Positions 1 through 42,852 of a stretch of DNA of 42,852 nucleotides are shown here, piece after piece. The translations under genes and the position numbers were made by a program. The stretch comes from Promethearchaeota archaeon (lineage in GTDB: Archaea > Asgardarchaeota > Lokiarchaeia > Sigyniarchaeales > SOKP01). Numbering within the stretch: position 1 is the stretch's first letter; each line of letters starts with the position of its first letter. The notes under the pieces were generated by a model. It was not told where the DNA came from, did not search any database, and was given only the letters and a program-made list of their open reading frames with translations. Location of the stretch: contig JBHLNT010000019.1 in the NCBI GenBank assembly GCA_048941265.1, positions 1 to 42,852 of the forward strand. Reading direction: 5' to 3'.

Positions 1-457
1 CGGGACTTACAAAGTATATAATCAAATAAAACAGAAGAATTATACCTGAAATTATTGCTAATATGGGATTTATTGCTCTATCGATAAAAAATCGAAACCT
101 TTTTTGTGAAATGGGATAAAATAGAGGGATTTTAGACGCCGCTAAAGCATCGAGTGTAACATGTAAGCTATAAAAAATAAAACCAATCATCCATGCTAGT
201 AGAAAAGAATTTCCTGTTATTAAAGAAAAAATACCTGCTGCAGGGGCAGAAATAATTAGAGCTGCAAAGTAAGAGTGAGAAATTCCCTTATGTGCCAATA
301 ATTTAGATTTTCTCACTATTTTGAATGAGTGTAGAAAAACATCAAAATCAGCTAACACTGCCATTAGCCCTGCAAAGATTACAAATTCATTACTGAAAGA
401 ACTCATGAAGTAAACACTTAGTATAATTGCAATTAAAAAGTGTGAGAAAATATCCAT
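1..457 (-). CDS. Membrane-bound metal-dependent hydrolase (YdjM/DUF457-like), 3' end outside window
   Basis: Not in the ORF track. Manual translation from ATG at 457: MDIFSHFLIA...LADFDVF...AHKGISHSY...HVTLDALA, matching the MDxxxH / DxD / HRGxTHS / HxxLD pattern of this family. Confidence 0.75.
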   Translation of the reverse strand, partial: MDIFSHFLIAIILSVYFMSSFSNEFVIFAGLMAVLADFDVFLHSFKIVRKSKLLAHKGISHSYFAALIISAPAAGIFSLITGNSFLLAWMIGFIFYSLHVTLDALAASKIPLFYPISQKRFRFFIDRAINPILAIISGIILLFYLIIYFVSP

Positions 458-593
458 AATTATTCACGATATTAAATATAATGAAGTTTTTTAAATTAAT
501 CATTAAATTTTATTTGAAACAATCCTATTTGGCAAAATATTTAAATAAATGAAATAAGATTAATATTTTACTAAAGATTTTGAGGTTGAATAA

Positions 594-1331
594 ATGCTTT
601 TAAGTTTAGACCTGATGGTATTAGGAATCGTAACACTAGTCTATATATTTTTTTTGTCAGCAATTGGCATAAAAATAGGATTAATATATTTTAAAAATAA
701 GAAAAGAGTATATCTTTACACGGGTTTAAGTATTATGGGTACAGCGGTTCCTTGGTCGGGTGCGGCAATTTTTTTCATAAGTGAGGTTTTCTTTGACATA
801 ATTCCGCCTATGGAAATATTTTTTTTGTTTCACGGAGCGTTTATACCATTATTTTCAGTTTTATGGATATTAGCAATGTTAGATGTATTTGAGGTATACC
901 CAAAAAAAAGAACATGGATAAAAATTATCATGATTATTTTTTGGACGAGTCTTAATATTATATATTTAATATTTATCTTTACTGATACGACTCTTTTAGG
1001 AACTCTTACAGAAAATAATGTTATTGTTGATTATGCTCCATTTAACCAACTTTACCTTTCTATTGCCTTGATACAGGTCGTAATTACACTTACTCTATTA
1101 GGTGTCTATTCTTGGAAATCAGATGATCCAAAAATTCATTTAAGAGGTAAATTAATAATAATTAGTGTCTGCATTTTCGCATCTTCAGTTATCTTAGAAA
1201 TTCTAATGCCAATTATTCCTATGCTAATATTAGCTAGATTTTTAGTTATGTTTTATGCGGTATTCTATTACATGGGTTTTATAATGCCTAAATGGGTAGA
1301 GAATATGTTTTTAGGAGAAGATAAAACTTAA
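594..1331 (+). CDS. Stand-alone 7TM membrane protein (Loki-type, HisKA_7TM-like); paralogue of 20071 and 29250
   Basis: About 7 hydrophobic segments; shares TM2 Trp, SDDPKIxxRGK loop and C-terminal YxGFxxPxxV motif with two other ORFs in the window. Confidence 0.7.
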   Translation: MLLSLDLMVLGIVTLVYIFFLSAIGIKIGLIYFKNKKRVYLYTGLSIMGTAVPWSGAAIFFISEVFFDIIPPMEIFFLFHGAFIPLFSVLWILAMLDVFEVYPKKRTWIKIIMIIFWTSLNIIYLIFIFTDTTLLGTLTENNVIVDYAPFNQLYLSIALIQVVITLTLLGVYSWKSDDPKIHLRGKLIIISVCIFASSVILEILMPIIPMLILARFLVMFYAVFYYMGFIMPKWVENMFLGEDKT

Positions 1332-1351
1332 TTTTATGTTCTAAAAAATAT

Positions 1352-1410
1352 TTAGGAGGCAGTCCTATTGTCATTCTTTCACTATCTTTTATTGAAAGAA
1401 ATCATTCAAA
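1352..1410 (-). promoter_or_regulatory. SECIS-like element copy 1 (3' of the GDCCVxC gene) plus downstream hairpin
   Basis: Minus strand reads UUUG-AAU-GA-U-UUCUUUCA-AUAAAAGAUAG-UGAAAGAA-U-GA-CAA-UAGGA-CUGCC-UCCUA and starts directly after the TAA at 1411-1413. Confidence 0.85.
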
Positions 1411-1629
1411 TTATTCATTCGCAATTTTTTCTTGTATATGTAGTCACGGCACGTCACCATAAGTACAAAAGATTCAATCTCACCCATGGGGATTTTCATG
1501 ACCCCATATCGGTTTATTGCATCCTTGACAAGTAGTCCACATTAGTCATTGTTCTTTAGGTATTTTAAGGGTATTTATATATCCGCAATGAGGACATGTA
1601 ACATTACTTTCTGACTTGAAATCAATCAT
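1411..1629 (-). CDS. GDCCVxC-type small (seleno)protein, 72 aa, 4 predicted selenocysteines
   Basis: Missed by the ORF track. MIDFKSESNVTCPHCGYINTLKIPKEQULMWTTCQGCNKPIWGHENPHGUDUIFCTYGDVPULHIQEKIANE*. TGA at 1546-1548, 1480-1482, 1474-1476, 1444-1446. Matches the family pattern TCPxCG...C...CxxC...GDCCVFCSYGxVPC with TGA mostly at Cys positions; SECIS follows. Confidence 0.88.
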
Positions 1630-1713
1630 GTTAATCTCTTATAATGGTTTATGAATCTATAAACACTATACATCAGATTTATTATTAAAAATTTAGTATT
1701 TTAATATATAAGA

Positions 1714-1773
1714 TTAGGAGGCGGTCCTAATGTCAATCTTTCACTAAGATTTTTTGAAAGACGTCATCCAAAT
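1714..1773 (-). promoter_or_regulatory. SECIS-like element copy 2 plus downstream hairpin
   Basis: UUUG-GAU-GA-C-GUCUUUCA-AAAAAUCUUAG-UGAAAGAU-U-GA-CAU-UAGGA-CCGCC-UCCUA, starting within a few nt of the TAA at 1775-1777. Confidence 0.85.
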
Positions 1774-1774
1774 T

Positions 1775-2248
1775 TTATTTTAAAAAATAATGAGCAAAAT
1801 ATTCGTCATCCTTTCCGTATTTTTTAAGTAGAATAGTTTTAAATTTTCCAATATCTAATCTGTTTTTCACTTTCTCTCATCAACATCCTGAATCGGGTTG
1901 TAAATCAATTACACTATCAGCATATAAATTGAAACCTATATTATCTCGGAGCGGCATAAACTTTCTTAAATTCCCTTCATCGTCCAGACCATAGGGCATC
2001 AGTCCTACATCGTCATATATTTTGTTTTCTTCAGGATCCCAAAATAGTTGCAGATAATTGTGAATATAACCATCGAATATCGGGAAAATTGATTCTTTGG
2101 GATTTTCAAATACAAATTTGTCAACCATCGCTAAAGCTTCAACAAATGTCGCATTATCTTTAACAAAAACAACGAAATCTTTGCCTTTTGATAATCCGCT
2201 TAACGTCAAGCTTATTTTGAGTGTAATCTTTTTAATTTTAATAATCAC
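1775..2248 (-). CDS. Uncharacterised selenoprotein B with CUU motif (possible beta-grasp N-domain plus helical tail)
   Basis: The ORF track stops at TGA 1880-1882. A second TGA follows (1877-1879), then the frame continues EKVKNRLDIGKFKTILLKKYGKDDEYFAHYFLK-TAA, clearly homologous to the read-through tail of the upstream paralogue. Start uncertain (TTG 2281, GTG 2248 or ATT 2236). Confidence 0.85.
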
Positions 2249-2312
2249 CTTTGGTATATTAAAATTTTGAATATTTACCAAATTATTTATAAGTTTTAAT
2301 TATAAAGAATTT

Positions 2313-2370
2313 CAGGACGCAATCCTATTGTCAACCTTTCACAAGCATTTATTGAAAGATGTCATTCAAA
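2313..2370 (-). promoter_or_regulatory. SECIS-like element copy 3 plus downstream hairpin
   Basis: UUUG-AAU-GA-C-AUCUUUCA-AUAAAUGCUUG-UGAAAGGU-U-GA-CAA-UAGGA-UUGCG-UCCUG, directly after the TAA at 2371-2373. Confidence 0.85.
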
Positions 2371-2811
2371 TTATTTTATTTTAAATTTAAAGTAATGAGC
2401 AAAAGTTTCATGGTCTTTTCCGTATTTTTTCATAACAATCCGTTTAAATGTACCAAAATCTAATCTTTCTCGCATAACATCAGCTCATCAATCAGCATGA
2501 ACGGATAAAGTGATATTACTATCGGGATATAACTTTACATCAGCATTTTCCATTATAGGCATAAACTCTCTATTTGGACCATACGCATTAACCGCGCAAT
2601 CTTCATAAATCTTATTTTTTTCTGGATTCCAAATTAATTGAAGATAACTATGAATCAATCCCTTATATAAAGGAAAAATAGACTTTTCTGGATTTTCATA
2701 TATCTTTTTATCTATCTCACTTAATGCGTCAACAATAGTGCCCTCTTCATTAATTTTAACTTCAAAATCGATACCATTTGTAAGCGGTTTTTCCGGTGCG
2801 ATTATGGTCAA
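2371..2811 (-). CDS. Uncharacterised selenoprotein A with UU motif; paralogue of 1775..2248
   Basis: Tandem TGA at 2488-2490 and 2485-2487, then ADVMRERLDFGTFKRIVMKKYGKDHETFAHYFKFKIK-TAA. The first TGA aligns without gaps to a Cys (TGT) in the paralogue. Start may be ATA 2826 after GGTGGTGA. Confidence 0.85.
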
Positions 2812-2874
2812 TTTTATTCTCTTTATTTTTTCACCACCCTTGTATTTTAAATAAAATAGATTTTAAACAGATGA

Positions 2875-3264
2875 TTATTTAAGACCTTTATCCTTTAGGA
2901 GTTGAGGTAAATCCTTCTTTAATGCATAAGAAGTGGTATATTTTTTCTCTCCATCAACTAAAACACATTTGCTCCTTAAACCAAGCTGACGAGCCTCTTC
3001 AGAATTTAAGTTTTTTGTTTCATGTTTAATATACTTTATATAAGGTGTAAGTGCACTAAAAATAAGATTCATAAATTGCGACCACTCACAGGCGCATGCG
3101 TCGAGAGGCACATATATATCGACATTTAATTTATTTGGATCTAAAGGTTTTTTAATTACCTCATTAATTGAATCATTTTTGATATCAATGTCATCACTTG
3201 CACAGCAGGATGAGTTAGGTGTACAACAGGGGCTTTCAATTTTATTTACTTCTTTTTCTTCCAT
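2875..3264 (-). CDS. Cys-rich putative metal(loid)-binding protein, thioredoxin/ArsD-like
   Basis: N-terminal CC..CC (SPCCTPNSSCC), then VDIYVPLDACAC and a CVLVDGEKKY strand reminiscent of thioredoxin-fold/ArsD proteins; lies in an ars-type operon. Confidence 0.5.
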   Translation of the reverse strand: MEEKEVNKIESPCCTPNSSCCASDDIDIKNDSINEVIKKPLDPNKLNVDIYVPLDACACEWSQFMNLIFSALTPYIKYIKHETKNLNSEEARQLGLRSKCVLVDGEKKYTTSYALKKDLPQLLKDKGLK

Positions 3265-3325
3265 ATAATTTCACTTCCAATTTTGATTTAGATTTAATTA
3301 ACTTATTCCAATATTAAATTCCAAT

Positions 3326-3637
3326 TTAACCACAGCATGAGTTTTGTTGTGAATTTTTTGCTCTTTGACGAGCATCCCACAAACAACCACATCCCTTTTG
3401 TTCCTGCATAATAATAGCTTGAGTAGGGCAATTTCTAAAACAAGCACTACATTCAGTGCAAAGTTCTGGATGCTTAATTTCATATTTACCAGAATTAATT
3501 TGTTGAGGTAGCCCGAAAGGGCATACTTCACCACATAATCCACATCCAATGCATGCAGAATCACTAATAAAAATACGAGGTAGTTCAATTGTTTGAGGAG
3601 TGCAACATGAACTCTCATTTGCTTTTAATTCTGTCAT
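3326..3637 (-). CDS. hgcB: HgcB-like 2[4Fe-4S] ferredoxin
   Basis: Two CxxCxxCxxxCP motifs (CIGCGLCGEVCP, CTECSACFRNCP), a GCGC segment and a C-terminal CC; directly downstream of an hgcA-like gene. Confidence 0.72.
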   Translation of the reverse strand: MTELKANESSCCTPQTIELPRIFISDSACIGCGLCGEVCPFGLPQQINSGKYEIKHPELCTECSACFRNCPTQAIIMQEQKGCGCLWDARQRAKNSQQNSCCG

Positions 3638-3678
3638 ATTTATCTTTTTTATTGTTTTATTTTTTTTAATTCTTTATT

Positions 3679-5328
3679 TTAAATTATATAAAATATTATT
3701 CCAAAAGCTAAAAAAATTAAGCTTATAATTAGTAAAATTTTATTAATTCGCGAAAATAAGAGGTATTCTGCCTGAATCTCTCTAGGACTTGTTGACATTG
3801 TATATCCGCTAAAAGACATCGTTGAAAAAAAGGCGATCCAAAAATAAAAGCTCAAGTTCCAGAGAATAAAGAGAAATGATTGATATAATATCCAAGAAAT
3901 CCCTCCAAAAATTATTACGTTTAAAGTTCCAAAGAATAATCCTTTAATAATAAATCTTCTCGTGAAGTTTGAAATAGGTAATAAAAGAGCAATAAGCATA
4001 TTTGTTAAAATAATCCAAATGAATATTTCACCTATCCACCATAGCTTATTTGACCAATTCAATGCTAGCAGTAAAAATACTATTCCTATTAAAGGCAAAA
4101 GAAAAATTTTTCGCAAAAGAAATGTTGTATGCGTTATTCCTGCCCGGATTCGATGGGATATCGAGAATTTGGCAAGTTTCATATTATCTGGTTTTTGTTT
4201 CGGTCTTTCTTTAATATACTTCGTAATATCCTTAGACCATATTGGACCATAGACAATTTTAAATGGAAATTCTTCAGAATTTTTCGGCAATTGTGGTATA
4301 GCAACACCACCGGCAGAGAGTTGGGGGAGTATTAAGATCTTCTTGCGTGTAAGATTGTGAATTCCAGTTGCCTCAACAGCTTCAAGTAATTGTTTATTAC
4401 CAAAATCGTTTCCACGAGCAGCACACCATACATTAATGCCATTAGAATCAACACATAAAACCCATGCATCAATTCCTTTTAGACTACGCATTACTTTTAT
4501 ATATGTATATTCATAATTCGCTGTAACTATTATCGGTGAATATTCATCAGGATGTCCTGATTGATAGATTCCTGGTTCTACCGGAACACGGTCAATCTGA
4601 CCCGTGAACAAACACCGATAAATCCTTAATTGAGAGCGAATCCCTTTAAATCTTTTAAGGTTGGGGCGATAATATCCTGGAGTATCACCATCCTTTACTA
4701 ATTCTATGGCTTGTATGGAACCATGTTTCCAAGATTTTTGGGCATTAATTTTAAAGCCGATTGGTTCGATATAATTAATGAACCATTTTACGAGAAAGGT
4801 ACTTTTTAATCGGAGTCTGTGTAATTTCTTTTTAAACCACCACCGCTTTAATTTAAAAATTAGCTTCCAAAAGCCCGAAGGAATAGTTTCTGCGGCTAAT
4901 ATTAATCGCCCATCTGGTTTCAGTGAGTTCCAGGCATTTCGTAAAAATATTTGTTGCTCAAGAGGTCTAAGTTCAGATAACATAAAAGTACTTACGACTA
5001 TATCCTTTGAGCTCTTTTCAATCGGAAAATCCTTAAGTGATCCTATTTGATATAAAAGATTGACATTTGCCTCAGATGGATAATTTTGCATGGCATAATT
5101 AATCATTTGGAAGTTCTTATCAATTGCAACCACATTATTTCCTTTTATTGCCATTTTCTTCGCAAGAGTACCAGTGCCACAGCCTACCTCTAGTATGGAT
5201 TGGGAATCCTGAATACAATCTAATACCCACTCTTGAACATCAAGATTTACACCCTTAGTAAGAGCTGTAAATTTTGAATCATAAGTTTCTGGCTCTTCCT
5301 CCAATTTTCGCATATAAGTTACGGCCAT
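3679..5328 (-). CDS. hgcA: Fusion of a class I SAM methyltransferase (CpaM-like) with an HgcA-like corrinoid protein and C-terminal TM helices
   Basis: LEVGCGTG SAM motif I; VEPGIY..G.PD..SPIIVTANY and GINVWCAARG cap-helix-like motif (canonical N(V/I)WCA(A/G)GK); LILPQLSAGGV; about 5 C-terminal TM segments. Confidence 0.75.
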   Translation of the reverse strand: MAVTYMRKLEEEPETYDSKFTALTKGVNLDVQEWVLDCIQDSQSILEVGCGTGTLAKKMAIKGNNVVAIDKNFQMINYAMQNYPSEANVNLLYQIGSLKDFPIEKSSKDIVVSTFMLSELRPLEQQIFLRNAWNSLKPDGRLILAAETIPSGFWKLIFKLKRWWFKKKLHRLRLKSTFLVKWFINYIEPIGFKINAQKSWKHGSIQAIELVKDGDTPGYYRPNLKRFKGIRSQLRIYRCLFTGQIDRVPVEPGIYQSGHPDEYSPIIVTANYEYTYIKVMRSLKGIDAWVLCVDSNGINVWCAARGNDFGNKQLLEAVEATGIHNLTRKKILILPQLSAGGVAIPQLPKNSEEFPFKIVYGPIWSKDITKYIKERPKQKPDNMKLAKFSISHRIRAGITHTTFLLRKIFLLPLIGIVFLLLALNWSNKLWWIGEIFIWIILTNMLIALLLPISNFTRRFIIKGLFFGTLNVIIFGGISWILYQSFLFILWNLSFYFWIAFFSTMSFSGYTMSTSPREIQAEYLLFSRINKILLIISLIFLAFGIIFYII

Positions 5329-5353
5329 ATTTAATCCTCCAAATCTTTTTAGT

Positions 5354-6415
5354 TTATTCTGGGGGGTTCCAAAAGCCTCGCTTTTGAAGATATCTTCCTA
5401 AATAAACTATTGAAAGCATAACAGGAACTTCCCAGAACAATCCCATTGTAGTTCCTAATGCGGCAATCGATCCAATCCCATATATGGCAATCGCAGTAGC
5501 AATTGCAATTTCGAAATGACTTGAAGAGCCGATAATTACTGTGACAACAGCCTCTTTGTATTTAAGCTTAAAAAGCTTGGTAATAATCACATTATAGCTA
5601 ACAACGATTGCAAATCCAACCAGGAGAGGTATGCTAACTAAGAGTAAAAGTTCAGGATTTTTAAGTAAAACGTCTCCATTTAATGAAAAAAGGATAATCA
5701 ATGTTATTAGTAGTGCTACAACTGAAACTTTTCCTACCATAGGACGATAGGTGCCTTCAAACCATTCTTCCCCTTTTTTTTGTGTTAATAATCTTTTAGA
5801 TATTAATCCTAACGCTAAGGGGAGTCCTATAAAGAATATCAATGAAATTATTAATAAAGTTGTATCAATTGGAATATTTTGGATGCCAGTTAATAGAACA
5901 ACGATAGGAACATAAAGAAATATAATTGTTATGGTATTTAAACTGGTATTGGTGACATTTTGCTCTTGGTTTCCTCTAGCCATCCAACCCCATACAAGGA
6001 CCATTGCAGTACATGGTGAAGCAGAAAGTAAAATAATTGCTACTATTAACTGTTCATGACCAGCTAAAAAGATCCTTGCCATCATTAAACCAACAAAAGG
6101 GGCTACAATCCAATTAGAGATTAAGGTTAAAATTATCGGTTTTGGATTTTTCCCTAATTTTTTCAATTCAGATGCCTGGAGATTTAGCATTCCTGGATAC
6201 ATCATCAAGAATAGACATATCCCAATAGGAATAGAAATTTGGCCGATTGACCAGGAATTAATGGTTTCGCTAATTCCTGGAACAACTTGAGAAAGTACTA
6301 TTCCGGCAAGAATGCATAATGCCACCCATAGTGGTAAAAATTTACCAAAGAGACCTAATTCATGGGGTGTTCCTGCTTTATTTCTTATATCATTTTTAGC
6401 TTGTAGTTCACTCAT
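5354..6415 (-). CDS. acr3: Acr3-family arsenite efflux transporter
   Basis: PIGICLFLMMYP, NWIVAPF, ASPCTAMVLVW (conserved Cys), SSHFEIAIATA and EVPVML motifs; about 10 TM. Confidence 0.93.
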   Translation of the reverse strand: MSELQAKNDIRNKAGTPHELGLFGKFLPLWVALCILAGIVLSQVVPGISETINSWSIGQISIPIGICLFLMMYPGMLNLQASELKKLGKNPKPIILTLISNWIVAPFVGLMMARIFLAGHEQLIVAIILLSASPCTAMVLVWGWMARGNQEQNVTNTSLNTITIIFLYVPIVVLLTGIQNIPIDTTLLIISLIFFIGLPLALGLISKRLLTQKKGEEWFEGTYRPMVGKVSVVALLITLIILFSLNGDVLLKNPELLLLVSIPLLVGFAIVVSYNVIITKLFKLKYKEAVVTVIIGSSSHFEIAIATAIAIYGIGSIAALGTTMGLFWEVPVMLSIVYLGRYLQKRGFWNPPE

Positions 6416-6417
6416 TT

Positions 6418-7164
6418 TTAATTAACCTCATTTAATAGTAGTCTAGAAGTACTCATCCTTCTAGAATATTCATCTCTCATGTTATCGATGAATTGCCTTA
6501 AATTCTCATTAATTTGAGATAAATCTTCAGGAGGTATAGCATTTAGAAGTGATACTAGGTGATTGATTCCAGCAACTTCCTTATCGCATGTGTGACCAAA
6601 CCGTGGAGCGCGACATTCATGGCAGACACTTAAGGCAAAATTTTGAAGATTTTCTGTGTTAAAATCCTTATCTAAAAGAAATTTTGCCCCAGCTTCAGAG
6701 GAACCGCATAGTGAAGATCGCTTTACTATAATTTCTCTAAATTTACCATCTTCATCAATTTTAGGCTCATATATAGGTCTTCCGTAAAAAGTCGTAAATT
6801 CATCTACTTCTGGTATTCCCGTATCATTTTCTAGAGAACACATAGTTGGAGCATGAATGACTTGAGGATTTATTTTTCTCGCTTGAATTAATAGCCCTAC
6901 ACCGGGCAATACACCGAGTATTAACGGCTTCTGAAGTTCTGCTAGTTCTAAAATAAGATCAGGATGTCGAACGTAAGAAATGTATATATCGCAATCGGGG
7001 ATATTAAGTTTAAAATCATCATCCAGCATTAGATTAGAAGGTATTTCAGGAACCAGAATCCATACTACTTCAAAATTCTTCTTAATATTTTCAAAAGCTC
7101 TTTCACCGTACTTTCCATCTGACACTAATCCAACTTTTAAATTTTTAAATAAATGAGATGTCAT
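6418..7164 (-). CDS. DUF166-family protein
   Basis: GKYGERA, HPDL, CSL, RSSLCGS and CRA motifs typical of archaeal DUF166; first gene of the operon. Confidence 0.65.
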   Translation of the reverse strand: MTSHLFKNLKVGLVSDGKYGERAFENIKKNFEVVWILVPEIPSNLMLDDDFKLNIPDCDIYISYVRHPDLILELAELQKPLILGVLPGVGLLIQARKINPQVIHAPTMCSLENDTGIPEVDEFTTFYGRPIYEPKIDEDGKFREIIVKRSSLCGSSEAGAKFLLDKDFNTENLQNFALSVCHECRAPRFGHTCDKEVAGINHLVSLLNAIPPEDLSQINENLRQFIDNMRDEYSRRMSTSRLLLNEVN

Positions 7165-7234
7165 TATTCAATTTTCTTTAAAATATGGGTTAAAATATAT
7201 TTTTAAGGTTCAAGATATTAATAGAATTAATCAG

Positions 7235-7280
7235 ATTTATACTTATCGATTTGGACGTTAAATTTATATTTATCGATTTG
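7235..7280. promoter_or_regulatory. Candidate ArsR operator: 19-bp direct repeat
   Basis: ATTTATACTTATCGATTTG (7235-7253) and ATTTATATTTATCGATTTG (7262-7280), 18/19 identical, in the divergent promoter region. Confidence 0.45.
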
Positions 7281-7327
7281 TTATATATTATAGAGAATTA
7301 AAGATTTTTCAAATTTTTGTAAATATT

Positions 7328-7729
7328 GTGATAATCATGAATACTAAACGTAAGGCTGAACTAATGGATATGTTATGCTCATGTAATGGTGTATGCAGTT
7401 CTAGTAAACATTTTGAGGATTTACAATTTATAGGGCAAGAATTAAAGTTTGATGAAAATTACGTAAATATGGCTAACTTTGGAACTGCGATTTCGTCTAT
7501 AGAACGTCTAATCATTCTCAATTCGTTAAAAGAAAAAGATAGATGCGTTTGTGAACTCGAAGCGATCCTTGATAAGTCACAATCTACAATTTCTCATCAT
7601 CTTAGGAAGCTAGAGAGAGCAAATTTGATAATGAGTTGGAAAAAGGGTAGTTATACTTATTACGGATTAAAAAAGGAACAATTACAGTCATTTTTAGAAA
7701 TATTGAATAAGGTATTTAATTCTGTTTGA
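7328..7729 (+). CDS. arsR: ArsR/SmtB metal(loid)-sensing repressor
   Basis: RCVCEL...SQSTISHHLRKL wHTH (ELCVCDL-like As(III) site) plus N-terminal CSCNGVC; divergent from acr3. Likely start is ATG 7337. Confidence 0.9.
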   Translation: MIIMNTKRKAELMDMLCSCNGVCSSSKHFEDLQFIGQELKFDENYVNMANFGTAISSIERLIILNSLKEKDRCVCELEAILDKSQSTISHHLRKLERANLIMSWKKGSYTYYGLKKEQLQSFLEILNKVFNSV

Positions 7730-7963
7730 TGATTAAAAACGATTCATACATTCAATATCATTAAATGATTACCCTCTATACATTATAGATATAGGATAAC
7801 AGTCTGTAAACTATTGATTTATACATTATAATTATGATATATTTTGTCGGAAGTATATTTACCGTAAAATATATAAGTGATAATTGGGCAAGCAATCATT
7901 TTATATAGGCGTTTTTCCATTAAAATAATATCCAAGAAAGAAAAAATTTAAGTTAAATTATAA

Positions 7964-9229
7964 ATGACCGAATTGGAAAACAATAAGGAATTCTTAAGAT
8001 TTTTTCGAAGGTTTTTACCTTCAGAGATTCACATTGATAAGAATAATATCTTTTATCGAGATAAATATAATGAAATAATTAATTATATAAAACTTGTAGT
8101 TTCCAATTCTCAAGATTTAGAATTATTTAATTATTTAGAGCCAAAAGGTGGGCTTCTGGTAAATTTAAATCCTGGAACAGATATAATTGACTTTTTTAAA
8201 TTAATTTCGAGTAATTATTATTTAGAGTATTTTGAAATAGATTATACCGAAGTATTAAAAGCCCCAGAGGAGTTTTTTAATAATTTTAATGTTGTAGTAG
8301 ATTATTTTAGTACGGCAAGAAATGAGAAATCAGCGCATCCTGCTAAAAAAAAGCAAGATAATGAATCTAAAACGGATGAAAAAATTAGTAAGAAATTGAT
8401 TTTAATAAATCAGAAACCTAAGTTGAAAGAAATTCTCCAAAATAAAAGCCTTCTGGATAATTTTTTAAATTTATTTAATACTCAAAATAGAAAATTTGAT
8501 TTTATCCATAATGATACTATTCTTGTCTGGTTGAATTACAATTATGAAGAATTAGTCGAAAATTCAGAAAAAATATTTAATATATTTGATCTTTTTATTA
8601 AAGTTCCATTCTTAAATAGTGTGGAACGTAAGACATATCTCAAAGATTTTGCAGAAAAGAATTCCAGAATTGTTTTTGACATTAACGCGCTTGTAAATTA
8701 TACAGAAAATTGGGAAATAAATGATATAAAGCAAATATTAAAAATGGGTATTTTTAAGCATTTTTTAAATGCAGATCTTAACGATATTAGTAATGAAATT
8801 ACGGATACTTTAATTAATATCATAGAATCTGGTGAATATGTATTATCAACGGCGTTTATTAGCCCTGAAGTTAAAAATTCGATTGGTATCAAACAAGAGA
8901 CACAATTTAATATGAAGCGAGACGTGGCGGTTCTCGAGAATCAAAAAGATTCTATTGAAAAGAAAGATCAATATATAAATCAAATTAGAGATGAATCTAT
9001 TTCAGAATTCATGACAAATCAATTATATGAAAATGCCGCATCAAAAAATTATAGTGAATTGTTAATAGTTATTGACAAATTAAATAAAAGAGAAGCTCTT
9101 GAAGATAATGAGCGAAAATTATTGGCTAAATATCCCTTTATTCTTAATGATTCCCCAAATATGGCACAAATTAATTTGGAAAAAGCTAAAAAGCGCGTAG
9201 ATCTTATAAAGCGAGCTTTTGGTAAATAA
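7964..9229 (+). CDS. Degenerate AAA+-like protein
   Basis: PKGGLLVNLNPGTD (decayed Walker A region) and FDLFIKVPFLNSVERKTYL...LVNYTENWEINDIKQI resembling an AAA lid; no intact GKT or DE motif. Confidence 0.5.
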   Translation: MTELENNKEFLRFFRRFLPSEIHIDKNNIFYRDKYNEIINYIKLVVSNSQDLELFNYLEPKGGLLVNLNPGTDIIDFFKLISSNYYLEYFEIDYTEVLKAPEEFFNNFNVVVDYFSTARNEKSAHPAKKKQDNESKTDEKISKKLILINQKPKLKEILQNKSLLDNFLNLFNTQNRKFDFIHNDTILVWLNYNYEELVENSEKIFNIFDLFIKVPFLNSVERKTYLKDFAEKNSRIVFDINALVNYTENWEINDIKQILKMGIFKHFLNADLNDISNEITDTLINIIESGEYVLSTAFISPEVKNSIGIKQETQFNMKRDVAVLENQKDSIEKKDQYINQIRDESISEFMTNQLYENAASKNYSELLIVIDKLNKREALEDNERKLLAKYPFILNDSPNMAQINLEKAKKRVDLIKRAFGK

Positions 9230-9248
9230 CTAATCTAAGGTTTTAATT

Positions 9249-12200
9249 ATGGCAACTCAATCCCTGAAAAATGATGTTTTTATTAGAAAAGTAATTTTAG
9301 AGAATTTTCTAAGTTTTAAAAGGGATGAGGTTGATTTAGATAATAAAAAATTTATACTTGTGATTGGCCCTAACTGGTCTGGCAAAACATCTATTTTTCA
9401 AGCAATTAAATTTGCATTGGGTAGCAATGAGAGAGATGAACGTTATAAAAAATGGTCTGACTTTATAAGGCATGGACAAAACCACGCTATGGTTGAGCTT
9501 AATATCCAAAAAGGTCAAGATTTAATAAAAATTAGAAGAATTGTCATAAGAGGTCAATCACCTCACTTCTTAATTAAGAAAAAAGATGATAAAGATTTTA
9601 GAAAAGCCCAAGCATTAGAGATTCAAAAGATAATTAATGATTTGAGTTATAATCCAGATAATCACTTCGCTTTCGTTAGTCAAGGTAAAATCGATGCTAT
9701 TAAAAATCTAAAACCCTCAGAATTATGCAATTTTCTTGAAGAGGGGATTGGATTAAAAAACTTAAGAGAAGAAATATTACAGCAGAAACATAGTGTATTG
9801 AATTTGAATAATGAATTGAAATCCTTAAAGAGTAAAAAAAATGTACTAAATATTAGTTTAGATCTCTTACAACCTAAGCTTGAAAGATTAGAACAAAAGC
9901 ATAAATTATTAGATGTGAAAAGGAAATATGAAGACGAGCTACTTTGGGCAAACCGACATAAGTTAAAGGAAGAGATTAAGTATCTCCAAAGAGATTATTC
10001 TAAAGTTAAAGTCGAAATAGATGAGATAAAAGTTAAAAAGGAGAAAATAGATAAGGAAGTTCAACGGCTAGAAACGCAGCTTTTTAAATCAGATCAAATT
10101 ATAAATTATCTTAATAGTAAATTAGGACAAAATCAACAAAAAAGAAAAGATTTAATTGCTGAAGTTAAAAAATGGCAAATAGACGAAATTAAGATTACTC
10201 AAGATTTAAAAAAGATATCTGAGCATATTAAGAGGGAAAAGAAAGAACTTAAAAATTATAAAAATCAAAAAAAGAGCTTAACTCAAGAAACTAAATTAAT
10301 TAAAGAAAAAGTAAATAATATTGAACTACATCTTGATGATTTGATTAAAGAACAAGATGATTTACAAAAAAAAATAAACCGAGATAAAGAATTTGTTGAA
10401 CAATTCAACCAAATAACTTCTGAAAAGGAGTCTAGACAAAAAGAAATTCAAGCAAATAAAAGTGAAATTAAAACAATAAATGATGAGATTAATCAAATTT
10501 TTCAAAGTCTTAAGGATATCGATCATAAATTAGAGCAAAATAAATGGTTTTTAGAAGATCGAACACAAAATCTATTAAAAAAGCTTGACAATGAGCATAG
10601 GAAAGTTAATTCAAACCAATATACAATTCAATTTAAAAAAGAACAATTAGAACAAGAACGATATAAGAAATTAAATAAATTCAATCATCTCCAAGAATCA
10701 CTTCGGAAAAGAAAAATCATTTATCCTTTTAAGTCAAACATAGAACTTCTAAAAGTAGAAATAAAAAAGCGAGATTTAAGAGTAAAGGGTCCAATAGTTG
10801 AATATCTTAAATATGATGATTCACTGAGCTATGCTATTGAATCCGTGTTAGGCGAACGATTACTATTTAGTTTTATTGCTGATGATTGGGAAACAATGAC
10901 CCTAATGCAAAGGTTAAGAGAAAGTACTAGAGCAATTTGCAATATCTATGTTCCTAGAAATATTAATGTGTCGAAATATCCACCAATTACAGCCAAGGGT
11001 ATTATTGGATATTTAATAGAATTAATTGATATTGTTGGAAATGATCAAGACATTAAAAAAGTACTATATTCTAAAGTGAGGAATTGTATGGTGGTTGAAG
11101 ATTATCGTAGCGGGGTAGAACTTTATAGAAATTTTAATTTTAAAGGTAAATGTGTGACGTTAAAAGGGAAGCAAATTACCTCATATAAATACGTATATGA
11201 AACCCCATATATAAAAACATTAAAAGGGTTATTAAGTGCAGGCACTCAGAGAGAACAAGCAAACAAATTAGAATCTGAAATAGAATCTTTAAATGAACAG
11301 ATTTTAGAATGCGATGTAAGGTTATCTAAATTAGATAAAGAACTGTTAGAGATATTAAGAAAGAAGGAAGCATATCACGATTTATCTTATATTTTTAGTC
11401 AAAAGCAGCGTCTAACATCAAAAAAGAATAAGCTTTATGAAGATCGGACTGTTTTAGAAAATAGAAATTCAGAATTTTTAAAGAATATGAAAGATTTGGA
11501 TCTTAAAATTAAAGAAATTCAATCTAAAACAAGTCCTGAATTTTTTAAATGGAATGATCGAATCAAAGAAATTCCTACGGAGCTTAAAGTGTATAATAAT
11601 GAAAAAAAGAAATGGAATCTAAAACTTAAAGAAAATGATCAGACTTTAAATGAGGTTGAAACCAAGATTAATACACAGAATCATACTATTTCTCTGCTTG
11701 ATCAGGAATTTAAGACAAAAGATGAGGATTTAAAAAAAAGACACAAAGAAGCATATTCTATTTACAATAAATTAGGAAAGTTAGAAGATAAGATCACTGA
11801 AATAGAAAAAAAAATATCGGATTTAACTGAAGAGAAGCTCAATATTCATGAAAAGAAAAGGACATTTGACATTAATAATATTCAAATAAACGTCCAACTT
11901 GAGCAAGAAAACATTCATTTAAATTATATAGGTCAAAAGTTAGAAGCGAAAAAGGAAGATTTAGAAAGAATTAATTCACAAATTGGGCCTTTAGTTTCAG
12001 AGAATAAAATTAAACTACGGTCAATAGAAGAAATAGAGATGGACATATTAAAAGTCGACAAAGACCTAATAAAGTTTTTAGATGTCGATGATGCTCTGCT
12101 AGTCGAGCGTGATCAAATACTAACCGGTTTAAAGGAAATAGCAAATAATCAAAAAGACCTGGAAAAGGATATTGGTGCTGCGATTAAAACCGAAAGTAAA

Positions 12201-12689
12201 ATGGAAGACACATATTACACTAAATTTGAACACGTACTTAACGATTTGAAATTGAAAATAAATCGGAAATTCAAATCTTCTGAAATTAAAGCCTATTGTT
12301 CACTTGAGTTGATGGGTGACTTTGAGAATTTAGGAGTAGAAATAAAAGCAGCGCTTTCAAAAAACCAATTACGATCATTTACAGCTTTGAGTGGAGGTCA
12401 AGTGTCTATGATCTCAATTTGTTTAATACTCTCTCTCCAAGAATTAAAGCCTTCTCCACTTTGTATGTTAGATGAAGCAGCAATGTTCCTCGATGATAAA
12501 AATTCGGAAGTGGCCTATCAAATGATCAAATCTACTCTCAAACAAAATCCAGATATCCAGATGATAATTTTCTTACCTAAATCGTCAAATGCTTTATATC
12601 TCCTTGCAGAAAAACTAATTGGTGTTGCAAGGACAGGTAAAGACGAAGTTTCTACAATATTTAAACCAAAAGTAATTCGAAAAGATTAA
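9249..12689 (+). CDS. smc: SMC-family ATPase, Smc5/6-like
   Basis: Walker A GPNWSGKT, Q-loop NPDNHFAFVSQ, two long coiled coils around a hinge (VKGPIVEYL), signature LSGGQ, Walker B SPLCMLDEAAMFLD. Confidence 0.9.
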   Translation: MATQSLKNDVFIRKVILENFLSFKRDEVDLDNKKFILVIGPNWSGKTSIFQAIKFALGSNERDERYKKWSDFIRHGQNHAMVELNIQKGQDLIKIRRIVIRGQSPHFLIKKKDDKDFRKAQALEIQKIINDLSYNPDNHFAFVSQGKIDAIKNLKPSELCNFLEEGIGLKNLREEILQQKHSVLNLNNELKSLKSKKNVLNISLDLLQPKLERLEQKHKLLDVKRKYEDELLWANRHKLKEEIKYLQRDYSKVKVEIDEIKVKKEKIDKEVQRLETQLFKSDQIINYLNSKLGQNQQKRKDLIAEVKKWQIDEIKITQDLKKISEHIKREKKELKNYKNQKKSLTQETKLIKEKVNNIELHLDDLIKEQDDLQKKINRDKEFVEQFNQITSEKESRQKEIQANKSEIKTINDEINQIFQSLKDIDHKLEQNKWFLEDRTQNLLKKLDNEHRKVNSNQYTIQFKKEQLEQERYKKLNKFNHLQESLRKRKIIYPFKSNIELLKVEIKKRDLRVKGPIVEYLKYDDSLSYAIESVLGERLLFSFIADDWETMTLMQRLRESTRAICNIYVPRNINVSKYPPITAKGIIGYLIELIDIVGNDQDIKKVLYSKVRNCMVVEDYRSGVELYRNFNFKGKCVTLKGKQITSYKYVYETPYIKTLKGLLSAGTQREQANKLESEIESLNEQILECDVRLSKLDKELLEILRKKEAYHDLSYIFSQKQRLTSKKNKLYEDRTVLENRNSEFLKNMKDLDLKIKEIQSKTSPEFFKWNDRIKEIPTELKVYNNEKKKWNLKLKENDQTLNEVETKINTQNHTISLLDQEFKTKDEDLKKRHKEAYSIYNKLGKLEDKITEIEKKISDLTEEKLNIHEKKRTFDINNIQINVQLEQENIHLNYIGQKLEAKKEDLERINSQIGPLVSENKIKLRSIEEIEMDILKVDKDLIKFLDVDDALLVERDQILTGLKEIANNQKDLEKDIGAAIKTESKMEDTYYTKFEHVLNDLKLKINRKFKSSEIKAYCSLELMGDFENLGVEIKAALSKNQLRSFTALSGGQVSMISICLILSLQELKPSPLCMLDEAAMFLDDKNSEVAYQMIKSTLKQNPDIQMIIFLPKSSNALYLLAEKLIGVARTGKDEVSTIFKPKVIRKD

Positions 12690-12692
12690 AAT

Positions 12693-13340
12693 ATGATGGT
12701 TAAGGATATTACTGAAGAATTAAATGAAAGAATAAATGCTCTCCAAAAAAAAATTCTTTCAGGAGAAGTTAAATTACTTGATCTAGAATTAGTCCCTTTT
12801 TTTGATGAATTGAAAGATTCTTTAACAGTCCAAAATCTCGAAAAAAGTTCAGTTACCTACAAGAATGCATGTCTCCTGCTTAATCAAAAATTTGATGAAT
12901 TAAGATTGATGTTAAACTCTTTAGAATCTGAAAAACAATTTGTAAATTTTCTAAATTCAAAACCTTCTGATTTAGAAATATATAACCTATTGAGTGAATG
13001 CTGGAGAAATATTTTTATGATCGATGTAATTTCGTTAGATTTCTTAGAATTAAGCCAAAAACGATTAGATATTGATAGAAGAGGGCTAATAACAATTGAA
13101 CATTTGCAAAAAGCAAAAGTAAAAGATAAATTTCTATTAGAAATACCAAAGCATAAATTTACCGAAAAAATGATGCAATTTTATGAATCCATTTTAGAAA
13201 AACTGCCATGTACACTTGAAGCTATATTCGAGGAATATACCGAACAAGAAGTTATTTATGAAAATTTCGTGTACCTTTTACACTTACTTCAATTAAATAA
13301 ACTCAAATATCTAAAAGAGACCAATGTAATTTATTTATAA
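12693..13340 (+). CDS. Kleisin-like (ScpA/Nse4-like) subunit
   Basis: Immediately after smc; helical N-domain and C-terminal wH motif FVYLLHLLQLNKL...IYL as in ScpA (FLALLEL). Confidence 0.6.
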   Translation: MMVKDITEELNERINALQKKILSGEVKLLDLELVPFFDELKDSLTVQNLEKSSVTYKNACLLLNQKFDELRLMLNSLESEKQFVNFLNSKPSDLEIYNLLSECWRNIFMIDVISLDFLELSQKRLDIDRRGLITIEHLQKAKVKDKFLLEIPKHKFTEKMMQFYESILEKLPCTLEAIFEEYTEQEVIYENFVYLLHLLQLNKLKYLKETNVIYL

Positions 13341-13361
13341 TTGTGAGGAAATGATAAAAAA

Positions 13362-13880
13362 ATGAATGAGATATCAATTTTAATGCATATGTTAAGTAAT
13401 AAAAATAATTTATACCAAATAGGTGCTACCAAGAAGGAGATTTTACATTCTCTTAATGTTAAATATAAAAATAAAAGCGGGTATTTCCAAAATTTAATAA
13501 CTAACTTATCTAAATATATTGAACCACTGGGACTTCAAATAAGATACAACCCCATCAATTCTCATTGGTTTATATCTTACGATTCAGACATTTCTGATCT
13601 TATTTCGGCTAATCCATTTGATAATAAACCAAGATTAGCCGCAACACTATTCTGCACTTTAGTACTTTGTCTTAAAAACCCTGATGGAATATCATCAATG
13701 GCTGAAATTGAAAAAATTAGAAAAAAAAAGAACATTCTTGATGATTTGAACGATTTAGAACAAAAGGGTTATTTAGAAATTGATAAGGTCTTGAATAACG
13801 TAAAACTTACTCCTCTAATAGGATATCAATTAGATCTTGAAAAACTCTTTGTAAAATTAGCTTTAAAATTTAAAGTATGA
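13362..13880 (+). CDS. KITE-like tandem winged-helix subunit (ScpB/Nse1/Nse3-like)
   Basis: 172 aa with two predicted wH units (LSKYIEPLGLQIRY; LNDLEQKGYLEI...VKLTP); position in the smc operon. Confidence 0.55.
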   Translation: MNEISILMHMLSNKNNLYQIGATKKEILHSLNVKYKNKSGYFQNLITNLSKYIEPLGLQIRYNPINSHWFISYDSDISDLISANPFDNKPRLAATLFCTLVLCLKNPDGISSMAEIEKIRKKKNILDDLNDLEQKGYLEIDKVLNNVKLTPLIGYQLDLEKLFVKLALKFKV

Positions 13881-13960
13881 AAACTGTTAAAATTGTTTTT
13901 ATTTTTAATCTTATTTCATCTGGTTCCTTTATTTATTTTCCATAATAGAATGGTATTAAT

Positions 13961-15157
13961 TCAATTCATTTTTAGAATCTTCATAAAATTTTCCACTCCT
14001 TTATGGGGATTATAGCTTAAGTATGGGCTTGCAGTAATCGGGATTGAACTAATTGGATCCAAATATCTACCAGTAAAATTAATGATTATTGTTTTTGATT
14101 CAATAATACTTTTCGATTTGAGTGCTCCGATTATGGCGATAAATCCACTTTTTTCAAGTTCAAATAATTTGGTGCCAATTTCTATAGTTGGATACACTCC
14201 GATTTTAACGAGTATTTTAAGAATTTTTTCTTTGTAATGAAATAATTCTTCTTTCGTAATTTGGGCAGGATATATACGACCACCTGCTTTTCTCCATTTT
14301 ATGAAATTTTCTATAGCAAAAACGGGGCAAGTACTGCCTAAAGTTGTCTCTATGGTAGGAGTTTTGTAAAGCCGTTTTTCAAAAATTGATAAGGGATTAT
14401 TTCCTTTAGAATATTCATTTAATGCGTCGGCTATCGGTGTAGAATTTCCAACCGATGGTTGGACTATTAAAATTTCTGGATTTAACCTTAATTGAGTTGC
14501 ATATTCTATTAATCCTGCTGGCCCTATACCCCCGGAAACAGTCTGAACATAACATATATCATTTTCAAACATATTCATACGATTCAAAGCAAGGCCAATT
14601 TGACTGTAAGCCGCTGTTTTAAGATACACATCAGATATGGCAACAACATAATTTTCAAGCATTTTTTCCTTAAGTTTAGAAGCAAAACCTCTTATGCTTT
14701 CTAAGGTTGAATTTTTTAAGACAACAAATTTAACATAAGGATTCCCATCAATTGCACTTCTGGCAACTTTATAAGAGGAGATCTCGGGAACGATTAGAAT
14801 AGCATTTATATTTTTAGCCATTAATTGATTATATTGGTAAATTGCTCTAGCCATGCTCTCAACAGTGTTACCTGAAGATGTTGAAATTATGAAATCAATC
14901 TTTTTTTTATCATATATATGAAAAAAATAATTACTATCAGTATCCTTAAATGTTGGTGTGCTCCAGAAAATCCCATAGACTCTTTTTTTCGAGAAAAATT
15001 CTGAAATATCTTTAAGATGAATAGGAATTACAGGAAAATAATTAGATACAACTCGCTTGCCTGTTAATTTTAAATAAATCACATCACTAAATTTCCACTC
15101 ATACCCCCCTATAAAACTTTTAAGGTCTATATTTGACATTTTCATCCCTCCTAACAA
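13961..15157 (-). CDS. PLP-dependent fold-type II enzyme, threonine-synthase/cysteate-synthase-like
   Basis: PTFKD (PLP lysine), STSSGNT, YVQTVSGGIGP and NFTG motifs; clustered with comDE. Likely start is ATG 15145 or 15139. Confidence 0.7.
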   Translation of the reverse strand: MLGGMKMSNIDLKSFIGGYEWKFSDVIYLKLTGKRVVSNYFPVIPIHLKDISEFFSKKRVYGIFWSTPTFKDTDSNYFFHIYDKKKIDFIISTSSGNTVESMARAIYQYNQLMAKNINAILIVPEISSYKVARSAIDGNPYVKFVVLKNSTLESIRGFASKLKEKMLENYVVAISDVYLKTAAYSQIGLALNRMNMFENDICYVQTVSGGIGPAGLIEYATQLRLNPEILIVQPSVGNSTPIADALNEYSKGNNPLSIFEKRLYKTPTIETTLGSTCPVFAIENFIKWRKAGGRIYPAQITKEELFHYKEKILKILVKIGVYPTIEIGTKLFELEKSGFIAIIGALKSKSIIESKTIIINFTGRYLDPISSIPITASPYLSYNPHKGVENFMKILKMN

Positions 15158-15163
15158 ACTGTA

Positions 15164-15343
15164 TTATTCATAATTGCACCATAACGGCTCTTTTGGAGGA
15201 GGAATCTCTCTACAACTACTCTTAACAAGGCACTTTTGACAAGCTAAATGTTTTTCACAAAAATTGCCATAACAATATGGTCTGCCATTCATTGGAGTAA
15301 ACTTATCCTTTGATTTAGTACAAACTTCTTTAATCTTCCTCAT
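15164..15343 (-). CDS. Small Cys-rich protein (59 aa), possible Fe-S/Zn binder
   Basis: Below the ORF cutoff: MRKIKEVCTKSKDKFTPMNGRPYCYGNFCEKHLACQKCLVKSSCREIPPPKEPLWCNYE*, 7 Cys; abuts the PLP enzyme gene. Confidence 0.6.
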   Translation of the reverse strand: MRKIKEVCTKSKDKFTPMNGRPYCYGNFCEKHLACQKCLVKSSCREIPPPKEPLWCNYE

Positions 15344-15377
15344 CCCAATTTAGGTTTTTTATTTATAATAAATATAG

Positions 15378-15452
15378 ATGTTCACAAATATTCTATAAAT
15401 GTACAATATTTAAATATTATCATGAACTATTGTTCAATAATTATGTTCACAA
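15378..15452. promoter_or_regulatory. Candidate operator array (TGTTCA repeats and TGAAC-TATT-GTTCA palindrome)
   Basis: ATGTTCACAAA at about 15378 and 15443; palindrome at 15423-15436; between divergent genes. Confidence 0.4.
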
Positions 15453-15468
15453 AAACTAAAAATCTTAT

Positions 15469-16062
15469 ATGGGTTCTATGAGTGAAAAAGTACATATCCA
15501 TACAACACTTTCAGAACATACAAAGGATCTAATAGATAAATATAAAGATCTAACTGATAAAGATGGAAAAGATGTATTCCAAAAAAAAAAATCTGTCGTC
15601 ATCGAAAGAGCTATTGAATTACTTGATAATTATTATAATCCTAAAAAGAATGATAAAAGAACAATTTGGTGTAGAGCTCGTGAAGAATTAAACATGGTTC
15701 TGGTTGGAAAAACGACATTCCTTTCATATATAACAGGAAAGATAAAAAAAGCCTATACGAATAACATCGCTATTGAAGTTATTGAATGGTACTTAGGAAA
15801 GAGAATTGAAGAAGTAAATTTAGAGGAATTTTTAAATGGATTAAAAGGCATGTGGGAAATTGCTAATTATTTTTATAAAATAGAGTTAGAAAAAAACAAA
15901 AAGGGCACATTTCAGATGAGATTTAATCATGATTTAACTAGAAATTATAGTCATTTTTGGGCAGGATATTTTGAGACTTTATTAACGGAATATTGGAATT
16001 GTTCGGTTGAATCCTTTATCAGAAATGAATCATTTTATTTGATAATCAGAGAACAAGATTAG
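15469..16062 (+). CDS. Putative transcriptional regulator (RHH-like N-terminus plus ligand-binding-like domain)
   Basis: KVHIHTTLSEHTKDLIDKY...KSVVIERAIELL fits the ribbon-helix-helix pattern. Confidence 0.5.
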   Translation: MGSMSEKVHIHTTLSEHTKDLIDKYKDLTDKDGKDVFQKKKSVVIERAIELLDNYYNPKKNDKRTIWCRAREELNMVLVGKTTFLSYITGKIKKAYTNNIAIEVIEWYLGKRIEEVNLEEFLNGLKGMWEIANYFYKIELEKNKKGTFQMRFNHDLTRNYSHFWAGYFETLLTEYWNCSVESFIRNESFYLIIREQD

Positions 16063-16069
16063 ATCAAAA

Positions 16070-16567
16070 ATGGGAAGTATTGATGTTAGATTGTATGAAA
16101 CTATAAAAGTTTCGGGAATAAACATAATTATGTCAGTCCCTTGCATTATGCTTAAGGGATTGCTAAAAGTTATTGATCAAAGAAATGAGATTGAGCATAT
16201 ACCTGTAACTCGTGAAGAAGAAGGAATAGGAATAGCTGCAGGAGCTTATTTAGGAGGGAGATTTCCTGCTATATTAATACAAAATTCTGGTTTAGGAAAT
16301 TCCATAAATGCAATAAAATCATTACTTGAATTATACAAAATTCCTGTTGTTTTAATAATGAGTCATAGAGGTACGGAAGAAGATAATATAATCGCTCAGT
16401 ATCCTATGGGACAAATTACATTGAAATTATTAAAATGTATTGATATTAAATATTATGTGATTGAGACTTCAGAAAAAATTAATCAAATTGAAAAACTAGT
16501 TAAAAAAAGCCAAATCTCAAAAAAATCTATAGCTCTCATATTAACACGATCGCTTTGGGGGAGATAA
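16070..16567 (+). CDS. comD: Sulfopyruvate decarboxylase alpha subunit
   Basis: SVPC, TREEEGIGIAAGAYLGG, IQNSGLGNSINA and SHRG motifs. Confidence 0.9.
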   Translation: MGSIDVRLYETIKVSGINIIMSVPCIMLKGLLKVIDQRNEIEHIPVTREEEGIGIAAGAYLGGRFPAILIQNSGLGNSINAIKSLLELYKIPVVLIMSHRGTEEDNIIAQYPMGQITLKLLKCIDIKYYVIETSEKINQIEKLVKKSQISKKSIALILTRSLWGR

Positions 16568-16568
16568 A

Positions 16569-17126
16569 ATGAAAAGATATGAAGCTCTTCAAGAAATTGT
16601 AAAGATTTTGAATAATCAACTAGTTGTATGTAATTTGGGGATTCCTTCTAAAGAACTATATAATTTAAAAGATAGGGAAGAAAATTTTTATATGTTAGGT
16701 TCAATGGGGTTGGCGTCATCGATAGCTCTTGGAATAGCAATAGCTAAACCAGAAAAGATTATATGGTGCATTGATGGAGACGGTTCTCTCTTGATGAATC
16801 TCGGTAGTTTGAGTACTATAGCCAATGTTGTTCCAAATAACTTAACATTAATCGTAATTGATAACGGTACCTATGGATCTACAGGAGATCAAAAAACAAA
16901 TACCAGCAAAAAAACCAGATTAGAAGTAATCGCTAAAGGGGCTGGATTTGAAATGATTAACGTTATAAGTAAAAAAGAAGAAATAGGTTCTAATCTAAAA
17001 AATTTAGGTAAAGGTTGCCACTTTATTCTTATAAAGGTTAAACCGGGAAATGCTGAAGTGAAAAAAATCCCACTAAATCCAGTGAAAATAAAGAAGAGAT
17101 TTATGAGATCAATTCTAAATAGTTAA
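16569..17126 (+). CDS. comE: Sulfopyruvate decarboxylase beta subunit
   Basis: NLGIPSKEL, NFYMLGSMGLASSIALG, TPP motif DGDGSLLMN...DNGTYGSTGDQ. Confidence 0.9.
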   Translation: MKRYEALQEIVKILNNQLVVCNLGIPSKELYNLKDREENFYMLGSMGLASSIALGIAIAKPEKIIWCIDGDGSLLMNLGSLSTIANVVPNNLTLIVIDNGTYGSTGDQKTNTSKKTRLEVIAKGAGFEMINVISKKEEIGSNLKNLGKGCHFILIKVKPGNAEVKKIPLNPVKIKKRFMRSILNS

Positions 17127-17188
17127 TATTATTTTCTTTAATACTATAAAAATAAAGTTTTTTAAAAAAGCTTGAAAGTTCCATTAAA

Positions 17189-17355
17189 TTAAAATTTTTT
17201 ATTTAACCGAATTATAAAAGTGACTTCTTTATTTCTTCCTTCCGACTCCACAAAAATATTAAATCCATGTAATTCAACGATTTCTTTTAAAATGTATAAT
17301 CTAAGTCCCTATCTTCAATATTCACATCAAATTCTACTCCATACCGTTCAATTTA
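17189..17355 (-). pseudogene. Relic of a histidine kinase HATPase C-terminus
   Basis: IERYGVEFDVNIED /frameshift/ GLRLYILKEIVELHGFNIFVESEGRNKEVTFIIRL resembles GxGLGLYISKEIVELHGGxIxxESEGxxKGSTF, with lost glycines and no upstream ORF. Confidence 0.7.
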
Positions 17356-17547
17356 GATTCTTTAAATATTATTTTAAAGTATCTTAATAGAGAGATGAAA
17401 TATTTAATTGATTAAAAATCTATGAAATGTTAAGTATTTCTTAAATATATTAGAGCTTATTTTATCGATTTTAACAAAATTCTGTACTGATATCTACACT
17501 TTTCTTTCTAACAGACTATTACCCACTTAAAAAAAATACTAGGGATA

Positions 17548-18948
17548 TTATAATCCCATTTTAATTAATTTTTCCTTATTTAGAATAGCCTCTTCTTTAG
17601 AAATATTATATAGAAAAACAAAACAAATAGCTCCAACTAATAGTATTACCATAGGTATCAGAGACATTTGAAGTTTTAAACCAAATTTAGCAAACTCACT
17701 ATTTTTTGTTCCAAGTGCGGGATTGTATCCAGTAATAGAAGCAACAATAGTAAAAATTAGAGTTTGAAGAAAGTACGAAAATGCTGAAAATACTCTCAAA
17801 ACACCATTATAACTGCCTTCTTCTCTTTTTCCTGAATTTATAGCAGCGTTATCAATTCCCTCTGCCCATAGCAGATTAAATACCACGCCAAATGTTGCAC
17901 TAAAGCCAATTCCGGCAAAAGCAAATACTAATATTAGACTAGTAATATCATTTACGAAAAAGAGTAAGAAATAACCTATTATATTAAAAAATATAGCAGT
18001 AATGTATGTTTTTTTCACTCCAATCTTTTTTGTAATCCAAATCCATATAGGGCTACAAGCAAAACTTACAATACCTAAAAATAACAGAGGAAATGCAGTA
18101 TAACCTATATTTAATCCAAGATAATGTGTCACAAAAAAATTTAATCCATATATGAAACATGCTCCAGCTATTGCCCAGCAGAAATTTACTAGTATAATAG
18201 CCATCCAGTTTTTATCATTAAAAATACGAGTTAATATTTCTTTTATCGAAGATGAGGCTCTTTCTGTAATATCTAACTCTGCTCGAAATTTCTTCATTTC
18301 CTGAGGTTCATAAACTCCTCTACTATAAGGAATTACTAAAATATATACAAGAACAAGTACAATAGAGACAGTGCTAATATAGGCAGAATTAGTTAAACCT
18401 CCCAAATTCGAAATCAACAAAGGTATCATAATTGCTGTGAATATTCCTATTACTCCACCTATAATGCCTGCAATCACAGACACTTTACGTCTTTCTGAAA
18501 GTTCTCGGAATAGATCGGGAAATAAAGCTGAGTGATTTACTTCATATAAGGTTAAGAAAGTTTCATATAGAACCATCATAAGACCTAGCCATATAGCTAG
18601 GATTATAACATTATTCGAAATCGGAATAAAACATAATAATAACAGCATCGGACTTATAATTACTCCAATCATAATCCATGGGAACCTTTTTCCAAGTTTA
18701 GAAGTTAATTTTTTATGCCGGTCTGCTAAATAACCAATTACTGGATCATTAATACCATCAACAATTGAGTAAAAAAGATAAATTAAAGGAATTATTGTTA
18801 ATGGTATTAAAAGCACAACTGCAGCATAATATTGTATTTGACCCCACATTGCAAATAAAAATCCACTAATTACTGTGTTCAAAGAAAAAAACACTATTTT
18901 TTTAGTAGTTATTTCTTCTGCATACTTTGTTTTTGAATTTTCTATCAT
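17548..18948 (-). CDS. MFS transporter, GPH (MelB-like) family
   Basis: DGINDPVIGYLAD, GKRFPW and GKREEGSYNG motifs; about 12 TM. Confidence 0.88.
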   Translation of the reverse strand: MIENSKTKYAEEITTKKIVFFSLNTVISGFLFAMWGQIQYYAAVVLLIPLTIIPLIYLFYSIVDGINDPVIGYLADRHKKLTSKLGKRFPWIMIGVIISPMLLLLCFIPISNNVIILAIWLGLMMVLYETFLTLYEVNHSALFPDLFRELSERRKVSVIAGIIGGVIGIFTAIMIPLLISNLGGLTNSAYISTVSIVLVLVYILVIPYSRGVYEPQEMKKFRAELDITERASSSIKEILTRIFNDKNWMAIILVNFCWAIAGACFIYGLNFFVTHYLGLNIGYTAFPLLFLGIVSFACSPIWIWITKKIGVKKTYITAIFFNIIGYFLLFFVNDITSLILVFAFAGIGFSATFGVVFNLLWAEGIDNAAINSGKREEGSYNGVLRVFSAFSYFLQTLIFTIVASITGYNPALGTKNSEFAKFGLKLQMSLIPMVILLVGAICFVFLYNISKEEAILNKEKLIKMGL

Positions 18949-18990
18949 TTTTTTTCAATCTGTTTTTTTTATTTAAATTTTTTAATATAA

Positions 18991-19034
18991 TAAATTATAT
19001 ATGTCAATTTATATAAATGATATATGTTAATTTA
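18991..19034. promoter_or_regulatory. Candidate TetR operators: two imperfect 21-bp palindromes
   Basis: TAAATTATATATGTCAATTTA (18991-19011) and TAAATGATATATGTTAATTTA (19014-19034) between divergent MFS and TetR genes. Confidence 0.45.
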
Positions 19035-19169
19035 CATATGAAATAGATAACAAATTCAATAATTGAAATTTATTATATAAAAACATTAAATAGCAAACAT
19101 GTATATTTTAAAATTTAAAATTATAACGTAAAAAAATTAGATATTTAATTCCCATACATTATTAAAAAT

Positions 19170-19838
19170 ATGGAAAAAAAAATTAAAAGAAGAGCAAAAG
19201 CCCCTGAAAAGAAGGCTAAGAAATTCGAGGAAATCATAAATACTGGAAAAGAAATGCTTCGAAAGCACGGGACAAAGGGTTTGAGTATTCGCGCGATAGC
19301 AAAAAAGTTAGGTATGGCGCAAACTAATCTTTATAATTATGTGAAATCTAAACGCGAATTATGGATTGCGATTAGATCATCATATTATAATGAATATTTG
19401 CATCCTTTAGATGGAATTATTAAGAATCATAAAGGATCATATCCTGAACTTTTTTATAAAATTTCTAAATTTTTCCTTGATTTTGCGAGTATTGATTATC
19501 ACCGCTTTGAAATCATGTTTTTAATTTCAGCCCCTAAATCAACAACAAAGGGTCCATTTGAAAAAGTGTATGAACCATTTCAAATAACAAAACGAATTTT
19601 AGAATTAATAAAAAAAGGAGTTAATGAAACTGGAGTTGAACCAGGTGAAATACTCAAATCATTCTATCATGACCTTAGTTTACTTATTGGAGCCGCTAAA
19701 ATGGAAGCAGATCTTAGGGATCATTTTGAAATTAAGGACCCTTTTGAGATTAAATCATATATCAATTCGCCTTTAGATTTTAGACAATATATCTTAGAAA
19801 GAATTAAAAAGAACCTTGAAAACTATGAAATTAAATAA
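19170..19838 (+). CDS. TetR/AcrR-family regulator
   Basis: LSIRAIAKKLGMAQTNLYNYVKSKREL helix-turn-helix. Confidence 0.9.
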   Translation: MEKKIKRRAKAPEKKAKKFEEIINTGKEMLRKHGTKGLSIRAIAKKLGMAQTNLYNYVKSKRELWIAIRSSYYNEYLHPLDGIIKNHKGSYPELFYKISKFFLDFASIDYHRFEIMFLISAPKSTTKGPFEKVYEPFQITKRILELIKKGVNETGVEPGEILKSFYHDLSLLIGAAKMEADLRDHFEIKDPFEIKSYINSPLDFRQYILERIKKNLENYEIK

Positions 19839-20070
19839 AATAATTCCATTTAATACATTGTACTTTAAATTGATTGGTATTATTAAGCTTAATTTCATTT
19901 CATAAGCAATTTTTCTAAGCTTCATAAAAAGGTAATAATTTGGATTTCATTCAATGATTATTTAAAAATAAACGTATATTTGTCACTCTAATTTATATAA
20001 GATTATTAATTAACATATATAATTAATATTTAAAAAGATAGATTTTTATATTTTTTCTAAGATTAGATAA

Positions 20071-20808
20071 GTGATTATTATGACTTTAGGGGATTTACCT
20101 GAAATAGAGTTATTTCATGGAATATTTACATTAATAAATGTAATTATTTCAATTGTAATTGGATTGAGAATTGCCTCAAAATATGTTGAATATAAACGAA
20201 AAGAATTATTAACTGTTGGACTTAGTCTAACTTTTGGAGGTTCAGTTTATTGGTCAAGCGTGATAGCATTTATTACTATTATTTTTTTTAATTATGAACC
20301 GGGATTAGCATTTCACATGGCTTTCCACATCTTTCCTCCTATTGGTTTACTTCTATGGATTTATTCAATTTCTCTACTACTTTATCCAAAATCACTGAAA
20401 AAAATCGTTGTTATTTTTACAGTAATTTGTATGGTATATGAGTTCTTTCTTTTATATTACTTACTAACAGACCCTTCCTTGCTTGGCCGGCGTACTGGCA
20501 TTATTCTTAATGAAACATATCTTTTAATCAATAGTTTTCTATTATTTTCGGTATCAGTAATAGTTATTACAACAGTTTTATTCACACGGCAATCGCTTAA
20601 ATCAGATGACCCTAGAATTCGATGGAAAGGGAAATTTATATTTATCGGGACAATACTCTTTCTGATAGCTGGTACAATCGGCATTATAATTCCGGATTCA
20701 CCTGTTCAAATTGTATTAACAAGAACAATATACATAATTGGTTCTATTGCGAGTTATATAGGTTGGTTATTACCAGAACGGATTGCAAAGTTGCTTATAA
20801 AAGATTAA
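20071..20808 (+). CDS. Stand-alone 7TM membrane protein (paralogue of 594 and 29250)
   Basis: About 7 TM; SDDPRIRWKGK and YIGWLLP motifs. Likely start is ATG 20080. Confidence 0.7.
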   Translation: MIIMTLGDLPEIELFHGIFTLINVIISIVIGLRIASKYVEYKRKELLTVGLSLTFGGSVYWSSVIAFITIIFFNYEPGLAFHMAFHIFPPIGLLLWIYSISLLLYPKSLKKIVVIFTVICMVYEFFLLYYLLTDPSLLGRRTGIILNETYLLINSFLLFSVSVIVITTVLFTRQSLKSDDPRIRWKGKFIFIGTILFLIAGTIGIIIPDSPVQIVLTRTIYIIGSIASYIGWLLPERIAKLLIKD

Positions 20809-20982
20809 TTTTTATTTTTTTTTATTTGAAGATTAATAGAGAAATTCGATTTAAAAAATAATGATTACCTAAAAATATAGGTAATTAGAAAACTAAAAAA
20901 TAAAAAACTAAAAAATAAGAAATTATTAGAAAAATAGCAATAATTAATTTGCTGTAGTAATTTTTAATATCATTTCAGCTAA

Positions 20983-21231
20983 TTGATTATTAAAAAGTTA
21001 TCTATAAATAATCTACATATCGTATATCCTAAATTGTATATAATTTCTTTCACTCTTCACCGTATCAACTTTGATACCATAGATAATCGATTAGAAAATT
21101 TATGGGTTTGTGAAAAACATGAGGGTCACAATTCAATCCACGCGAGCTTATTAAACATGATTCAACCTTTAATTAAATCTGGCTTACTCGCTTTCAAAGA
21201 GGGTAAATATTATTTAAATTATGAAGAATAA
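20983..21231 (+). pseudogene. HNH endonuclease C-terminal fragment
   Basis: LHRINFDTIDNRLENLWVCEKHEGHNSIH matches HH-IN-D--DNR-ENL---H with the second His changed to Arg; the N-terminal part looks non-coding. Confidence 0.55.
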
Positions 21232-21239
21232 CAAAAAGT

Positions 21240-21884
21240 TTAATGCTCTGTTGTTATTTGTAAAATCATTTGCGCTACTTGATCATTATAGGATTCTATG
21301 TCCTCAAATCCCTCCACCGTCTCGCCACATGTAATGAAAAAATCCTGGATCGCAATCTTCCGATCTTTAAAAAATCCCTCGATCTCCTTTTTCATCTCTT
21401 CTATCTTCTTTTTAACCTGGGTTTTATTCCCCTTAATTAAGTCAATTTTGTTGATACACGCATAAATTTTATCTGGAAAAAATCGAATGTCGTTAAAAAA
21501 TTTAAATTGAATTTCTAATTCTCTGTCGCATGAAAATACGGCAATAATCTGCGTAGCTATGCGGGATATGGTTATAACGCCCATCTTAACGACTGCTCTG
21601 TTAACATCTCCGCCCGGTCCGAAAATAGTATGTGCCCTGTTAGTGTCATCTTCCCGAAAAACTACTCGGTTAGGGTGGATTGTTTTTGTTTCTTTTTGAT
21701 TGAGCTTATCTTCCTTTTCACCTCCAGGGAGCGTTGCTTCTCCGCTGAAATCAGTTTTTACCACCGTGCATTTCTTTCCGCCTTCCACGTTTTCAATTTC
21801 GCCCTTATTTAAATATCTGACAAAGAGCCGCAATATAGAAGTTTTTCCAACGCTGATATCTCCTAATAAACCGATATTAACCAT
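21240..21884 (-). CDS. Atypical small P-loop GTPase (Ras/MglA-like)
   Basis: G1 GDISVGKT, G2 KT, G3 altered to FGPGG, G4 NKID. Real start is most likely ATG 21884, adjacent to the upstream gene's stop. Confidence 0.7.
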   Translation of the reverse strand: MVNIGLLGDISVGKTSILRLFVRYLNKGEIENVEGGKKCTVVKTDFSGEATLPGGEKEDKLNQKETKTIHPNRVVFREDDTNRAHTIFGPGGDVNRAVVKMGVITISRIATQIIAVFSCDRELEIQFKFFNDIRFFPDKIYACINKIDLIKGNKTQVKKKIEEMKKEIEGFFKDRKIAIQDFFITCGETVEGFEDIESYNDQVAQMILQITTEH

Positions 21885-21885
21885 T

Positions 21886-22698
21886 TTAAGCCCCCTCCAG
21901 TAGTTTATTAAGCAATAATTCATAATCTTCAATAAGATATTGCTCAAGGTACGCATTATTATGACTGTTGATGAAGCCAATCATCACTTCTTTTAGATTT
22001 TTCGCTCCTTTGACGTATTTTTGAATATTTTCTGATGTACTATCCGTGGTAAATGCCTTTGCTTTATTCTCAAATCCAAAATTTTTTCGAGGTGGCAGAG
22101 AGTTGAAAAATCCAAAGGCAGAATACCCTTCATACTGAAAAAACACAAAGAATCTTGATTTGATATTAGTGATTATTTCCGAGAGGTAAACTGACGGATA
22201 AATTTCCCCTAAAGTTAAATCTTCGTCTTGCTGAATAACAAAATATGGAGAAATCGGCGAAACTTGACTTCCGTACATTTCTTTTGGAGGCAATGAGATA
22301 AAGGGTAATTTCTCTTCTACTATTGACCATAAATCTTCTCTTTTATTTGTAAGTAAAAGGTCTTTTATCTCATCATACGCAAAATAAAAATCTGCCTGAA
22401 GTGATAATAAAGAACTTAAATATACAGATAAAGATGCAAATGTAGCTTCTAATAGTGGTTGTCTTCCACCTTTATCAGTAGGTTTCACTGCTCCTTTCCA
22501 AGCACGCAATGCACTATAAACGTAACCCTTTACGTCGAAGAAATTCCCGCAGAGAAAAATAAATGATGGGGGATCGCTCTTTCCTCCAGGGGATAAAAGT
22601 TGAATTGCTTTATTAATTAAAATGTCTTCTAAATTTTCATCTTTAAACTTAGAATGAACTTGTGGCATTTGTAGCCATGATGTTTTCTTTTTCGCCAA
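21886..22698 (-). CDS. Hypothetical protein coupled to the GTPase gene
   Basis: 270-aa ORF ending 1 nt before the GTPase ATG; TTG start after a GGT-rich motif. Confidence 0.6.
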   Translation of the reverse strand: MAKKKTSWLQMPQVHSKFKDENLEDILINKAIQLLSPGGKSDPPSFIFLCGNFFDVKGYVYSALRAWKGAVKPTDKGGRQPLLEATFASLSVYLSSLLSLQADFYFAYDEIKDLLLTNKREDLWSIVEEKLPFISLPPKEMYGSQVSPISPYFVIQQDEDLTLGEIYPSVYLSEIITNIKSRFFVFFQYEGYSAFGFFNSLPPRKNFGFENKAKAFTTDSTSENIQKYVKGAKNLKEVMIGFINSHNNAYLEQYLIEDYELLLNKLLEGA

Positions 22699-22828
22699 TC
22701 TTACCTACACCCAATTATTATTATAAATTTTAAAATGGACGAACGTATTAATTTTTTATTATTTATTAAAACAAAATATTATCTCAATATATTTTTTTGC
22801 TTCTGATTGGAATGTCAATCTTTTGATT

Positions 22829-23449
22829 TTAATTCTGGGATTTGATCATAAAAAGTAATTCTCTAATTTTATCTGTAATTAAATCATAGTCATTAATCGA
22901 TGTAATATTAGTGATCTGTATCTTTTCAATGATGTCTGAATTTTTAAATCCAATATATTTCAATTTCAATTCTGGATGCTTCTCTTTTATTGGAATTAAA
23001 GCCCCTCTCAAAAAGATGCTAATAAATTCTTCTGACGTTTCTTTGATATGTCTTGTCTCTGGATCGATAAATTTAATTTCAATTTGATTAAAATCAGTAA
23101 AATTTAACACACATAAAAGGTCTTGATCATCTTTAGAAAATATTTTTCTTTTTATTTTGGTTCCTTTCGCTTTTTCAACGGGAATTTCTTCTTGAAAATA
23201 GTCCTCCACCGAGATTTCTTCTTTTTCTGATGTATCCAATGTTTTATGATATAATTCATCGGCACTATGAAAAGACTTATTGGATACAATAGAATTAAGG
23301 TGGGTTAGAACTTCCTTTAATTCAGTTATCTCTAATTGTAATTCATCAAGCTGTTCTTTTTTTTTGTAATACAGATTTTGAATACTACTTAAAATTTTGC
23401 TTAGTTTTTCGATTTCTTTTTCCTTATCTTGTCTGTCCATTGAGGTCAT
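22829..23449 (-). CDS. Hypothetical protein with N-terminal coiled coil
   Basis: 206-aa ORF with a heptad-rich N-terminus. Confidence 0.6.
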   Translation of the reverse strand: MTSMDRQDKEKEIEKLSKILSSIQNLYYKKKEQLDELQLEITELKEVLTHLNSIVSNKSFHSADELYHKTLDTSEKEEISVEDYFQEEIPVEKAKGTKIKRKIFSKDDQDLLCVLNFTDFNQIEIKFIDPETRHIKETSEEFISIFLRGALIPIKEKHPELKLKYIGFKNSDIIEKIQITNITSINDYDLITDKIRELLFMIKSQN

Positions 23450-23543
23450 ATATGTTTTAATAGAAATTAAATATATTTATATTAAGATTATTTATAAATA
23501 TAAATCCTAATCAAATTAAGTAATTTTTTCCAAGGTATAAAAA

Positions 23544-24419
23544 ATGCAAACCATGATTATAACTCCCAATCCAGAAGACCCAGAGGTTAAATTATTAACA
23601 TCTGAATTTAATAAAAGAGGATACGATGTTCAATATTTTATTCCATCAACTATTAAAGTGAAAGTTAATATCAGCAAATTTGAAGACCAATTTATCAATC
23701 TCGAACCAAGACGCATCTTAGTAAGAGGATTCGGGGCAAATGTAACTCAAAAAATTTTTTTCAGACTCGATATATTGAGAGCTATTGAGAAATATGGAAT
23801 TAGGCTAATAAATTCTAGGGAATCCTTAGAGATTGCGAGTGATAAATTTTTAACATCTGTTTTTTTAGAAAAGCATGATATTCCGACACCTAGAACAATA
23901 ATTTGTGAGGATCCCCATGATGCTTTGCAAATGTATGAAGAACTTGGGGGTGATGTGATTCTTAAGCCTTTATTTGGTTCAAAAGGTATTGGAATCTCAC
24001 GATTAAATGATAAAGGATTTGCAGAAAATGTAATAATTACTTTAGGTCAGCTAAATGAGGTTTTTTATTTACAGGAGTTCATTGAACACTATAATCGCGA
24101 TATTAGAATTTTCGTTATTGGAAATGAGGCGATCGCTGGCATGTATCGGGTAAGTGATAATTGGAAGACAAACGTGTATGCTGGTGCAGAAGTTAAGCCA
24201 TTAGAACTTACAGAGGAATTAGCAAAATTAGCAATCAAATCAGCGCAGGTTACTAAAACTGAAATCGCTGGGATTGATATATTAGAAAGCGAAGATGGGT
24301 ACTATGTAATTGAAGTAAATTCAATCCCCGGTTTCACTGCTTTACAAAAAGTTGTTGATGTTAATATTCCTGAACGAATTATCACTTATTTTTTGGAAGA
24401 AGTTGAGAAAAATTCTTGA
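23544..24419 (+). CDS. RimK/MptN/CofF-family ATP-grasp alpha-L-glutamate ligase
   Basis: DKF, IPTPRT, LKPLFGSKGIG, YLQEFI, DIRIFVIG, WKTNV, GIDIL and IEVNSIPGF motifs. Confidence 0.88.
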   Translation: MQTMIITPNPEDPEVKLLTSEFNKRGYDVQYFIPSTIKVKVNISKFEDQFINLEPRRILVRGFGANVTQKIFFRLDILRAIEKYGIRLINSRESLEIASDKFLTSVFLEKHDIPTPRTIICEDPHDALQMYEELGGDVILKPLFGSKGIGISRLNDKGFAENVIITLGQLNEVFYLQEFIEHYNRDIRIFVIGNEAIAGMYRVSDNWKTNVYAGAEVKPLELTEELAKLAIKSAQVTKTEIAGIDILESEDGYYVIEVNSIPGFTALQKVVDVNIPERIITYFLEEVEKNS

Positions 24420-24593
24420 AAAAACGATTAAAATCCTTTTTTTGACATTTTTTAGTTTTTTAATTTAAAGATTGATGTTTCATTTTGGGTAATTTTTGCA
24501 ACATTGCGAAAAATTTAAATAGGCAACATTGCATAATAATCATAAGTTGAAATAATTTGAAAAAAAAGTAAAAAAAATGGGAGGTGATTAAAA

Positions 24594-24794
24594 TTGCTTG
24601 ATAAAAAAATAGAGGGATATAAAAGAGATATAGCACAGGCAAAAGAACTTAAAAAAAGGAAATATGCTGATCAAGATTATTACAATGAGATAATAGCCAA
24701 ATTCGAAAAATTATTGAGTTTTTATGAGCGATTAAAAGAGAATTCGGAAGTTTTAGATCTGAGCAATACCTCCCAAATTAAAATAACGTCTTGA
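24594..24794 (+). CDS. Small helical hypothetical protein
   Basis: Strong GGAGGTGA motif upstream; charged helical 66-aa ORF. Confidence 0.55.
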   Translation: MLDKKIEGYKRDIAQAKELKKRKYADQDYYNEIIAKFEKLLSFYERLKENSEVLDLSNTSQIKITS

Positions 24795-24845
24795 AAATTT
24801 AGAAATTAGATAGATGAATGTAAAAAAAATCAATGGTGATTTATT

Positions 24846-25256
24846 ATGTCAACACTTAAAATAATAAAGGATGAGGAAATAGACGATAAAAAATCATATT
24901 TAGATTCTCTTAGGAAAATTTTGAAAAAATTATTATTTATTATACCCGAAGTGAGAATGGCAGCAATTTTGTCGCAAGATGGATTACCAATAGCTTCAAC
25001 GCTTTCACATGACATTGATGAAACACAAATAGCGGCATTAACTGCATCAATTTTATGCATGGCTGAAAAAACTTCTTTAAAATTACGAGCAGGTTTTTTG
25101 GAACAGATATGCATACATTGTTCTGATCGCAATTTACTGATTTTAACAGCAGGTCAAAATGCTATTTTAACGGTTTCCACCACTAAAAATGTGAACATTG
25201 ATCTAATTTTTCTTGGCTGTAGAAAAATATGTGAAGAAATTGCCTCAATCGTATAA
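24846..25256 (+). CDS. Roadblock/LC7 domain protein
   Basis: AAILSQDGLPIASTL...IAALTASIL...AGQNAILTV. Confidence 0.9.
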   Translation: MSTLKIIKDEEIDDKKSYLDSLRKILKKLLFIIPEVRMAAILSQDGLPIASTLSHDIDETQIAALTASILCMAEKTSLKLRAGFLEQICIHCSDRNLLILTAGQNAILTVSTTKNVNIDLIFLGCRKICEEIASIV

Positions 25257-25364
25257 AAAGATTCAACTATAAACCAAGAAAATCTATGATTTTTGCATAA
25301 ACTGTAAAATTTGGAAATTAAGGAGATTTTAAAGAAAAATTGAAACAAGATTGAAGATAAATTA

Positions 25365-26624
25365 ATGACGAAAGCTTCTTTTAAAATTTTAGTGGTTGGT
25401 GCTTCTGGGGTTGGTAAAACTACTCTTCTTGAGCAAATTGTAAAAGGAAAATCCAAAAAAGATGCTAAAGAGACCATAGGAGTAAGTTTTTATACACATG
25501 AAGTTTATATTGATGATGAAAAGTATCTACTGCAATTTTGGGACTTTATACAGAAAGAAAGATTTGAGTTTCTTTTTAGAACTTACGTGAAAGGTACAAA
25601 TGCAGCCATTATTGTGTTTGATTGGTCCAGAGTTGATACCTTAATTTATGTCCAGGCATATCTTAAAATGATTCGAGAAGCAATCAAGTCGAATATACCA
25701 TTCTTAATTGTTGGCAATAAAACAGATTTGGTTGATGACTTAGATTCATTTAATAGAACTGCTATTCGTGAAATTTTTGATGAGGAGGGAGGCTTTTACA
25801 TAGAAAGTTCAAAGAATAATACAGAAAATTTAGAAAAAGCCTTTATAGAATTGATACGAAGAATTGGCGAATTAGAAGTAATTGAAGTTTTAGGAAAAAA
25901 TACTAATTTAAAGATTTTAATAGCTTTAAATATCTTTTCTGAATTAACGTTAAATAAGCTTGCCAGTCTTACAAATAAAAGCAAGGCCACCCTTTCCCGT
26001 TATACCAGATCGCTAGAAAAATCTGGACTTGTTAAATCATATAATAAAGAAAAAGAGAAACAACCAGGTTCTATTAAGAAGAAATTTTATACAGCGAATT
26101 TTAATTTAGATGTTAATTTGAAAGATATAGATTTTAGCAATATTGATAAAAAATCTATAAAAGAAATTAAGTTATTTAGGGGAGAATTAAATAGAAAGTT
26201 ATACACAATTTTGATTTATGATCAATTCAATAATATGTTAAATAATCTTATTGTTAAGTTTCCGGGAGGAAAATGGACAACCACGCCTTTAATATTATCT
26301 TCTCTCAAGGATAGGAACAGGAGTAAGGATATAAGTAATATCATTGATCTTTTTATAAAACTTTCAATTAACTTACGGTTTTTAAATGAAAATCAGTATT
26401 ATAAGCTAGAATCCTTAAAACGCGAATTCTATATAAAATTTAACAAGATTCTGGAAGAAGATGATGGTTCAAAAAAAAATTATGTTTACATAGATGCAGT
26501 CTTACCGATTTTACAATTAATGGAGCTAGAGGGATTTCAATATAAAAAAGATCCAGATGCGCTTAAAAAATTAACTGAGCAAATCGATAAATTAAGACAA
26601 GAAAGGAAAAGTAAAAACGATTAA
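25365..26624 (+). CDS. Rab-like small GTPase fused to a winged-helix (ArsR/MarR-like) domain
   Basis: GASGVGKT, TIGVSF, WDFIQKERF, VGNKTD, ESSK; then LTLNKLASLTNKSKATLSRYTRSLEKSGLV wHTH. Confidence 0.85.
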   Translation: MTKASFKILVVGASGVGKTTLLEQIVKGKSKKDAKETIGVSFYTHEVYIDDEKYLLQFWDFIQKERFEFLFRTYVKGTNAAIIVFDWSRVDTLIYVQAYLKMIREAIKSNIPFLIVGNKTDLVDDLDSFNRTAIREIFDEEGGFYIESSKNNTENLEKAFIELIRRIGELEVIEVLGKNTNLKILIALNIFSELTLNKLASLTNKSKATLSRYTRSLEKSGLVKSYNKEKEKQPGSIKKKFYTANFNLDVNLKDIDFSNIDKKSIKEIKLFRGELNRKLYTILIYDQFNNMLNNLIVKFPGGKWTTTPLILSSLKDRNRSKDISNIIDLFIKLSINLRFLNENQYYKLESLKREFYIKFNKILEEDDGSKKNYVYIDAVLPILQLMELEGFQYKKDPDALKKLTEQIDKLRQERKSKND

Positions 26625-26762
26625 ATAGAATTTAAAAAAAGAATTTTAAAATCCGAATTAAAGCTATCTATAATCAATATAATAATTTTCACATTTAACA
26701 AATAATTAATATTAAAAAATTGAATTTCATAAAACTAAATAAAAAAAGGAAGTAACCCTAAT

Positions 26763-27641
26763 ATGAAAGATTTTAAAGGTAAAGTGGCAGTTATCACTGG
26801 TGCGGCTAGTGGTATTGGTCGTGGAATTGCCAACAGAGCAGTTAAGGAAGGCATGAAAGTAGTTTTAGCTGATATAGAGGCAGACGCATTAAGACAAGCA
26901 GAAAAAGAGCTAAAATCTTCTGGAGCAACTATATTAGCAATATTGACAGATGTTTCGAAAGCTGAAGATATTGAAATGCTAGCGCAAAAAACCATAGATA
27001 CGTTTGGGGAAGTCCATTTATTATGTAATAATGCGGGCACTGCTCCATATGGAGTTACGTGGGAATGTTCCCTTTCCGACTGGAAATGGATTATTGATGT
27101 AAACTTATGGGGCGTGATTCATGGTGTTCGGACTTTTATACCCATCATGTTGAAACAAGATAATGAATGTCACATTGTAAATACGGCTTCTCTTTCTGGT
27201 CTAATGGCAAATGAGATTGGACAAGGAATGTATATAGTAACAAAATATGGAGTTGTGGGCTTGACTGAGATTATCGCTAAAGAACTTTCCCTTTTGAAAT
27301 CAAAAATTAAGGTTCATGCACTTTGCCCGGGAATGGTAAAAACAAGACTTATTGATTGCGAGCGAAATCGTCCTGATGAATTATGTGATGATATTACTGA
27401 ACATATAGGTCATCCTGAATTGGCACAAGTCTGGGAAGCTATGTATGGATTAGCTAAAGCGGGAGAATTACCTGATAAGGTTGGTGATATTGTATTTGAA
27501 GCAATTAAAGAGGATATCTTCTATATTTTAACCGATACCAAGCTTTATTATAGAAGAATGATCCAAACTCGAAATGAGGATATCATGGAAGCATATAAAC
27601 AGAATAAAAAAATACATAAATTACTAGAGAAGAAGTATTAA
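26763..27641 (+). CDS. Short-chain dehydrogenase/reductase
   Basis: TGAASGIG, NNAG and YIVTK motifs. Confidence 0.92.
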   Translation: MKDFKGKVAVITGAASGIGRGIANRAVKEGMKVVLADIEADALRQAEKELKSSGATILAILTDVSKAEDIEMLAQKTIDTFGEVHLLCNNAGTAPYGVTWECSLSDWKWIIDVNLWGVIHGVRTFIPIMLKQDNECHIVNTASLSGLMANEIGQGMYIVTKYGVVGLTEIIAKELSLLKSKIKVHALCPGMVKTRLIDCERNRPDELCDDITEHIGHPELAQVWEAMYGLAKAGELPDKVGDIVFEAIKEDIFYILTDTKLYYRRMIQTRNEDIMEAYKQNKKIHKLLEKKY

Positions 27642-27697
27642 TATATTTATTTCTCTATTAATTCTTAATATAACAATAAAAAGGAGGTCCAATAATT

Positions 27698-28582
27698 ATG
27701 AAAGAATTTAAAGATAAAGTGGCAGTTATCACTGGTTCGGCAAGTGGGATCGGTCGCGGTATAGCGAGAAGAGCTGCCAAAGAGGGCATGAAAGTGGTAT
27801 TGGCTGATATAGAAAAAGACCCTCTAATTCAAATCGAAGAAGAATTAAAATCTTCGGGAACAGATGTAATATCCGTGTTGACTGATGTTTCAAAAGCTGA
27901 AGCTATTGAAAACTTAGCTCAGAAAACCATTGATGCGTTTGGGGAAGTCCATTTATTATGCAATAACGCCGGGGTTGCCGCTCCGGGGCTTCTTTGGGAG
28001 TGTACTCTATCAGATTGGAATTGGGTAATGGGAGTAAATCTATGGGGTGTCATTCATGGGATTCGAACTTTCATTCCGATCATGCTTCAGCAAGATAATG
28101 AATGTCATATTGTTAATACTGCATCCAGCGCAGGATTAGTTCCTGGAGAACCGGGAAATGGAATTTATAGTATCACTAAACATGGAGTAGTCGTCCTTTC
28201 CGAGAATCTACGAGCAAGTTTTATGCAATTAGGGAGTAAAATTGGTGTTTCAGTGCTTTGTCCGGGATTTGTAAATACTAATATTATGGATAGCGAAAGA
28301 AATCGTCCAGCAGAATTTTGTGATCCGGACTATGAACCATGCTTAGAAAGGATTGTAAAAAATCATCCTGAAATGGAACAGTTTATTAAAGCTTTTATAA
28401 CATCGTTAGAAGAAGGGACATCTGCTGATAAAGCAGGCGATATTGTATTTGAGGCGATGAAGAACGACATTTTTTATATATTAACTGAAACCGGATTAAT
28501 GTGGAAAAGATTTATAAAAACTCGATTTGATGGAATTATGGAAGCATTTAATCAGAATAGACCTATATTAAAAGGGCTATAA
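27698..28582 (+). CDS. Short-chain dehydrogenase/reductase (tandem paralogue)
   Basis: TGSASGIG, NNAG and YSITK motifs; highly similar to the preceding gene. Confidence 0.92.
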   Translation: MKEFKDKVAVITGSASGIGRGIARRAAKEGMKVVLADIEKDPLIQIEEELKSSGTDVISVLTDVSKAEAIENLAQKTIDAFGEVHLLCNNAGVAAPGLLWECTLSDWNWVMGVNLWGVIHGIRTFIPIMLQQDNECHIVNTASSAGLVPGEPGNGIYSITKHGVVVLSENLRASFMQLGSKIGVSVLCPGFVNTNIMDSERNRPAEFCDPDYEPCLERIVKNHPEMEQFIKAFITSLEEGTSADKAGDIVFEAMKNDIFYILTETGLMWKRFIKTRFDGIMEAFNQNRPILKGL

Positions 28583-29146
28583 TTCATACAATTTTTTATT
28601 AATCCGAGGTAATAAGGCACAAATTACAGCTTGCGTTAAAATTTCAGTTCGTGTAATGACATTCTTACTTAAAAAACTGACTGCACCAGCTTCATTTTTG
28701 AGGTTTATGTTGTTAGCGAGTTTTCCTATGATAGTACCAATTTCTATTTCATGGTTTGAAAGAATTTCTTTAATAATTGATTTGGGATATTCAAAAGCTA
28801 TTCCAGATCCCAGAGTAATATTGCTTTTTTCATCTATAATCACACAGAATTGAAAATCCATGTAATTTGTTTGAGCTAATGATACTTTAACTAATCCCGC
28901 CTCAATACCAACCCCGAAGATATTTGTATCTATTTCTTTTTCATTCATTAGATAACTTAGAGCATATTCTGCTCTATTTTTTGCACCTTCTAGGATCAAA
29001 TTTATTCCAATAGGCTGATTAGGAACACCAGACTCTACCTTAATTTTGAAAATCTCAAAATCAGTAAAATATTTATCAAACGCATTTTTAACAGCGTCTA
29101 CTTTGGTTGGATTAAGAGAACCAACACATATATTAAAACTAACCAT
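28577..29146 (-). CDS. yjjX: Inosine/xanthosine triphosphatase (DUF84/YjjX)
   Basis: VGSLNPTKVDAV, SGVPNQP, GAKNRA, GVGIEAG and GAVSFLS motifs. Confidence 0.88.
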   Translation of the reverse strand: MVSFNICVGSLNPTKVDAVKNAFDKYFTDFEIFKIKVESGVPNQPIGINLILEGAKNRAEYALSYLMNEKEIDTNIFGVGIEAGLVKVSLAQTNYMDFQFCVIIDEKSNITLGSGIAFEYPKSIIKEILSNHEIEIGTIIGKLANNINLKNEAGAVSFLSKNVITRTEILTQAVICALLPRINKKLYEL

Positions 29147-29249
29147 TTTGATTTACACTATTGAAAAGTTATTTAAATATGTTCATAATCAGATATATGT
29201 TTAAATAAAATAAGAATTATACAATATTTATAGTATAATTTAAAATAAA

Positions 29250-29996
29250 TTGGGTGATTTTTTGGGGATAGAACAATTATCAGAATTAGAAATCCTTCAT
29301 GGTATTTTTACTACAATATTCGTTGTAATATCTTTATTGGTTGGATTAAAGATATTACTGAAATATTTTGAGCACAAACGCACGGAATTAGTTGCTGTTG
29401 GAATTGCATGGATGGGAATGTCGACTCCATGGATAGGAAATTCATCTTCCTTTTTATTATATGTATTATTCGGGTATAGACTTGAAATATTTCCATATCT
29501 TTTTATGGAGAATGCATTTATTCCATTAGCTTTAATATGTTGGATTTATGCCTTTTCTACTCTTGTCTATCCAAGGTCGGTAAAAAAAATAACGGTCACT
29601 TATGCAATAATATGTCTTACTTATGAAACATTTCTAATAGCAGCTTTAATAGTAGATCCGAAGATTATCGGATCACTTGAGGGGATGTTTGATTCCAACC
29701 ACACTCTTATTCCTAATTTATTTAGAGTTTTTGGAATTTTCACAGTTCTTATTACGGGGGTCATATTCGCTAAGAAATCTTTGATTTCAGATGAACCATC
29801 AATTCAATGGAAGGGGAGATTTATGTTAATAGCTATGATTTCTTTTACGGTAGGTGCTTTTCTGGATGCAGTACTTACATTTACACCATTGCAATTAGTA
29901 TTAGTTAGACTTTTATTAATATCCAGTTCTATTGAATATTATTTAGGATTCTTTTTACCAGACTTTGTTGCAAATCGATTGATAAAAAAGGAATAA
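29250..29996 (+). CDS. Stand-alone 7TM membrane protein (paralogue of 594 and 20071)
   Basis: About 7 TM; SDEPSIQWKGR and YLGFFLP motifs. Confidence 0.7.
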   Translation: MGDFLGIEQLSELEILHGIFTTIFVVISLLVGLKILLKYFEHKRTELVAVGIAWMGMSTPWIGNSSSFLLYVLFGYRLEIFPYLFMENAFIPLALICWIYAFSTLVYPRSVKKITVTYAIICLTYETFLIAALIVDPKIIGSLEGMFDSNHTLIPNLFRVFGIFTVLITGVIFAKKSLISDEPSIQWKGRFMLIAMISFTVGAFLDAVLTFTPLQLVLVRLLLISSSIEYYLGFFLPDFVANRLIKKE

Positions 29997-30108
29997 AGTA
30001 GTTCTTTTCTTTTTTTTCTTTATTTAAAGTCTATAGTGCAATTTTCAAAACTATAAAAGGGAAACAAGATTAGCTAAATTTTAAATTTAGAATTCATTTA
30101 AGCTTTTA

Positions 30109-31086
30109 ATGAGAAAGACCTATCGGTTAACAATCACCTTCTTTTTCTTGATATTAAGTATTAGTTCACTTTTATATTATCTTTATTGTAAAAGCATTTT
30201 TGTTTATAATTCTCTTGAAATTGTATTTAGCCGCTTTTTATTGCTCATGTTTTTTAATTTTCTTTTCTTTTCTTTTATTTTTTTTCTAAATTTTGAATAT
30301 TATATACGAGTTTTCAAATACATCCTGTTCTTTATGGTAATTATGTGGATTGTCGTCTATGTCTTGGGATTAATTCCAGCTTCCGGTTTTTTTTGGAATT
30401 TTTGGGAAATTATTACTCTAATATCTTTTTCGATGATTGCCCCCGGTTTGATAATCTATATTGTTTATGATATAAAGAAAATTACGTCTAAATTTGAAGC
30501 GTCCACAATTTTAGGAAAATTTCATTTACATGAGGGATTCGTGGGTATTATTTTTCTTATTATTGGTTTTTTTTTATTGAGATTAAGATCAGCTCTACTT
30601 TTTTTAAGTGATCCTTTTTACAGAAGATTAAGCTTAATTCTGTTATTTGTTCAAATACTTTCATTTATCTTCATTTATTTAGGAAGTTTTTTTTTCTTCC
30701 GAGACTGGCGTGATATAATTCATTTAAAATTTATTGAAATTAAATCAAAAATAGAAAATAATTTTCAAAGGTCTCAAAGTTTAGTTTTTAACAACATAAC
30801 AAAAGAGGATCTCCATTTCTTTAAAACATCTAAATTAATCATTCACCCGCTTGGAATGATATTAACCATCTTTTCCGTAAATATGGTTATATATGGTACT
30901 GATTTCTTACCATATCAGATATTTAACATAGCCGACGAATCAATCATTCAATTAGGTTATCTATTCTGTTTTATAGCAGGAGCGTTAATTGGAATTGATT
31001 GGTTAAGAGTTTTTAAAATCTTTTATCCTAGAGCTTATGAAGAAATTGAGAAAGAGATATCCCGGTTAAAAGCCAAAATATTATAA
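30109..31086 (+). CDS. Multi-pass membrane protein of unknown function
   Basis: About 8 hydrophobic segments; HLHEG and RDWRD motifs. Confidence 0.6.
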   Translation: MRKTYRLTITFFFLILSISSLLYYLYCKSIFVYNSLEIVFSRFLLLMFFNFLFFSFIFFLNFEYYIRVFKYILFFMVIMWIVVYVLGLIPASGFFWNFWEIITLISFSMIAPGLIIYIVYDIKKITSKFEASTILGKFHLHEGFVGIIFLIIGFFLLRLRSALLFLSDPFYRRLSLILLFVQILSFIFIYLGSFFFFRDWRDIIHLKFIEIKSKIENNFQRSQSLVFNNITKEDLHFFKTSKLIIHPLGMILTIFSVNMVIYGTDFLPYQIFNIADESIIQLGYLFCFIAGALIGIDWLRVFKIFYPRAYEEIEKEISRLKAKIL

Positions 31087-31677
31087 TAGGAATTGGTTAA
31101 ATTCATCTCTTAAAATCTGGTATACTTTATTCATAGGTAACCCTATTACATTCGAAGAGGACCCCTGAATTGATTCAATAAAAAGGCTTGCTTTTTCCCT
31201 AATAGAATAGGCACCAGCTCTTCCTTGCCATTCTCCAGTTTTTATATAACCCCAAATTTCTTTATCGGTCAAATCTAAAAATTTTACAGACGTAGACTCG
31301 GAGGATAGTATTATTTTGGGATTATAAGTCTCTGTAATTGCAATTGCTGTTATTAAATTATGGGAATTACCTGCTAATTGCCTTAAAATTCTAAATGCAT
31401 GCTCTTCATTATTAGCTTTTCCTATAATTTCACCATTTAATTCAACAATGGTATCTGCTCCTATAATAATAGCATCTCTGTTAATTTGAGCTAATTTTTT
31501 TTTGGCCTTTAATACTTTTGCGTTTGCTAATTGTTTAACTAACTCAATTGGATTAGAAGTTTCTTTTTTATACTTATCTTCATCCACATTCGTTATCAAA
31601 ATTTCAAATGGAATACGTGCTCTTTTAAGAAGCTCCCTTCGGTCAATAGATCTAGAGGCTAATACAATATTTTTCAT
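31081..31677 (-). CDS. maf: Maf-family nucleoside triphosphate pyrophosphatase
   Basis: IVLASRS..RRELL, GADTIV...IIGKA, GRAGAY and NVIGLP motifs. Confidence 0.92.
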   Translation of the reverse strand: MKNIVLASRSIDRRELLKRARIPFEILITNVDEDKYKKETSNPIELVKQLANAKVLKAKKKLAQINRDAIIIGADTIVELNGEIIGKANNEEHAFRILRQLAGNSHNLITAIAITETYNPKIILSSESTSVKFLDLTDKEIWGYIKTGEWQGRAGAYSIREKASLFIESIQGSSSNVIGLPMNKVYQILRDEFNQFLL

Positions 31678-31774
31678 AATTAACTAAATTTTTTAGTAAA
31701 TTTTATTTATGGTTTCTTACCTTTTAATCTCAGATTTATTCACTTAATTCCTTAATTAATTTATTAGTGCTCAA

Positions 31775-32902
31775 ATGTTTATTAGCATTTTCTATATTTG
31801 GTTTTTATTATTGTTAGTGTCTTATTTTGTTATGCTTTTTGCATATTTGTATTTTTCAAATAAATCAGATATCCTCAATAATATTTTAAGCTTCGGAGCG
31901 TTGTTTTTCGTGTTTATTAATATACTCTTATTCCTTATATTAATGGTGCAGGATGAAGATCTTCATGAAGAGACGCTTCCCCTCTTTACCTTTGCTCTTT
32001 TATTGCCTATTGTGTTAATCGGTGCTACAATACTAATATCGACTGCTATCGTAGTTTTATTTAGAGTAATTACGAAAGATAAAGGTTTAAATAAATTTAA
32101 GAATAGATTGGAAATCAGTGTAAAAGAAATCAGTAAAATAAAAAAGGATATTATGAGAAAGATAAACCATGTATTAATTTTTATAGGTCTTTTAGGTGTG
32201 TGGTATATAAGTTATAATACTGTGAGAGATTATGCCAAAAATGATGATAATAATGCTGATATAAAAATTGACCCTGATATAACCAATATGCTTTATTTGT
32301 ATTTTAGGATCTTGACAAAACCAAATTCTATTGAAAATATAATGCTTTCATTGCAATGGTTCTACTATGTGTTATTTTTTTTCTTTTATATCTTCTGCAT
32401 CATAATGCTTGTAAATGAAATAACGCGAAAAACAAAATATTTAGCATTTCCTTTTAATTTACTCCCAACTTTAATAATGACTGAGGATGAAAAACAATCT
32501 TATTGTAGCTATCTATATTTTTGCATAGGCCAAATGTTTGCCGCATTTATATGTCCCCCAATGGTTTTTTTTGCGATTCTTGGAATGAGTTCCATAGGTG
32601 ATTTAATGACAAGCCAAATTGGAATAAGATATGGGAAAAGGCACTTTTCATGGAATACTGGTAAAACTTTTGAAGGAACTTTAGCTGGTACCATAGTTTC
32701 TTTCATTATATGCGTAATTTTTATAGGTCCTTTCTATGGATTCCTTCTGGTTGGAGCATTTATGATTTTTGATATGATTACAAGTAAACCAATAAATTTA
32801 TCAGATAATTTATTAATTCCAATAGGATGTGCTATTATCTACGTAATTGTTCGGTATGTTTTAGATGTAGATTATTTTTCTGTTATCCTACAACTAATTT
32901 AA
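31775..32902 (+). CDS. CTP-dependent polyprenol/diacylglycerol kinase family (dolichol/phytol kinase-like)
   Basis: RKINH, GDLMTSQIGIRYGK, KTFEGTLAG and SDNLLIP motifs. Confidence 0.82.
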   Translation: MFISIFYIWFLLLLVSYFVMLFAYLYFSNKSDILNNILSFGALFFVFINILLFLILMVQDEDLHEETLPLFTFALLLPIVLIGATILISTAIVVLFRVITKDKGLNKFKNRLEISVKEISKIKKDIMRKINHVLIFIGLLGVWYISYNTVRDYAKNDDNNADIKIDPDITNMLYLYFRILTKPNSIENIMLSLQWFYYVLFFFFYIFCIIMLVNEITRKTKYLAFPFNLLPTLIMTEDEKQSYCSYLYFCIGQMFAAFICPPMVFFAILGMSSIGDLMTSQIGIRYGKRHFSWNTGKTFEGTLAGTIVSFIICVIFIGPFYGFLLVGAFMIFDMITSKPINLSDNLLIPIGCAIIYVIVRYVLDVDYFSVILQLI

Positions 32903-33014
32903 ATTAGGTTTTGTAAAAAGTGAAAGTAAAATTTATATTTTTTTAAACTTAACCTCATATAATCTTTCTTATTCCTTTAGAAAGGATGATATTTTTATTT
33001 TGGTTCGTAGATTG

Positions 33015-33158
33015 ATGAAAGAAGAAAACAAAAAAATAAATTCAGAAAAGGAAGAAACACCGACTAAGGACGATGAAGAAGATATTTCTAAAGAAAAAAC
33101 TGAATTTGTTGATTTAGATTGGATCTTTGATAAAGGGTGGTTGAGAACAAAGAAATAA
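33015..33158 (+). CDS. Small acidic protein (47 aa)
   Basis: MKEENKKINSEKEETPTKDDEEDISKEKTEFVDLDWIFDKGWLRTKK*; purine-rich, coding-like composition in an intergenic gap. Confidence 0.5.
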   Translation: MKEENKKINSEKEETPTKDDEEDISKEKTEFVDLDWIFDKGWLRTKK

Positions 33159-33259
33159 AATGGTGACTTCTATTATTTTTAAACCAACTTTTATAAATGT
33201 TAAAATATTGATGAACAATTAACAATTGATCAAATAATAATAAAGGACTCTACAATACG

Positions 33260-34339
33260 ATGGTAATCTTCTCATATTTACCGGTTTCAATTTTATGCCT
33301 CATTTTTGCAGCGCTAATGTTTATACATATAATAAAAACATGGAATTCTGAAAATAAGAACGGATATAAAAAGCTTAATGAGGTAATATATGCCCTATTA
33401 ACCGTAGCATTTGCACTTTTTTATCCGTTTATAATATTAAGATTTGGTGGGAATAAGCAGGGTATTATCTTCCCTAATGCTGTAGATGAACTAAGCTTTT
33501 TAGGAAATATTTTTATTGTCGGAGTTATGATTGGTGTGTCTTTTTGGGGGATATCGGCAAAATTAAGGACTATTCGAAATCCTGAACTTTTAATAGAACA
33601 ACATAACTATGAACTTTTCTGTAAGGAATTTTTAGAAAAATACTCTGAAAGAAGTCAAATAAAGCGCAGGATTACTCATATTCTTCCTGGAGCTGTGGTT
33701 GGATTATGTATTATAATAGTCTATTATTTCTTTTTTGATCTCTTGGGAAGTGCTTGGATTGATTATGCGATGTTTATCATAATTATCATCGGTATCGATT
33801 TTGCCTTAACTTTTATAGCTCAAGATTTAATTCGTTTATTTGATTTTAGCTACATGCCTCCAACGGCTATTAAAATGTGTAAAGCAGGACTCACTCCTGA
33901 TGAATTAGATTCTTTTTCAAGTACTTCTATTATGGTTTTTTCTTTTGGACCTTTTATTTTTTTTATTTTTCCTATCTTTTTTATAGTTATTTTAATAACT
34001 TCTGTGGCTGATGCGATGGCCTCCATGATTGGCATACTAAGCGGGAATAAAAAACATCATTTTCCAAAAAGTACAAATAAATCCATTGAAGGCTATATAG
34101 GTGGGTTTATATTTACCTTTATTTGTACAGTTTTTGCGGTGGTTTTTTCTAACCATTTTCAACTATCAAATTGGGGATTAGAATTAACATTGTTCATTGC
34201 CTTTATGCTTTCTATTGTATTTGTTTTGATCGATCTTCTAACAAGCAAAATTGAATTGCAAGACAATTATTTAAATCCGTTTATAATTGGATTTGTTCTT
34301 ATATTAATCCTTATTGCTGCCAAAATTTCAATATTTTAA
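33260..34339 (+). CDS. CTP-dependent polyprenol/diacylglycerol kinase family (second copy)
   Basis: RRITH, ADAMASMIG, KSIEGYIGG and QDNYLNP motifs. Confidence 0.8.
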   Translation: MVIFSYLPVSILCLIFAALMFIHIIKTWNSENKNGYKKLNEVIYALLTVAFALFYPFIILRFGGNKQGIIFPNAVDELSFLGNIFIVGVMIGVSFWGISAKLRTIRNPELLIEQHNYELFCKEFLEKYSERSQIKRRITHILPGAVVGLCIIIVYYFFFDLLGSAWIDYAMFIIIIIGIDFALTFIAQDLIRLFDFSYMPPTAIKMCKAGLTPDELDSFSSTSIMVFSFGPFIFFIFPIFFIVILITSVADAMASMIGILSGNKKHHFPKSTNKSIEGYIGGFIFTFICTVFAVVFSNHFQLSNWGLELTLFIAFMLSIVFVLIDLLTSKIELQDNYLNPFIIGFVLILILIAAKISIF

Positions 34340-34625
34340 AATATTGAAAAGATGATTAGTAGATATTGATTGGAAAAATCAATAGAAATAAAAAGTTAAA
34401 AAAAAAAACAAATGTATTTAAAATTTTAACCTTTCATAAGAGTGTGAAAGCTTTTAACAATTTAATAATCATTTTTGAATCTTTCATTTGAATTTAAGGG
34501 CATAAGTCAAGTATCTTTAACAACAATTAATAAAGATTAACAATAATTTTTTAAATCACATGAAATTTATTTCAAATAAAAAGAGTGGGAACCATTCGAC
34601 ATGATACCCTTTTTACCAGATATAG

Positions 34626-35333
34626 GTGAACCTTACAATTTCGAAAAAAAATGAGATTAAAGATTTTGAAGCTAAAATACTTGAGTATATTACAAGAAAT
34701 CCAGACGGCGTTACTATTACTGATATAGCAGATGAGACAGAAATCTCAAGAAATACAGTTTCGAAGTATGTGTCGATTTTAGGAGTCAAGAAGAAGATTT
34801 TTAGTCGGAAAATAGGCGCCTATAAATTATATTTTTGCGCGGAGAGAGATTCATTTTCAAAATTATATATTATAGCATATTATAAAGGTCTTTTACATGG
34901 TTTAAAAGAAAATTTTCCTGATTCAGAAGAGATTTTTAAAAATATTGGACGGACTTGTTATAAATATATAGATTTTTCTTTAGGGCCAATGATTTCAAAA
35001 GAACTGAAAGGCTTTAAAGTGAATCGCCTTTTGAAACTTTATTATGAAGTATTTGGGAAGTTTTTTCCGACATATAGTGTTGTACAACCAACAATTGAAA
35101 TATCATCAAGAAAGATTAATGGGAATAAAACAGGGAGCATACTCAAATTCGCAAATTCAGCATTTTTACAAGACTCTGACGATTTTATACTACATGCCCA
35201 TATTATTGCTGGAATACTTGAGGAACTTTGGGATGTAGAAGTTAGAAGGAAAATAAAATGCAATGTTGGGAAGGTCCATATTTCTGAAAGGAAAGAGGAT
35301 TCTTATTATGAATTAGTTATAGAGAGATTATAA
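34626..35333 (+). CDS. wHTH plus V4R/HNOX-like regulator, copy 1
   Basis: GVTITDIA...SRNTVSKY..IL HTH; IGR and H.IIAGILE..C motifs of V4R-like domains. Confidence 0.75.
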   Translation: MNLTISKKNEIKDFEAKILEYITRNPDGVTITDIADETEISRNTVSKYVSILGVKKKIFSRKIGAYKLYFCAERDSFSKLYIIAYYKGLLHGLKENFPDSEEIFKNIGRTCYKYIDFSLGPMISKELKGFKVNRLLKLYYEVFGKFFPTYSVVQPTIEISSRKINGNKTGSILKFANSAFLQDSDDFILHAHIIAGILEELWDVEVRRKIKCNVGKVHISERKEDSYYELVIERL

Positions 35334-35425
35334 AACTCCAATATTTGAAATTTAATTCATTATAATAGAAATACTTCTAAATTTTAATAAATTAAAAAAA
35401 AAAATTAAAAAAAAAATTTATAATT

Positions 35426-36925
35426 TTATTCTCGGTTTCTCCTTCTTCTCATAACCACGTAAATAAGTCCGATTATAACAGCTGCTGAAATTCCGCCAAC
35501 GAGATAAAGAAGATATCTAACCGCAGGTATTTGTAAATAATCCATTGGCAAGCTTTCCAATCGGTAAAATTCCGTGCCATCATCATCTTTAAACGATACT
35601 GATTCTTGGGTTCCCATATCTCCATAAGTAAAAGTTACTTCCCAATCTTTTAGTTTTCTGTCGGGATTTGCAGGATCTACTGTACCGTCAGGATATTCGA
35701 ATTTAAGTGTAATAGCATTACCGTCAACGTCAACGTCTCCCCTAACTTTTACGCTCGGATCAAGTCCAGGAATACCTACCTCAACAGCCCTATCATTAAT
35801 ATCAAAATCGTCTGCTATTCTCGCTAGAAAATCATGTACAGGGGTATATGTTGGTAAGCCTTCTGTAAGCAAATTGAATAAGAATCCAAACTTTCCTGGA
35901 ATTTGAGTTCCAACAAGATCACTTATCGCTAATAATCCGGTGGTTCCATTTTGCAGAAAGTTTGTTCCATCTGCTTTTAAGGAAGATTCTAATAACATCC
36001 ATGGTAAATTCTCTACTCCCGGATTAGCTTCACCTATCTGAGGAAGGACGATAAAACCTCCTAGAGGTCCAGTTAAAAGATTTGCTACAGAGGTGTTTAG
36101 ATTACTCCAATCAGTTGGAGATAACTGGTTTATAGAGGTGTTAATAGCAATTATGGTTTCTACGAGCGGCTCAATATTAGATAATAATTCATCTTTCACA
36201 TTTCTTAGTTTTTTATATGTATCATACCAATCGTGAGGATCAGCCAAGAATGGAATTTTTTCTTTCAGCCTATCTGGGTTCGCTTTATATGGTTCATCTG
36301 TAAATTCCCAGAAGTCTCTTTTAAGGATTGTCCCATCTAATTTTTCTGGATATTTTTCATTTATATAATCTGTAGTAATAGGATAATCCTGTGCCAAATA
36401 AAAAGCATCACTAGCATTTGTCCATGTCCAATTTTTTGGATCGCCTGCTGGTGCTGTTTGAAATCCTCCTGGAGCAAGTGCTACACTAAGTGCTACTGCT
36501 ACTAGCACAGGACCTTCGCTAGTAAGATCAGAAAGACCAGTTATGCCATTATATATGTAGTCAAAAACACTGTTAAAATCTGTAATTTCTGGTGTGTCTT
36601 CAACTTCTACTTCTGCTTTAAGAACGAAATCTGCGAAAAAATCTATTTGACGTTTATCTTCTTTCCATTCAAGTACCTTTGTTCTCGATTTTGCGTCTAC
36701 TTTATCAGCATCCCCATAAAAGTAATCATCAGGTTCGCTTGCTTCTTTACCTAAATGTTTATCCCATTCATCCTGGTCAAACAACTTTACTTGACTTTCT
36801 GTCTTAACTCCTTTTGCCTCTTTAGGAACTCCAAACTTGTACGCTAGAGCAGGTCGTGTTGTTGATAGAGTGCTCATGAGAAAAATAGTGAGAAAAATAA
36901 TACCATATACTAATTTTTTCTTCAT
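35426..36925 (-). CDS. Secreted/surface protein with signal peptide and C-terminal membrane anchor (Loki-CTERM-like)
   Basis: MKKK plus hydrophobic N-terminus; acidic core with NxT/S sequons; C-terminal IP-TM-RRRR. Confidence 0.75.
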   Translation of the reverse strand: MKKKLVYGIIFLTIFLMSTLSTTRPALAYKFGVPKEAKGVKTESQVKLFDQDEWDKHLGKEASEPDDYFYGDADKVDAKSRTKVLEWKEDKRQIDFFADFVLKAEVEVEDTPEITDFNSVFDYIYNGITGLSDLTSEGPVLVAVALSVALAPGGFQTAPAGDPKNWTWTNASDAFYLAQDYPITTDYINEKYPEKLDGTILKRDFWEFTDEPYKANPDRLKEKIPFLADPHDWYDTYKKLRNVKDELLSNIEPLVETIIAINTSINQLSPTDWSNLNTSVANLLTGPLGGFIVLPQIGEANPGVENLPWMLLESSLKADGTNFLQNGTTGLLAISDLVGTQIPGKFGFLFNLLTEGLPTYTPVHDFLARIADDFDINDRAVEVGIPGLDPSVKVRGDVDVDGNAITLKFEYPDGTVDPANPDRKLKDWEVTFTYGDMGTQESVSFKDDDGTEFYRLESLPMDYLQIPAVRYLLYLVGGISAAVIIGLIYVVMRRRRNRE

Positions 36926-37140
36926 TTATAACATCTATTCCTTGTTTAATTGATCAATATTGCTTTAGTTTTTTAGAAAAAACATTAAAAATTTTTGTTA
37001 AATTATATTCTGATTTTATTCTTTATAAATGTTAACAATTAATGCTCAACTTTATGCATCACAACTAATGATCAAATATAAATAGGTCATTACCTTACAT
37101 ATAAACTATAATTTTTTATTTCACTATGATTTAAAAAAAT

Positions 37141-37851
37141 ATGGTGAAGATTGCCATTTCAAAGAAAAGTGAATCTATTGATTATGAATCTAAGATTTTG
37201 GAATGTATAAGAGAAAACCCAAGTGGTATTACAATAACGGACATAGCAAAAGCCAAGGGATTTTCAAGAAATACGATTTCTAAATATGTTTCTATGCTTG
37301 AACTTAAAGAGAAGATATTTAAAAGAAAAGTTGGGGCATACAACTTATATTTTAGTTCTAAAAAAAGTTATTTCCCAAAGGAGATTATTTCATCGTATTA
37401 TAAAGCAATTCTATCAGGATTGAAGAAAAACTATCCAAATGACGAGGAAGTTTTTAAAGATATTGGACGTAATAGTTTAAATTTCATCGATTTTTCATTT
37501 GGTCCTACAGTTAGGAAAGGCTTAAAGAGCTTGCGGAACATTCCCATCCCTAAATTGTATTTTGAAGTTTTTGGCAGATTTTACCCATCATATGATATTT
37601 TGCAACCTTCAATTGAAATTTCCGAGCCAATGATGGATGAATCAGGAAATAAAGCGGTTTATAGATTTAAAAATTCAGAGTTTTTAAATAAAACGAAAGA
37701 TTTTATTTATCATTTTTATATTGTATCTGGAATTATTGAGGCATTGTGGGAAAGGGAAATGGAGAGACCAGTAGAATGTAAGGTTGAAGAAATCCATGTT
37801 GGTAATAACAAAAACGATGCTTTCTTTGAATTATCTATTGAGATAAAATAG
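37141..37851 (+). CDS. wHTH plus V4R/HNOX-like regulator, copy 2
   Basis: Paralogue of 34626 and 39295 across the full length. Confidence 0.75.
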   Translation: MVKIAISKKSESIDYESKILECIRENPSGITITDIAKAKGFSRNTISKYVSMLELKEKIFKRKVGAYNLYFSSKKSYFPKEIISSYYKAILSGLKKNYPNDEEVFKDIGRNSLNFIDFSFGPTVRKGLKSLRNIPIPKLYFEVFGRFYPSYDILQPSIEISEPMMDESGNKAVYRFKNSEFLNKTKDFIYHFYIVSGIIEALWEREMERPVECKVEEIHVGNNKNDAFFELSIEIK

Positions 37852-38247
37852 AGCAAATAACTTTACTGTTTTTGGTTAAATAATTCCAACTTTTTCGCTT
37901 GTAAATTCGATTATTTCCTCCTGCCATATTTTAGCGAAAGCTCTAAACTCATTATCATTTAATTTTTACGATAGAAAATTAGCAACCTTTAATGAATTGC
38001 CTGTACTCGTGAAATAATAGAGTGATATTTTCGTATACTTTTGATTTCTCTTTTTATTGAGAAAATCACATAAAATTTAATCTATAGGTTGTTTTTTCTA
38101 ATGAACTACACTTATTAAGACTTTTATAAGTTGTCATAATGAGATAACTATTTCTGAATATTATTAATACCTAGAAAAAAAGATTTAAAAATAATTTGAA
38201 CTTACTAATTATACCAAAATCCAATTTATCTAAAAAATGATGAAATT

Positions 38248-39120
38248 ATGAAAAATGCAAAAATAATATTTACCTTAATAATAACCTCAATGCTATTGAT
38301 GCCTTTCATGAATTTTGCGGTAGCTGCGCAACCGAGTTATGTGGGTATTGCGAAGGATGATGAATTGATATGGTACACAACCTTCGATAGTGGTCCATAT
38401 GCAAACTTCTGGGAAGATTATTATGAACACCTTGGTTTCGATCCCGATTCTGAATTTATTCAGGACATAATTGATAATATTACTGATGATTATTTTGATA
38501 ATGAATATGATGAAAAGATTGTTGCCTGGAGAATCAAAATTTTATCTTTTAAAGATGAAAAAGAGGACCATGATTATAAATATGTTGAATATAGATGTAA
38601 TATTTATACTTCTAAAGTTCGAGGATATATTGGTAATTATGGATTCGATTGGAAGCTAGAAGAGGATAATGAAAAAGGGAGAGTTTGGAAATATGATAAA
38701 GATCTCTATAAAGATATTGTTTGGCTAGATCAGGGGCTTTTTTATCTCATTCCAGCGAATAATATAAAATGGTCTCAATTAGTCGATGAAATTAATGATG
38801 AATGGGGAGATGATTGGGATGGTCGTGATGAAAAAGCAAACTGCGAAGTAGCAACCTCAATGTACTTTTTTATGCAGGTAGCAAATGGGCTTTCTACTAC
38901 ATTCAATCCTGATGAGGATGATTTTCAAGATTTTACTTCTATATCGCAGTATAATAGAGATGGTGTTCTTATATACTATAATTGGGCATATGACGGCGAT
39001 ACCATCATGCAATTTGAATTGCAGACTCGACCGATTTACTTATGGTGGTGGGCAGCTGCGATAATTGCTGTTGCTGCAGTGATTATTATAGTTGTAATAG
39101 TAGTTGTAAAAAAAAGGTAA
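38248..39120 (+). CDS. Secreted acidic surface protein with C-terminal TM anchor
   Basis: Signal peptide ending AVAA; Asp/Trp/Tyr-rich core; C-terminal hydrophobic helix plus KKR. Confidence 0.75.
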   Translation: MKNAKIIFTLIITSMLLMPFMNFAVAAQPSYVGIAKDDELIWYTTFDSGPYANFWEDYYEHLGFDPDSEFIQDIIDNITDDYFDNEYDEKIVAWRIKILSFKDEKEDHDYKYVEYRCNIYTSKVRGYIGNYGFDWKLEEDNEKGRVWKYDKDLYKDIVWLDQGLFYLIPANNIKWSQLVDEINDEWGDDWDGRDEKANCEVATSMYFFMQVANGLSTTFNPDEDDFQDFTSISQYNRDGVLIYYNWAYDGDTIMQFELQTRPIYLWWWAAAIIAVAAVIIIVVIVVVKKR

Positions 39121-39294
39121 ATAAAACAATAAAAAAACAAAGTAATAAAACTACCTATTAAATTCTTTTTTTTTTTTAATTTTAGACTTCATGTAGATTC
39201 ACATAGATTGGAGAAATCTTCGAGAGTATTTAGAGAACTTATAAAGAAAAAAATTAAGAATGATTAAATTATATATCTTTATACTCGAGTAAAG

Positions 39295-40002
39295 GTGAAG
39301 TTTGTTATTAGCAAGAAAGTTCAAAGCAAGGACTATGAAGCTGAAATTTTGGAATATATTAAACAGAATCCAGGAGGAGTTACAATAACAGATATTGCAA
39401 GTGGAACCGAACATTCACGCAATACGGTTGCTAAATATATTTCCATACTCGAAAATAGAAGTAAAATATTCCGTAAAAAAATTGGGGCTTATTATCTCTA
39501 TTTTATGGGAAAACAGGGCTATTTTCCAAAAGAGATCACAATATCATACTATAAAGCGATATTAGCAGGATTAAGAAAACACTTTCCTGACAAAGAACAC
39601 ACTTTTAAGCAAATAGGAAGAGAAGCTTTGCAATATATTGATTTTTCTTTTGGTCCAACGATTAAAAGACAGATGAAAGTGATAAAAGGAAGTCCGATCA
39701 TCAAGTTATATTTTGAAATATTTAAGAATTTTTACACTTCTTACGATTTACTTCAGCCAACTATAGAAATATCTGATCCTGAGATAGATGAAACAGGTAT
39801 GAAGGCTAAATATAGATTTACTAAATCAGAATTTTTAGAAGATACAGATGAGTTTATATATCACTTTCATATGGCAGTTGGGATTATGGAAGCTATTTTT
39901 TCTAGGGAGATAGGACGAACCGTTGAATGTAATATAGAAGATATACATATCTCTGATAAAAAAGAAGACTCCTATATAGAAATCTCAGTAGATATTAAAT
40001 AA
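39295..40002 (+). CDS. wHTH plus V4R/HNOX-like regulator, copy 3
   Basis: Paralogue of 34626 and 37141. Confidence 0.75.
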   Translation: MKFVISKKVQSKDYEAEILEYIKQNPGGVTITDIASGTEHSRNTVAKYISILENRSKIFRKKIGAYYLYFMGKQGYFPKEITISYYKAILAGLRKHFPDKEHTFKQIGREALQYIDFSFGPTIKRQMKVIKGSPIIKLYFEIFKNFYTSYDLLQPTIEISDPEIDETGMKAKYRFTKSEFLEDTDEFIYHFHMAVGIMEAIFSREIGRTVECNIEDIHISDKKEDSYIEISVDIK

Positions 40003-40033
40003 CTTTTCTTATTGAGATTTGATAAAAAAAAGT

Positions 40034-40339
40034 TTATCCTCCAAAAAATATATAGATAAAAGAGATATCATCACCATCTTTTAACGGAGTTTCCAAAAAA
40101 TTCTCATCTCGATAAGTTCTTCCGTTAATAATTATTGAGAGCATTTTATGTAATTCACCCTTTTTTTCTTTATCCCAAATAAGGTTTTTAAATTCTTCGC
40201 CGTATTTATCTTGAAAAAAATCAATTAATTCAATCAATTTTAATTCTTTATCAAAATATACAACTTCCTTTGATTTTTTAGCTAAAATACTGAATGGAGG
40301 TTCCATATGAATAAGATATTTTATATTTCTGCTACTAAT
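40034..40339 (-). CDS. MoaD/ThiS (SAMP-like) ubiquitin-fold sulfur carrier
   Basis: IIINGR...LETPLKDGDDISF...GG C-terminus. The first beta-strand (IKYLIH) lies upstream of ATG 40306, implying a start near ATT 40339. Confidence 0.85.
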   Translation of the reverse strand: MSSRNIKYLIHMEPPFSILAKKSKEVVYFDKELKLIELIDFFQDKYGEEFKNLIWDKEKKGELHKMLSIIINGRTYRDENFLETPLKDGDDISFIYIFFGG

Positions 40340-40491
40340 ATATATCTCCTCATAATCATCTTATTACTCTCTATATCAAAGAAATTAAAAAATATATAAA
40401 ATTTTGATGCTAAATTTTTATAAATTAGAAAAAAAAAGTTTTGAAATTTAAATTATATGATAAGAGAAGAAGCTTAGCTTAAATTTGAGTT

Positions 40492-40629
40492 TTAATCGTC
40501 CCCTAAGGCTCCTTTTAATAATTTCTTACCAAATTTTTTCATTCCTTTTTTGACATCTTTCTTTGCTTCTTTTTTGGCTTTTTTCTTCTTTTTTTCTTCT
40601 TTTTTCTTTTTTTCTTCTTCGTCTCCCAT
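40492..40629 (-). CDS. Small Lys-rich protein (45 aa)
   Basis: MGDEEEKKKKEEKKKKKAKKEAKKDVKKGMKKFGKKLLKGALGDD*, with GGTGGA upstream; a different frame from the ORF track's 40526..40720. Confidence 0.6.
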   Translation of the reverse strand: MGDEEEKKKKEEKKKKKAKKEAKKDVKKGMKKFGKKLLKGALGDD

Positions 40630-40867
40630 AATTTCCACCTTTTTTGGGTTTAAAAATAGTTTTTTGAAAGGTTATATTATAGTAAAAATAAGGAAATTTA
40701 CTACTTAAAAATTTTAGCATGTAATATTTATGAAAAAAATTCTCTTTTAAAGTAGTAAATTTTAGGATCTTTGATGAGAAATAATCAAAAATAAAATTAT
40801 AACAAAATAAAAAAACGAAAATTTGAAATTAGAAAAGCAGTATTTCGATAAAAATCTGGCTTTATTC

Positions 40868-41035
40868 TTATTCTGCTGCTTCTTCCTTTCCTTCTTTTTT
40901 CTTAATTTTTTGTCCTGCTTTTTTTCCAGCTTCTCCTACTTTTTTACCTGCTTTTTTTCCAGCTTCTCCTACTTTCTTGAGACCGCTTTTTGTTTTTGCT
41001 CCAACATCTTTCATTTTTTCTGAAAATTTTCCCAT
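40868..41035 (-). CDS. Small 11-mer-repeat amphipathic protein (55 aa, LEA-like)
   Basis: MGKFSEKMKDVGAKTKSGLKKVGEAGKKAGKKVGEAGKKAGQKIKKKEGKEEAAE*. Confidence 0.65.
   Translation of the reverse strand: MGKFSEKMKDVGAKTKSGLKKVGEAGKKAGKKVGEAGKKAGQKIKKKEGKEEAAE
40914..40976. repeat. 33-bp tandem repeat, about 2 copies, encoding KKVGEAGKKAG
   Basis: cctgctttttttccagcttctcctacttt occurs twice with 33-nt period. Confidence 0.8.
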
Positions 41036-41427
41036 ATAACCATCTCTTATTTATAATTTTTTTAGTATATGAATTTTCTTAAAATAATTATATATGTAGG
41101 TTTTATAAATTTAACCATTTATAAGCCTCATTTAAATACTTCGCATAAAACATAAAATTACACTAAATTAAAACTAAAAAACCTTTTTTTAGCTAAAAGC
41201 GCAAATTAATAAAGAATTAATAATTATTATTGGAAAATTTTTTCTATATGCTTTAAGTAACTAGGAATCAAAACTACTTTAACCATTGAAATTTCCTCCT
41301 TCATCTTTCAAAAAGTAAAAATGCTATAAAATCATTAGATTTATCTGAATCTATTAAGATTTGTGAGGCTTTATTAAAGTTTTAACAGATAAATTATATA
41401 AGAATACTTCAAAATTCATAATATAAC

Positions 41428-42441
41428 ATGGCAAAAGTATTATTTATTTCTAAAGATAATGTCCGAGATGCTTGGCTTTCTGCTTTAGCGCAGGTGTTAT
41501 ATACCGGTGATGATATTAAAACAGAATATGATAAACCTGAAGAACCCCCTTCTAAAGATGCGACGGTGTTAATTGAAATCAAAAATCCTATGAGTAACCC
41601 AATTAAGCGAGGAGACAAAATCTTAAAAATCAAGTCAAAATATGGTAACTCTTATGAAGTCTATGGAAATATGGCGGACACTTTTTTAATAGGATCTATA
41701 CAGAGTGGCTATATTGAAGAAATTATGGAAGGAAAAAATGATCATTATATATGGGATTCGGGCGTTAGTTTCCCATATTCGTATCATGATAGAATATTTA
41801 ATTACACTCCATTTTCCCTGGAAGATACCATTCATGCGAATTATGACATAGAATTTGTTGATAATGAATTCGTTAAAAAACACCAGAAATTAATAAAAGC
41901 TGAAAAAATCAAGAGCACTCCAGAATCAACTTCATGGAAATTAAAAAATGGAGTAGAATTTGACCTGGATAAAAAAATCTCTGACCAATTAGGAATTGAA
42001 AAACTCCCTATTGGTATTTTAAATTTTCCAAAGATAAATCAAATTGATTATATAATTCAAAAATTAAAAAAAAGTCCTTATAGTCGCAGAGCACAGGCAA
42101 TTACATGGAGACCGCTTATCGATCCCTATCATATTGATCCTCCTTGTCTTCAAAGAATTTATATGAGAATAAAAGGAGGAAAACTTATAATGCAAACAAC
42201 TTGGAGAAGTCGAGATCTTTTTCGTGCCTGGGAAGCTAATGTAAATGGCATGGTTAGAATCCAGAAAAATGTGGCTGAAAATCTTGGAGCAGAAATAGGA
42301 CATTATTTGGATTTTAGTAATTCGCTCCACATTTATGGAGTTTCTATTCCTGAAGTAGTTGATATGTTTAATCGAATGAAAACAAAAGGAGAAATCTTGC
42401 CTGAGGAAGTTATTGAATTACTAAATAAAAACGAGAAATAG
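41428..42441 (+). CDS. thyA: Archaeal-type thymidylate synthase
   Basis: FPYSYHDR, NQIDYII, SRRAQAITW, PPCLQ (catalytic Cys), WRSRD and SLHIY motifs. Confidence 0.85.
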   Translation: MAKVLFISKDNVRDAWLSALAQVLYTGDDIKTEYDKPEEPPSKDATVLIEIKNPMSNPIKRGDKILKIKSKYGNSYEVYGNMADTFLIGSIQSGYIEEIMEGKNDHYIWDSGVSFPYSYHDRIFNYTPFSLEDTIHANYDIEFVDNEFVKKHQKLIKAEKIKSTPESTSWKLKNGVEFDLDKKISDQLGIEKLPIGILNFPKINQIDYIIQKLKKSPYSRRAQAITWRPLIDPYHIDPPCLQRIYMRIKGGKLIMQTTWRSRDLFRAWEANVNGMVRIQKNVAENLGAEIGHYLDFSNSLHIYGVSIPEVVDMFNRMKTKGEILPEEVIELLNKNEK

Positions 42442-42467
42442 AATAATATAAAAAAAAATTAAGAATT

Positions 42468-42852
42468 TTATTGAATGCCGAGCTCTTTTAATTTTTCTTC
42501 TGTTGGTCGACCAGTTTCCCAGTCCCAAGCGCGTTCTTTATAATAATTTTCTAAGTTTTGATCAAGATTGATCACTATATCTGCAGTTCTACCAGAACTT
42601 AAAGGATTTAAAACAATTTTGGGTAATCTATCATCTTGTCGAGTTATTCCCAAATTACAACTTATCACTCTCTTTATATTGTTAATACGTTCCCCTACGG
42701 TAATAAAGGTTTTTTTATCATAATCATGACCAGTTGCTGCATTAATATAATTAATCATTCTTACAAATGTGGGACTTGGAAAAGTACAATTAATAGCAGA
42801 ATCATCAATCGCCCTAAGGTTTTGTAGATTAGCAACACCTCTTTCTCTTCTA
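42468..42852 (-). CDS. aor: Aldehyde:ferredoxin oxidoreductase C-terminus (5' end outside window)
   Basis: DSAINC, NAATG, GERI..IKR, DDRLP and YYKERAWDWETGRPTEEKLKELG motifs. Confidence 0.85.
   Translation of the reverse strand, partial: RRERGVANLQNLRAIDDSAINCTFPSPTFVRMINYINAATGHDYDKKTFITVGERINNIKRVISCNLGITRQDDRLPKIVLNPLSSGRTADIVINLDQNLENYYKERAWDWETGRPTEEKLKELGIQ

Follow-up and report, generated by a model that had tools for sequence, protein, structure and literature searches.

Three probable lokiSECIS elements and the TGA-containing genes that precede them in an archaeal genome segment

The closest described systems are the lokiSECIS and the type I eSECIS-like model. As described in the text of Mariotti et al. 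2016 (PMC4989117), a lokiSECIS has AUGA ahead of a 9-bp stem, an 11-nt apical loop with adenines in the first five positions and a last base G usually following A, and GA after the stem, and lies near the point where the selenoprotein coding sequence ends; its descriptor was derived there from the Loki PrxL, VhuU, and HdrA-VhuD genes. The type I eSECIS-like model, as given in the text of Huang et al. 2024 (PMC11227280), has a stem of 7–15 bp and a loop of 8–20 nt, with GA or AA 3′ of the stem.

In the window, meaning the whole stretch of DNA analysed (42,852 bases), three elements of this architecture lie on the minus strand, one behind each of three genes with in-frame TGA (genes A, B, and C). 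Their presence, copy number, position, conservation, compensatory changes, association with in-frame TGA, and descriptor match were observed, and with high confidence the elements are functional SECIS of the Asgard lokiSECIS (type I eSECIS-like) kind, each in the 3′ UTR of its own selenoprotein gene. The elements are thus very probably real SECIS, a known kind of signal marking less known genes, and what is marked, a predicted Sec-Sec family (the UU family) and a GDCCVxC protein, is more novel than the signal.

Position and architecture of the three elements

A repeat search of the window gave one repeat family with three copies of 72 nt (1344–1415, 1706–1777, and 2304–2375; 76–82% identity). 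Common to all three are AUGA, a 9-position stem (8 Watson-Crick or G-U pairs and one Y.U position), and an 11-nt A-rich loop with a final G, followed by GA; the apical loops read AUAAAUGCUUG, AAAAAUCUUAG, and AUAAAAGAUAG, with G last in each and A before it in two. The consensus of the preliminary description, written as ATGAYNTCTTTCA-N11-TGAAAGNNTGACA, matched three times with 0 mismatches, always on the minus strand (1369–1405, 1731–1767, and 2329–2365), with no further match in the window at up to 3 mismatches and none in 100 dinucleotide shuffles. The stem variation reported there was recovered (first Watson-Crick pair A-U, G-U, or U-A; second pair U-G in copy 1), as was the placement of one element directly behind each TGA-containing gene, the elements starting 5, 7, and 5 nt past the TAA of genes A, B, and C. 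Its statement that the element occurs only behind these genes also held: a search of both strands of the window with a covariance model of 64 related elements (E ≤ 1) returned 3 sites only, and a sequence-free lokiSECIS descriptor returned the same 3.

Table 1. Coordinates of the three genes and of the elements behind them.
Feature	Position	Strand	Details
Gene A, UU family, subtype HAD-UU-AD	2371..2835	(-)	TGA TGA 2485-2490; TAA stop 2371-2373
Predicted SECIS, copy 1	2304..2379	(-)	76-nt model span; covariance-model match 83.2 bits
Copy 1, C-stem strands	5′ 2367-2369; 3′ 2328-2330	(-)	
Copy 1, bulge + AUGA; GA	2362-2366; 2331-2332	(-)	
Copy 1, stem 5′; loop; stem 3′	2353-2361; 2342-2352; 2333-2341	(-)	11-nt loop
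Copy 1, hairpin 2	2313-2327	(-)	
Gene B, paralogue of gene A, subtype GC-UU-EKV	1775..2281	(-)	47% identity to gene A; TGA TGA 1877-1882; TAA stop 1775-1777
Predicted SECIS, copy 2	1706..1781	(-)	covariance-model match 80.3 bits
Copy 2, AUGA; GA; hairpin 2	1764-1767; 1733-1734; 1715-1729	(-)	
Gene C, GDCCVxC-domain (seleno)protein	1411..1629	(-)	72 aa; NF041374 match; TAA stop 1411-1413
Gene C, four in-frame TGA	1546-1548; 1480-1482; 1474-1476; 1444-1446	(-)	
Predicted SECIS, copy 3	1344..1419	(-)	covariance-model match 87.6 bits
Copy 3, AUGA; GA; hairpin 2	1402-1405; 1371-1372; 1353-1367	(-)	

The minimum-energy fold of copy 1 contains both hairpins listed in Table 1. Single-sequence folding gave no significant z-scores, and folding energies of the single copies were no better than those of shuffles (z from −0.09 to −1.9), so that the support for the fold is comparative, not thermodynamic. 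By sequence, kink-turn features are present as a 3-bp C-stem, an R-A-U bulge, and GA facing GA, with the closing C-stem pair 13-50 being G-C in 63 of the 64 related elements and A-U in one; a kink-turn geometry is predicted from these features.

The preliminary description captured the first hairpin with its kink-turn-like core, which was recovered in sequence, and overlooked a second hairpin: the conserved unit extends 3′ of GA-CA into UAGGA-N5-UCCUA in all three copies. Lying just 3′ of the predicted kink-turn, this hairpin is conserved and covaries across related elements, and is also found behind the VhuD gene in a related genome; the text, as distinct from the figures and supplements, of Mariotti et al. 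2016 (PMC4989117) and Huang et al. 2024 (PMC11227280) makes no mention of it. For an outer helix, in which the sequence following hairpin 2 would pair with the 5′ flank, the mean was −2.97 kcal/mol for cognate flanks versus −2.38 kcal/mol for non-cognate flanks (one-sided Mann-Whitney p = 0.014, with the relatedness of the sequences not controlled). It is clear only in a subset (L008, L014, L026, L031, L035, and the VhuD element of L038), and is not claimed as a general feature, the cognate flanks being only slightly better paired.

Genes with in-frame TGA codons

Genes A and B match no Pfam or NCBIfam family, and their second TGA lies 119 and 109 nt before the AUGA, respectively. The start codon of gene A is uncertain, as the conserved N-terminal motif lies upstream of the TTG at 2811, which would be the first canonical start. 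An AlphaFold2 model of gene A (mean pLDDT 91.6) has a beta-grasp-like fold, and a Foldseek comparison of the UU-protein structure with the PDB found nothing at E ≤ 0.001, its weak best matches being to ubiquitin-like, Urm1, and transcobalamin beta domains.

In 46 aligned sequences, the columns R124, D126, K131, G139, K140, H147, Y148, and F149, all after the UU site, are invariant or nearly so, showing that the stretch 3′ of TGA TGA is under constraint at the protein level. Among the homologues, none was seen with Cys-Cys at the UU site, distant relatives having GC-IT or GC-IS there; a Sec/Cys pair, the usual criterion, is therefore found for gene C only. The UU family was encountered in this analysis only in Asgard-labelled records. 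Most database homologues of the UU proteins are 107–118 aa long and cut off at the TGA, and W stands at the TGA sites in the public gene calls P0003, P0004, P0005, P0006, P0008, P0009, P0010, P0013, P0014, P0018, and P0123; in the listed public calls these proteins thus either end prematurely at the predicted Sec-Sec site or wrongly show Trp-Trp there.

For gene C, the last TGA lies 38 nt before the AUGA. With TGA read as Cys, gene C matched NCBIfam NF041374 over profile positions 1–58 of 58 at 50.7 bits (cut-off 40), and other readings gave 36.7 (W), 40.2 (G), and 37.8 bits (X), so that the Cys reading scores higher than X by about 13 bits and higher than W by about 14; the four TGA codons fall in Cys/Sec columns. 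All four TGA positions are kept in a gene C homologue, and the syntenic gene of L056 scored 56.8 bits against the same profile. Searches of PDB sequences with gene C gave chance zinc-ribbon matches only. Gene C thus resembles the NF041374 family in its full-profile match above the curated cut-off, and differs from it in having four Sec codons in 72 residues and an archaeal host.

No paper was found that lists these three genes as archaeal selenoproteins, and a full-text literature search for 'GDCCVxC' found none. The GDCCVxC family goes unmentioned in the main text of the Haft preprint, which deals with new selenoprotein families, and in the accessible text of the published Asgard selenoprotein lists (seven families, 2024–2026) neither it nor the UU family appears.

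Related elements and competing explanations

For comparison, 185,579 species genomes were scanned with a pattern in which only AUGA, the top 5 stem pairs, parts of the loop, and GA were fixed, producing 61 matches at 59 loci, with titles that were all Asgard MAG or 'uncultured archaeon' and none bacterial; the gene content of the window is archaeal. An alignment of 64 sequences (A2) was used to build the covariance model, which was searched against the related loci (266,018 bases), with at least 38 bits counted as a strong match. In A2, the three Watson-Crick pairs of the stem that the scan pattern did not fix kept pairing through changes on both sides in 10, 6, and 4 sequences, with at most one broken pair each, and 94.7% of cells were paired, versus 88.1% in shuffles (0 of 500 reaching 94.7%) and 43–56% with partners slid. 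The loop U and G are invariant in the element alignment.

Strong matches numbered 72, with 65 directly behind UU-family genes (homologues of A and B), 3 behind a 4-Sec GDCCVxC gene, and 4 exceptions. The preliminary description had asked whether model hits would lie mostly behind genes without in-frame TGA; they do not, 68 of the 72 lying directly behind genes with conserved in-frame TGA, and an in-frame TGATGA is found 106–138 nt (median 122) before the AUGA in 64 of the 72. The exceptions are one match each in L038 and L044 without a gene upstream on the element's strand, one (L018:691-767) behind a DUF5714/MbdU-like gene with Cys only, and one (L020:3840-3911) in which the AUGA is lost. L038 and L044 also carry the same architecture, with a different stem sequence, behind a 2-Sec gene for VhuD, a published Loki selenoprotein. 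Since the 65 matches behind UU genes have largely been inherited along with the gene, they do not count as independent events, and the independent support is the 3 or 4 unrelated gene families behind which the element occurs, namely UU, GDCCVxC, VhuD, and one DUF5714 gene.

This co-inheritance also fits a reading in which the repeat is a 3′ element specific to one gene family, either a stabilising or terminator hairpin or a regulatory kink-turn bound by L7Ae, that travels with UU genes and is unrelated to UGA decoding, with TGA TGA either read by another mechanism or ending the protein. With 65 of 72 strong matches behind a single family, the TGA association is mostly phylogenetically non-independent, two copies are orphans, one stands behind a Cys-only gene, and L7Ae-bound kink-turns have other roles in archaea. 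This explanation is nevertheless improbable. The same element occurs at 3 loci behind the unrelated GDCCVxC gene with its four TGA codons, and the same architecture at 2 loci behind the known selenoprotein VhuD; the frame after TGA TGA is kept as protein in 46 of 46 aligned sequences, from which it follows that the UGA codons must be decoded; and the nearest NCBIfam model of the Cys-only DUF5714 gene is MbdU, a double selenoprotein. The elements also match a descriptor that was derived independently, from Loki PrxL, VhuU, and HdrA-VhuD genes, according to the text of PMC4989117.

Reassignment of TGA to Trp (table 4) or Gly (table 25), the repeat then being an ordinary intergenic one, would fit the W at TGA sites in public calls of several homologues and the AT-rich window (GC 0.26–0.35), and is less probable again. 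Elsewhere in the window, TGA acts as a genuine stop, ending ArsR (7262–7729), a RimK-like gene (23541–24419), and the frame at 13961–15163, which makes genome-wide reassignment unlikely: it ends 4 of the 35 long frames, and some TGA-ended frames of at least 100 codons have family support with matches running to the profile end. In-frame TGA within the window is restricted to the three adjacent small genes, most homologues are simply truncated at the TGA, as table 11 calls would give, and the GDCCVxC score drops under the Trp and Gly readings. Least credible of all is that a gene for a box C/D-like small RNA, or for some other non-coding RNA, lies between the genes by chance. Measured against the box C and box D consensus sequences, GRAUGA resembles box C and UGA-C box D, and together they would form a terminal kink-turn, but C′/D′ boxes and guide regions are missing, one C-like and one D-like motif being joined by a perfect 29-nt hairpin; Rfam at E ≤ 10 gave no C/D family on the minus strand; and the site is fixed at 1–21 nt past the stop codon in the 47 genes ending in TAA or TAG.

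In 17 of the 64 UU genes, TGA is the first stop to follow UU; it mostly falls no more than 19 nt ahead of the core, and in 5 genes it is the AUGA's own UGA. This distance pattern suggests that UGA 38–140 nt upstream of the element is decoded, and that UGA lying in the core, or up to about 19 nt away from it, terminates. Among the ORFs scanned in the window, no EFSec, PSTK, SepSecS, or SelD was found, and no tRNASec, the window having 0 tRNA genes.

Proposed role and comparison with known SECIS types

Sec insertion and the involvement of a SECIS-binding partner are predicted here from sequence. The element would fold in the mRNA in four parts: a 3-bp lower stem (UUG/CAA), a kink-turn-like core with a 3-nt bulge RAU and tandem G.A/A.G from AUGA and GA, a 9-position upper stem capped by the 11-nt loop A-N-AAA-N3-U-A-G, and, directly 3′, the second short hairpin (UAGGA-loop-UCCUA). 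A SECIS-binding factor, with L7Ae, the archaeal Sec elongation factor itself, or another protein as candidates, would recognise this fold and bring EFSec-GTP-Sec-tRNASec to ribosomes paused at UGA 38–140 nt upstream, where UGA would be read as Sec. A UGA within about 19 nt of the core or in the AUGA would terminate, presumably because the ribosome has by then unfolded or occluded the element.

A wider reading is put forward tentatively, being somewhat less likely to hold than to fail: that the Asgard SECIS is a two-hairpin unit (three-way in some copies, with the outer helix) and a marker of an unlisted group of multi-Sec proteins. Under it, the 3′ hairpin, with its near-invariant GG/CC pairs and loop G-C, may be a second, not previously described contact for the binding factor or the ribosome, and the group may comprise the beta-grasp UU family, with its Sec-Sec dipeptide, and the 4-Sec GDCCVxC protein, tied to arsenic- and mercury-type gene clusters, and may so far be known from Asgard archaea only, distributed over their lineages. 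Among the carrier records are some labelled Hod- or Odinarchaeota, which the literature describes as having lost Sec. Apart from this wider reading, the elements confirm that the Loki-type SECIS, the proposed bridge between archaeal and eukaryotic Sec decoding, very probably serves genes beyond the seven listed Asgard families, and a search for the archaeal SECIS-binding protein can be guided by the alignment, which holds 72 elements drawn from many MAGs.

With the methanogen-type archaeal SECIS, the elements share a 3′ UTR site that closely follows the gene, and service to an archaeal-type Sec machinery, but its GAA_A bulge, GC-rich 10-bp lower stem, and 3-bp GC upper stem are present in none of the three copies, whose stems are AU-rich. 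The term 'eukaryote-type' used in the preliminary description is apt as a resemblance (AUGA...GA core, apical adenines) and does not extend to the short upper stem, the 3-bp lower stem, or a match to an Rfam SECIS, of which there was none at E ≤ 10. Helix II of eukaryotic SECIS is about 12–15 bp long. Form 1 eukaryotic SECIS and the present elements have in common the 3′ UTR site, the non-Watson-Crick AUGA...GA core, which is expected to be kink-turn-like in both, and unpaired adenines in the apical loop; they differ in the upper stem, of 9 positions here, the lower helix, of 3 bp here, and the lack of an Rfam SECIS match, and no SBP2 is known in Asgard archaea. Rfam gave 0 SECIS or kink-turn matches in the whole window at the gathering score, and the 3 matches at E ≤ 10 in 1200–2600 (snoU18, RT-16, and BsrC, E 2.7–6.6) included no such family and were dismissed as lying in coding sequence or on the other strand; Rfam-type SECIS models likewise failed on Loki genes, according to the text of PMC4989117.

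The assignment to a Loki-type, eukaryote-like SECIS, made in the preliminary description, fits both the lokiSECIS (PMC4989117) and the type I eSECIS-like model (PMC11227280) as their texts give them, and its idea of one SECIS per cistron acting locally is plausible here, though not general, since Loki HdrA-VhuD pairs share one element in the account of PMC4989117. Three differences set these elements apart: they stand behind gene families not listed as Asgard selenoproteins in the text of PMC4989117 and PMC11227280, their stem, UCUUUCA/UGAAAGA, hardly varies and is specific to these genes, and the second covarying 3′ hairpin belongs to the conserved unit here and goes unmentioned in the published text. 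Otherwise each of the three copies has every lokiSECIS feature, a partial exception being the A that precedes the last loop G (two of three), and both descriptions agree with the 3-bp lower stem, the GA followed by C, and the site within a few nt of the stop codon. The stop UGA sometimes overlaps the AUGA, here as in lokiSECIS, an overlap that Huang et al. (PMC11227280), in the text available, credit to Mariotti.

Three elements in the window

A repeat search of the window recovered, between 1344 and 2379 on the minus strand, a family of 72 nt in three copies that are 76–82% identical, lying behind three small genes with in-frame TGA (copies 1, 2 and 3 behind genes A, B and C). The consensus proposed in the preliminary description matched exactly at three sites and nowhere else in the window with three or fewer mismatches (0/100 shuffles matched), and the covariance model described below (R1, E ≤ 1) placed sites in the window only at these known elements. 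The RNA of each copy runs from UUG-RAU-GA-Y to U-GA-CAA, the two being joined by an 8-pair stem capped by an 11-nt loop, and starts 5, 7 and 5 nt past the TAA stop of its gene. The observation of three elements, each directly behind a TGA-containing gene, is confirmed. Using RNAfold, both hairpins of the element were recovered in copies 1 and 3; folding energies of the copies were not better than those of shuffles.

Genome-wide reassignment of TGA is unlikely in view of the long frames that end in it (4/35 long window frames); among those of at least 100 codons are the frames of ArsR and of a RimK-like ligase, and a gene of 400 codons. One ORF (13347-13880) runs 177 codons to TGA and stays open for 44 more to TAG; it matches no family and has no SECIS-like element close by. 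Repeat families D3 and D4 of the window correspond to two groups of paralogous ORFs, three in each, none with a family match; tandem SDR paralogues are also present.

Features of the window and exceptional elements in related loci
Feature	Position	Strand	Remark
72-nt repeat copies	1344-1415, 1706-1777, 2304-2375	-	
Exact consensus matches	1369-1405, 1731-1767, 2329-2365	-	
Hairpin 2	1353-1367, 1715-1729, 2313-2327	-	A2 columns 53-67
Gene C	1414-1629	-	72 aa, four in-frame TGA
Cys-rich ORF	2875-3264	-	cluster member
HgcB-like ferredoxin	3326-3637	-	cluster member
CpaM-methyltransferase/HgcA-like corrinoid fusion	3679-5328	-	motif NVWCAARG; scores below HgcA cut-offs
ACR3 arsenite efflux gene	5354-6415	-	cluster member
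DUF166	6418-7164	-	cluster member
ArsR	7328-7729		divergent from cluster
ORF ending in TGA	13347-13880	+	
First paralogous ORF set	34626-35333, 37141-37851, 39295-40002	+	
Second paralogous ORF set	594-1331, 20071-20808, 29250-29996	+	
Tandem SDR paralogues	26763-27641, 27698-28582		
Orphan-like elements	L038:1974-2049, L044:1987-2062		near-identical, full-scoring; no gene upstream on element's strand
Element behind DUF5714 gene	L018:691-767	-	75.2 bits; gene (223 aa, Cys-Cys, no TGA) and element span L018:691-1484
Element without AUGA	L020:3840-3911		AUGA lost

Comparative structure of the element

A pattern scan of 185,579 species genomes (fixed AUGA, top five stem pairs, A-N-AAA, last loop G and GA) yielded 61 matches in 59 loci (the window itself not among them), all titled as Asgard MAGs (Promethearchaeota/Promethearchaeia, Hod-, Hermod-, Thor-, Odinarchaeota) or 'uncultured archaeon'; L056 is syntenic with the window and has its three elements at spacings of 569 and 354 nt. 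Scan matches and window copies were aligned (A2, 64 rows, 76 ungapped columns), and the three Watson-Crick stem pairs left free by the pattern stay paired: 20-46 (39 A-U, 14 G-U, 6 U-A, 3 G-C, 1 C-G, 1 broken), 21-45 (51 U-A, 7 U-G, 5 C-G, 1 G-C) and 22-44 (59 C-G, 4 U-A, 1 broken). Covariation extends to the lower stem, with 63 G-C and 1 A-U at pair 13-50, and 12 double changes and 9 unpaired rows at pair 12-51. Paired cells make up 94.7%, against 88.1% in shuffles (0/500 reach it) and 43–56% with slid partners. Several columns outside the pattern constraint are almost invariant (loop U36 and G56, 64/64; G13, C50, G55, loop G60, C64 and C65, 63/64 each).

One base past the conserved kink-turn unit stands a second hairpin, UAGGA-N5-UCCUA (hairpin 2), absent from the preliminary description. 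It was alignable to R1 in 72/72 strong model matches and covaries in A2 (double changes: 11 at pair 53-67, 5 at 54-66 and 4 at 57-63), its GG/CC pairs and loop G being near-invariant. Perhaps by coincidence, the 5' strand of this hairpin resembles a Shine-Dalgarno sequence and the 3' strand the tail of 16S rRNA. Stacked directly after the 3-bp lower stem, hairpin 2 could, speculatively, stabilise that stem or act as a second contact. The minimum-energy fold of the VhuD element at L038:655-720 has a 4-bp outer helix closing both hairpins, and the 5' flank pairs with the flank past hairpin 2 in this element and in L008, L014, L026, L031 and L035, which would give a three-way junction in this subset; taken over all 64 sequences, the evidence for an outer helix is weak (p = 0.014, with no control for relatedness).

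Genes flagged by the element

R1 was built from A2 and searched in 266,018 bases at E ≤ 1, giving 75 matches, of which 72 score at least 38 bits and three at E 0.7-0.9 were treated as noise. Eight matches lie beyond the pattern, with compensatory changes in its fixed stem part (e.g. L039:790, L029:3779). Upstream genes were classified by three-frame reading and a profile of the UU family (genes A and B and homologues with a TGA TGA, or Sec-Sec, site). This covariance-model scan, of the kind proposed in the preliminary description, bore out the association with TGA-containing genes, since 68/72 strong matches lie directly behind UU-family genes (65, with subtypes HAD-UU-AD, GC-UU-E and the three-Sec SSA-U-G-UU-AK) or GDCCVxC genes (three, in the window, L056 and L025). 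TGATGA stands in frame 106-138 nt (median 122) before AUGA in 64/72. Beyond this site the frame first closes at TAA in 43 genes, at TAG in 4 and at TGA in the remaining 17; most of these TGA stops end 2-19 nt short of AUGA, and 5 coincide with the UGA of AUGA. One UU-family gene (L041:1540-1989) has a third in-frame TGA where relatives have Gly (DI-U-NFKT), which could reflect an error in sequencing or encode an additional Sec.

Four strong matches are exceptions (table). The two orphan-like elements lie just after an HdrA - VhuD (2 Sec) - FrhB-like cluster, in opposite orientation. The DUF5714 gene of L018, which in NCBIfam scores best against the double selenoprotein MbdU (83.5 bits, far below the model cut-off), may be a recent Sec-to-Cys conversion with the SECIS kept. 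A sequence-free descriptor of the published Asgard SECIS (lokiSECIS) gave 72 sites in the same bases, against 0-3 in 20 shuffles; 70 lie inside R1 matches, and the other two are right behind the 2-Sec VhuD gene in L038 and L044. There the stem is quite different (AUAAUGUGA/UCGCAUUAU), the 11-nt loop AAAAAUCCUGG and GA-C are kept, and a hairpin similar to hairpin 2, its loop containing UUGC, follows; the same architecture is thus used by a known selenoprotein gene of a related genome. Because most of the 65 UU-linked matches are co-inherited with their gene, they are not independent events, and independent support for the association comes from the unrelated families UU, GDCCVxC and DUF5714, plus VhuD.

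The paralogous genes A (to 2374) and B (to 1778) are 47% identical, each with TGA TGA followed by ~37 conserved codons ending ...FAHYF, and matched no Pfam or NCBIfam family. Their N-terminal motif (I/V)K(K/R)IKL is conserved (2811-2835 and 2251-2281); in gene A it precedes the first canonical start (TTG at 2811), and translation may begin at a non-canonical codon instead. The structure that AlphaFold2 predicts for gene A from a 46-sequence alignment is beta-grasp-like and of high confidence (mean pLDDT 91.6, pTM 0.89), least confident at the UU loop (block pLDDT 75), and has no PDB match by Foldseek at E ≤ 0.001. A word-index search found 146 UU-family proteins at E ≤ 0.001 among 158 candidates, named 'hypothetical protein' and from Prometh-, Hod-, Thor- and Lokiarchaeota; most of the best 120 of 146 have 107-118 aa (66-75% of the query), i.e. 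are cut at the TGA. Ten longer proteins (124-164 aa) read WW at the site in 10/10, and were thus called under table 4; an eleventh (P0016) ends there, and no Cys-Cys form was seen among the proteins inspected. Public calls P0003-P0018 and P0123, cut at the first TGA or Trp-read, would thus be selenoproteins under wrong sequences. A profile search of 1.84 billion representatives returned only 54 clusters at E ≤ 0.001, most ending at profile position ~110; among 12 of these that were inspected, three distant members have GC-IT or GC-IS at the site and P0143 has WW.

Gene C matched the whole NCBIfam profile NF041374, 'GDCCVxC domain-containing (seleno)protein', at 50.7 bits (cut-off 40), against 36.7, 40.2 and 37.8 bits with its four TGA read as W, G and X; the syntenic gene of L056 behaves likewise (56.8 vs 42.1 bits), so the TGA positions fall on Cys/Sec columns. 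Genes A, B and C end a minus-strand metalloid-type cluster (2875-7729 with the divergent ArsR), and in L018 an ArsM arsenite methyltransferase carries a homologue of the cluster's Cys-rich ORF as its C-terminal domain and adjoins a UU gene and a putative ArsR-like gene. One may reasonably guess that the Sec proteins handle compounds of the arsenic, mercury or selenium type.

Proposed function and comparison with published SECIS

The reading of the elements as SECIS is supported, and a 3' UTR SECIS is the best-supported reading. On this reading the A-rich loop, together with the kink-turn-like core, would bring the Sec elongation factor to ribosomes at upstream UGA codons, either by binding it or through another binder. 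Predicted decoded UGA codons lie 38-140 nt before AUGA (38, 68, 74 and 140 nt in gene C; for the second UGA, 109 nt in gene B and 119 nt in gene A, within 106-138 nt across the UU family). From the distance pattern, a UGA within ~19 nt of the core, or inside it, would end the protein, perhaps because the lower stem would by then have been unwound by the ribosome itself. Inserting two Sec in succession, and four across 35 codons, would call for an efficient, processive system. No SBP2 is known in Asgard archaea (PMC4989117, PMC9723677).

Sun et al. 2021 (PMC9723677) report HdrA, Prx and MvhD, and loss of Sec in Heimdallarchaeia and Odinarchaeia. Nine loci titled Odin-, Hod- or Hermodarchaeota (L009, L011, L012, L024, L025, L033, L043, L046, L059) carry UU genes with conserved TGA TGA and SECIS, which points either to imprecise taxon labels or to a broader use of Sec than has been reported. 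The selenoprotein search of Huang et al. 2024 (PMC11227280) starts from known families, and a 2026 review (PMC13188914) gives the same Asgard list. In the available text of the papers compared, supplements apart, no report of UU or GDCCVxC families as archaeal selenoproteins was found, nor any literature under the name 'GDCCVxC'; the text of Mariotti et al. 2016 (PMC4989117) and Huang et al. likewise held no mention of hairpin 2.

The preliminary description had called the element eukaryote-type. Rfam gave no SECIS match in the window at gathering score, nor in 1200-2600 at E ≤ 10, in agreement with the statements in PMC4989117 and PMC11227280 that standard SECIS tools find nothing in the genes they describe; the element is eukaryote-like by resemblance only. 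As described by Mariotti et al., lokiSECIS has AUGA before a 9-bp stem, an 11-nt loop with adenines in its first five positions and an 'ultraconserved' last G, most often after A, then GA after the stem, close to the coding-sequence end; the window copies show all these features, with A before the final loop G in 2/3. They also fit the type I model of Huang et al. (GA_[G/A]A core, 7-15 bp stem, 8-20 nt loop). Agreeing with both descriptors, the element is, by its sequence, a member of the known lokiSECIS class; what is new is chiefly the set of genes that the element flags, along with hairpin 2 and the deep comparative support.

Follow-up and report, generated by a model that had tools for sequence, protein, structure and literature searches.

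Conserved selenocysteine-pair proteins in a candidate operon for arsenite resistance from a Lokiarchaeia-type Asgard archaeon

The window analyzed here, i.e. the whole stretch of 42,852 nucleotides of Asgard DNA, contains eight minus-strand genes that run divergent from arsR, with the gene list given in a preliminary description; profile searches, open reading frames and coordinates confirmed this layout. The intergenic distances among the eight genes are 2, 25, 41, 61, 63, 89 and 145 nucleotides. The regulator (7328–7729, plus strand) is an ArsR/SmtB protein (NF033788, 70.2 bits, cut-off 55; PF01022, 60.2 bits) with an N-terminal CSCxxxC and a CVC motif (DRCVCELEAIL), a putative As(III) site. 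The arsR/DUF166 intergenic region holds two exact copies of a 19-nucleotide direct repeat, ATTTATAYTTATCGATTTG (7235–7280), a candidate operator that has four matches in the window at up to three mismatches versus 0.32 expected. The DUF166 gene, which opens the minus-strand run (6418–7164; PF02593, 92.1 bits, cut-off 24.4), encodes a protein that was not assigned to NF041372 DfsP (40 bits versus a cut-off of 200). Next lies the gene for an Acr3-type arsenite efflux permease (5354–6415, minus strand; TIGR00832, 282.4 bits versus a cut-off of 282.8; PF01758, 133.1 bits), the sole acr3 copy in the genome; Acr3 is an exporter of As(III). A search of the window for arsC found none, and five LMW-phosphatase/ArsC-type genes lie elsewhere in the genome.

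The following minus-strand gene (3679–5328) encodes a fusion of (i) a class I, CpaM-like SAM methyltransferase (residues 1–210), (ii) an HgcA-like corrinoid domain (residues 235–380) and (iii) a C-terminal membrane domain (residues ~400–549), the last supported by hydropathy. PF03599 matches it with 55.2 bits, and its NCBIfam scores fall under the cut-offs (NF040863, 171.9 versus 275; NF043040, 138.8 versus 180; NF043039, 173.9 versus 285). The cap-helix motif, NVWCAARG, presumably differs from the canonical HgcA motif. Full-length orthologues of the fusion exist in relatives, and 27/27 orthologues retain both SAM motif I and the cap-helix Cys. The adjoining gene (3326–3637, minus strand) encodes an HgcB-like 2x[4Fe-4S] ferredoxin with two CX2CX2CX3CP motifs, SSCC at the N-terminus and SCCG at the C-terminus, which also scores under its cut-off (NF040864, 53.5 bits versus 99). 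Then comes a Cys-rich protein of 129 residues (2875–3264, minus strand) with a CxC motif (ACACEW) and a disordered N-terminal tail carrying two CC pairs. It matches no Pfam or NCBIfam family, Pfam ArsD included; structure prediction and Foldseek give it a thioredoxin fold (core pLDDT >90; Foldseek probability 1.0, E 5e-3; Z 9.7), and the predicted structure places its Cys pair at the redox-motif position.

As the preliminary description had noted, the last three genes hold eight in-frame TGAs and each has its own SECIS element; the stop codon is TAA in all three. The first, selA (2371–2811, minus strand; 146 residues), was delineated by TGA read-through, homologues and a structure model; its TGAs are codons 108 and 109 (2485–2490) and its SECIS lies at 2307–2372 on the same strand (RNA model, 78 bits). 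The second, selB (1775–2281, minus strand), delineated by read-through and homologues, has its TGAs at codons 134 and 135 (1877–1882) and its SECIS at 1709–1774, minus strand (74.5 bits); translation of selenoprotein B may begin at a later codon. The third (1411–1629, minus strand) encodes a 72-residue member of the GDCCVxC family (NF041374, 50.7 bits, cut-off 40) and is served by a SECIS at 1347–1412, minus strand (82 bits), which extends 5 nucleotides past the point where the preliminary description began the locus. Its TGAs are codons 28, 50, 52 and 62, so that the protein contains four Sec residues together with CPHC and CQGC pairs, and 19/22 matches in the family have four TGAs.

Selenoprotein A comprises a beta-grasp-like domain, the pair Sec108-Sec109 (VHAD-UU-AD) and C-terminal helices. 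Selenoprotein B is a paralogue, about 48% identical, with Cys133-Sec134-Sec135 (PDSGC-UU-EKV), and a third subtype of this UU family, with U-G-U-U, occurs in relatives. The family matched none of the Pfam and NCBIfam families (0). In the structure model (pLDDT 91.9), the best structural matches over residues 1–110 are the sulfur carriers CysO, MoaD, SAMP1 and Urm1, which, with MoaD/ThiS/CysO/Urm1/SAMP proteins in general, share the beta-grasp. A whole sulfur carrier aligns to these residues, and the carrier C-terminus therefore falls at the Sec pair. The match is middling (Z at most 6.2; Foldseek E at least 0.3); the fold predicted for the UU proteins is beta-grasp-like, and their Sec-Sec pair stands where sulfur carriers end. 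Unlike those carriers, they lack a C-terminal Gly-Gly and continue into a 37-residue helical tail after the Sec pair; sequence similarity is absent, as is an E1-like gene nearby.

The reading of these TGAs as Sec is strongly supported because the TGA-TGA pair is kept, the sequence downstream is conserved, the SECIS elements covary, and the same RNA model finds SECIS elements at FrhD/HdrA genes. More specifically, the pair is conserved in all homologues listed, which come from 134/400 genomes of the phylum, and in 5/5 distant genomes; each of the 150 matches listed (there are 25 further matches) has two or three in-frame TGAs. Full-length database entries show WW at the UU site, and the 37 residues downstream are conserved. 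The SECIS elements display an AUGA core, an 8-bp helix, an A-rich loop, GA and a second hairpin of 5 bp; 94.2% of cells are paired and 12/16 pairs show a compensatory change, a level matched by 0/500 shuffles. Such an element lies downstream of a UU gene in 60/60 loci, and in this genome RNA model R1 also detects one directly 3′ of each of two HdrA-adjacent genes for FrhD/MvhD-like selenoproteins. It could be argued that the TGAs are real stops or assembly errors and the SECIS elements terminators: gene callers end at the TGAs, most database entries for UU homologues are 107–118 residues long, and neither tRNA-Sec nor PSTK was found in this genome (91% complete). The conservation of the TGA positions and of the coding sequence beyond them, the SECIS covariation and the FrhD/HdrA positive control bring this view close to refutation, as do strain variants from other samples, in which substitutions occur, though the rows listed show none at the TGAs (41 further rows exist). 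The Sec machinery that the preliminary description called for is partly present here, as SelD (with one in-frame TGA), SelB (above cut-off) and a fragment of SepSecS at the end of a contig; a PSTK-like gene (8/9 congeners) and a gene resembling tRNA-Sec, its anticodon being UCA (one congener), were found only in congeners. Altogether, the genes, their Sec codons and their SECIS elements are real and conserved.

We surveyed the neighborhoods of 60 UU-centred loci, counting Acr3 within 8 kb. ArsR was present in 46/60, Acr3 in 43/60, the CxC protein in 40/60, the HgcA-like fusion in 14/60 and DUF166 in 12/60; in relatives, then, acr3/arsR and the HgcA-like gene do occur alongside the selenoprotein genes, as had been proposed. 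In 39/60 loci acr3 lies upstream of the UU gene on the same strand, and in 29/60 the CxC gene lies at most 400 nucleotides upstream of it. Acr3 occurs without the fusion in 30/60 loci. The main partners of the UU family are therefore acr3/arsR and the CxC gene with its thioredoxin-fold product; the methyltransferase::HgcA-like/HgcB-like pair is optional and, where present, is inserted between acr3 and the CxC gene. Among the matches listed, UU and fusion genes lie at most 6 kb apart in 38/86 genomes that have both; where coordinates were compared by eye, UU is downstream of the fusion on the same strand, and the order acr3-fusion-hgcB-CxC-UU is seen again in several genera. Conversely, at 12 fusion loci away from UU the HgcB-like gene adjoins the fusion in 12/12, and neither a UU gene nor a SECIS was found in 12/12. 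No ars/hgc neighbor was found in 10/60 UU loci; the UU protein therefore need not act on arsenic. In two loci the UU gene is followed by an ORF with a CX5R motif, which by reading looks LMW-phosphatase/ArsC-like. Close homologues come from Promethearchaeota, Lokiarchaeota, Hodarchaeota and Thorarchaeota, in keeping with the proposal of an Asgard module.

Literature searches turned up no description of this combination, as the preliminary description had supposed, and known systems resemble it in part. Classical ars operons (arsR-acr3/arsB-arsC, some with arsD/arsA) likewise have a divergent ArsR/SmtB regulator with CVC, Acr3 and small Cys-rich accessory proteins, but the present cluster lacks arsC, arsA and arsD, has a corrinoid methylase inserted, and uses as accessory proteins the CxC thioredoxin-fold protein and di- and tetra-Sec proteins with SECIS elements. 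ArsD, an As(III) chaperone with vicinal Cys, likewise adopts a thioredoxin fold, but Pfam ArsD misses the CxC protein. Between them, NCBIfam CpaM (NF043040) and HgcAB-like fusion (NF043039) cover a methyltransferase, an HgcA-like and an HgcB-like domain, as does the present cluster, which joins them as a fusion of the first two plus a free HgcB-like protein, with both scores under the cut-offs; a literature search for the name CpaM found no paper using it. HgcAB of Pseudodesulfovibrio mercurii ND132, which is under ArsR-like control, shares the CdhD-like corrinoid domain with a cap-helix Cys, the C-terminal membrane domain and the adjoining 2x[4Fe-4S] ferredoxin with a C-terminal CC. It differs in that here a class I SAM methyltransferase is fused at the N-terminus, the motif is NVWCAARG, scores are under the equivalog cut-offs, and selenium resides in separate neighbor proteins and not in an HgcA CU motif. 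Excerpts of published work indicate that the HgcAB methyl donor is SAM (PMC11588087), that hgcAB is under ArsR control and arsenic-responsive in one bacterium (10.1101/2022.10.17.512643), that ars genes occur close to hgcAB (PMC10349881), and that a Pyrococcus fused HgcAB-like protein showed no Hg methylation, the fused clade, in which the tested member is inactive, being the one that Asgard HgcA-like proteins group with (PMC10083202). Given this inactive protein and the sub-cut-off scores, any methyl transfer to a metal is putative.

Sec, often vicinal, also occurs in organometallic and metal-resistance contexts in bacteria (SAO system, HgcA(CU), ArsM_AhpD_UU, ArsM_DUF2284_UU, GDCCVxC/'GOS_B'), as excerpts of two sources report (10.1101/2022.07.06.499078; PMC13188914), and NCBIfam includes, judging by family names, bacterial arsenite-methyltransferase selenoproteins named 'UU'. 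Those proteins rely on a bacterial SECIS inside the coding region, whereas here the host is archaeal and the SECIS is eukaryote-like and in the 3′-UTR; profile searches matched the UU family to none of them, and the GDCCVxC protein has four Sec versus one in the excerpted review listing (PMC13188914). Known Asgard selenoproteins are SelD, FrhA, HdrA, FrhD, Prx-like, AhpF-N and DsbA-like; in the accessible portions of the published lists, which name 7 Asgard and 11 archaeal families, neither UU nor GDCCVxC appears. The SECIS elements resemble Asgard eSECIS in their AUGA_GA core, A-rich apical loop and 3′ position (PMC11227280, in excerpt), and the same RNA model matches the FrhD SECIS of this genome, but in them helix I is followed immediately on its 3′ side by an additional conserved hairpin of 5 bp.

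We infer a metal(loid) function for the cluster. In our preferred reading, to which we give a probability of about 0.5, it is the sole ArsR-controlled operon for arsenite resistance in a Lokiarchaeia-type Asgard archaeon, into which Sec-containing binders of soft metal(loid)s and, as an optional part, a SAM/corrinoid module for methylation were recruited; the three selenoprotein genes are genuine, and each is read through UGA via its own eukaryote-like SECIS. A search for RNA sequencing runs containing this stretch found none. As(III) would dislodge ArsR from its repeats at the divergent promoter, and Acr3 would export As(III). The UU proteins may each give three soft ligands: A has Sec108 and Sec109 with a presumably nearby Cys72, B has Cys133-Sec134-Sec135, and the third subtype has U-G-U-U. 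Such a triad would suit trigonal As(III), and the UU proteins could bind cytoplasmic As(III) (or Sb(III)) and then buffer it or pass it on. The CxC partner would swap the metalloid with the diselenol, or resolve Se-Se/Se-S bonds. The fused methyltransferase would methylate the cob(I)alamin bound by the HgcA-like domain, with the HgcB-like protein as a low-potential electron source whose CC tail may display the substrate. The methyl group would then be transferred to As(III) or, less probably, another soft metal(loid), providing a parallel detoxification route.

The preliminary description went further and saw a relay in which Sec-rich carriers feed a SAM/corrinoid/ferredoxin methylase whose product Acr3 exports; read strictly, the eight genes would be one machine with the Sec proteins as obligate carriers. 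The co-orientation and short gaps of all parts in the window, the proximity of UU and fusion in 38/86 genomes among the matches listed and the recurring gene order fit this view, and the parts are indeed present and partly co-occur. Support for the single relay is nevertheless only partial, since its modules also occur apart: the fusion occurs at only 14/60 UU loci, half of the 60 have Acr3 without it, the pair stands alone in 12/12 separate loci, and the GDCCVxC gene is mostly sited elsewhere, adjoining UU in 4/20 genomes that hold it. We know of no export of methylated arsenic species by Acr3; since it exports As(III), export and methylation are more likely parallel routes under ArsR, and an obligate relay is improbable. 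Just as improbable, in our estimate, is a selenium-dependent reductase couple, acting on arsenate, another oxyanion or a disulfide, in which the diselenol reduces and the CxC protein recycles Se-Se, with no binding role. Redox-active vicinal Sec pairs are known from selenoenzymes, the CxC gene often lies directly upstream of UU (29/60), its product's Cys pair is predicted to occupy the redox-motif position, and the window has no arsC; CxC, however, differs from the CxxC of redox thioredoxins, and with five ArsC-type genes in the genome and the CX5R ORF after UU in two relatives, an additional reductase is not needed.

Somewhat less probable again is a mercury-centred cluster, in which the HgcA-like and HgcB-like proteins methylate Hg(II) bound and delivered by the Sec proteins. 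HgcA and HgcB are the best family matches, the cap-helix Cys is conserved, and most bacterial HgcA proteins are selenoproteins that bear a CU motif, as an excerpt reports (10.1101/2022.07.06.499078). In relatives, the GDCCVxC gene adjoins a MerA-like gene in 4/10 other loci examined, and heavy-metal ATPases are also among its neighbors. Against this stand the arsenic-type regulator and pump, the scores under the HgcA/HgcB cut-offs, the cap-helix motif, which we take to be non-canonical, the placement of Asgard HgcA-like proteins with the inactive fused clade, and a search of this genome that found no MerA orthologue (best match 35% identical). Note that diselenols also bind Hg(II) and other soft metals, which counts against an arsenic-specific reading. 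In the arsenite resistance operon that we favor, the four-Sec GDCCVxC protein would be a general soft-metal binder, one that may serve MerA-type clusters in relatives.

Translation table 11 yields, on the minus strand between 1.3 and 7.2 kb, DUF166 (PF02593, 92.1 bits for a cut-off of 24.4), Acr3, a 549-aa fusion of a SAM methyltransferase with an HgcA-like corrinoid protein, a ferredoxin, a 129-aa Cys-rich protein (the CxC protein) and ORFs of 107 and 133 aa. The divergent arsR gene lies on the plus strand (7328–7729) and its product belongs to the ArsR/SmtB family (NF033788, 70.2 bits for a cut-off of 55), with a winged-helix HTH_5 domain above cut-off. Acr3 scores 282.4 bits with TIGR00832, 0.4 bit short of the equivalog cut-off (282.8) across 325 of 327 positions, and satisfies Pfam SBF. 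The whole cluster is single-copy in the genome of the window, an assembly of 5.0 Mb in 361 contigs that is 91% complete and of which the window is one entire contig (C159). Between arsR and the operon, a 19-nt direct repeat that includes ATCGAT is present twice without mismatch (7235–7253 and 7262–7280) and is a candidate ArsR operator. Downstream of arsR come a gene for a 421-aa protein with no assigned family (7964–9229) and one for a coiled-coil ATPase of 1146 aa that resembles SMC/Rad50 by eye (9249–12689); since the 421-aa gene stays beside arsR in 26 of 60 related loci, the ars island occupies a conserved chromosomal site. Outside the operon, the genome carries five LMW-phosphatase/ArsC-type genes and no Grx-type ArsC was found in it; three LMW-phosphatase/ArsC-type genes stand in tandem on contig C211 (27013–28499).

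Reading TGA as Sec lengthens the 107- and 133-aa ORFs, selA and selB, to 146 and 168 aa and reveals a further ORF of 72 aa that contains four Sec. The preliminary description had counted eight in-frame TGAs in these three genes, and read-through translation bears this out: they occupy codons 108/109, 134/135 and 28/50/52/62, are kept in position in relatives, and are followed by a terminating TAA in all three genes. With U taken as C, the 72-aa protein matches GDCCVxC (NF041374) at 50.7 bits for a cut-off of 40, and at 36.9 bits if the stops are left unscored. The selA and selB products, referred to as UU proteins for their vicinal Sec–Sec pair, have no Pfam or NCBIfam match. A word-indexed search found 202 selA relatives, most of them 107–118 aa long, i.e. 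ending at the TGA pair, because gene callers stop there; a few full-length entries show WW at the pair, as a gene call with TGA read as Trp would give. The 37 residues beyond the Sec pair are conserved across selA relatives (consensus ADxMKERLDFGxFKRIIMKKYGKxHExFAHYF), with F141 invariant and H139 and Y140 kept in at least 90%. When stops are read through, the UU family appears in 134 of 400 genomes of the phylum, among them 116 of 134 in the window's own family; every UU row among the matches listed has two or three in-frame TGAs, as do the UU matches in all five distant genomes from other families of the same class. Within the window's family, 20 of 135 genomes have GDCCVxC, with four TGAs in 19 of 22 matches and identical Sec positions in three genomes. 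Strain variants are seen in contigs from three DNA runs, but none of those listed falls on a TGA; no RNA run was listed as containing this stretch. Taken together, these sequence data strongly support the UU and GDCCVxC genes as genuine selenoprotein genes.

Three UU subtypes can be told apart at the Sec site: VHAD-UU-AD, PDxGC-UU-EKV and SSx-U-G-UU. The third, with three in-frame TGAs (SSx-U-G-U-U), was seen at loci L053 (3223–3627), L055 (4426–4830), L056 (8001–8411) and L061 (8016–8411), usually in tandem and upstream of a type-B copy. Among 1.84 billion representatives searched with a profile, just 56 clusters belong to the UU family; some contain Cys-only relatives, with 'GC-IT' at the site, whose sources name Bathyarchaeia/Bathyarchaeota. 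These distant proteins (P0146, P0159, P0164, P0170 and P0173; 130–142 aa) are the sole non-Sec forms seen. A prosaposin match in the deep profile search was discarded as a Cys-rich artefact. The Asgard genomes searched contain no Cys–Cys form of the UU protein; as every UU homologue in them has TGAs, methods based on Sec/Cys pairs find nothing, which would explain why the family has been missed.

Each of the three Sec genes is followed by a conserved element of ~66 nt. An HMM of the window's three elements has a match directly 3′ of a UU gene in all 60 related loci. The structure proposed on 76 distinct sequences has helices I and II of 3 and 8 bp, an AUGA/GA core, a loop of 11 nt rich in A and one more hairpin, of 5 bp. 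In this structure, 94.2% of the cells are paired and 12 of 16 pairs display compensatory changes; none of 500 shuffles attains it, and slid controls are 43–54% paired. The assignment of one SECIS-like element to each selenoprotein gene, first made from the sequence alone, is confirmed. A covariance model gives 74.5–82 bits on the three window elements, and has only two more matches genome-wide (41 and 37.8 bits), each immediately 3′ of an FrhD/MvhD-like selenoprotein gene next to HdrA; these act as a positive control from within the same genome. In core and loop, the elements conform to the Asgard eSECIS that Huang et al. describe (PMC11227280). Rfam SECIS families have no match in window positions 1200–3400, which is no evidence against these elements, since Asgard SECIS are not modelled in Rfam. 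Note that in L052, L054 and L065 the upstream gene of a UU tandem lacks a separate SECIS, as though the downstream element served both genes. Extra SECIS-like elements that follow neither a UU nor a GDCCVxC gene occur in L044 (6645–6711), L049 (5396–5461), L050 (8966–9031) and L066 (10295–10360); the first is located 53 nt downstream of a Cys-rich ORF of 223 aa (GGCGFCGTCGGGSG...RCC) without in-frame TGA, and no ORF was recognised upstream of the other three.

The Sec machinery is found in part in the genome of the window, which encodes SelD (one TGA in frame), SelB above cut-off and, at the end of a contig, the C-terminal half of SepSecS. At 91% completeness, this genome gives only weak matches for PSTK, and ARAGORN calls no tRNA-Sec in it, with only 11–12 tRNAs called genome-wide; the Rfam tRNA-Sec matches turned out to be ordinary tRNAs, some of them intron-bearing. 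Counterparts of these two components are seen in congeners: eight of nine have a full-length PSTK-like gene, and one has a tRNA-Sec-like gene with a UCA anticodon, at 44.2 bits for a gathering score of 47.

The neighbourhood of the UU genes was analysed by searching the window proteins against 60 UU-centred loci from 52 genomes, a non-random set hand-picked across genera after some co-locations had been seen. In this set, ArsR lies within 8 kb of the UU gene in 46 loci, Acr3 in 43 (upstream on the same strand in 39) and the CxC protein in 40, its gene being within 400 nt upstream of the UU gene in 29; the HgcB-like protein is near in 15, the fusion in 14, DUF166 in 12 and GDCCVxC in 2, and 10 UU genes have no ars or hgc neighbour. 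The selenoprotein genes thus co-occur with acr3 and the hgcA-like gene in relatives too. Ten loci (L049, L050, L054, L065, L069, L073, L078, L084, L085 and L103) contain a second copy of the CxC gene, a few kb from UU and immediately downstream of a second ArsR-like gene, which is small (33–42% identical), so that the CxC protein is linked to ArsR in two arrangements. In two others (L088, 7227–7853; L092, 7236–7862), a 208-aa SAM methyltransferase-like ORF is convergent with a stand-alone UU gene.

The preliminary description took the eight genes as a single module, and this is partly supported: among the matches listed, a full-length fusion and a UU gene are both present in 86 genomes, within 6 kb of each other in 38, and a fusion is nearby for 42 of 150 UU rows. 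The parts are nevertheless separable, as the low frequency of the fusion in the UU loci indicates, and fusion loci away from UU contain the HgcB-like gene in 12 of 12 cases, ArsR in five, Acr3 in one and a SECIS element in none. An obligate relay, in which Sec carriers capture the metal(loid), a SAM/corrinoid/ferredoxin chain methylates it and Acr3 exports it, all eight genes acting as one machine, is consequently unlikely.

With respect to the methylation pair, the fusion contains a CdhD-like corrinoid-binding domain (PF03599, 55.2 bits for a cut-off of 24.8) and can be aligned with the large subunit of CFeSP in its cap-helix region. HgcA ends in a membrane domain of about five helices; for the fusion, a hydropathy scan gives hydrophobic segments across the C-terminal residues 401–549. 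Its scores fall below cut-off for the CpaM-like methyltransferase family over residues 4–209 (NF043040, 138.8 versus 180 bits), and below the HgcA equivalog (NF040863, 171.9 versus 275) and HgcAB-like (NF043039, 173.9 versus 285) cut-offs, as does that of the ferredoxin for the HgcB equivalog (NF040864, 53.5 versus 99). The cap-helix Cys motif of HgcA is N(V/I)WCA(A/G)GK; the fusion keeps this Cys in 27 of 27 orthologues, but the window motif reads NVWCAARG. The consensus G(I/E)NVWC(A/G)ARG and SAM motif I are retained in all 27, down to 29% identity. The HgcB-like protein has two CX2CX2CX3CP motifs (CIGCGLCGEVCP and CTECSACFRNCP) and a C-terminal Cys–Cys (...SCCG), which are the HgcB features described in PMC11588087; according to the same work, HgcAB makes methyl-cob(III)alamin from SAM and the C-terminal Cys pair of HgcB matters. 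That a SAM methyltransferase is fused to the N-terminus of an HgcA-like protein independently supports, on genomic grounds, SAM as methyl donor in this class of enzymes. Proximity of ars genes to hgcAB has been published (PMC10349881), as has the control of bacterial hgcAB by an arsenic-responsive ArsR (10.1101/2022.10.17.512643), and the presence of the fusion inside ars operons bears on what HgcAB-like enzymes evolved for.

The structural model of the UU protein (pLDDT 91.9, pTM 0.88) has middling scores in comparisons. A structural scan with residues 1–110 gives CysO (Z 6.2, rmsd 3.7, 80 aligned), MoaD-related proteins (5.6) and SAMP1 (5.2), and the best Foldseek rows, all weak (E at least 0.3), are MoaD-related, Urm1, SAMP1 and CysO; neither the UU nor the CxC model has a Foldseek match in the PDB at E 0.001 or better. 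These scores would fit a beta-grasp-like domain that ends its last strand at the Sec pair and continues into a helical tail. MoaD/ThiS-type sulfur carriers end in Gly–Gly, whereas the UU protein lacks it and has Sec–Sec plus 37 more residues. The cobalamin-binding beta domains of transcobalamin, intrinsic factor and haptocorrin reach Z 5.4–5.6 with residues 1–107; these rows tie with other beta-grasp rows, a cobalamin link is not drawn, and the match, curious beside a corrinoid enzyme, probably reflects a shared beta-grasp-like arrangement only. The CxC protein combines a disordered Cys-rich tail with a thioredoxin-fold core (Z 9.7, rmsd 2.1, 78 residues aligned; the best 50 rows are all thioredoxin-fold proteins or domains). 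It has no Pfam or NCBIfam match, including none to Pfam ArsD at E up to 0.1 or 1, and carries no CxxC redox motif, the invariant C57 and C59 giving CxC. A reductase couple of the UU and CxC proteins, which the thioredoxin fold might evoke, is improbable.

Altogether, the cluster fits an ArsR-controlled arsenite resistance operon whose conserved core would consist of arsR, acr3, the CxC thioredoxin-fold protein and one or more UU selenoproteins; the SAM/corrinoid/ferredoxin pair would be an optional insert, and GDCCVxC an occasional passenger that serves MerA clusters elsewhere. In such an operon, As(III) or Sb(III) would be bound by a Cys/Sec triad of the UU proteins, which would work with their CxC partner, the methylase would work in parallel on a soft metal(loid), and GDCCVxC may be a general soft-metal binder. 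A mercury-centred cluster, which the hgc-like pair and GDCCVxC could suggest, is very unlikely; Asgard HgcA-like proteins cluster with the fused HgcAB clade, a tested member of which is inactive on Hg (PMC10083202). GDCCVxC adjoins UU in four genomes, that of the window and G174, G155 and G165.

A more speculative and rather doubtful extension of the arsenite operon is suggested by the UU model. In sulfur carriers, the cargo is held by a reactive C-terminal glycine; the UU proteins, with a diselenol in its place, could form a new class of ubiquitin-like (beta-grasp) carriers whose diselenol 'hand' carries arsenic or another soft metalloid. The same tentative proposal would have them shuttle it among their thioredoxin-fold partner, the pump Acr3 and the SAM/corrinoid methylase. 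If true, this would be a system for selenium-dependent trafficking of metalloids, specific to the lineage of archaea closest to eukaryotes and invisible so far because homology searches need known families or Cys homologues and the searched Asgard genomes have no Cys–Cys form.

Asgard selenoproteins and their eSECIS have been published (PMC11227280), with seven families in a 2024 survey of the Asgard selenoproteome and eleven for all archaea in a 2026 review. With the beta-grasp-like UU family and the four-Sec GDCCVxC, the Asgard selenoproteome gains two families. Sec proteins that take part in the metal and organometal biochemistry of bacteria are likewise published and in NCBIfam, and Sec-containing ArsM, HgcA and SAO proteins of bacteria parallel the selenoproteins of this archaeal ars operon. 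The UU family, an archaeal four-Sec GDCCVxC and selenoproteins of archaeal ars operons are absent from the main text of the Asgard and prokaryote selenoproteome papers, whose supplements could list them, and literature searching found none of the three. The combination, which the preliminary description gave as not known to have been reported, was not encountered in the literature searched either, where this is the first case found of selenoproteins within an archaeal arsenic resistance operon. This SECIS subtype, distinguished by its extra 3′ hairpin and represented by 76 aligned examples, should be useful for the question of how archaeal and eukaryotic SECIS are related.

Finally, away from UU genes, GDCCVxC lies beside a MerA-like reductase (TCVNVGCVPTK, C-terminal CC) in four of ten other loci, two of which also hold a heavy-metal P-type ATPase. 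In L109 (3437–5201, genome G264), L111 (810–5180, G229) and L114 (5004–9358, G227), a four-Sec GDCCVxC directly adjoins this pyridine-nucleotide disulfide reductase, which ends in SCCIE, with the ATPase present in two. Judging from gene content, these loci possibly represent a selenium-assisted mercury detoxification cluster in Asgard archaea.

Follow-up and report, generated by a model that had tools for sequence, protein, structure and literature searches.

We found that the window analysed here, a stretch of 42,852 nucleotides from a Promethearchaeota archaeon (GenBank JBHLNT010000019.1), carries on its minus strand a gene of the GDCCVxC family, and comparison with homologues confirmed it as a real gene encoding a 72-residue protein with four selenocysteine (Sec, U) residues. 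We consider it rather probable that the product is a real selenoprotein in which one SECIS element decodes four UGA codons and which likely captures soft metals with very high affinity and passes them on. Judging from its gene context, its most likely task would be to bind or carry mercury and arsenic very tightly.

The gene and its place in the GDCCVxC family

A preliminary description of the window, made from its nucleotide sequence, had proposed a 72-codon frame with in-frame TGAs at codons 28, 50, 52 and 62, closed by TAA, and nine Cys/Sec residues, namely the knuckles C12/C15 and C34/C37 together with C55, U28, U50, U52 and U62. Both statements held, minus strand 1629..1411 translating to MIDFKSESNVTCPHCGYINTLKIPKEQULMWTTCQGCNKPIWGHENPHGUDUIFCTYGDVPULHIQEKIANE* (Table 1). 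All four UGAs lie inside 35 codons, and the U62 codon is 41 nt upstream of the AUGA of the SECIS element. A bare ORF with four TGAs is not beyond chance, since 242 of the 3619 ATG..TAA/TAG frames of 60-100 codons in this A+T-rich genome contain at least four in-frame TGAs. Such frequencies could suggest that no selenoprotein is made, the frame being a pseudogene or chance ORF ending at codon 28, or TGA being read as Trp or another residue. The same could be said of the Trp present at the four TGA sites in the sole close protein (P0002) found in a protein database of 5.8 billion sequences, and likewise in five representatives in a library of 1.84 billion sequences. What is beyond chance is the match to NF041374, the fixed TGA positions, the excess of dS over dN and the conserved hairpin in the 3' UTR.

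The search against the family model that had been recommended, with U read as C, gave a score of 50.7 bits with NF041374 (cut-off 40), the match spanning positions 1-58 of the 58-position model. In six-frame searches the window gene, with its TGAs left as stops, scored 36.9 bits, and the four-Sec members without U-to-C substitution scored 30-38 bits, all under the NF041374 cut-off. We aligned 11 archaeal four-Sec and 112 bacterial sequences; neither outcome named beforehand as refuting the proposal, no match to the family model or homologues without Cys/Sec at the four positions, was obtained. U28, U52 and U62 occupy family Cys columns, as had been noticed (107, 111 and 111 of the 112 bacterial members have Cys there; Table 1), and none of these three columns has Trp in any of the 112. 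The interpretation of GUDUIFC as the counterpart of GDCCVFC, with UxU replacing the vicinal CC, was also correct by this alignment. Specifically, the literal G-D-C-C-V-x-C is absent and G-U-D-U-I-F-C is common to all 11 archaeal four-Sec sequences; the first Cys of the family CC (104/112 bacterial members) falls on the variable residue 51; the U50 column is without Cys in bacterial members, its Sec being specific to the archaeal four-Sec clade; and C55, corresponding to the last Cys of the signature, stays Cys. The two knuckles and P61 are invariant in the alignment, the C-terminal P-C motif is present as P-U, and the four-Sec clade has a three-residue insertion, N-x-H (N in 11/11, H in 10/11). 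Because the literal signature is lacking, we filed the gene as a divergent subfamily; by its sequence, the four-Sec form is a new variant of the known GDCCVxC family.

A survey of homologues, likewise proposed beforehand, showed that in related archaea all four positions remain TGA, and that at three of them other families of the phylum and bacteria have Cys. Across 19 related genomes, which together contain 20 copies of the gene, the four TGAs occupy identical codons, and a single copy has a fifth (5 Sec in 74 residues, genome G047). A homologue was present in 12 of 61 relatives, the source genome included, with TGA at the four positions in each of the 12, and a sample of 301 genomes from the phylum yielded 7 further genomes with the four-TGA gene. 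The ordinary all-Cys GDCCVxC form occurs in other archaeal families of that phylum, and no forms with one to three Sec were seen among the 61 relatives and the 301-genome sample. A two-TGA copy in G253, considered as an intermediate, was set aside for its degenerate N-terminus and its TGAs away from the Cys columns. Nine sequences, in which the TGAs hold identical codon indices, were compared over 55 codons that include all four of them; dN was lower than dS in 36/36 pairs (dN/dS about 0.1-0.45), indicating purifying selection. Although dS was often >1 and synonymous sites were saturated, the TGAs were fixed, and the residues after each TGA are conserved. A pseudogene or chance ORF is difficult to reconcile with TGAs fixed in 19 genomes at saturated synonymous sites and followed by conserved residues, and a Trp reading with three TGA columns where 107-111 of the 112 bacterial homologues have Cys and none has Trp.

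Table 1. Features of the window at the four-Sec gene and its gene cluster (positions are those of the window)
Feature	Position	Strand	Remarks
Four-Sec GDCCVxC-family gene, 72 aa	1411..1629	-	ATG 1629..1627, TAA 1413..1411; translation with TGA=U
UGA codon 28 (U28)	1546..1548	-	family Cys column, Cys in 107/112 bacterial members
UGA codon 50 (U50), first Sec of UxU	1480..1482	-	Asp in 86/112 bacterial members; TGA in 11/11 archaeal
UGA codon 52 (U52)	1474..1476	-	second Cys of family CC, Cys in 111/112
UGA codon 62 (U62), P-U motif	1444..1446	-	family P-C, Cys in 111/112
Loki-type SECIS-like element, 3' UTR of four-Sec gene	1354..1410	-	features match lokiSECIS as described in PMC4989117
Parts of this element	AUGA 1405..1402; 9-position stem 1401..1393 with 1381..1373; loop 1392..1382; GA 1372..1371	-	
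UU1, 168 aa, GC-U134-U135 (two adjacent TGA)	1775..2281	-	post-TGA sequence conserved in 15/15 aligned homologues
SECIS-like element of UU1	1716..1773	-	AUGA 1767..1764; 58.4 bits
UU2, UU1 paralogue with U108-U109	2371..2811	-	
SECIS-like element of UU2	2314..2371	-	AUGA 2365..2362; 59.3 bits
Cys-rich protein, 129 aa, CC..CC and CAC motifs	2875..3264	-	
HgcB-like 2x[4Fe-4S] ferredoxin, CC motifs near both ends	3326..3637	-	HgcB 53.5 bits, cut-off 99
CpaM-like SAM methyltransferase + HgcA-like corrinoid membrane protein fusion	3679..5328	-	CdhD, Methyltransf_25 matches
ACR3-family arsenite efflux transporter	5354..6415	-	282.4 bits, cut-off 282.8
DUF166 protein	6418..7164	-	92.1 bits
ArsR/SmtB metalloregulator, divergent	7328..7729	+	70.2 bits, cut-off 55

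The SECIS element and Sec machinery

The SECIS hairpin begins 5 nt past the stop codon of the four-Sec gene and reads AUGA / UUUCUUUCA / AUAAAAGAUAG / UGAAAGAAU / GA, with standard pairs at 8 of the 9 stem positions and an A-rich apical loop of 11 nt ending in G; the GA is followed by a further conserved hairpin region, AGGACUGCCUCCU, reaching to 1354. The feature set of the lokiSECIS, or Asgard eSECIS-like type I, element (AUGA, ~9-bp stem, 11-nt A-rich loop, terminal G, GA) is present in full, as these features are given in the portions of PMC4989117 and PMC11227280 that we drew on. There are three near-identical elements in the window, each behind a TGA-containing gene, and a 27-nt pattern allowing up to three mismatches had only three matches in the 5-Mb genome, which are the same three elements. 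In the SECIS alignment 93.7% of the cells pair, compensatory changes occur in 6 of 9 pairs, and such pairing was reached by none of 500 shuffles. A covariance model, R1, built only from SECIS elements of this kind, located just two more sites among the 150 scored of 7467 first-look candidates in the genome, both directly behind Sec-carrying HdrA-VhuD genes, and four elements outside its training set scored 46-51 bits at the expected place. Elements were weak for the copies in G047, G055 and G048, detected by pattern only for that in G050, and for those in G037 and G044 neither the strict pattern nor the model located one where it was expected. An Rfam scan of the entire window at the gathering threshold gave no match, SECIS families included.

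Genome-wide reassignment of TGA was rejected because TGA is an ordinary stop codon here, ending 406 of the 3025 ORFs of at least 200 aa. The genome encodes SelB (246.2 bits, cut-off 242.25), a SelD that itself contains Sec, and a SepSecS fragment (196.5 bits) at a contig end. No tRNA-Sec was detected in the assembly (91% complete, 361 contigs), three sub-threshold RF01852 matches proving to be one ordinary tRNA-Arg and intron-containing tRNAs; as ARAGORN detected only 11 tRNAs in the whole assembly, we score tRNA-Sec as not found rather than absent. PSTK was not found in the assembly either, where only weak P-loop matches were obtained. The failure to find tRNA-Sec could favour a product other than a selenoprotein, but the stop function of TGA, the presence of SelB, Sec-containing SelD and SepSecS, and a SECIS of the HdrA-VhuD class behind the gene argue against it, and together with the homologue data they leave this explanation very improbable. 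The Loki-type (eukaryote-like) SECIS in the mRNA would instead drive Sec insertion at all four UGA codons.

Gene neighbourhoods and a proposed role in metal handling

The four-Sec gene is the last of a run of same-strand genes that includes acr3 and hgcAB-like genes, and the divergent arsR flanks this run. The preliminary description had placed it next to hgcAB-like genes; these are indeed on the same strand, 1.7-3.7 kb upstream, but three genes lie between and the HgcA and HgcB scores are under the curated cut-offs. Specifically, the fusion gene at 3679..5328 scored 171.9 with HgcA (cut-off 275), 173.9 with the HgcAB-like model (285) and 138.8 with CpaM (180). UU1 and UU2 form an unannotated double-Sec family, here termed GCUU, found in 50 of the 61 relatives. 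The Cys-rich product of 2875..3264 had no Pfam or NCBIfam match and is homologous to a C-terminal extension fused to ArsM in G021 (BLASTP 57% identity over 122 aa, E 3e-46). No merA over the cut-off was detected in the genome (91% complete; best score 303 bits against 454), and a mercury partner is therefore missing here.

In the archaeal four-Sec clade, merA and/or merB adjoin 6 of 19 loci. For example, merA (TIGR02053, 481-540 bits, cut-off 454) is directly downstream in G018, G270, G261 and G211, and a copy in G027, cut by the end of the locus, scored 424 bits. The gene order in G211 is thioredoxin, four-Sec gene, merB, merA, with a thioredoxin-fold gene directly upstream of the four-Sec gene in both G211 loci. 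In G005 and G021 the order is arsM, UU gene, four-Sec gene, and HMA/YHS P-type ATPases adjoin the four-Sec gene in G267 and G292. Eight of the 19 archaeal loci are without a recognisable metal gene in the DNA available, seven of these eight having been judged by eye within +-1.5 kb only.

The preliminary description had also placed the family frequently near mercury-resistance genes in bacteria. This was only partly borne out: MerC fusions exist, and MerTP was next door in 4 of 37 sampled loci, a fifth having sub-threshold MerR/MerB/MerA-like genes. A heavy-metal or metalloid gene of any kind adjoins 20 of these 37 loci, the neighbours of bacterial members being mostly efflux pumps and metal regulators. 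A fusion to MerC scores over the Pfam threshold and MerT-like fusions under it, and a C-terminal CC pair is present in 34 of the best 150 matches. The mercury link is thus stronger in the archaeal four-Sec clade (6/19) than among the bacterial loci, and gene context as a whole points to soft metals.

The AF2 model of the four-Sec protein (pLDDT 94) has four strands flanking the two knuckles and two short helices. Structure matches were weak and zinc-ribbon-like: Foldseek gave no match at E<=0.001 (eL43 at E 0.29), the best VIA-align match was a weak one to an NZF finger (Z 3.6, rmsd 2.3 A, 43 residues aligned), and a profile search against PDB sequences found only one zinc ribbon, RNA polymerase II subunit 9 (E 1e-4). 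No HMA, MerP or CopZ model was among the Pfam/NCBIfam matches of the protein at E<=1.

From these data we propose that C12, C15, C34 and C37 form a structural ribbon, probably around zinc, and that the conserved family Cys other than the knuckles and C55 became Sec (U28, U50/U52 and U62), giving a predicted cluster of four selenolates and one thiolate. The product, presumably cytoplasmic since it has no recognisable signal peptide, would capture Hg(II), organomercury and As(III) with very high affinity and hand them off. Its partners in relatives may be MerB and MerA, in a role akin to that of NmerA or MerP in bacteria, and in the source genome the arsR/acr3/hgcAB-like/UU gene cluster. More broadly, and only tentatively, the order of archaea to which the window gene belongs may run its mercury and arsenic handling on encoded selenium, with the four-Sec protein as a "claw" to which transporters or MerB deliver Hg(II) or As(III) and which passes it to MerA or methyltransferases, and the GCUU protein as a second member of the relay.

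Against a metal carrier stand the eight loci without a metal gene and the lack of a merA over the cut-off in the source genome, and a site of five Cys/Sec ligands would suit an Fe-S cluster or redox chemistry just as well. The protein might then cycle its Se4S site between selenol and selenenylsulfide/diselenide, or ligate Fe-S, passing electrons to, or re-reducing, MerB, ArsM, ArsC-like proteins or the HgcAB-like corrinoid system. Several observations are consistent with such a role: the thioredoxin-fold gene upstream in both G211 loci, the need of the ferredoxin and corrinoid protein of the window cluster for reductants, the predominance of redox enzymes among known selenoproteins (PMC13188914, in the text available) and the Sec inside Fe-S motifs of Loki HdrA (PMC4989117, in the section at hand). 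However, the partners fused to bacterial members are mercury transporters (MerC over threshold, MerT-like under it) and not redox enzymes, the bacterial neighbours are mostly efflux pumps and metal regulators, and the model shows a zinc-ribbon-like fold, with two short helices, rather than a thioredoxin-like one, so that we regard a redox protein as somewhat unlikely. The protein may also be a selenium store or donor, a miniature SelenoP, for instance one through which Hg is precipitated as HgSe, rather than a reusable ligand set. Its Sec content (four among 72 residues, and five among 74 in G047) and the presence of the UU genes, likewise of a multi-Sec family, within its cluster would suit this role, but the Sec occupy strictly fixed positions that match those where an all-Cys family has conserved Cys ligands, which argues for a structured site and not storage, and the neighbourhoods examined showed neither a Sec lyase nor a gene of selenium metabolism; we consider a store quite improbable.

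With metal capture and hand-off as the preferred role, selenium-mercury antagonism, long known, is given form in one gene inside merB-merA strings. Because the conserved Cys outside the ribbon, C55 excepted, appear as Sec and the gene lies in such strings, Sec-versus-Cys affinity and transfer should be directly measurable, with the all-Cys relatives from sister families as natural controls. Small as it is, the gene also offers a natural system in which to study how a eukaryote-like SECIS in archaea decodes several Sec processively. Standard gene callers drop genes of this type or read TGA as Trp, and the metal-resistance inventories of these archaea are therefore incomplete; P0002 is such a public gene call with TGA read as Trp. 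If mercury and arsenic handling does run on selenium, the four-Sec protein would be a selenoprotein component of a mer operon, perhaps the most Sec-dense prokaryotic protein described, and a test bed for one SECIS, without known SBP2, driving four or five close Sec insertions, the last ~41 nt from the hairpin.

Comparison with known systems

The NmerA domain of MerA and MerP are HMA-fold proteins that bind Hg(II) and hand it off in bacterial mer operons. The four-Sec protein resembles them in being small, soluble and Cys-rich, with a gene that immediately precedes merA or neighbours merB, and its bacterial GDCCVxC homologues are fused to MerC-/MerT-like transporters as MerP-like HMA domains are in MerTP. 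It differs in having no HMA domain, a predicted zinc ribbon, and selenolates in place of the GMTCxxC thiolate pair, and the comparison would be a functional analogy only.

Among multi-Sec proteins, vertebrate selenoprotein P is secreted, has many Sec and two SECIS elements, transports selenium and has affinity for mercury; HdrA is much larger than 72 aa. Selenoprotein P, which PMC4989117 also mentions, shares with the four-Sec protein many Sec per polypeptide and the need for processive UGA recoding, but is eukaryotic and unrelated in sequence and fold. Closer in decoding are the Lokiarchaeota multi-Sec proteins HdrA (up to four Sec), VhuD and PrxL.1, with one lokiSECIS each according to PMC4989117: several UGAs are served by a single 3' SECIS of the same AUGA/stem/loop/GA layout, but the protein family is another, and four Sec in 72 aa are a much greater density than up to four in HdrA.

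The most complete published survey of Asgard selenoproteins, covering >400 genomes, lists seven families (PMC11227280, as far as its text was available); the four-Sec GDCCVxC form is not among these seven and goes unmentioned in one supplementary text. Our literature search found no description of a Sec-rich or metal-binding selenoprotein of GDCCVxC type in Asgard, and none by the name GDCCVxC. The window would thus widen the archaeal selenoproteome by two families, four-Sec GDCCVxC (19 genomes) and GCUU (50/61 relatives).

Bacterial metal-related selenoproteins include NF041115 UxxU, MbdU, a MerT/CopZ fusion, SaoL/SaoB/SaoC and a Sec-containing HgcA (PMC13188914; Haft & Gwadz, 10.1101/2022.07.06.499078; both as excerpted). 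These resemble the four-Sec protein in Sec as a proposed soft-metal ligand, in Hg, As or organometallic gene sets and in CU, UxxU and UU motifs; they differ in being bacterial with one to three Sec, the four-Sec protein being encoded in archaeal merB-merA strings. By the excerpt of the 2022 preprint, its authors' catalogue then held no selenoprotein for mercury resistance.

The nearest known system is the family itself, NF041374 GDCCVxC "(seleno)protein", which corresponds to "hypothetical protein GOS_B" of Zhang & Gladyshev 2008 (PMC2398784; PMC13188914; in the passages available). The domain, the two CxxC knuckles, the Cys/Sec columns 28, 52, 55 and 62 and the size are shared, and some bacterial members are selenoproteins. 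The published bacterial selenoprotein members, as those passages describe them, have one Sec, a bacterial SECIS within the ORF and no assigned function, whereas the archaeal form has four Sec (five in G047), a SECIS in the 3' UTR, the N-x-H insertion and UxU.

Conservation of the four-Sec frame

Read with TGA as Sec (U), the four-Sec gene encodes 72 residues on the minus strand and closes with TAA, with Sec at U28, U50, U52 and U62, two CxxC knuckles (C12/C15 and C34/C37) and an additional cysteine, C55; in translation, the plus strand across the same interval is blocked by stops. Such frames are not rare in this A+T-rich genome, in which 242 of the 3619 ATG-to-TAA/TAG frames of 60-100 codons contain at least four TGAs, so the case for the gene rests on evidence other than the ORF. 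We found a homologue in 12 of 61 relatives (the genome itself counted), all 12 with TGA at the four positions, and a family search across 301 genomes from the phylum brought in seven further genomes carrying the four-TGA form (two copies in one of these). The total is 20 copies in 19 genomes, all belonging to f1 and f2, two families of the window's order. Among nine sequences compared over 55 codons covering all four TGAs, dN was lower than dS in 36 of 36 pairs (for example, 0.15 versus 1.21) and the TGA positions were unmoved. General reassignment of TGA is excluded, since TGA serves as an ordinary stop in this genome, closing 406 of 3025 ORFs of at least 200 aa. We consider this very probably a genuine selenoprotein gene with four Sec, and the four Sec proposed in the preliminary description are kept in every homologue from the related archaea.

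One copy (L022, G047:C204, locus 1474-1698, minus strand) has a fifth TGA in the second knuckle, where it replaces the final Cys (C-G-G-U), a variant indicating that Sec is possible even at a presumed zinc ligand. In public gene calls of the protein (P0002, P0003 and P0005-P0008), the four TGA positions are always given as Trp; these entries are mistranslations, apparently made by callers that read short contigs with TGA as Trp.

Sec insertion elements and decoding machinery

The stop codon of the four-Sec gene is followed after 5 nt by a SECIS, the hairpin directing Sec insertion, consisting of AUGA, a nine-position stem, the 11-nt loop AUAAAAGAUAG, the return strand and GA. Near-identical elements stand behind each of two neighbouring TGA-containing genes, UU1 and UU2. 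This anatomy matches that of the lokiSECIS as described by Mariotti et al. (PMC4989117), namely AUGA, a 9-bp stem, an 11-nt loop starting with adenines, a final G and then GA, and also fits the type I eSECIS-like form described by Huang et al. (PMC11227280). A 27-nt SECIS pattern allowing up to three mismatches matched the 5-Mb genome three times, at these three elements only. In a comparison of seven elements drawn from five genomes, pairing held in 93.7% of cells and two-sided changes occurred at six of the nine pairs, a result matched by none of 500 shuffles. When a covariance model built from those seven elements alone was run over the whole genome, the 150 candidates scored (of 7467 at first look) yielded the three window elements and two other sites only (42.4 and 33.9 bits), both directly behind HdrA-VhuD gene pairs in which VhuD carries Sec. 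Four elements outside the training set, behind four other four-Sec genes, scored 46-51 bits. By pattern or model, an element was present at the expected place for most relatives, weakly so for G047, G055 and G048, and was not seen behind the G037 and G044 copies; Rfam gave no match to the element. In addition, each SECIS core is followed closely on its 3' side by a second conserved segment, AGGAC(U/C)GCCUCCU (the third element has AGGAUUGCGUCCU), and a similar one stands behind the G005 element; the segment is a candidate for an extended lower stem, a protein site or a terminator.

The genome encodes SelB above cut-off and a Sec-containing SelD, together with a fragment of SepSecS at the end of one contig; searches of the assembly (91% complete, 361 contigs) recovered neither tRNA-Sec nor PSTK. 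ARAGORN returned 11 tRNA genes only from the 5.0 Mb, and several tRNAs of this genome have long introns, so tRNA inventories of this assembly, tRNA-Sec included, are unreliable. In SelD (L023, G000:C297), Sec lies within a G-U-S-C-K motif, and the TGA stop is followed a few nucleotides later by an AUGA...AUAAA...UGA hairpin; one UGA of this mRNA is thus decoded, and the second, beside the SECIS, presumably terminates. The G005 four-Sec gene seems likewise to stop at a TGA right 5' of its SECIS.

UU1 and UU2 are paralogous, each reading through two adjacent TGAs (motif G-C-U-U or D-U-U) into a conserved C-terminal tail of 33-37 residues. The family is present in 50 of 61 relatives, nearly always with two TGAs, and has no Pfam or NCBIfam match; its AlphaFold2 model (pLDDT 82) gave weak, beta-grasp-like structural matches (TM ~0.3). 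The UU genes appear to constitute an unannotated, widespread double-Sec family.

Family membership, fold and distribution

With U read as C, the four-Sec protein matched the full 58-position NCBIfam model NF041374, 'GDCCVxC domain-containing (seleno)protein', at 50.7 bits (cut-off 40), in agreement with the family first assigned from the sequence; Pfam gave sub-threshold zinc-ribbon matches only. A profile of 11 archaeal sequences retrieved 1084 proteins at E<=0.001 from 1.84 billion representatives. Among the best 150 of these, 119 have GxCC[VI]xC, 26 other variants and five GWxW, the last being the archaeal four-Sec form called with TGA as Trp, and 34 have a CC pair at the C-terminal end. 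In an alignment of the 11 archaeal with 112 bacterial sequences, the bacterial members have Cys at the U28, U52 and U62 columns (107, 111 and 111 of 112, respectively), as expected from the earlier claim that three Sec match family Cys positions. The U50 column is Asp in 86 of the 112, the leading Cys of the family's CC (104/112 bacterial) aligns with the variable residue 51 of the archaeal form, and the archaeal form has a three-residue insertion, N-x-H, immediately N-terminal of the motif. The preliminary description, in which GDCCVFC becomes GUDUIFC and the vicinal CC becomes UxU, was therefore exact.

In the AlphaFold2 model (123-sequence alignment; pLDDT 94, pTM 0.81), the two knuckles are flanked by four short strands in a zinc-ribbon-like manner, H44, N46, H48, U50 and U52 lie on one loop, and C55, on helix 53-57, is followed by P61-U62 and a last helix. 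As the conserved non-ribbon positions, U28, U50, U52, C55 and U62 may form one site. No solved relative emerged from the fold searches: Foldseek gave no structural match at E<=0.001, the best VIA-align match, an NZF zinc finger, was weak (Z 3.6 over 43 aligned residues, rmsd 2.3 A), and a profile search of PDB sequences returned the RNA polymerase II subunit 9 zinc ribbon alone (E 1e-4).

The canonical all-Cys GDCCVFC form occurs in families f10, f27 and f32 of the same phylum (32 intact, stop-free matches, 72-95 bits), within the 301-genome search the window's order has only the four-Sec form, none of 14 control genomes has a family member, and a species-representative collection of bacteria contains at least 600 matching stretches. 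Judged from this sequence distribution, the four-Sec form is a lineage-specific derivative of a family widespread in bacteria. A two-TGA copy (L146, G253:C22:9644-9796) was ruled out as an intermediate; it has a scrambled N-terminus and two TGAs off the Cys columns, in a family otherwise all-Cys, and is probably a decaying gene.

Gene neighbourhood and predicted role

Features of the minus-strand run and its surroundings
Feature	Position	Strand	Remark
ArsR-family regulator, divergent	7328..7729	+	far end of run
DUF166	7164..6418	-	first of minus-strand run
ACR3 arsenite pump	6415..5354	-
CpaM-like SAM methyltransferase fused to HgcA-like corrinoid membrane protein	5328..3679	-	below HgcA and CpaM cut-offs
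HgcB-like ferredoxin, CC motifs near both ends	3637..3326	-	below HgcB cut-off
Cys-rich 129-aa protein, CC..CC and CAC motifs	3264..2875	-	no family match
UU2	2811..2371	-	own SECIS
UU1	2281..1775	-	own SECIS
Four-Sec gene	1629..1411	-	last of co-directional run
Segments 3' of SECIS cores	1354-1366, 1716-1728, 2314-2326	-	CCUCC string; small hairpin possible

The minus-strand run may form one ArsR-controlled operon. Because the HgcA, HgcB and CpaM scores all fall under curated cut-offs, we treat these genes as paralogues ('hgcAB-like') rather than demonstrated mercury methylation genes; the fusion protein and ferredoxin may represent a corrinoid-dependent metal(loid) methylation system, not mercury methylation proper. 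The 129-aa protein shares 57% identity across 122 aa with a C-terminal extension of the G021 ArsM, where the same domain is fused, and this ties the local cluster to modules for arsenite methylation. In G005 and G021 the order is arsM, a UU gene and the four-Sec gene.

In four genomes (G018, G270, G261 and G211), merA above the equivalog cut-off lies directly downstream of the four-Sec gene on the same strand; G027 has a merA copy at 424 bits, cut by the locus end, and two G211 loci have thioredoxin, the four-Sec gene and merB in order, with merA next in one. Mercury genes thus adjoin 6 of 19 four-Sec loci. An HMA/YHS P-type ATPase gene adjoins in G267 and G292, and no metal gene was found near the four-Sec gene in 8 of 19 loci (seven by eye within +-1.5 kb, one by Pfam). 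The G211 MerB homologue (L155, L156) scored best with the MerB-like SaoL model, below its cut-off, and carries a LexA-like DNA-binding segment at its N-terminus in L156, where it may be a regulator-lyase fusion.

For bacteria, the best 80 included 53 full-length loci, of which the first 37 were used, with at most four neighbour ORFs each (148 ORFs). A gene for heavy-metal or metalloid handling adjoins 20 of these 37 loci, which include close relatives and are not independent, and 17 have none. The neighbours comprise MerTP above cut-off (4), CusA/CzcA (5), a P-type ATPase (1), CDF (2, with ZupT below threshold as well in one), ArsC/ArsK or ArsR/ACR3 (2), multicopper oxidases (2), MerR-family regulators (2), a MerR/MerB-like/MerA-like set (1) and an SaoE-like efflux protein (1). 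In addition, one bacterial member is fused to MerC (above the Pfam threshold) and two to sub-threshold MerT-like segments.

The GDCCVxC family is predicted to be a cytoplasmic domain that binds soft metals or hands them on, and the archaeal clade has selenol for thiol at every conserved non-ribbon position but one. Selenolates are deprotonated at neutral pH and have a higher affinity than thiolates for Hg(II), MeHg+ and As(III). This exchange favours a role in metal capture and transfer, which we predict for the four-Sec protein with moderate confidence. A redox or Fe-S role, the main alternative, would agree with the thioredoxin gene adjoining in G211 and with the general habit of selenoproteins, and we consider it rather unlikely.

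The family, known as GOS_B, was described from 11 sequences with Sec and 125 with Cys, with no function assigned (PMC2398784), and a 2026 review gives it one Sec in a table and lists bacterial proteins for mercuric transport and metal binding that are predicted to contain Sec (PMC13188914). Haft and Gwadz stated in 2022 that no selenoprotein for mercury resistance was present in their catalogue (bioRxiv 10.1101/2022.07.06.499078). The Asgard selenoproteome paper (PMC11227280) reports seven other families, and its supplementary text contains no GOS_B, GDCC or mercur term. The GDCCVxC family and the existence of Sec members were thus already known; we found no account in the literature searched of a four-Sec form, the UxU re-spacing, an archaeal member or a place in mer gene strings.

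Follow-up and report, generated by a model that had tools for sequence, protein, structure and literature searches.

Two neighbouring genes of a Lokiarchaeial genome (Promethearchaeota archaeon, assembly GCA_048941265.1), hereafter referred to as genes A and B, almost certainly encode Sec-Sec selenoproteins, in which two UGA codons are decoded in a row. On the evidence of their sequences, these genes are paralogues belonging to a family with no prior description. Both are carried by contig JBHLNT010000019.1, positions 1 to 42,852 of which make up the stretch of DNA analysed here (42,852 nucleotides, hereafter referred to as the window). We consider it moderately probable that the full statement holds, namely that these are Sec-Sec proteins with a beta-grasp fold that bind or hand off a soft metalloid, for example As(III); a metalloid-handling role for the family is put forward tentatively. 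With 11 archaeal selenoprotein families counted in the available text of a 2026 review, this family, which is widespread across the class Lokiarchaeia, would be the twelfth.

Reading frames, motif subtypes and distribution of the family

Gene A comprises a predicted beta-grasp domain, Sec108-Sec109 and a conserved 37-residue tail, and gene B comprises a predicted beta-grasp domain, Cys133-Sec134-Sec135 and a helical tail (Table 1). An alignment of the two tails covers 40 residues, 21 of which are identical (17 identical codons and 4 synonymous changes, with 19 non-synonymous changes at the other positions). In this register, the first Sec of A faces the Cys of B, the second Sec of A faces the first Sec of B, and an Ala of A faces the second Sec of B. 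The identity between genes A and B is 48%. An earlier note on this DNA had claimed that both frames run past TGA-TGA to a homologous tail and a TAA, that the tails align without gaps, that a TGA in A lies opposite a Cys codon in B and that the two neighbouring genes are paralogues; the frames, the alignment and the identity value agree with it on all these points. The SECIS elements, the gene with four Sec codons downstream, the U-G-U-U subfamily and the ars-operon context described below go beyond that note.

The motif occurs in several forms: Sec-Sec in type A, Cys-Sec-Sec in type B, and Sec-Gly-Sec-Sec (U-G-U-U) in a third subfamily, type C. Type A has in addition a subtype-specific Cys, in an EDC column. 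In the loci examined first, 28 of the 34 family genes carried the GCUU motif. A-type orthologues in related loci displayed 64-69% identity to gene A, and relatives from other families of the class, with 27-38% identity, retained (G/M/Q)-C-U-U.

The pattern of TGA-TGA followed by a homologous tail is far beyond chance, given that it recurs in family matches from 138 of the 400 genomes sampled in the phylum (117/134 in the window's own taxonomic family), that the tail has a median dN/dS of 0.108 (28 B-type orthologues), that a lokiSECIS follows the TAA, that both TGA-TGA sites are covered by contigs of four other public DNA runs (with no difference on them among the 40 listed of 84), and that three closed single-contig genomes from a sister family each contain a member with two TGA codons. 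The tail is under purifying selection; the domain has a dN/dS of 0.154, and all third codon positions in the tail (31/31) are variable in the same 28 orthologues. This ratio had been suggested in the earlier note as a check, and the value obtained is that of a coding sequence under constraint. Homologues ending at the site had been named there as grounds for rejection, and every listed match spanning the site has 2-3 in-frame TGA codons.

Table 1. Positions in the window of genes A and B, the neighbouring genes and the SECIS-type elements.
Feature	Position	Strand	Details
lokiSECIS of GDCCVxC gene	1363..1411	minus	AUGA at 1405
GDCCVxC-domain gene (putative selenoprotein)	1414..1629	minus	71 codons + TAA; in-frame TGA at codons 28, 50, 52 and 62
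lokiSECIS of gene B	1725..1773	minus	AUGA from 1767; GA ending 1733
Gene B ('G-C-U-U' subtype)	2281..1778, TAA 1777-1775 (1775..2281 with stop)	minus	168 codons from TTG 2281; alternative start GTG 2248 gives 157 codons
Gene B Cys-Sec-Sec codons (TGT/TGC-TGA-TGA)	1877..1885	minus	Cys133-TGA134-TGA135
lokiSECIS of gene A	2323..2371	minus	AUGA from 2365; 9-bp stem; 11-nt loop; GA ending 2331; conserved flanks
Gene A ('HAD-U-U-A' subtype)	2811..2374, TAA 2373-2371 (2371..2811 with stop)	minus	146 codons + TAA
Gene A adjacent UGA (Sec) codons	2485..2490	minus	codons 108-109 (2490-2485)
Cys-rich partner 'CCprot'	2875..3264	minus	disordered N-terminus with two CC pairs; predicted thioredoxin-fold domain
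HgcB-like 2x[4Fe-4S] ferredoxin	3326..3637	minus	CC near both ends; NF040864 53.5 bits, below cut-off 99
CpaM-type SAM methyltransferase fused to HgcA-like corrinoid/membrane domain	3679..5328	minus	NF043040 138.8 bits; NF040863 171.9 bits
ACR3-family arsenite efflux transporter	5354..6415	minus	TIGR00832 282.4 bits (cut-off 282.8); Pfam SBF
DUF166 protein	6418..7164	minus	head of gene row
ArsR-family regulator	7328..7729	plus	divergent; Cys-rich N-terminus; PF01022, E = 1.8e-16

lokiSECIS elements and the decoding of UGA

The lokiSECIS, as defined in the available text of Mariotti 2016 (PMC4989117), consists of an AUGA, a 9-bp stem, an 11-nt loop with an A-rich start and a final G, and a GA after the stem, and is located near the stop codon. 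An element of this type, with all the published features, begins 5 nt past the TAA of gene A and 7 nt past that of gene B. In the first loci examined, such an element was present after 30 of the 34 family genes, and the four genes with no element of their own have another TGA-containing gene within ~30 nt downstream. The element was also found in 7/7 further members (two from the same genus and five distant), and a few orthologues had 12-13-nt loops rather than loops of 11 nt. Covariation was evident in the stem: 93.8% of cells were paired, six of the nine pairs were changed on both sides, and none of 500 shuffles reached the score. Pairing fell to 44-60% when the stem partners were slid as a control. 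As a positive control within the same genome, the same pattern was detected 3' of VhuD-like and Prx-like UxxU genes with an in-frame TGA. With the strict pattern, a SECIS-like hairpin followed only two of five members of a sister family (f3). A search of the whole window with Rfam at gathering thresholds yielded no match, and thus recognised no SECIS family. A covariance model (R1) built from the family's own SECIS elements returned the three window copies, which are training data, together with weak matches; 150 of 13,814 candidates were scored, and the search is therefore no genome census.

Almost certainly, this kink-turn-type hairpin, located a few nucleotides past the true TAA, directs the reading of both UGAs as Sec. 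Where several of these genes stand in tandem, the upstream ones apparently rely on the SECIS of the last. The Lokiarchaeial VhuD, HdrA, VhuU and Prx-like genes, as presented in the available text of PMC4989117, have the same lokiSECIS just past the stop codon and likewise include multi-Sec proteins, and the tandem genes HdrA-VhuD likewise have one common SECIS. The family described here differs from them in family, fold and context, in having adjacent Secs rather than CxxU or UxxU, and in having no Cys homologue among the sequences searched. Adjacent Secs would put the lokiSECIS machinery, the proposed forerunner of the eukaryotic system, to a stringent test in nature, and would offer a vicinal diselenol site, which is chemically unusual.

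The genome contains genes for SepSecS and for SelD, the latter with one in-frame TGA. The assembly, which is 91% complete and comprises 361 contigs, yielded no tRNA-Sec: the sub-threshold matches to RF01852 were ordinary tRNAs, some with inserts; ARAGORN detected just 10 tRNAs in the whole assembly, none with anticodon TCA, and none in the window. The PSTK model reached 31.9 bits (cut-off 290.5). The SelB wing profile PF09106, which is bacterial, was also used as a probe, but among the controls it matched E. coli alone and is therefore uninformative for archaea. TGA terminates 348 of 2584 long frames in the genome, and the conserved Trp of the family is encoded by TGG in 23/23 sequences; TGA is not a Trp codon in this genome. 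It is barely conceivable that the UGAs are not Sec codons, with the genes ending at the first TGA before a non-coding tail or with TGA read as Trp: 12 of 19 aligned database homologues have been called with TGA = W, and the tRNA-Sec is missing from the assembly, but this explanation is opposed by the dN/dS of the tail and its uniformly variable third positions, by the covarying SECIS 3' of the TAA, by the termination of long frames at TGA with the conserved Trp always TGG, and by the SelD gene with its in-frame TGA alongside SepSecS.

Absence of cysteine forms and relationship to known selenoproteins

No homologue with Cys in place of Sec (CC or CCC) was found in the databases and genomes searched. 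Such homologues had been expected in the earlier note, and in this respect it was mistaken: the non-Sec relatives carry C-(I/S/V)-(T/S) at the site. In Bathyarchaeial relatives, the Cys alone is kept, and the invariant Sec column is occupied by I, S or V. A Bathyarchaeial non-Sec relative adjoins genes for a P-type ATPase and an HMA-thioredoxin protein, and a search with a non-Sec relative as a single-protein query recovered two loci. If the triad were a simple metal-binding site, it would be unusual for forms with Cys in place of Sec to be lacking.

No Pfam (E <= 0.1) or NCBIfam model matched the family. It is not one of the families of archaeal selenoproteins listed in the available text of Mariotti 2016 (PMC4989117), Huang 2024, Sun 2021 and the 2026 review, the supplementary tables of the first two of which could list it. 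Within the limits of these four sources and of the profile searches, the family thus lies outside the usual archaeal selenoprotein families, as the earlier note had stated. A full-text literature search for adjacent selenocysteines, which did not extend to the tails of selenoprotein P, returned nothing relevant. The family has been overlooked because gene callers end at UGA, and, with no Cys homologue among the sequences searched, it would be missed by searches for known families or Cys homologues; more generally, Asgard surveys resting on homology or on Cys partners overlook selenoproteins of this kind. At least 100 database entries are shortened or mistranslated (for example, as 'CWW') and require re-annotation.

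The CU-motif selenoproteins of the HgcA and SAO systems, according to the available text of Haft and Gwadz 2022, are likewise truncated in databases at Cys-Sec and linked to heavy metals or organometallic compounds. However, they are bacterial, have a bacterial SECIS and other folds, and contain a single Sec, whereas the motif of the family studied here is C-U-U, U-U or U-G-U-U.

Predicted fold, gene context and proposed function

The family is predicted to have a MoaD/ThiS-like beta-grasp fold, in which the triad comes after the last strand and is followed by a helical tail (AlphaFold model, pLDDT 88.1, pTM 0.86). The best structural matches were all beta-grasps, with the transcobalamin beta domain (Z 7.0) followed by CysO (6.9), SAMP1 (6.8) and MoaD (5.5-6.1), in a Z range also reached by unmatched models; intrinsic factor and haptocorrin came just behind transcobalamin. 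For the matches of the MoaD/CysO/SAMP type (Z 5.5-6.9), 79-83 residues were aligned at 2.9-3.3 A. The structural alignments stop at model residues 120-125, and the triad occupies residues 122-124. Foldseek against the PDB gave weak beta-grasp rows (TM <= 0.38), a non-Sec relative was placed beside ThiS/MoaD clusters in the Atlas (TM 0.52-0.56), and the MoaD/ThiS profile PF02597 gave no match at E <= 0.1. ThiS and MoaD belong to the 5-stranded sulfur-transfer clade of beta-grasps (available text of PMC1949818). The triad would sit after the last strand, where MoaD, ThiS and SAMP bear their C-terminal Gly-Gly, and a conserved basic helical tail (~33 residues) would come after it. The family thus resembles MoaD, ThiS, CysO and SAMP in its predicted fold and in having a reactive chalcogen site after the last strand, but differs from them in having encoded side-chain chalcogens and an extra helical tail in place of a C-terminal Gly-Gly, as ~33 residues continue past G-C-U-U.

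Upstream of gene A, the window contains a row of genes headed by that of a DUF166 protein (Table 1). The thioredoxin-fold domain of CCprot has, in its predicted structure, a conserved C-A-C after the first strand. The fusion gene scored below the cut-offs for HgcA (NF040863, 171.9 vs 275) and for NF043040 (138.8), and the score for HgcAB_like (173.9 vs 285) was likewise too low; the genes of this row are classed as HgcAB-like rather than as HgcA and HgcB proper. Within 9 kb of the family gene, in the 30 loci of the window's family, we found ArsR in 25, ACR3 in 22, the thioredoxin-fold CxC protein in 25 and an HgcA-like block in eight; in 19 of the 25 loci with the thioredoxin-fold CxC gene, at most 127 nt separate it from a family gene. 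The 35 context loci were selected among some 180 matches because flanking DNA was available for them; as they come from related genomes, these counts are not independent. A distant member (G279) lies directly behind ArsR and ACR3, but of the five distant members examined first, four have no ars neighbour, and an arsenic role is therefore not family-wide. Two of these four are surrounded by genes for aldehyde:ferredoxin oxidoreductases and ferredoxins, another adjoins the genes of a CDF transporter and of a prismane protein, and in the fourth case SepSecS is 2 kb away. No ArsC gene is present in the window's operon and PF03960 was not found in the genome, but other contigs of the genome carry five ArsC candidates of the LMW-phosphatase type.

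In the metalloid-handling role that we tentatively favour, the triad, exposed and flexible, would provide a very soft, low-pKa ligand set, which would chelate and then pass on a thiophilic metal or metalloid, As(III) being the most likely. The likely partners would be the upstream thioredoxin-fold CxC protein and the ACR3 pump; where the CpaM/HgcA-like corrinoid methyltransferase is present, it may join them, and the whole row would be under ArsR control. ArsD, a small soluble metallochaperone of ars operons, has a thioredoxin fold, contains Cys only and serves ArsA. It offers a working analogy, in that both would have clustered vicinal chalcogens able to bind As(III) by three ligands and to hand it to efflux, whereas the family studied here has a predicted beta-grasp fold with Sec, is encoded beside ACR3 and has no sequence relation to ArsD (no Pfam match at E <= 0.1). 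The CC and CU motifs of HgcA and SAO proteins have been argued to mark heavy-metal handling (Haft and Gwadz 2022 preprint, available text). The type A motif, with two chalcogens only, counts against a metalloid ligand. Through the association with ArsR, ACR3 and HgcAB-like genes, it can be tested directly whether selenium has a part in the way archaea deal with arsenic or heavy metals.

The triad could instead be a redox centre, forming a vicinal selenenylsulfide or diselenide cycled by the thioredoxin-fold CxC neighbour, for example to turn arsenate into arsenite ahead of export by ACR3, or to supply low-potential reducing power more generally. We regard this as unlikely. Animal thioredoxin reductase has a C-terminal Gly-Cys-Sec-Gly redox tail, which G-C-U resembles; in both cases a Gly precedes a vicinal Cys-Sec on a flexible segment after the folded domain. 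Here, however, a second Sec and ~33 more residues follow, the protein would be a small beta-grasp carrier and not a flavoenzyme, and a redox role is hypothetical. The most constant neighbours include a thioredoxin-fold protein whose two Cys residues occupy the canonical place of the active site, and the operon lacks ArsC, both of which are consistent with redox chemistry, but a CxC (rather than CxxC) partner with CC pairs suits metal binding equally, and the five ArsC candidates elsewhere in the genome mean that no replacement reductase is needed.

It seems quite improbable that the family is a device specific to selenium, for which sulfur offers no equivalent. In this reading, an obligate vicinal Sec-Sec site (diselenide or diselenolate) in the tail of a MoaD/ThiS-derived beta-grasp, which Cys could never replace, would serve Lokiarchaeia in Se-dependent chemistry on oxyanion-forming elements. 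In ars operons, for example, As-Se or As-S species would be formed for export or corrinoid-dependent methylation, and the distant members linked to aldehyde:ferredoxin oxidoreductase would service tungsten or molybdenum pterin centres. If true, the protein would be the first in nature to be built on adjacent selenocysteines, and beta-grasp chalcogen carriers would gain a new branch. A MoaD/ThiS-derived carrier of Se or S, in which the Cys-Sec-Sec side chains would replace the C-terminal thiocarboxylate for the delivery of S or Se to cofactors or metalloids, is highly improbable. Its attractions are the MoaD/ThiS/SAMP-like fold with the triad at the place of the C-terminal tail, the two distant members inside clusters for aldehyde:ferredoxin oxidoreductases, which are pterin-cofactor enzymes, the member close to SepSecS, and the fact that, among the sequences searched, Sec is never swapped for Cys. 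However, Gly-Gly and a PF02597 match (E <= 0.1) are lacking, no E1-like or MoaE-like neighbour was found in the ORFs scanned, the Sec is encoded rather than loaded, and the dominant context is ars and not cofactor synthesis.

An accessory subunit of an HgcA-like corrinoid methyltransferase, with the beta-grasp binding the corrinoid in the manner of the transcobalamin beta domain and the triad presenting the metal for methylation in trans, like the N-terminal PCUGP arm of bacterial HgcA, is extremely doubtful. The top match to transcobalamin, with intrinsic factor and haptocorrin close, would fit such a subunit, as would the CpaM/HgcA-like and HgcB-like genes in the window's row and in 8/30 loci and the CU motif of HgcA itself (Haft and Gwadz 2022, available text), but 22 of the 30 loci have the family without an HgcA-like gene, and a Z of 7 cannot separate transcobalamin-type from MoaD-type beta-grasps.

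The GDCCVxC gene downstream of gene B matched NCBIfam NF041374 with 50.7 bits (cut-off 40) over profile positions 1-58 of 58, and, with its four Sec codons, would encode a further archaeal selenoprotein. A regular expression for GDCCVxC gave no hit in the 35 context loci (tblastn with stops would miss such genes), and the gene adjoins a family gene in the window and in locus L031.

Readthrough of the tandem TGA codons

When translated with table 11, the ORFs of the adjacent paralogous genes A and B end at the first TGA. Both frames nevertheless run past TGA-TGA to a TAA, as the earlier note had proposed. Its gapless 40-residue alignment of A and B was also reproduced, with 21/40 identical residues and the Cys of B opposite the first Sec of A; at the codon level, 17 positions are identical, 4 differ synonymously and 19 non-synonymously. 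To the extent that sequence data can show it, A and B are Sec-Sec selenoproteins.

Features of the selenoprotein locus in the window
Feature	Positions	Strand	Remarks
Gene A	2811..2374	minus	TGA at codons 108-109, frame open to TAA
Gene B	2281..1778	minus	Cys133-TGA134-TGA135, frame open to TAA
Third selenoprotein gene, 71-aa zinc-ribbon + GDCCVxC (NF041374)	1414-1629	minus	four in-frame TGA
lokiSECIS of GDCCVxC gene	1363-1411	minus	own element of that gene
CpaM methyltransferase fused to HgcA-like corrinoid/membrane protein + HgcB-like ferredoxin	3326-5328	minus	inside ArsR/ACR3 row
AGGA-N5-UCCU hairpins	2300-2330 and 1708-1732	minus	3' of each SECIS, at a distance of a few nt

An AUGA motif begins 5 nt past the TAA of A and 7 nt past that of B, followed in both cases by a 9-bp stem, an 11-nt loop with a final G, then GA, the features given for the Lokiarchaeial recoding element (lokiSECIS) in the text of Mariotti et al. 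2016 (PMC4989117). A strict lokiSECIS pattern had 24 matches on both strands of the 5.0-Mb genome, three of them inside 1 kb here. Others lie downstream of a Prx-like UxxU gene and of VhuD-like genes that contain one or two TGA in frame, and constitute a positive control within the same genome. At related loci, the element was present for 30/34 family genes; in the other four, another TGA-containing gene starts within ~30 nt downstream, resembling the HdrA-VhuD arrangement, in which the SECIS is shared according to the same text (Mariotti 2016, PMC4989117). All seven further members, including five distant ones, carry the element. In 28 aligned elements (27 distinct), the 9-bp stem was 93.8% paired, with 6/9 pairs altered on both sides; this covariation score was reached by 0/500 shuffles, and slid partners paired at only 44-60%.

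The AAUAGGA flank of these 28 elements is nearly invariant. The small conserved hairpin 3' of each SECIS occupies the same position in the homologous loci L020 and L021, and may be a terminator or a SECIS extension. In the orthologues at L010, L020, L022 (A-type), L037 and L038, the frame lacks a TAA/TAG terminator and ends instead at the UGA contained in the AUGA of the SECIS core, so a UGA within the recoding signal would have to serve as stop.

A role of TGA as a Trp or global sense codon was ruled out by its termination of 348/2584 long frames in the genome and by the use of TGG at the conserved Trp column in 23/23 Trp-bearing sequences. The genome has SepSecS and a SelD gene bearing one in-frame TGA; no tRNA-Sec or PSTK was identified in the 91%-complete assembly, which is a gap rather than a contradiction.

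Distribution and novelty of the family

A word-indexed search retrieved 103 homologues, mostly of ~122 aa and terminating at Cys; 12/19 aligned homologues (TGA called as W) display a conserved tail. In these 12 public predictions both TGA are read as Trp ('CWW'), whereas the other seven end at Cys; the 'CWW' calls evidently stem from code 4 gene calling on short AT-rich contigs. A six-frame search of 400 genomes of the phylum gave a match in 138: 117/134 in the window's own taxonomic family and 1/1, 8/14, 4/4, 3/3, 2/2 and 2/2 in six others of the class, with none outside these seven. A sister family has one member in each of three closed single-contig genomes. Among the matches listed, every site-spanning one has two or three in-frame TGA, and the two rows lacking TGA end before the site.

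Three subtypes were distinguished: G-C-U-U (28/34 genes), HAD-U-U-A (3/34) and SSA-U-G-U-U (3/34). Relatives at 27-38% identity retain (G/M/Q)-C-U-U, and the column holding the first Sec of B is invariant in a 23-sequence alignment. For 28 B-type orthologues, the 31-codon tail had a mean pN of 0.145, a mean pS of 0.712 and a median dN/dS of 0.108, versus 0.154 for the domain. In L033 (from the related genome G241), a TGA occupies a conserved Gly column in the tail (...DIUNFK...); it could reflect a GGA-to-TGA change, an additional Sec, or a defect of sequencing or of the strain.

The CC/CCC homologues expected on replacing U by C were not seen in a profile search over 1.84 billion representatives, which returned just 86 proteins. 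The sole relatives without Sec have C-(I/S/V)-(T/S) at the site and a shortened tail; those carrying names are from Bathyarchaeia. The family was rightly described as unrecognised, being matched by no Pfam or NCBIfam model. Its placement outside the usual archaeal selenoprotein families likewise agrees with the text of Mariotti 2016 (PMC4989117), Huang 2024, Sun 2021 and the 2026 review, the last giving 11 such families; it is named in none of these texts, although their supplements could hold it. No relevant paper emerged from full-text literature searches for adjacent or vicinal selenocysteine or for a link between Asgard selenoproteins and arsenic. Prior discovery methods, as described in the text of Mariotti 2016 (PMC4989117), depended on known families or Cys homologues, and the family may have been missed because it lacks the latter.

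Two other lokiSECIS-pattern matches in this genome, C334:33517 (-) and C349:2040 (+), lie behind ORFs that each contain a single TGA in frame ('...GGNUTMAFCG...' and '...QGUGC...', respectively), which may be further hidden selenoproteins.

Gene neighbourhood

The minus-strand row comprises DUF166, ACR3, a CpaM-HgcA-like fusion, an HgcB-like ferredoxin, a Cys-rich 129-aa protein, A, B and the GDCCVxC protein, with a divergent ArsR gene upstream. The 129-aa protein combines a CC-CC head, which is disordered, with a thioredoxin-fold domain that carries a conserved C-A-C. The GDCCVxC gene adjoins B downstream, with the TGA pattern G-U-D-U...P-U plus one earlier; NF041374 appears in the 2026 review table as 'GOS_B', with 1 Sec, and is not among the three Asgard-exclusive families named in the review's text. 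The CpaM/HgcA-like and HgcB-like block may point to methylation, by a corrinoid-dependent route, of arsenic or some other metalloid instead of mercury. The HgcB-like ferredoxin has CC close to both ends.

We compared 35 loci chosen for having flanking DNA (30 from the window's family, five distant). Within 9 kb, the 30 loci had ArsR in 25, ACR3 in 22, the HgcA-like block in eight and the thioredoxin-fold protein in 25, in 19 of these at <=127 nt from a family gene. By contrast, ArsR and ACR3 occurred together in just one of the five distant loci. In two (L061, L063), the family gene is embedded in same-strand aldehyde:ferredoxin oxidoreductase and 4Fe-4S ferredoxin genes, very different surroundings from the ars rows; of the remainder, one is beside a CDF transporter and a prismane protein, and one near SepSecS. 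A Bathyarchaeial relative adjoins an HTH regulator, a P-type ATPase and an HMA-thioredoxin protein. Three tandem LMW-phosphatase-type (ArsC-like) genes lie on a separate contig of the genome (C211:27013-28499, minus strand).

Predicted structure and possible roles

The AlphaFold model of B, built from a 38-row alignment (pLDDT 88.1, pTM 0.86), consists of two long strands, a helix, three further strands (the last ending at residue 118), the Cys-Sec-Sec triad (122-124), in the lowest-confidence stretch, and two helices. Foldseek returned weak beta-grasp rows only. The top matches on exhaustive structural alignment were the transcobalamin beta domain (Z 7.0), CysO (6.9) and SAMP1 (6.8), followed by intrinsic factor, haptocorrin and MoaD proteins; these Z values fall in the range reported by the tool for unmatched models, so the fold class (beta-grasp) alone is claimed.

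The ArsR/ACR3 row, the Cys-rich thioredoxin-fold partner and the soft triad fit a role in metalloid binding and hand-off, in which three soft chalcogens on a flexible segment would bind the metalloid and then pass it on. ArsD has such a role, to which that of the family may be likened. The proposal is also in line with the view of Haft and Gwadz that CC and CU motifs are signs of heavy-metal handling. That the distant members lie in non-ars surroundings speaks against arsenic as a family-wide theme. Three other roles are also conceivable: a redox function with the thioredoxin-fold partner, a role accessory to HgcA, and a MoaD-like chalcogen carrier. MoaD-type alignments stop at residues 120-125 of the B model, and the Atlas places a Bathyarchaeial relative beside ThiS/MoaD clusters.

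Follow-up and report, generated by a model that had tools for sequence, protein, structure and literature searches.

A SAM methyltransferase fused to an HgcA-like corrinoid protein in an Asgard arsenic operon: a possible metalloid methylation system

The fusion gene and the operon that contains it

The window, that is, the whole stretch of 42,852 nucleotides of contig JBHLNT010000019.1 from a Promethearchaeota archaeon of the Lokiarchaeia type, carries on its minus strand at 3679..5328 a single, uninterrupted open reading frame of 549 aa that begins with ATG and in which a CpaM-like class I SAM methyltransferase is followed by an HgcA-like corrinoid domain and five transmembrane (TM) helices. 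An earlier note on this DNA had placed the gene at exactly these positions, to which the strand can now be added, and the three-part architecture is borne out by Pfam and NCBIfam. In Pfam, residues 45-140 match Methyltransf_25 (E 3e-15) and residues 234-339 match CdhD (PF03599, E 6.3e-15); the best-in-class NCBIfam matches are CpaM (NF043040), HgcA (NF040863) and HgcAB-like (NF043039), each below its curated cut-off. The AlphaFold2 (AF2) model has a mean pLDDT of 91.7 and a pTM of 0.88, and its closest fold in the PDB according to Foldseek is the deposited HgcAB model 9a0b_A (E 6.6e-13, 328 columns), the other matches being class I methyltransferases. Hydropathy and the modeled secondary structure place the TM domain at residues 390-548 (3682..4161, minus strand), with helices at 390-422, 430-453, 459-482, 485-509 and 515-548. 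Prediction of a complex between residues 1-215 and 234-549 in the presence of SAM gave scores of 0.19 and 0.31, which against a mark of 0.32 argue neither for nor against it. The possibility that the fusion is an assembly artefact was ruled out and dropped, because the fusion recurs in hundreds of independent assemblies.

The gene is part of a tightly packed and conserved operon. Next to a divergent ArsR gene come, in order, genes for a DUF166 protein, an ACR3 permease, the fusion itself, a ferredoxin of the HgcB-like type, a CxC protein with a thioredoxin fold and small proteins of no recognized family, with intergenic gaps of 2, 25, 41 and 61 nt. An ArsR-family regulator and an arsenite efflux permease thus occur in one cluster, as expected of an ars operon; the ars context of the earlier note therefore stands, and to it can be added the HgcB-like gene that comes right after the fusion, as well as the remaining conserved members, which that note lacked. 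The ACR3 arsenite efflux permease (5354..6415, minus strand, 353 aa) is encoded 25 nt upstream of the fusion, scores 282.4 bits on TIGR00832, just below the cut-off of 282.8, and is the only ACR3 found in the genome. In 20 of 29 loci from the same family the fusion is preceded by ACR3, and 27 of the 29 have ArsR or ACR3 no more than 1.5 kb away from it. The first operon gene encodes the DUF166 protein (6418..7164, minus strand; PF02593, E 4.9e-26), which is found beside the fusion in 9 of the 29 loci, as seen in short flanks, and also in genome G145, where the order is ArsM, DUF166, fusion. In a wider set of 20 hand-picked loci from nine families, ArsR occurs within 7 kb of the fusion in half (10/20), and in Thorarchaeota it is directly upstream. 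The linkage to ACR3 is missing in the seven hand-picked loci from other classes, and the bacterial members mostly have no ars neighbors.

A genome of the same genus (G170) encodes an intact ArsM of 293 aa (348.9 bits, cut-off 263) between ACR3 and the fusion. It follows from this co-occurrence in one operon that the fusion is no mere stand-in for ArsM. In the genome studied here, which is 91% complete, ArsM was not found, the best match reaching 67.4 bits. The idea that ArsM and the fusion are complementary was tried and rejected: ArsM occurs in 34 of the 98 family genomes with the fusion (scored as present at E<1e-100) and in 14 of the 37 without it, so that the 135 genomes divide into 34 with both, 14 with ArsM only, 64 with the fusion only and 23 with neither. 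A search of the genome for MerB returned no match, as was also the case for the control, and a search for Rfam riboswitches returned none.

The ferredoxin (3326..3637, minus strand, 103 aa) carries two [4Fe-4S] clusters and is encoded 41 nt downstream of the fusion by a separate gene, rather than as a C-terminal fusion as in NF043039. It scores 53.5 bits on the HgcB model NF040864 (cut-off 99) and has the motif CTECSA where HgcB has C(M/I)ECGA. After the second cluster it reads GCGC, against GVGC in HgcB, and its C-terminus carries a pair of Cys. Such a ferredoxin is directly downstream of the fusion, or fused to it, in all 20 hand-picked loci and in 28 of the 29 same-family loci; among the ferredoxins of RG-type rows, which keep a Cys-rich tail, GCGC is present in 29/29 and a CC pair in 26, the other three having CxC.

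The ArsR/SmtB metalloregulator (7328..7729, plus strand; PF01022, NF033788) combines a CVC motif in helix alpha-3 with a cluster of Cys at the N-terminus, an arrangement known from Cd/Pb/Bi sensors. A CxC is present in all 19 distinct ArsR genes located beside the fusion, in 18 of them as CVCE. Because the site resembles those of soft-metal sensors generally, the metal specificity is unreadable from the sequence. In the divergent promoter region (7165..7327), a candidate operator, TTATCGATTTG is found twice, near 7244 and near 7270, along with AT-rich palindromes, all recognized by eye.

Downstream of the ferredoxin, a 129-aa protein (2875..3264, minus strand) combines a disordered, Cys-rich N-terminus with a thioredoxin-fold core, as indicated by alignment, AF2 and Foldseek. 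Residues C57 and C59, which form the CxC, and W61 are invariant in an alignment of 21 sequences; the core is modeled with a pLDDT of about 85-90, and its top 50 Foldseek matches are all thioredoxins (best E 2.4e-3), with no match in Pfam or NCBIfam and none in a PDB profile search. It is present in 18 of the 29 same-family loci. Two tandem small paralogues (1880..2811, minus strand) complete the cluster, one of 107 aa (2488-2811) and one of 133 aa (1880-2281) that probably starts at Met25. They match no Pfam or NCBIfam family, and the ESM Atlas gave scores of at most 0.83, to be taken as leads only; 18 of the 29 loci have one copy after the operon.

The methyltransferase and corrinoid domains and their relatives

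The methyltransferase domain (residues 1-215; 4684..5328, minus strand) was described as CpaM-like in the earlier note, and CpaM (NF043040) is indeed its best NCBIfam match, below cut-off at 138.8 bits (cut-off 180) and pairing residues 4-209 with model positions 3-213 of 216. The class I SAM-binding motifs are intact: motif I is GCGTG at residues 49-53, and the acidic residues D70 and D109 are conserved. Across 75 fusions G49, G51, G53 and E119 are invariant, and D70 and D109 nearly so. The same genome encodes a free-standing, bona fide CpaM (253.3 bits on NF043040), with which the fused domain shares 33% identity, the N-terminal signature included.

The likeness to ArsM consists of a class I SAM methyltransferase fold located in an ars operon, and of the ArsM gene that G170 has immediately upstream of the fusion. 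However, the fused domain shares only the Rossmann core with the ArsM of a relative (26% identity) and scores 32-33 bits on the ArsM profile NF008823, the cut-off of which is 263. As the domain contains only Cys38 and Cys50, it lacks the As-binding cysteines of ArsM. The fused methyltransferase would methylate cobalt rather than arsenic.

The corrinoid-binding domain is of the CFeSP type (residues 234-385; 4174..4629, minus strand; PF03599), and the CFeSP gamma subunit 2h9a_A matches residues 240-375 with an E value of 1.8e-8. Its cap motif, NVWCAARG (residues 299-306; 4411..4434, minus strand), contains the putative Co-ligating Cys302, the counterpart of the strictly conserved cap Cys of HgcA (Cys93 of ND132); N299, W301 and C302 are invariant both in 24 and in 75 diverse fusions. 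The region is modeled as coil with a pLDDT of about 75. According to the available part of PMC10087281, N(V/I)WC(A/S)(A/G/S)GK is the high-stringency motif for the HgcA cap helix and C(M/I)ECGA that for HgcB. NVWCAARG departs from the former in just the way described in the earlier note, keeping the Cys and replacing GK with RG.

The scores on related family models point in the same direction. On the HgcA model NF040863 the fusion obtains 171.9 bits over residues 249-539 (cut-off 275), versus 365 for the control HgcA of Peptoclostridium litorale; on the HgcAB-like model NF043039 it obtains 173.9 bits (cut-off 285; controls 285.2-397.6), and on the CdhE profile NF003195 66.2 bits (cut-off 306). 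The phylogeny that the earlier note had proposed as a check places the fusion outside the canonical HgcA clade and apart from CdhE. The grouping with CdhE/AcsC, named there as fatal to its reading, did not appear, the fusion being separated from three Asgard CdhE sequences with a support of 100. Sequences with GK form a clade without the Asgard fusion in three trees (support 96, 94 and 100), and the Asgard RG clade is itself distinct (94-95). In a PMSF tree of 94 rows, the fusion joins the fused HgcAB proteins in a clade of 51 rows (SH-aLRT 90), an alternative placement not being rejected by the AU test (45 rows, LG+G4), in which the Asgard clade as sister to canonical HgcA has p 0.53. Judged by its sequence, the fusion is not a canonical HgcA, since GK is missing, three NCBIfam cut-offs are failed and the protein falls outside the canonical clade.

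The earlier note was right that RG stands in place of GK, a replacement that is not special to the gene: GK is present in none of the 73 methyltransferase-fused rows and in 135 of the 156 unfused rows (229 rows, not dereplicated). RG is a trait of the clade, since none of the members fused to a methyltransferase has GK. A statistical association between fusion and loss of GK was also considered and rejected, because only three independent pairs are available and GK differs in one of them; the pattern goes back to roughly a single evolutionary event.

Some 100 of the 135 family genomes encode a full-length orthologue, as do other Asgard lineages and bacteria, and a survey of the phylum found a match at E<=1e-20 in 203 of 400 genomes. 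Among the best 120 protein clusters listed, including the protein's own, the other 119 measure 518-578 aa with 64-85% identity over 94-100% of the query, and the cap reads NVWCAARG in 119 of the 120 and NVWCAARS in one. The fusion is thus not a one-off but belongs to a broad family, whose modules occur, in Asgard archaea as in bacteria, as separate genes, as double fusions or as triple fusions. Locus L052 has separate CpaM and HgcAB-like genes (282.3 and 397.6 bits, both above cut-off), L053 a triple fusion (384.8 and 260.6 bits), and a further arrangement consists of the methyltransferase-HgcA fusion with a separate ferredoxin. This recurrence of the same three modules, split, double-fused and triple-fused, forms a Rosetta-stone pattern that we count as suggestive of a methyl relay.

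The CpaM and HgcAB-like fusion families (NF043040 and NF043039) are built from the same modules as the Asgard locus, i.e., a CpaM-type methyltransferase, a corrinoid domain with a Cys cap and TM helices, and a 2x[4Fe-4S] ferredoxin; all are without GK, and the PMSF tree groups the fusion with them, a placement that the AU test leaves tentative. The Asgard corrinoid protein is, however, fused to the methyltransferase, whereas the HgcAB-like one is fused to the ferredoxin, and true members of the two families score 253-398 bits, well above the Asgard values. Furthermore, the Asgard fusion forms its own RG clade, embedded in ars operons. With canonical HgcA and HgcB the locus has in common a CFeSP-derived corrinoid domain, the NVWC cap Cys and five TM helices, together with a neighboring ferredoxin that has a Cys pair at its C-terminus, an ArsR-type regulator and ars genes nearby, and SAM as methyl source is shown for HgcAB and implied for the fusion; the differences include the extra N-terminal methyltransferase, RG for GK, and DS.G for DTKG before the cap. 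The CFeSP large subunit CdhE/AcsC, together with MeTr, is similar in having a homologous B12 domain (2h9a_A) and a separate methyltransferase module that loads the methyl group on Co(I). The fusion differs from it by the absence of the N-terminal Fe-S and TIM-barrel domains, by its Cys-on cap and membrane anchor, and by the proposed methyl donor, SAM instead of a methyl-pterin; the CdhE of the same genome (C105) is a clear outgroup to it (support 100).

A proposed methyl relay and its possible substrates

Taken together, the locus quite possibly encodes a self-contained HgcAB-type methyl relay in an ArsR-controlled arsenic-resistance operon, with As(III) or its congener Sb(III) as the most likely native substrate, a reading that we hold tentatively. 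By analogy with canonical HgcAB, the HgcB-like ferredoxin would reduce cobalamin to Co(I). The fused CpaM-like domain would then bind SAM and transfer the methyl group to Co(I), and in the resulting methyl-Co(III) the axial ligand would be Cys302, a step suggested by the fusion itself, by the intact SAM motifs and by the published SAM dependence of HgcAB. The earlier note's statement that SAM is a methyl donor of HgcAB agrees with the available part of PMC11588087, in which SAM methylates the cobalamin of purified HgcAB, which has a Co-thiolate ligand, and serves as the turnover donor. From cobalt, the methyl group may pass to a thiophilic metal or metalloid that the ferredoxin would present on its Cys-rich tail, next to the membrane domain, and methylation of As(III) would run alongside efflux by ACR3. 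The case for As(III) or Sb(III) lies in the core of the operon, ArsR and ACR3, to which a close relative adds ArsM; the substrate may thus be arsenic rather than mercury, a possibility already raised in the earlier note. Several observations run against this reading: where ArsM shares the operon, a further enzyme for methylating As(III) seems superfluous; ArsM and the fusion show no complementary distribution; ACR3 is missing from the hand-picked loci of other classes and ars neighbors from most bacterial members; the scores stay below the cut-offs of the three named families; the ArsR site resembles soft-metal sensors in general; and the cap region is modeled as coil at a lower pLDDT.

It is unlikely, in our judgment, that the locus encodes a genuine mercury methylase, in which the fusion and the HgcB-like protein methylate Hg(II), the methyltransferase makes the SAM step explicit and the ars linkage reflects shared regulation. 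The hallmarks of HgcA other than GK are all present, namely the NVWC Cys, the TM domain and the adjacent ferredoxin with its C-terminal Cys pair, and the AU test keeps the Asgard clade as a possible sister of canonical HgcA. Regulation by ArsR, a response to As and frequent proximity to ars genes are found in canonical hgcAB as well (PMC7438021; 10.1101/2022.10.17.512643), and since ars genes thus flank hgcAB that does methylate mercury, the context does not separate As from Hg. The evidence that weighs against Hg(II) comes from the proteins: the fusion and its ferredoxin fail the GK and C(M/I)ECGA motifs, the score on NF040863 is 171.9 against 275, and the canonical clade is monophyletic at 100 with the fusion outside. 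In addition, the tested isolates with HgcAB-like fusions gave no methylmercury, as reported in the available part of PMC10087281, also the source of the two motifs. A different soft metal or metalloid (Sb, Bi, Se, Te, Cd or Pb), answered by the ArsR-type sensor and with ACR3 co-opted or general, appears quite improbable as the substrate: the recurrent neighbors ACR3 and ArsM are arsenic-specific markers, even if the alpha-3 CVC and N-terminal Cys cluster of ArsR follow the layout known from Cd/Pb/Bi sensors and other relatives of the fusion adjoin genes for cation efflux, Na/Ca exchange and CutA1. ACR3 proteins also transport Sb(III), which fits such a substrate.

The reactivation set of methionine synthase (MetH) comprises a SAM domain, a low-potential ferredoxin and a corrinoid, and the fusion locus combines the same set. 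The fused methyltransferase could accordingly be a repair module that only re-methylates oxidized Co(II), the cycle itself using another methyl donor or demethylating methylarsenicals, with ACR3 expelling As(III). Anaerobic demethylation of arsenic has been tied to corrinoid methyltransferases and to acr3 co-transcription (10.64898/2026.08.27.747368, available part), but a second methyltransferase or methyl acceptor is not conserved in the operon among the loci compared, and SAM is the donor during turnover in purified HgcAB (PMC11588087, available part), so that this reading seems very improbable. Lastly, heterologous HgcAB is reported, in the available part of 10.64898/2026.04.26.720869, to dechlorinate CCl4; non-methylation corrinoid chemistry of this kind, for instance reductive dehalogenation of halomethanes, would give no role to a SAM methyltransferase that is conserved, intact and joined in frame, and leaves the ars context unexplained, and we attach hardly any weight to it.

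Significance for the HgcAB superfamily

CpaM and the HgcAB-like fusion already have names in NCBIfam, and linkage of hgcAB to ars genes has been published for canonical hgcAB (PMC7438021; preprint 10.1101/2022.10.17.512643). In the main texts of CC-licensed PMC and bioRxiv articles, no methyltransferase-HgcA fusion or B12-type As methylase was found, and within the same literature we found no account of this Asgard clade with its ars operons; sequences of the kind may be present in the supplementary trees of PMC10083202.

Why microbes keep hgcAB, and what its native substrate is, are open questions in mercury biogeochemistry. Here, a gene fusion hard-wires the step from SAM to cobalt, giving independent support to the 2024 finding that SAM is the donor, and the gene is locked in an arsenic operon across many Asgard genomes, which turns the question of substrate into a concrete, testable hypothesis. 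'hgcA-like' matches from Asgard archaea in sediment metagenomes are accordingly not to be counted as mercury methylators without testing. As the clade also occurs in a MAG (L062) of the genus Promethearchaeum, which has cultured members, its physiology may be reachable.

A broader idea, which we consider rather doubtful, is that B12-dependent, SAM-fed methylation and detoxification of arsenic, or of metalloids, was the ancestral job of the HgcAB superfamily and has been kept by the Asgard operon. Canonical HgcA would then be a derived branch in which the CpaM module was lost and a cap with Lys, DTKG...GK, was acquired, which perhaps lets the protein bind SAM itself, and mercury methylation would be a side reaction. 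If this were true, the fusion would be a Rosetta stone joining SAM, cobalamin and metalloid chemistry in one polypeptide. Independently of such an ancestry, a relative of the mercury methylase combined with a SAM methyltransferase in an Asgard arsenic operon represents a possible metalloid methylation system.

The fused protein and its place among HgcA-like proteins

The earlier note had described 3679-5328 as a SAM-methyltransferase fused to an HgcA-like corrinoid domain with the cap motif NVWCAARG, and this description is correct throughout, because ORF, domain, motif and model evidence agree. The single uninterrupted ORF, on the minus strand, encodes 549 aa, comprising a class I SAM methyltransferase domain (residues 1-215; Pfam Methyltransf_25, E 3e-15), a CFeSP-type corrinoid domain (residues 234-385; PF03599) and five transmembrane helices (residues 390-548), with the cap motif at 4411-4434 (-). 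The top NCBIfam family of the first domain is "corrinoid protein-associated methyltransferase CpaM" (138.8 bits, 211/216 model positions), and by sequence the second is closest, among solved structures, to the CFeSP gamma subunit 2h9a_A (E 1.8e-8). The AlphaFold2 model, obtained with 75 homologues, is confident throughout (pLDDT 91.7, pTM 0.88), the cap segment being a coil with pLDDT about 75; in the PDB it best matches the deposited HgcAB model 9a0b_A, and its N-terminal third gave matches to ordinary class I methyltransferases.

The protein scores under the cut-offs of the CpaM, HgcA and HgcAB-like models alike. Controls gave 282 (CpaM) and 398 (HgcAB-like) for a split Asgard pair, 261 and 385 for a triple fusion, 280 and 285 for an Anaerolineae double fusion, and 365 on the HgcA model for Peptoclostridium litorale HgcA. 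It belongs to the CpaM/HgcAB-like assemblage as a divergent branch. Asgard CdhE served as the root of three trees built from the corrinoid and transmembrane region (FastTree, 229 rows; IQ-TREE LG+C20 PMSF, 94 rows; LG+G4, 45 rows). The grouping with CdhE that the earlier note had named as a refutation was not recovered, as all three trees split CdhE from the HgcA-like proteins, including the fusion, at 100. Canonical HgcA, which bears GK after the cap cysteine, forms one clade (support 96, 94 and 100), and the Asgard proteins with RG there form a separate one (94 and 95). The latter joins the HgcAB-like and other methyltransferase-fused forms in the PMSF tree (SH-aLRT 90), and its placement as sister of canonical HgcA was not rejected by the AU test on the 45-row set (p 0.53). 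In Lin et al. (PMC10083202), Thor- and Lokiarchaeota sequences fall in the fused-HgcAB subtree; the alignment was trimmed of its first 327 positions, which aligned poorly, and the available passages of that paper make no mention of a methyltransferase domain.

The canonical consensus DTKG...NVWCAAGKG and the fusion type DS.G...NVWCAARG differ in two lysines. GK occurs in 0/73 methyltransferase-fused versus 135/156 unfused sequences (229 rows, not dereplicated), a difference that amounts to about one event on the tree, with only three independent contrasts, GK differing in one. It marks clades rather than a tested functional coupling. At the named bacterial loci L084 and L093, a canonical GK-type hgcA follows a CpaM-like methyltransferase gene at distances of 98 and 566 nt; therefore, methyltransferase association is not exclusive to the non-GK clades.

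Distribution of the fusion

The fusion is real and common. Against the assembly artefact considered in the earlier note, full-length proteins with 64-85% identity make up the 119 closest clusters besides the window's own (best 120 listed), and matches at E<=1e-20 occur in 203/400 genomes of the phylum, including 108/134 of the window's own family; our own tally found a full orthologue at E<1e-100 in 98/135 family genomes. NVWCAARG is present in 119/120 of the best listed clusters, the window's own counted. The 119 closest clusters are assigned by their sources to Promethearchaeota, Lokiarchaeota, Hermod-, Hod-, Heimdall- and Odinarchaeota, and are annotated as nothing more specific than "methyltransferase domain-containing protein". 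A library-wide search detected full-length fusions down to 26-35% identity, as well as 580-644-aa forms that additionally carry a C-terminal ferredoxin. Among named genome records, fused forms were found in Thorarchaeota and in bacteria (Anaerolineae/Chloroflexota, Desulfobacteraceae, Poribacteria, Ardenticatenaceae), and an unfused methyltransferase gene lies adjacent in Oligoflexia, Nitrospiria and one deltaproteobacterium. The names CpaM and HgcAB-like were already known from NCBIfam, and fused HgcAB is described, in the part of PMC10087281 available, as a non-methylating paralogue; a literature search of main texts gave no description of a methyltransferase-HgcA fusion or of an Asgard RG clade in ars operons.

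The window's genome also encodes a genuine, free-standing CpaM (G000:C214:59-736 (-); 253.3 bits, cut-off 180), whose gene stops 58 nt short of the edge of a 2.2-kb contig. A search of the whole assembly gave no HgcAB-like partner for it; a second system may be unassembled.

The ars operon and the partner proteins

The minus-strand operon consists of DUF166 (6418-7164), ACR3 (5354-6415; 282.4 bits, cut-off 282.8), the fusion, an HgcB-like ferredoxin (3326-3637), a Cys-rich 129-aa protein (2875-3264) and two small paralogues, separated by 2, 25, 41, 61 and 63 nt, with a divergent arsR at 7328-7729 (+). Across 29 loci of the window's family, surveyed with 1.5-kb flanks, the HgcB-like gene is 3' of the fusion in 28, the remaining locus being cut by a contig end; ACR3 is upstream in 20, and 27 loci have ArsR or ACR3. 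Downstream, the 129-aa protein and one small paralogue are each encoded in 18. At 20 hand-picked loci from nine families (four genomes common to both surveys), a ferredoxin is adjacent or fused in all 20, ArsR is nearby in 10 and ACR3 in 7; the seven loci of other classes include none with ACR3 and one with ArsR. Further neighbours include an FMN reductase, flavin reductases, EamA, Na/Ca exchangers, a cation-efflux protein and membrane methyltransferases.

The helix alpha-3 CxC is kept in 19/19 distinct ArsR proteins neighbouring the fusion. Between arsR and the operon, two copies of the direct repeat TTATCGATTTG, 26 nt apart (7244-7284), are a possible operator. DUF166, named (seleno)protein DfsP in NCBIfam, recurs as a neighbour of the fusion, in two distinct arrangements (6418-7164 (-); L159:727-1431 (-)). 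In a relative's locus, L038 (G241), a full-length ACR3 lies about 3.6 kb upstream (2230-3313) and a 22-residue ACR3 C-terminal remnant directly precedes the fusion (6811-6876), which suggests an insertion or rearrangement.

The canonical HgcB tail reads GVGC...C.C...CC, whereas that of the Asgard RG-type partner is GCGC(L/I/V)W...CC, with GCGC in 29/29 rows and CC in 26, the other three having CxC; Chloroflexota-type partners are without a Cys tail. The HgcB motif C(M/I)ECGA, as given in the available text of PMC10087281, is absent from the window's ferredoxin. The 129-aa protein gave no family match, has an invariant VPL.xCxCxW and a core with a predicted thioredoxin-like fold (Foldseek matches weak but uniform), and may be a thiol-based chaperone or redox helper. 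The two tandem paralogues (1880-2811 (-)), one in relatives, also gave no family match, and their ESM Atlas leads are weak and beta-grasp-type. A 106-aa ORF (3298-3618 (-)), which runs across the ferredoxin gene in a different frame, gave no credible family match and is probably spurious. Elsewhere in the window are an SMC protein (9249-12689) and a Roadblock/LC7 gene followed by a 419-aa Ras/Roc-type GTPase (24846-26624 (+)), a typical Asgard "eukaryotic signature" pair.

Arsenic genes, substrate and mechanism

ACR3 of the operon is the only one found in the window's genome, and ArsM was not found there (91% complete). G170, of the same genus, has an intact ArsM above cut-off between ACR3 and the fusion (L035:6205-7086 (+)), where the window has 25 nt; the N-terminus of this ArsM carries repeated Cys pairs in the CC(T/A)P style also seen at the N-termini of two window proteins, the ferredoxin and the 129-aa protein. 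The order in another relative, G145, is ArsM, DUF166, fusion. Among 135 family genomes, 34 have both ArsM and the fusion, 14 ArsM only, 64 the fusion only and 23 neither; the two are distributed independently. Candidate arsenate reductases elsewhere in the window's genome, apart from the operon, are three tandem low-molecular-weight phosphatase/ArsC-type genes (G000:C211:27013-28499 (-)).

SAM is already known as the HgcAB methyl donor: the portion of PMC11588087 available reports that purified HgcAB with SAM gave Co-thiolate-ligated methyl-cob(III)alamin, after which it methylated Hg. The SAM motifs are conserved in the domain fused to the corrinoid domain, and in the simplest reading the methyl group would pass from SAM to Co to the substrate, and the ferredoxin would act as reductant and present the substrate. 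Direct arsenic methylation by the methyltransferase domain is unlikely from its sequence, because Cys38 and Cys50 are its sole cysteines and it is closer to CpaM than to ArsM. As(III) or Sb(III) is the leading substrate candidate since the fusion sits in an ars operon; Hg(II) stays a live rival, because the same context, the known hgcAB-ars link, surrounds true mercury methylators (PMC7438021; 10.1101/2022.10.17.512643; named loci). Less likely are a MetH-like repair role of the SAM domain and a non-methylating chemistry such as that in the accessible part of a preprint (10.64898/2026.04.26.720869). The fusion makes the native function of HgcAB a matter for concrete experiment.
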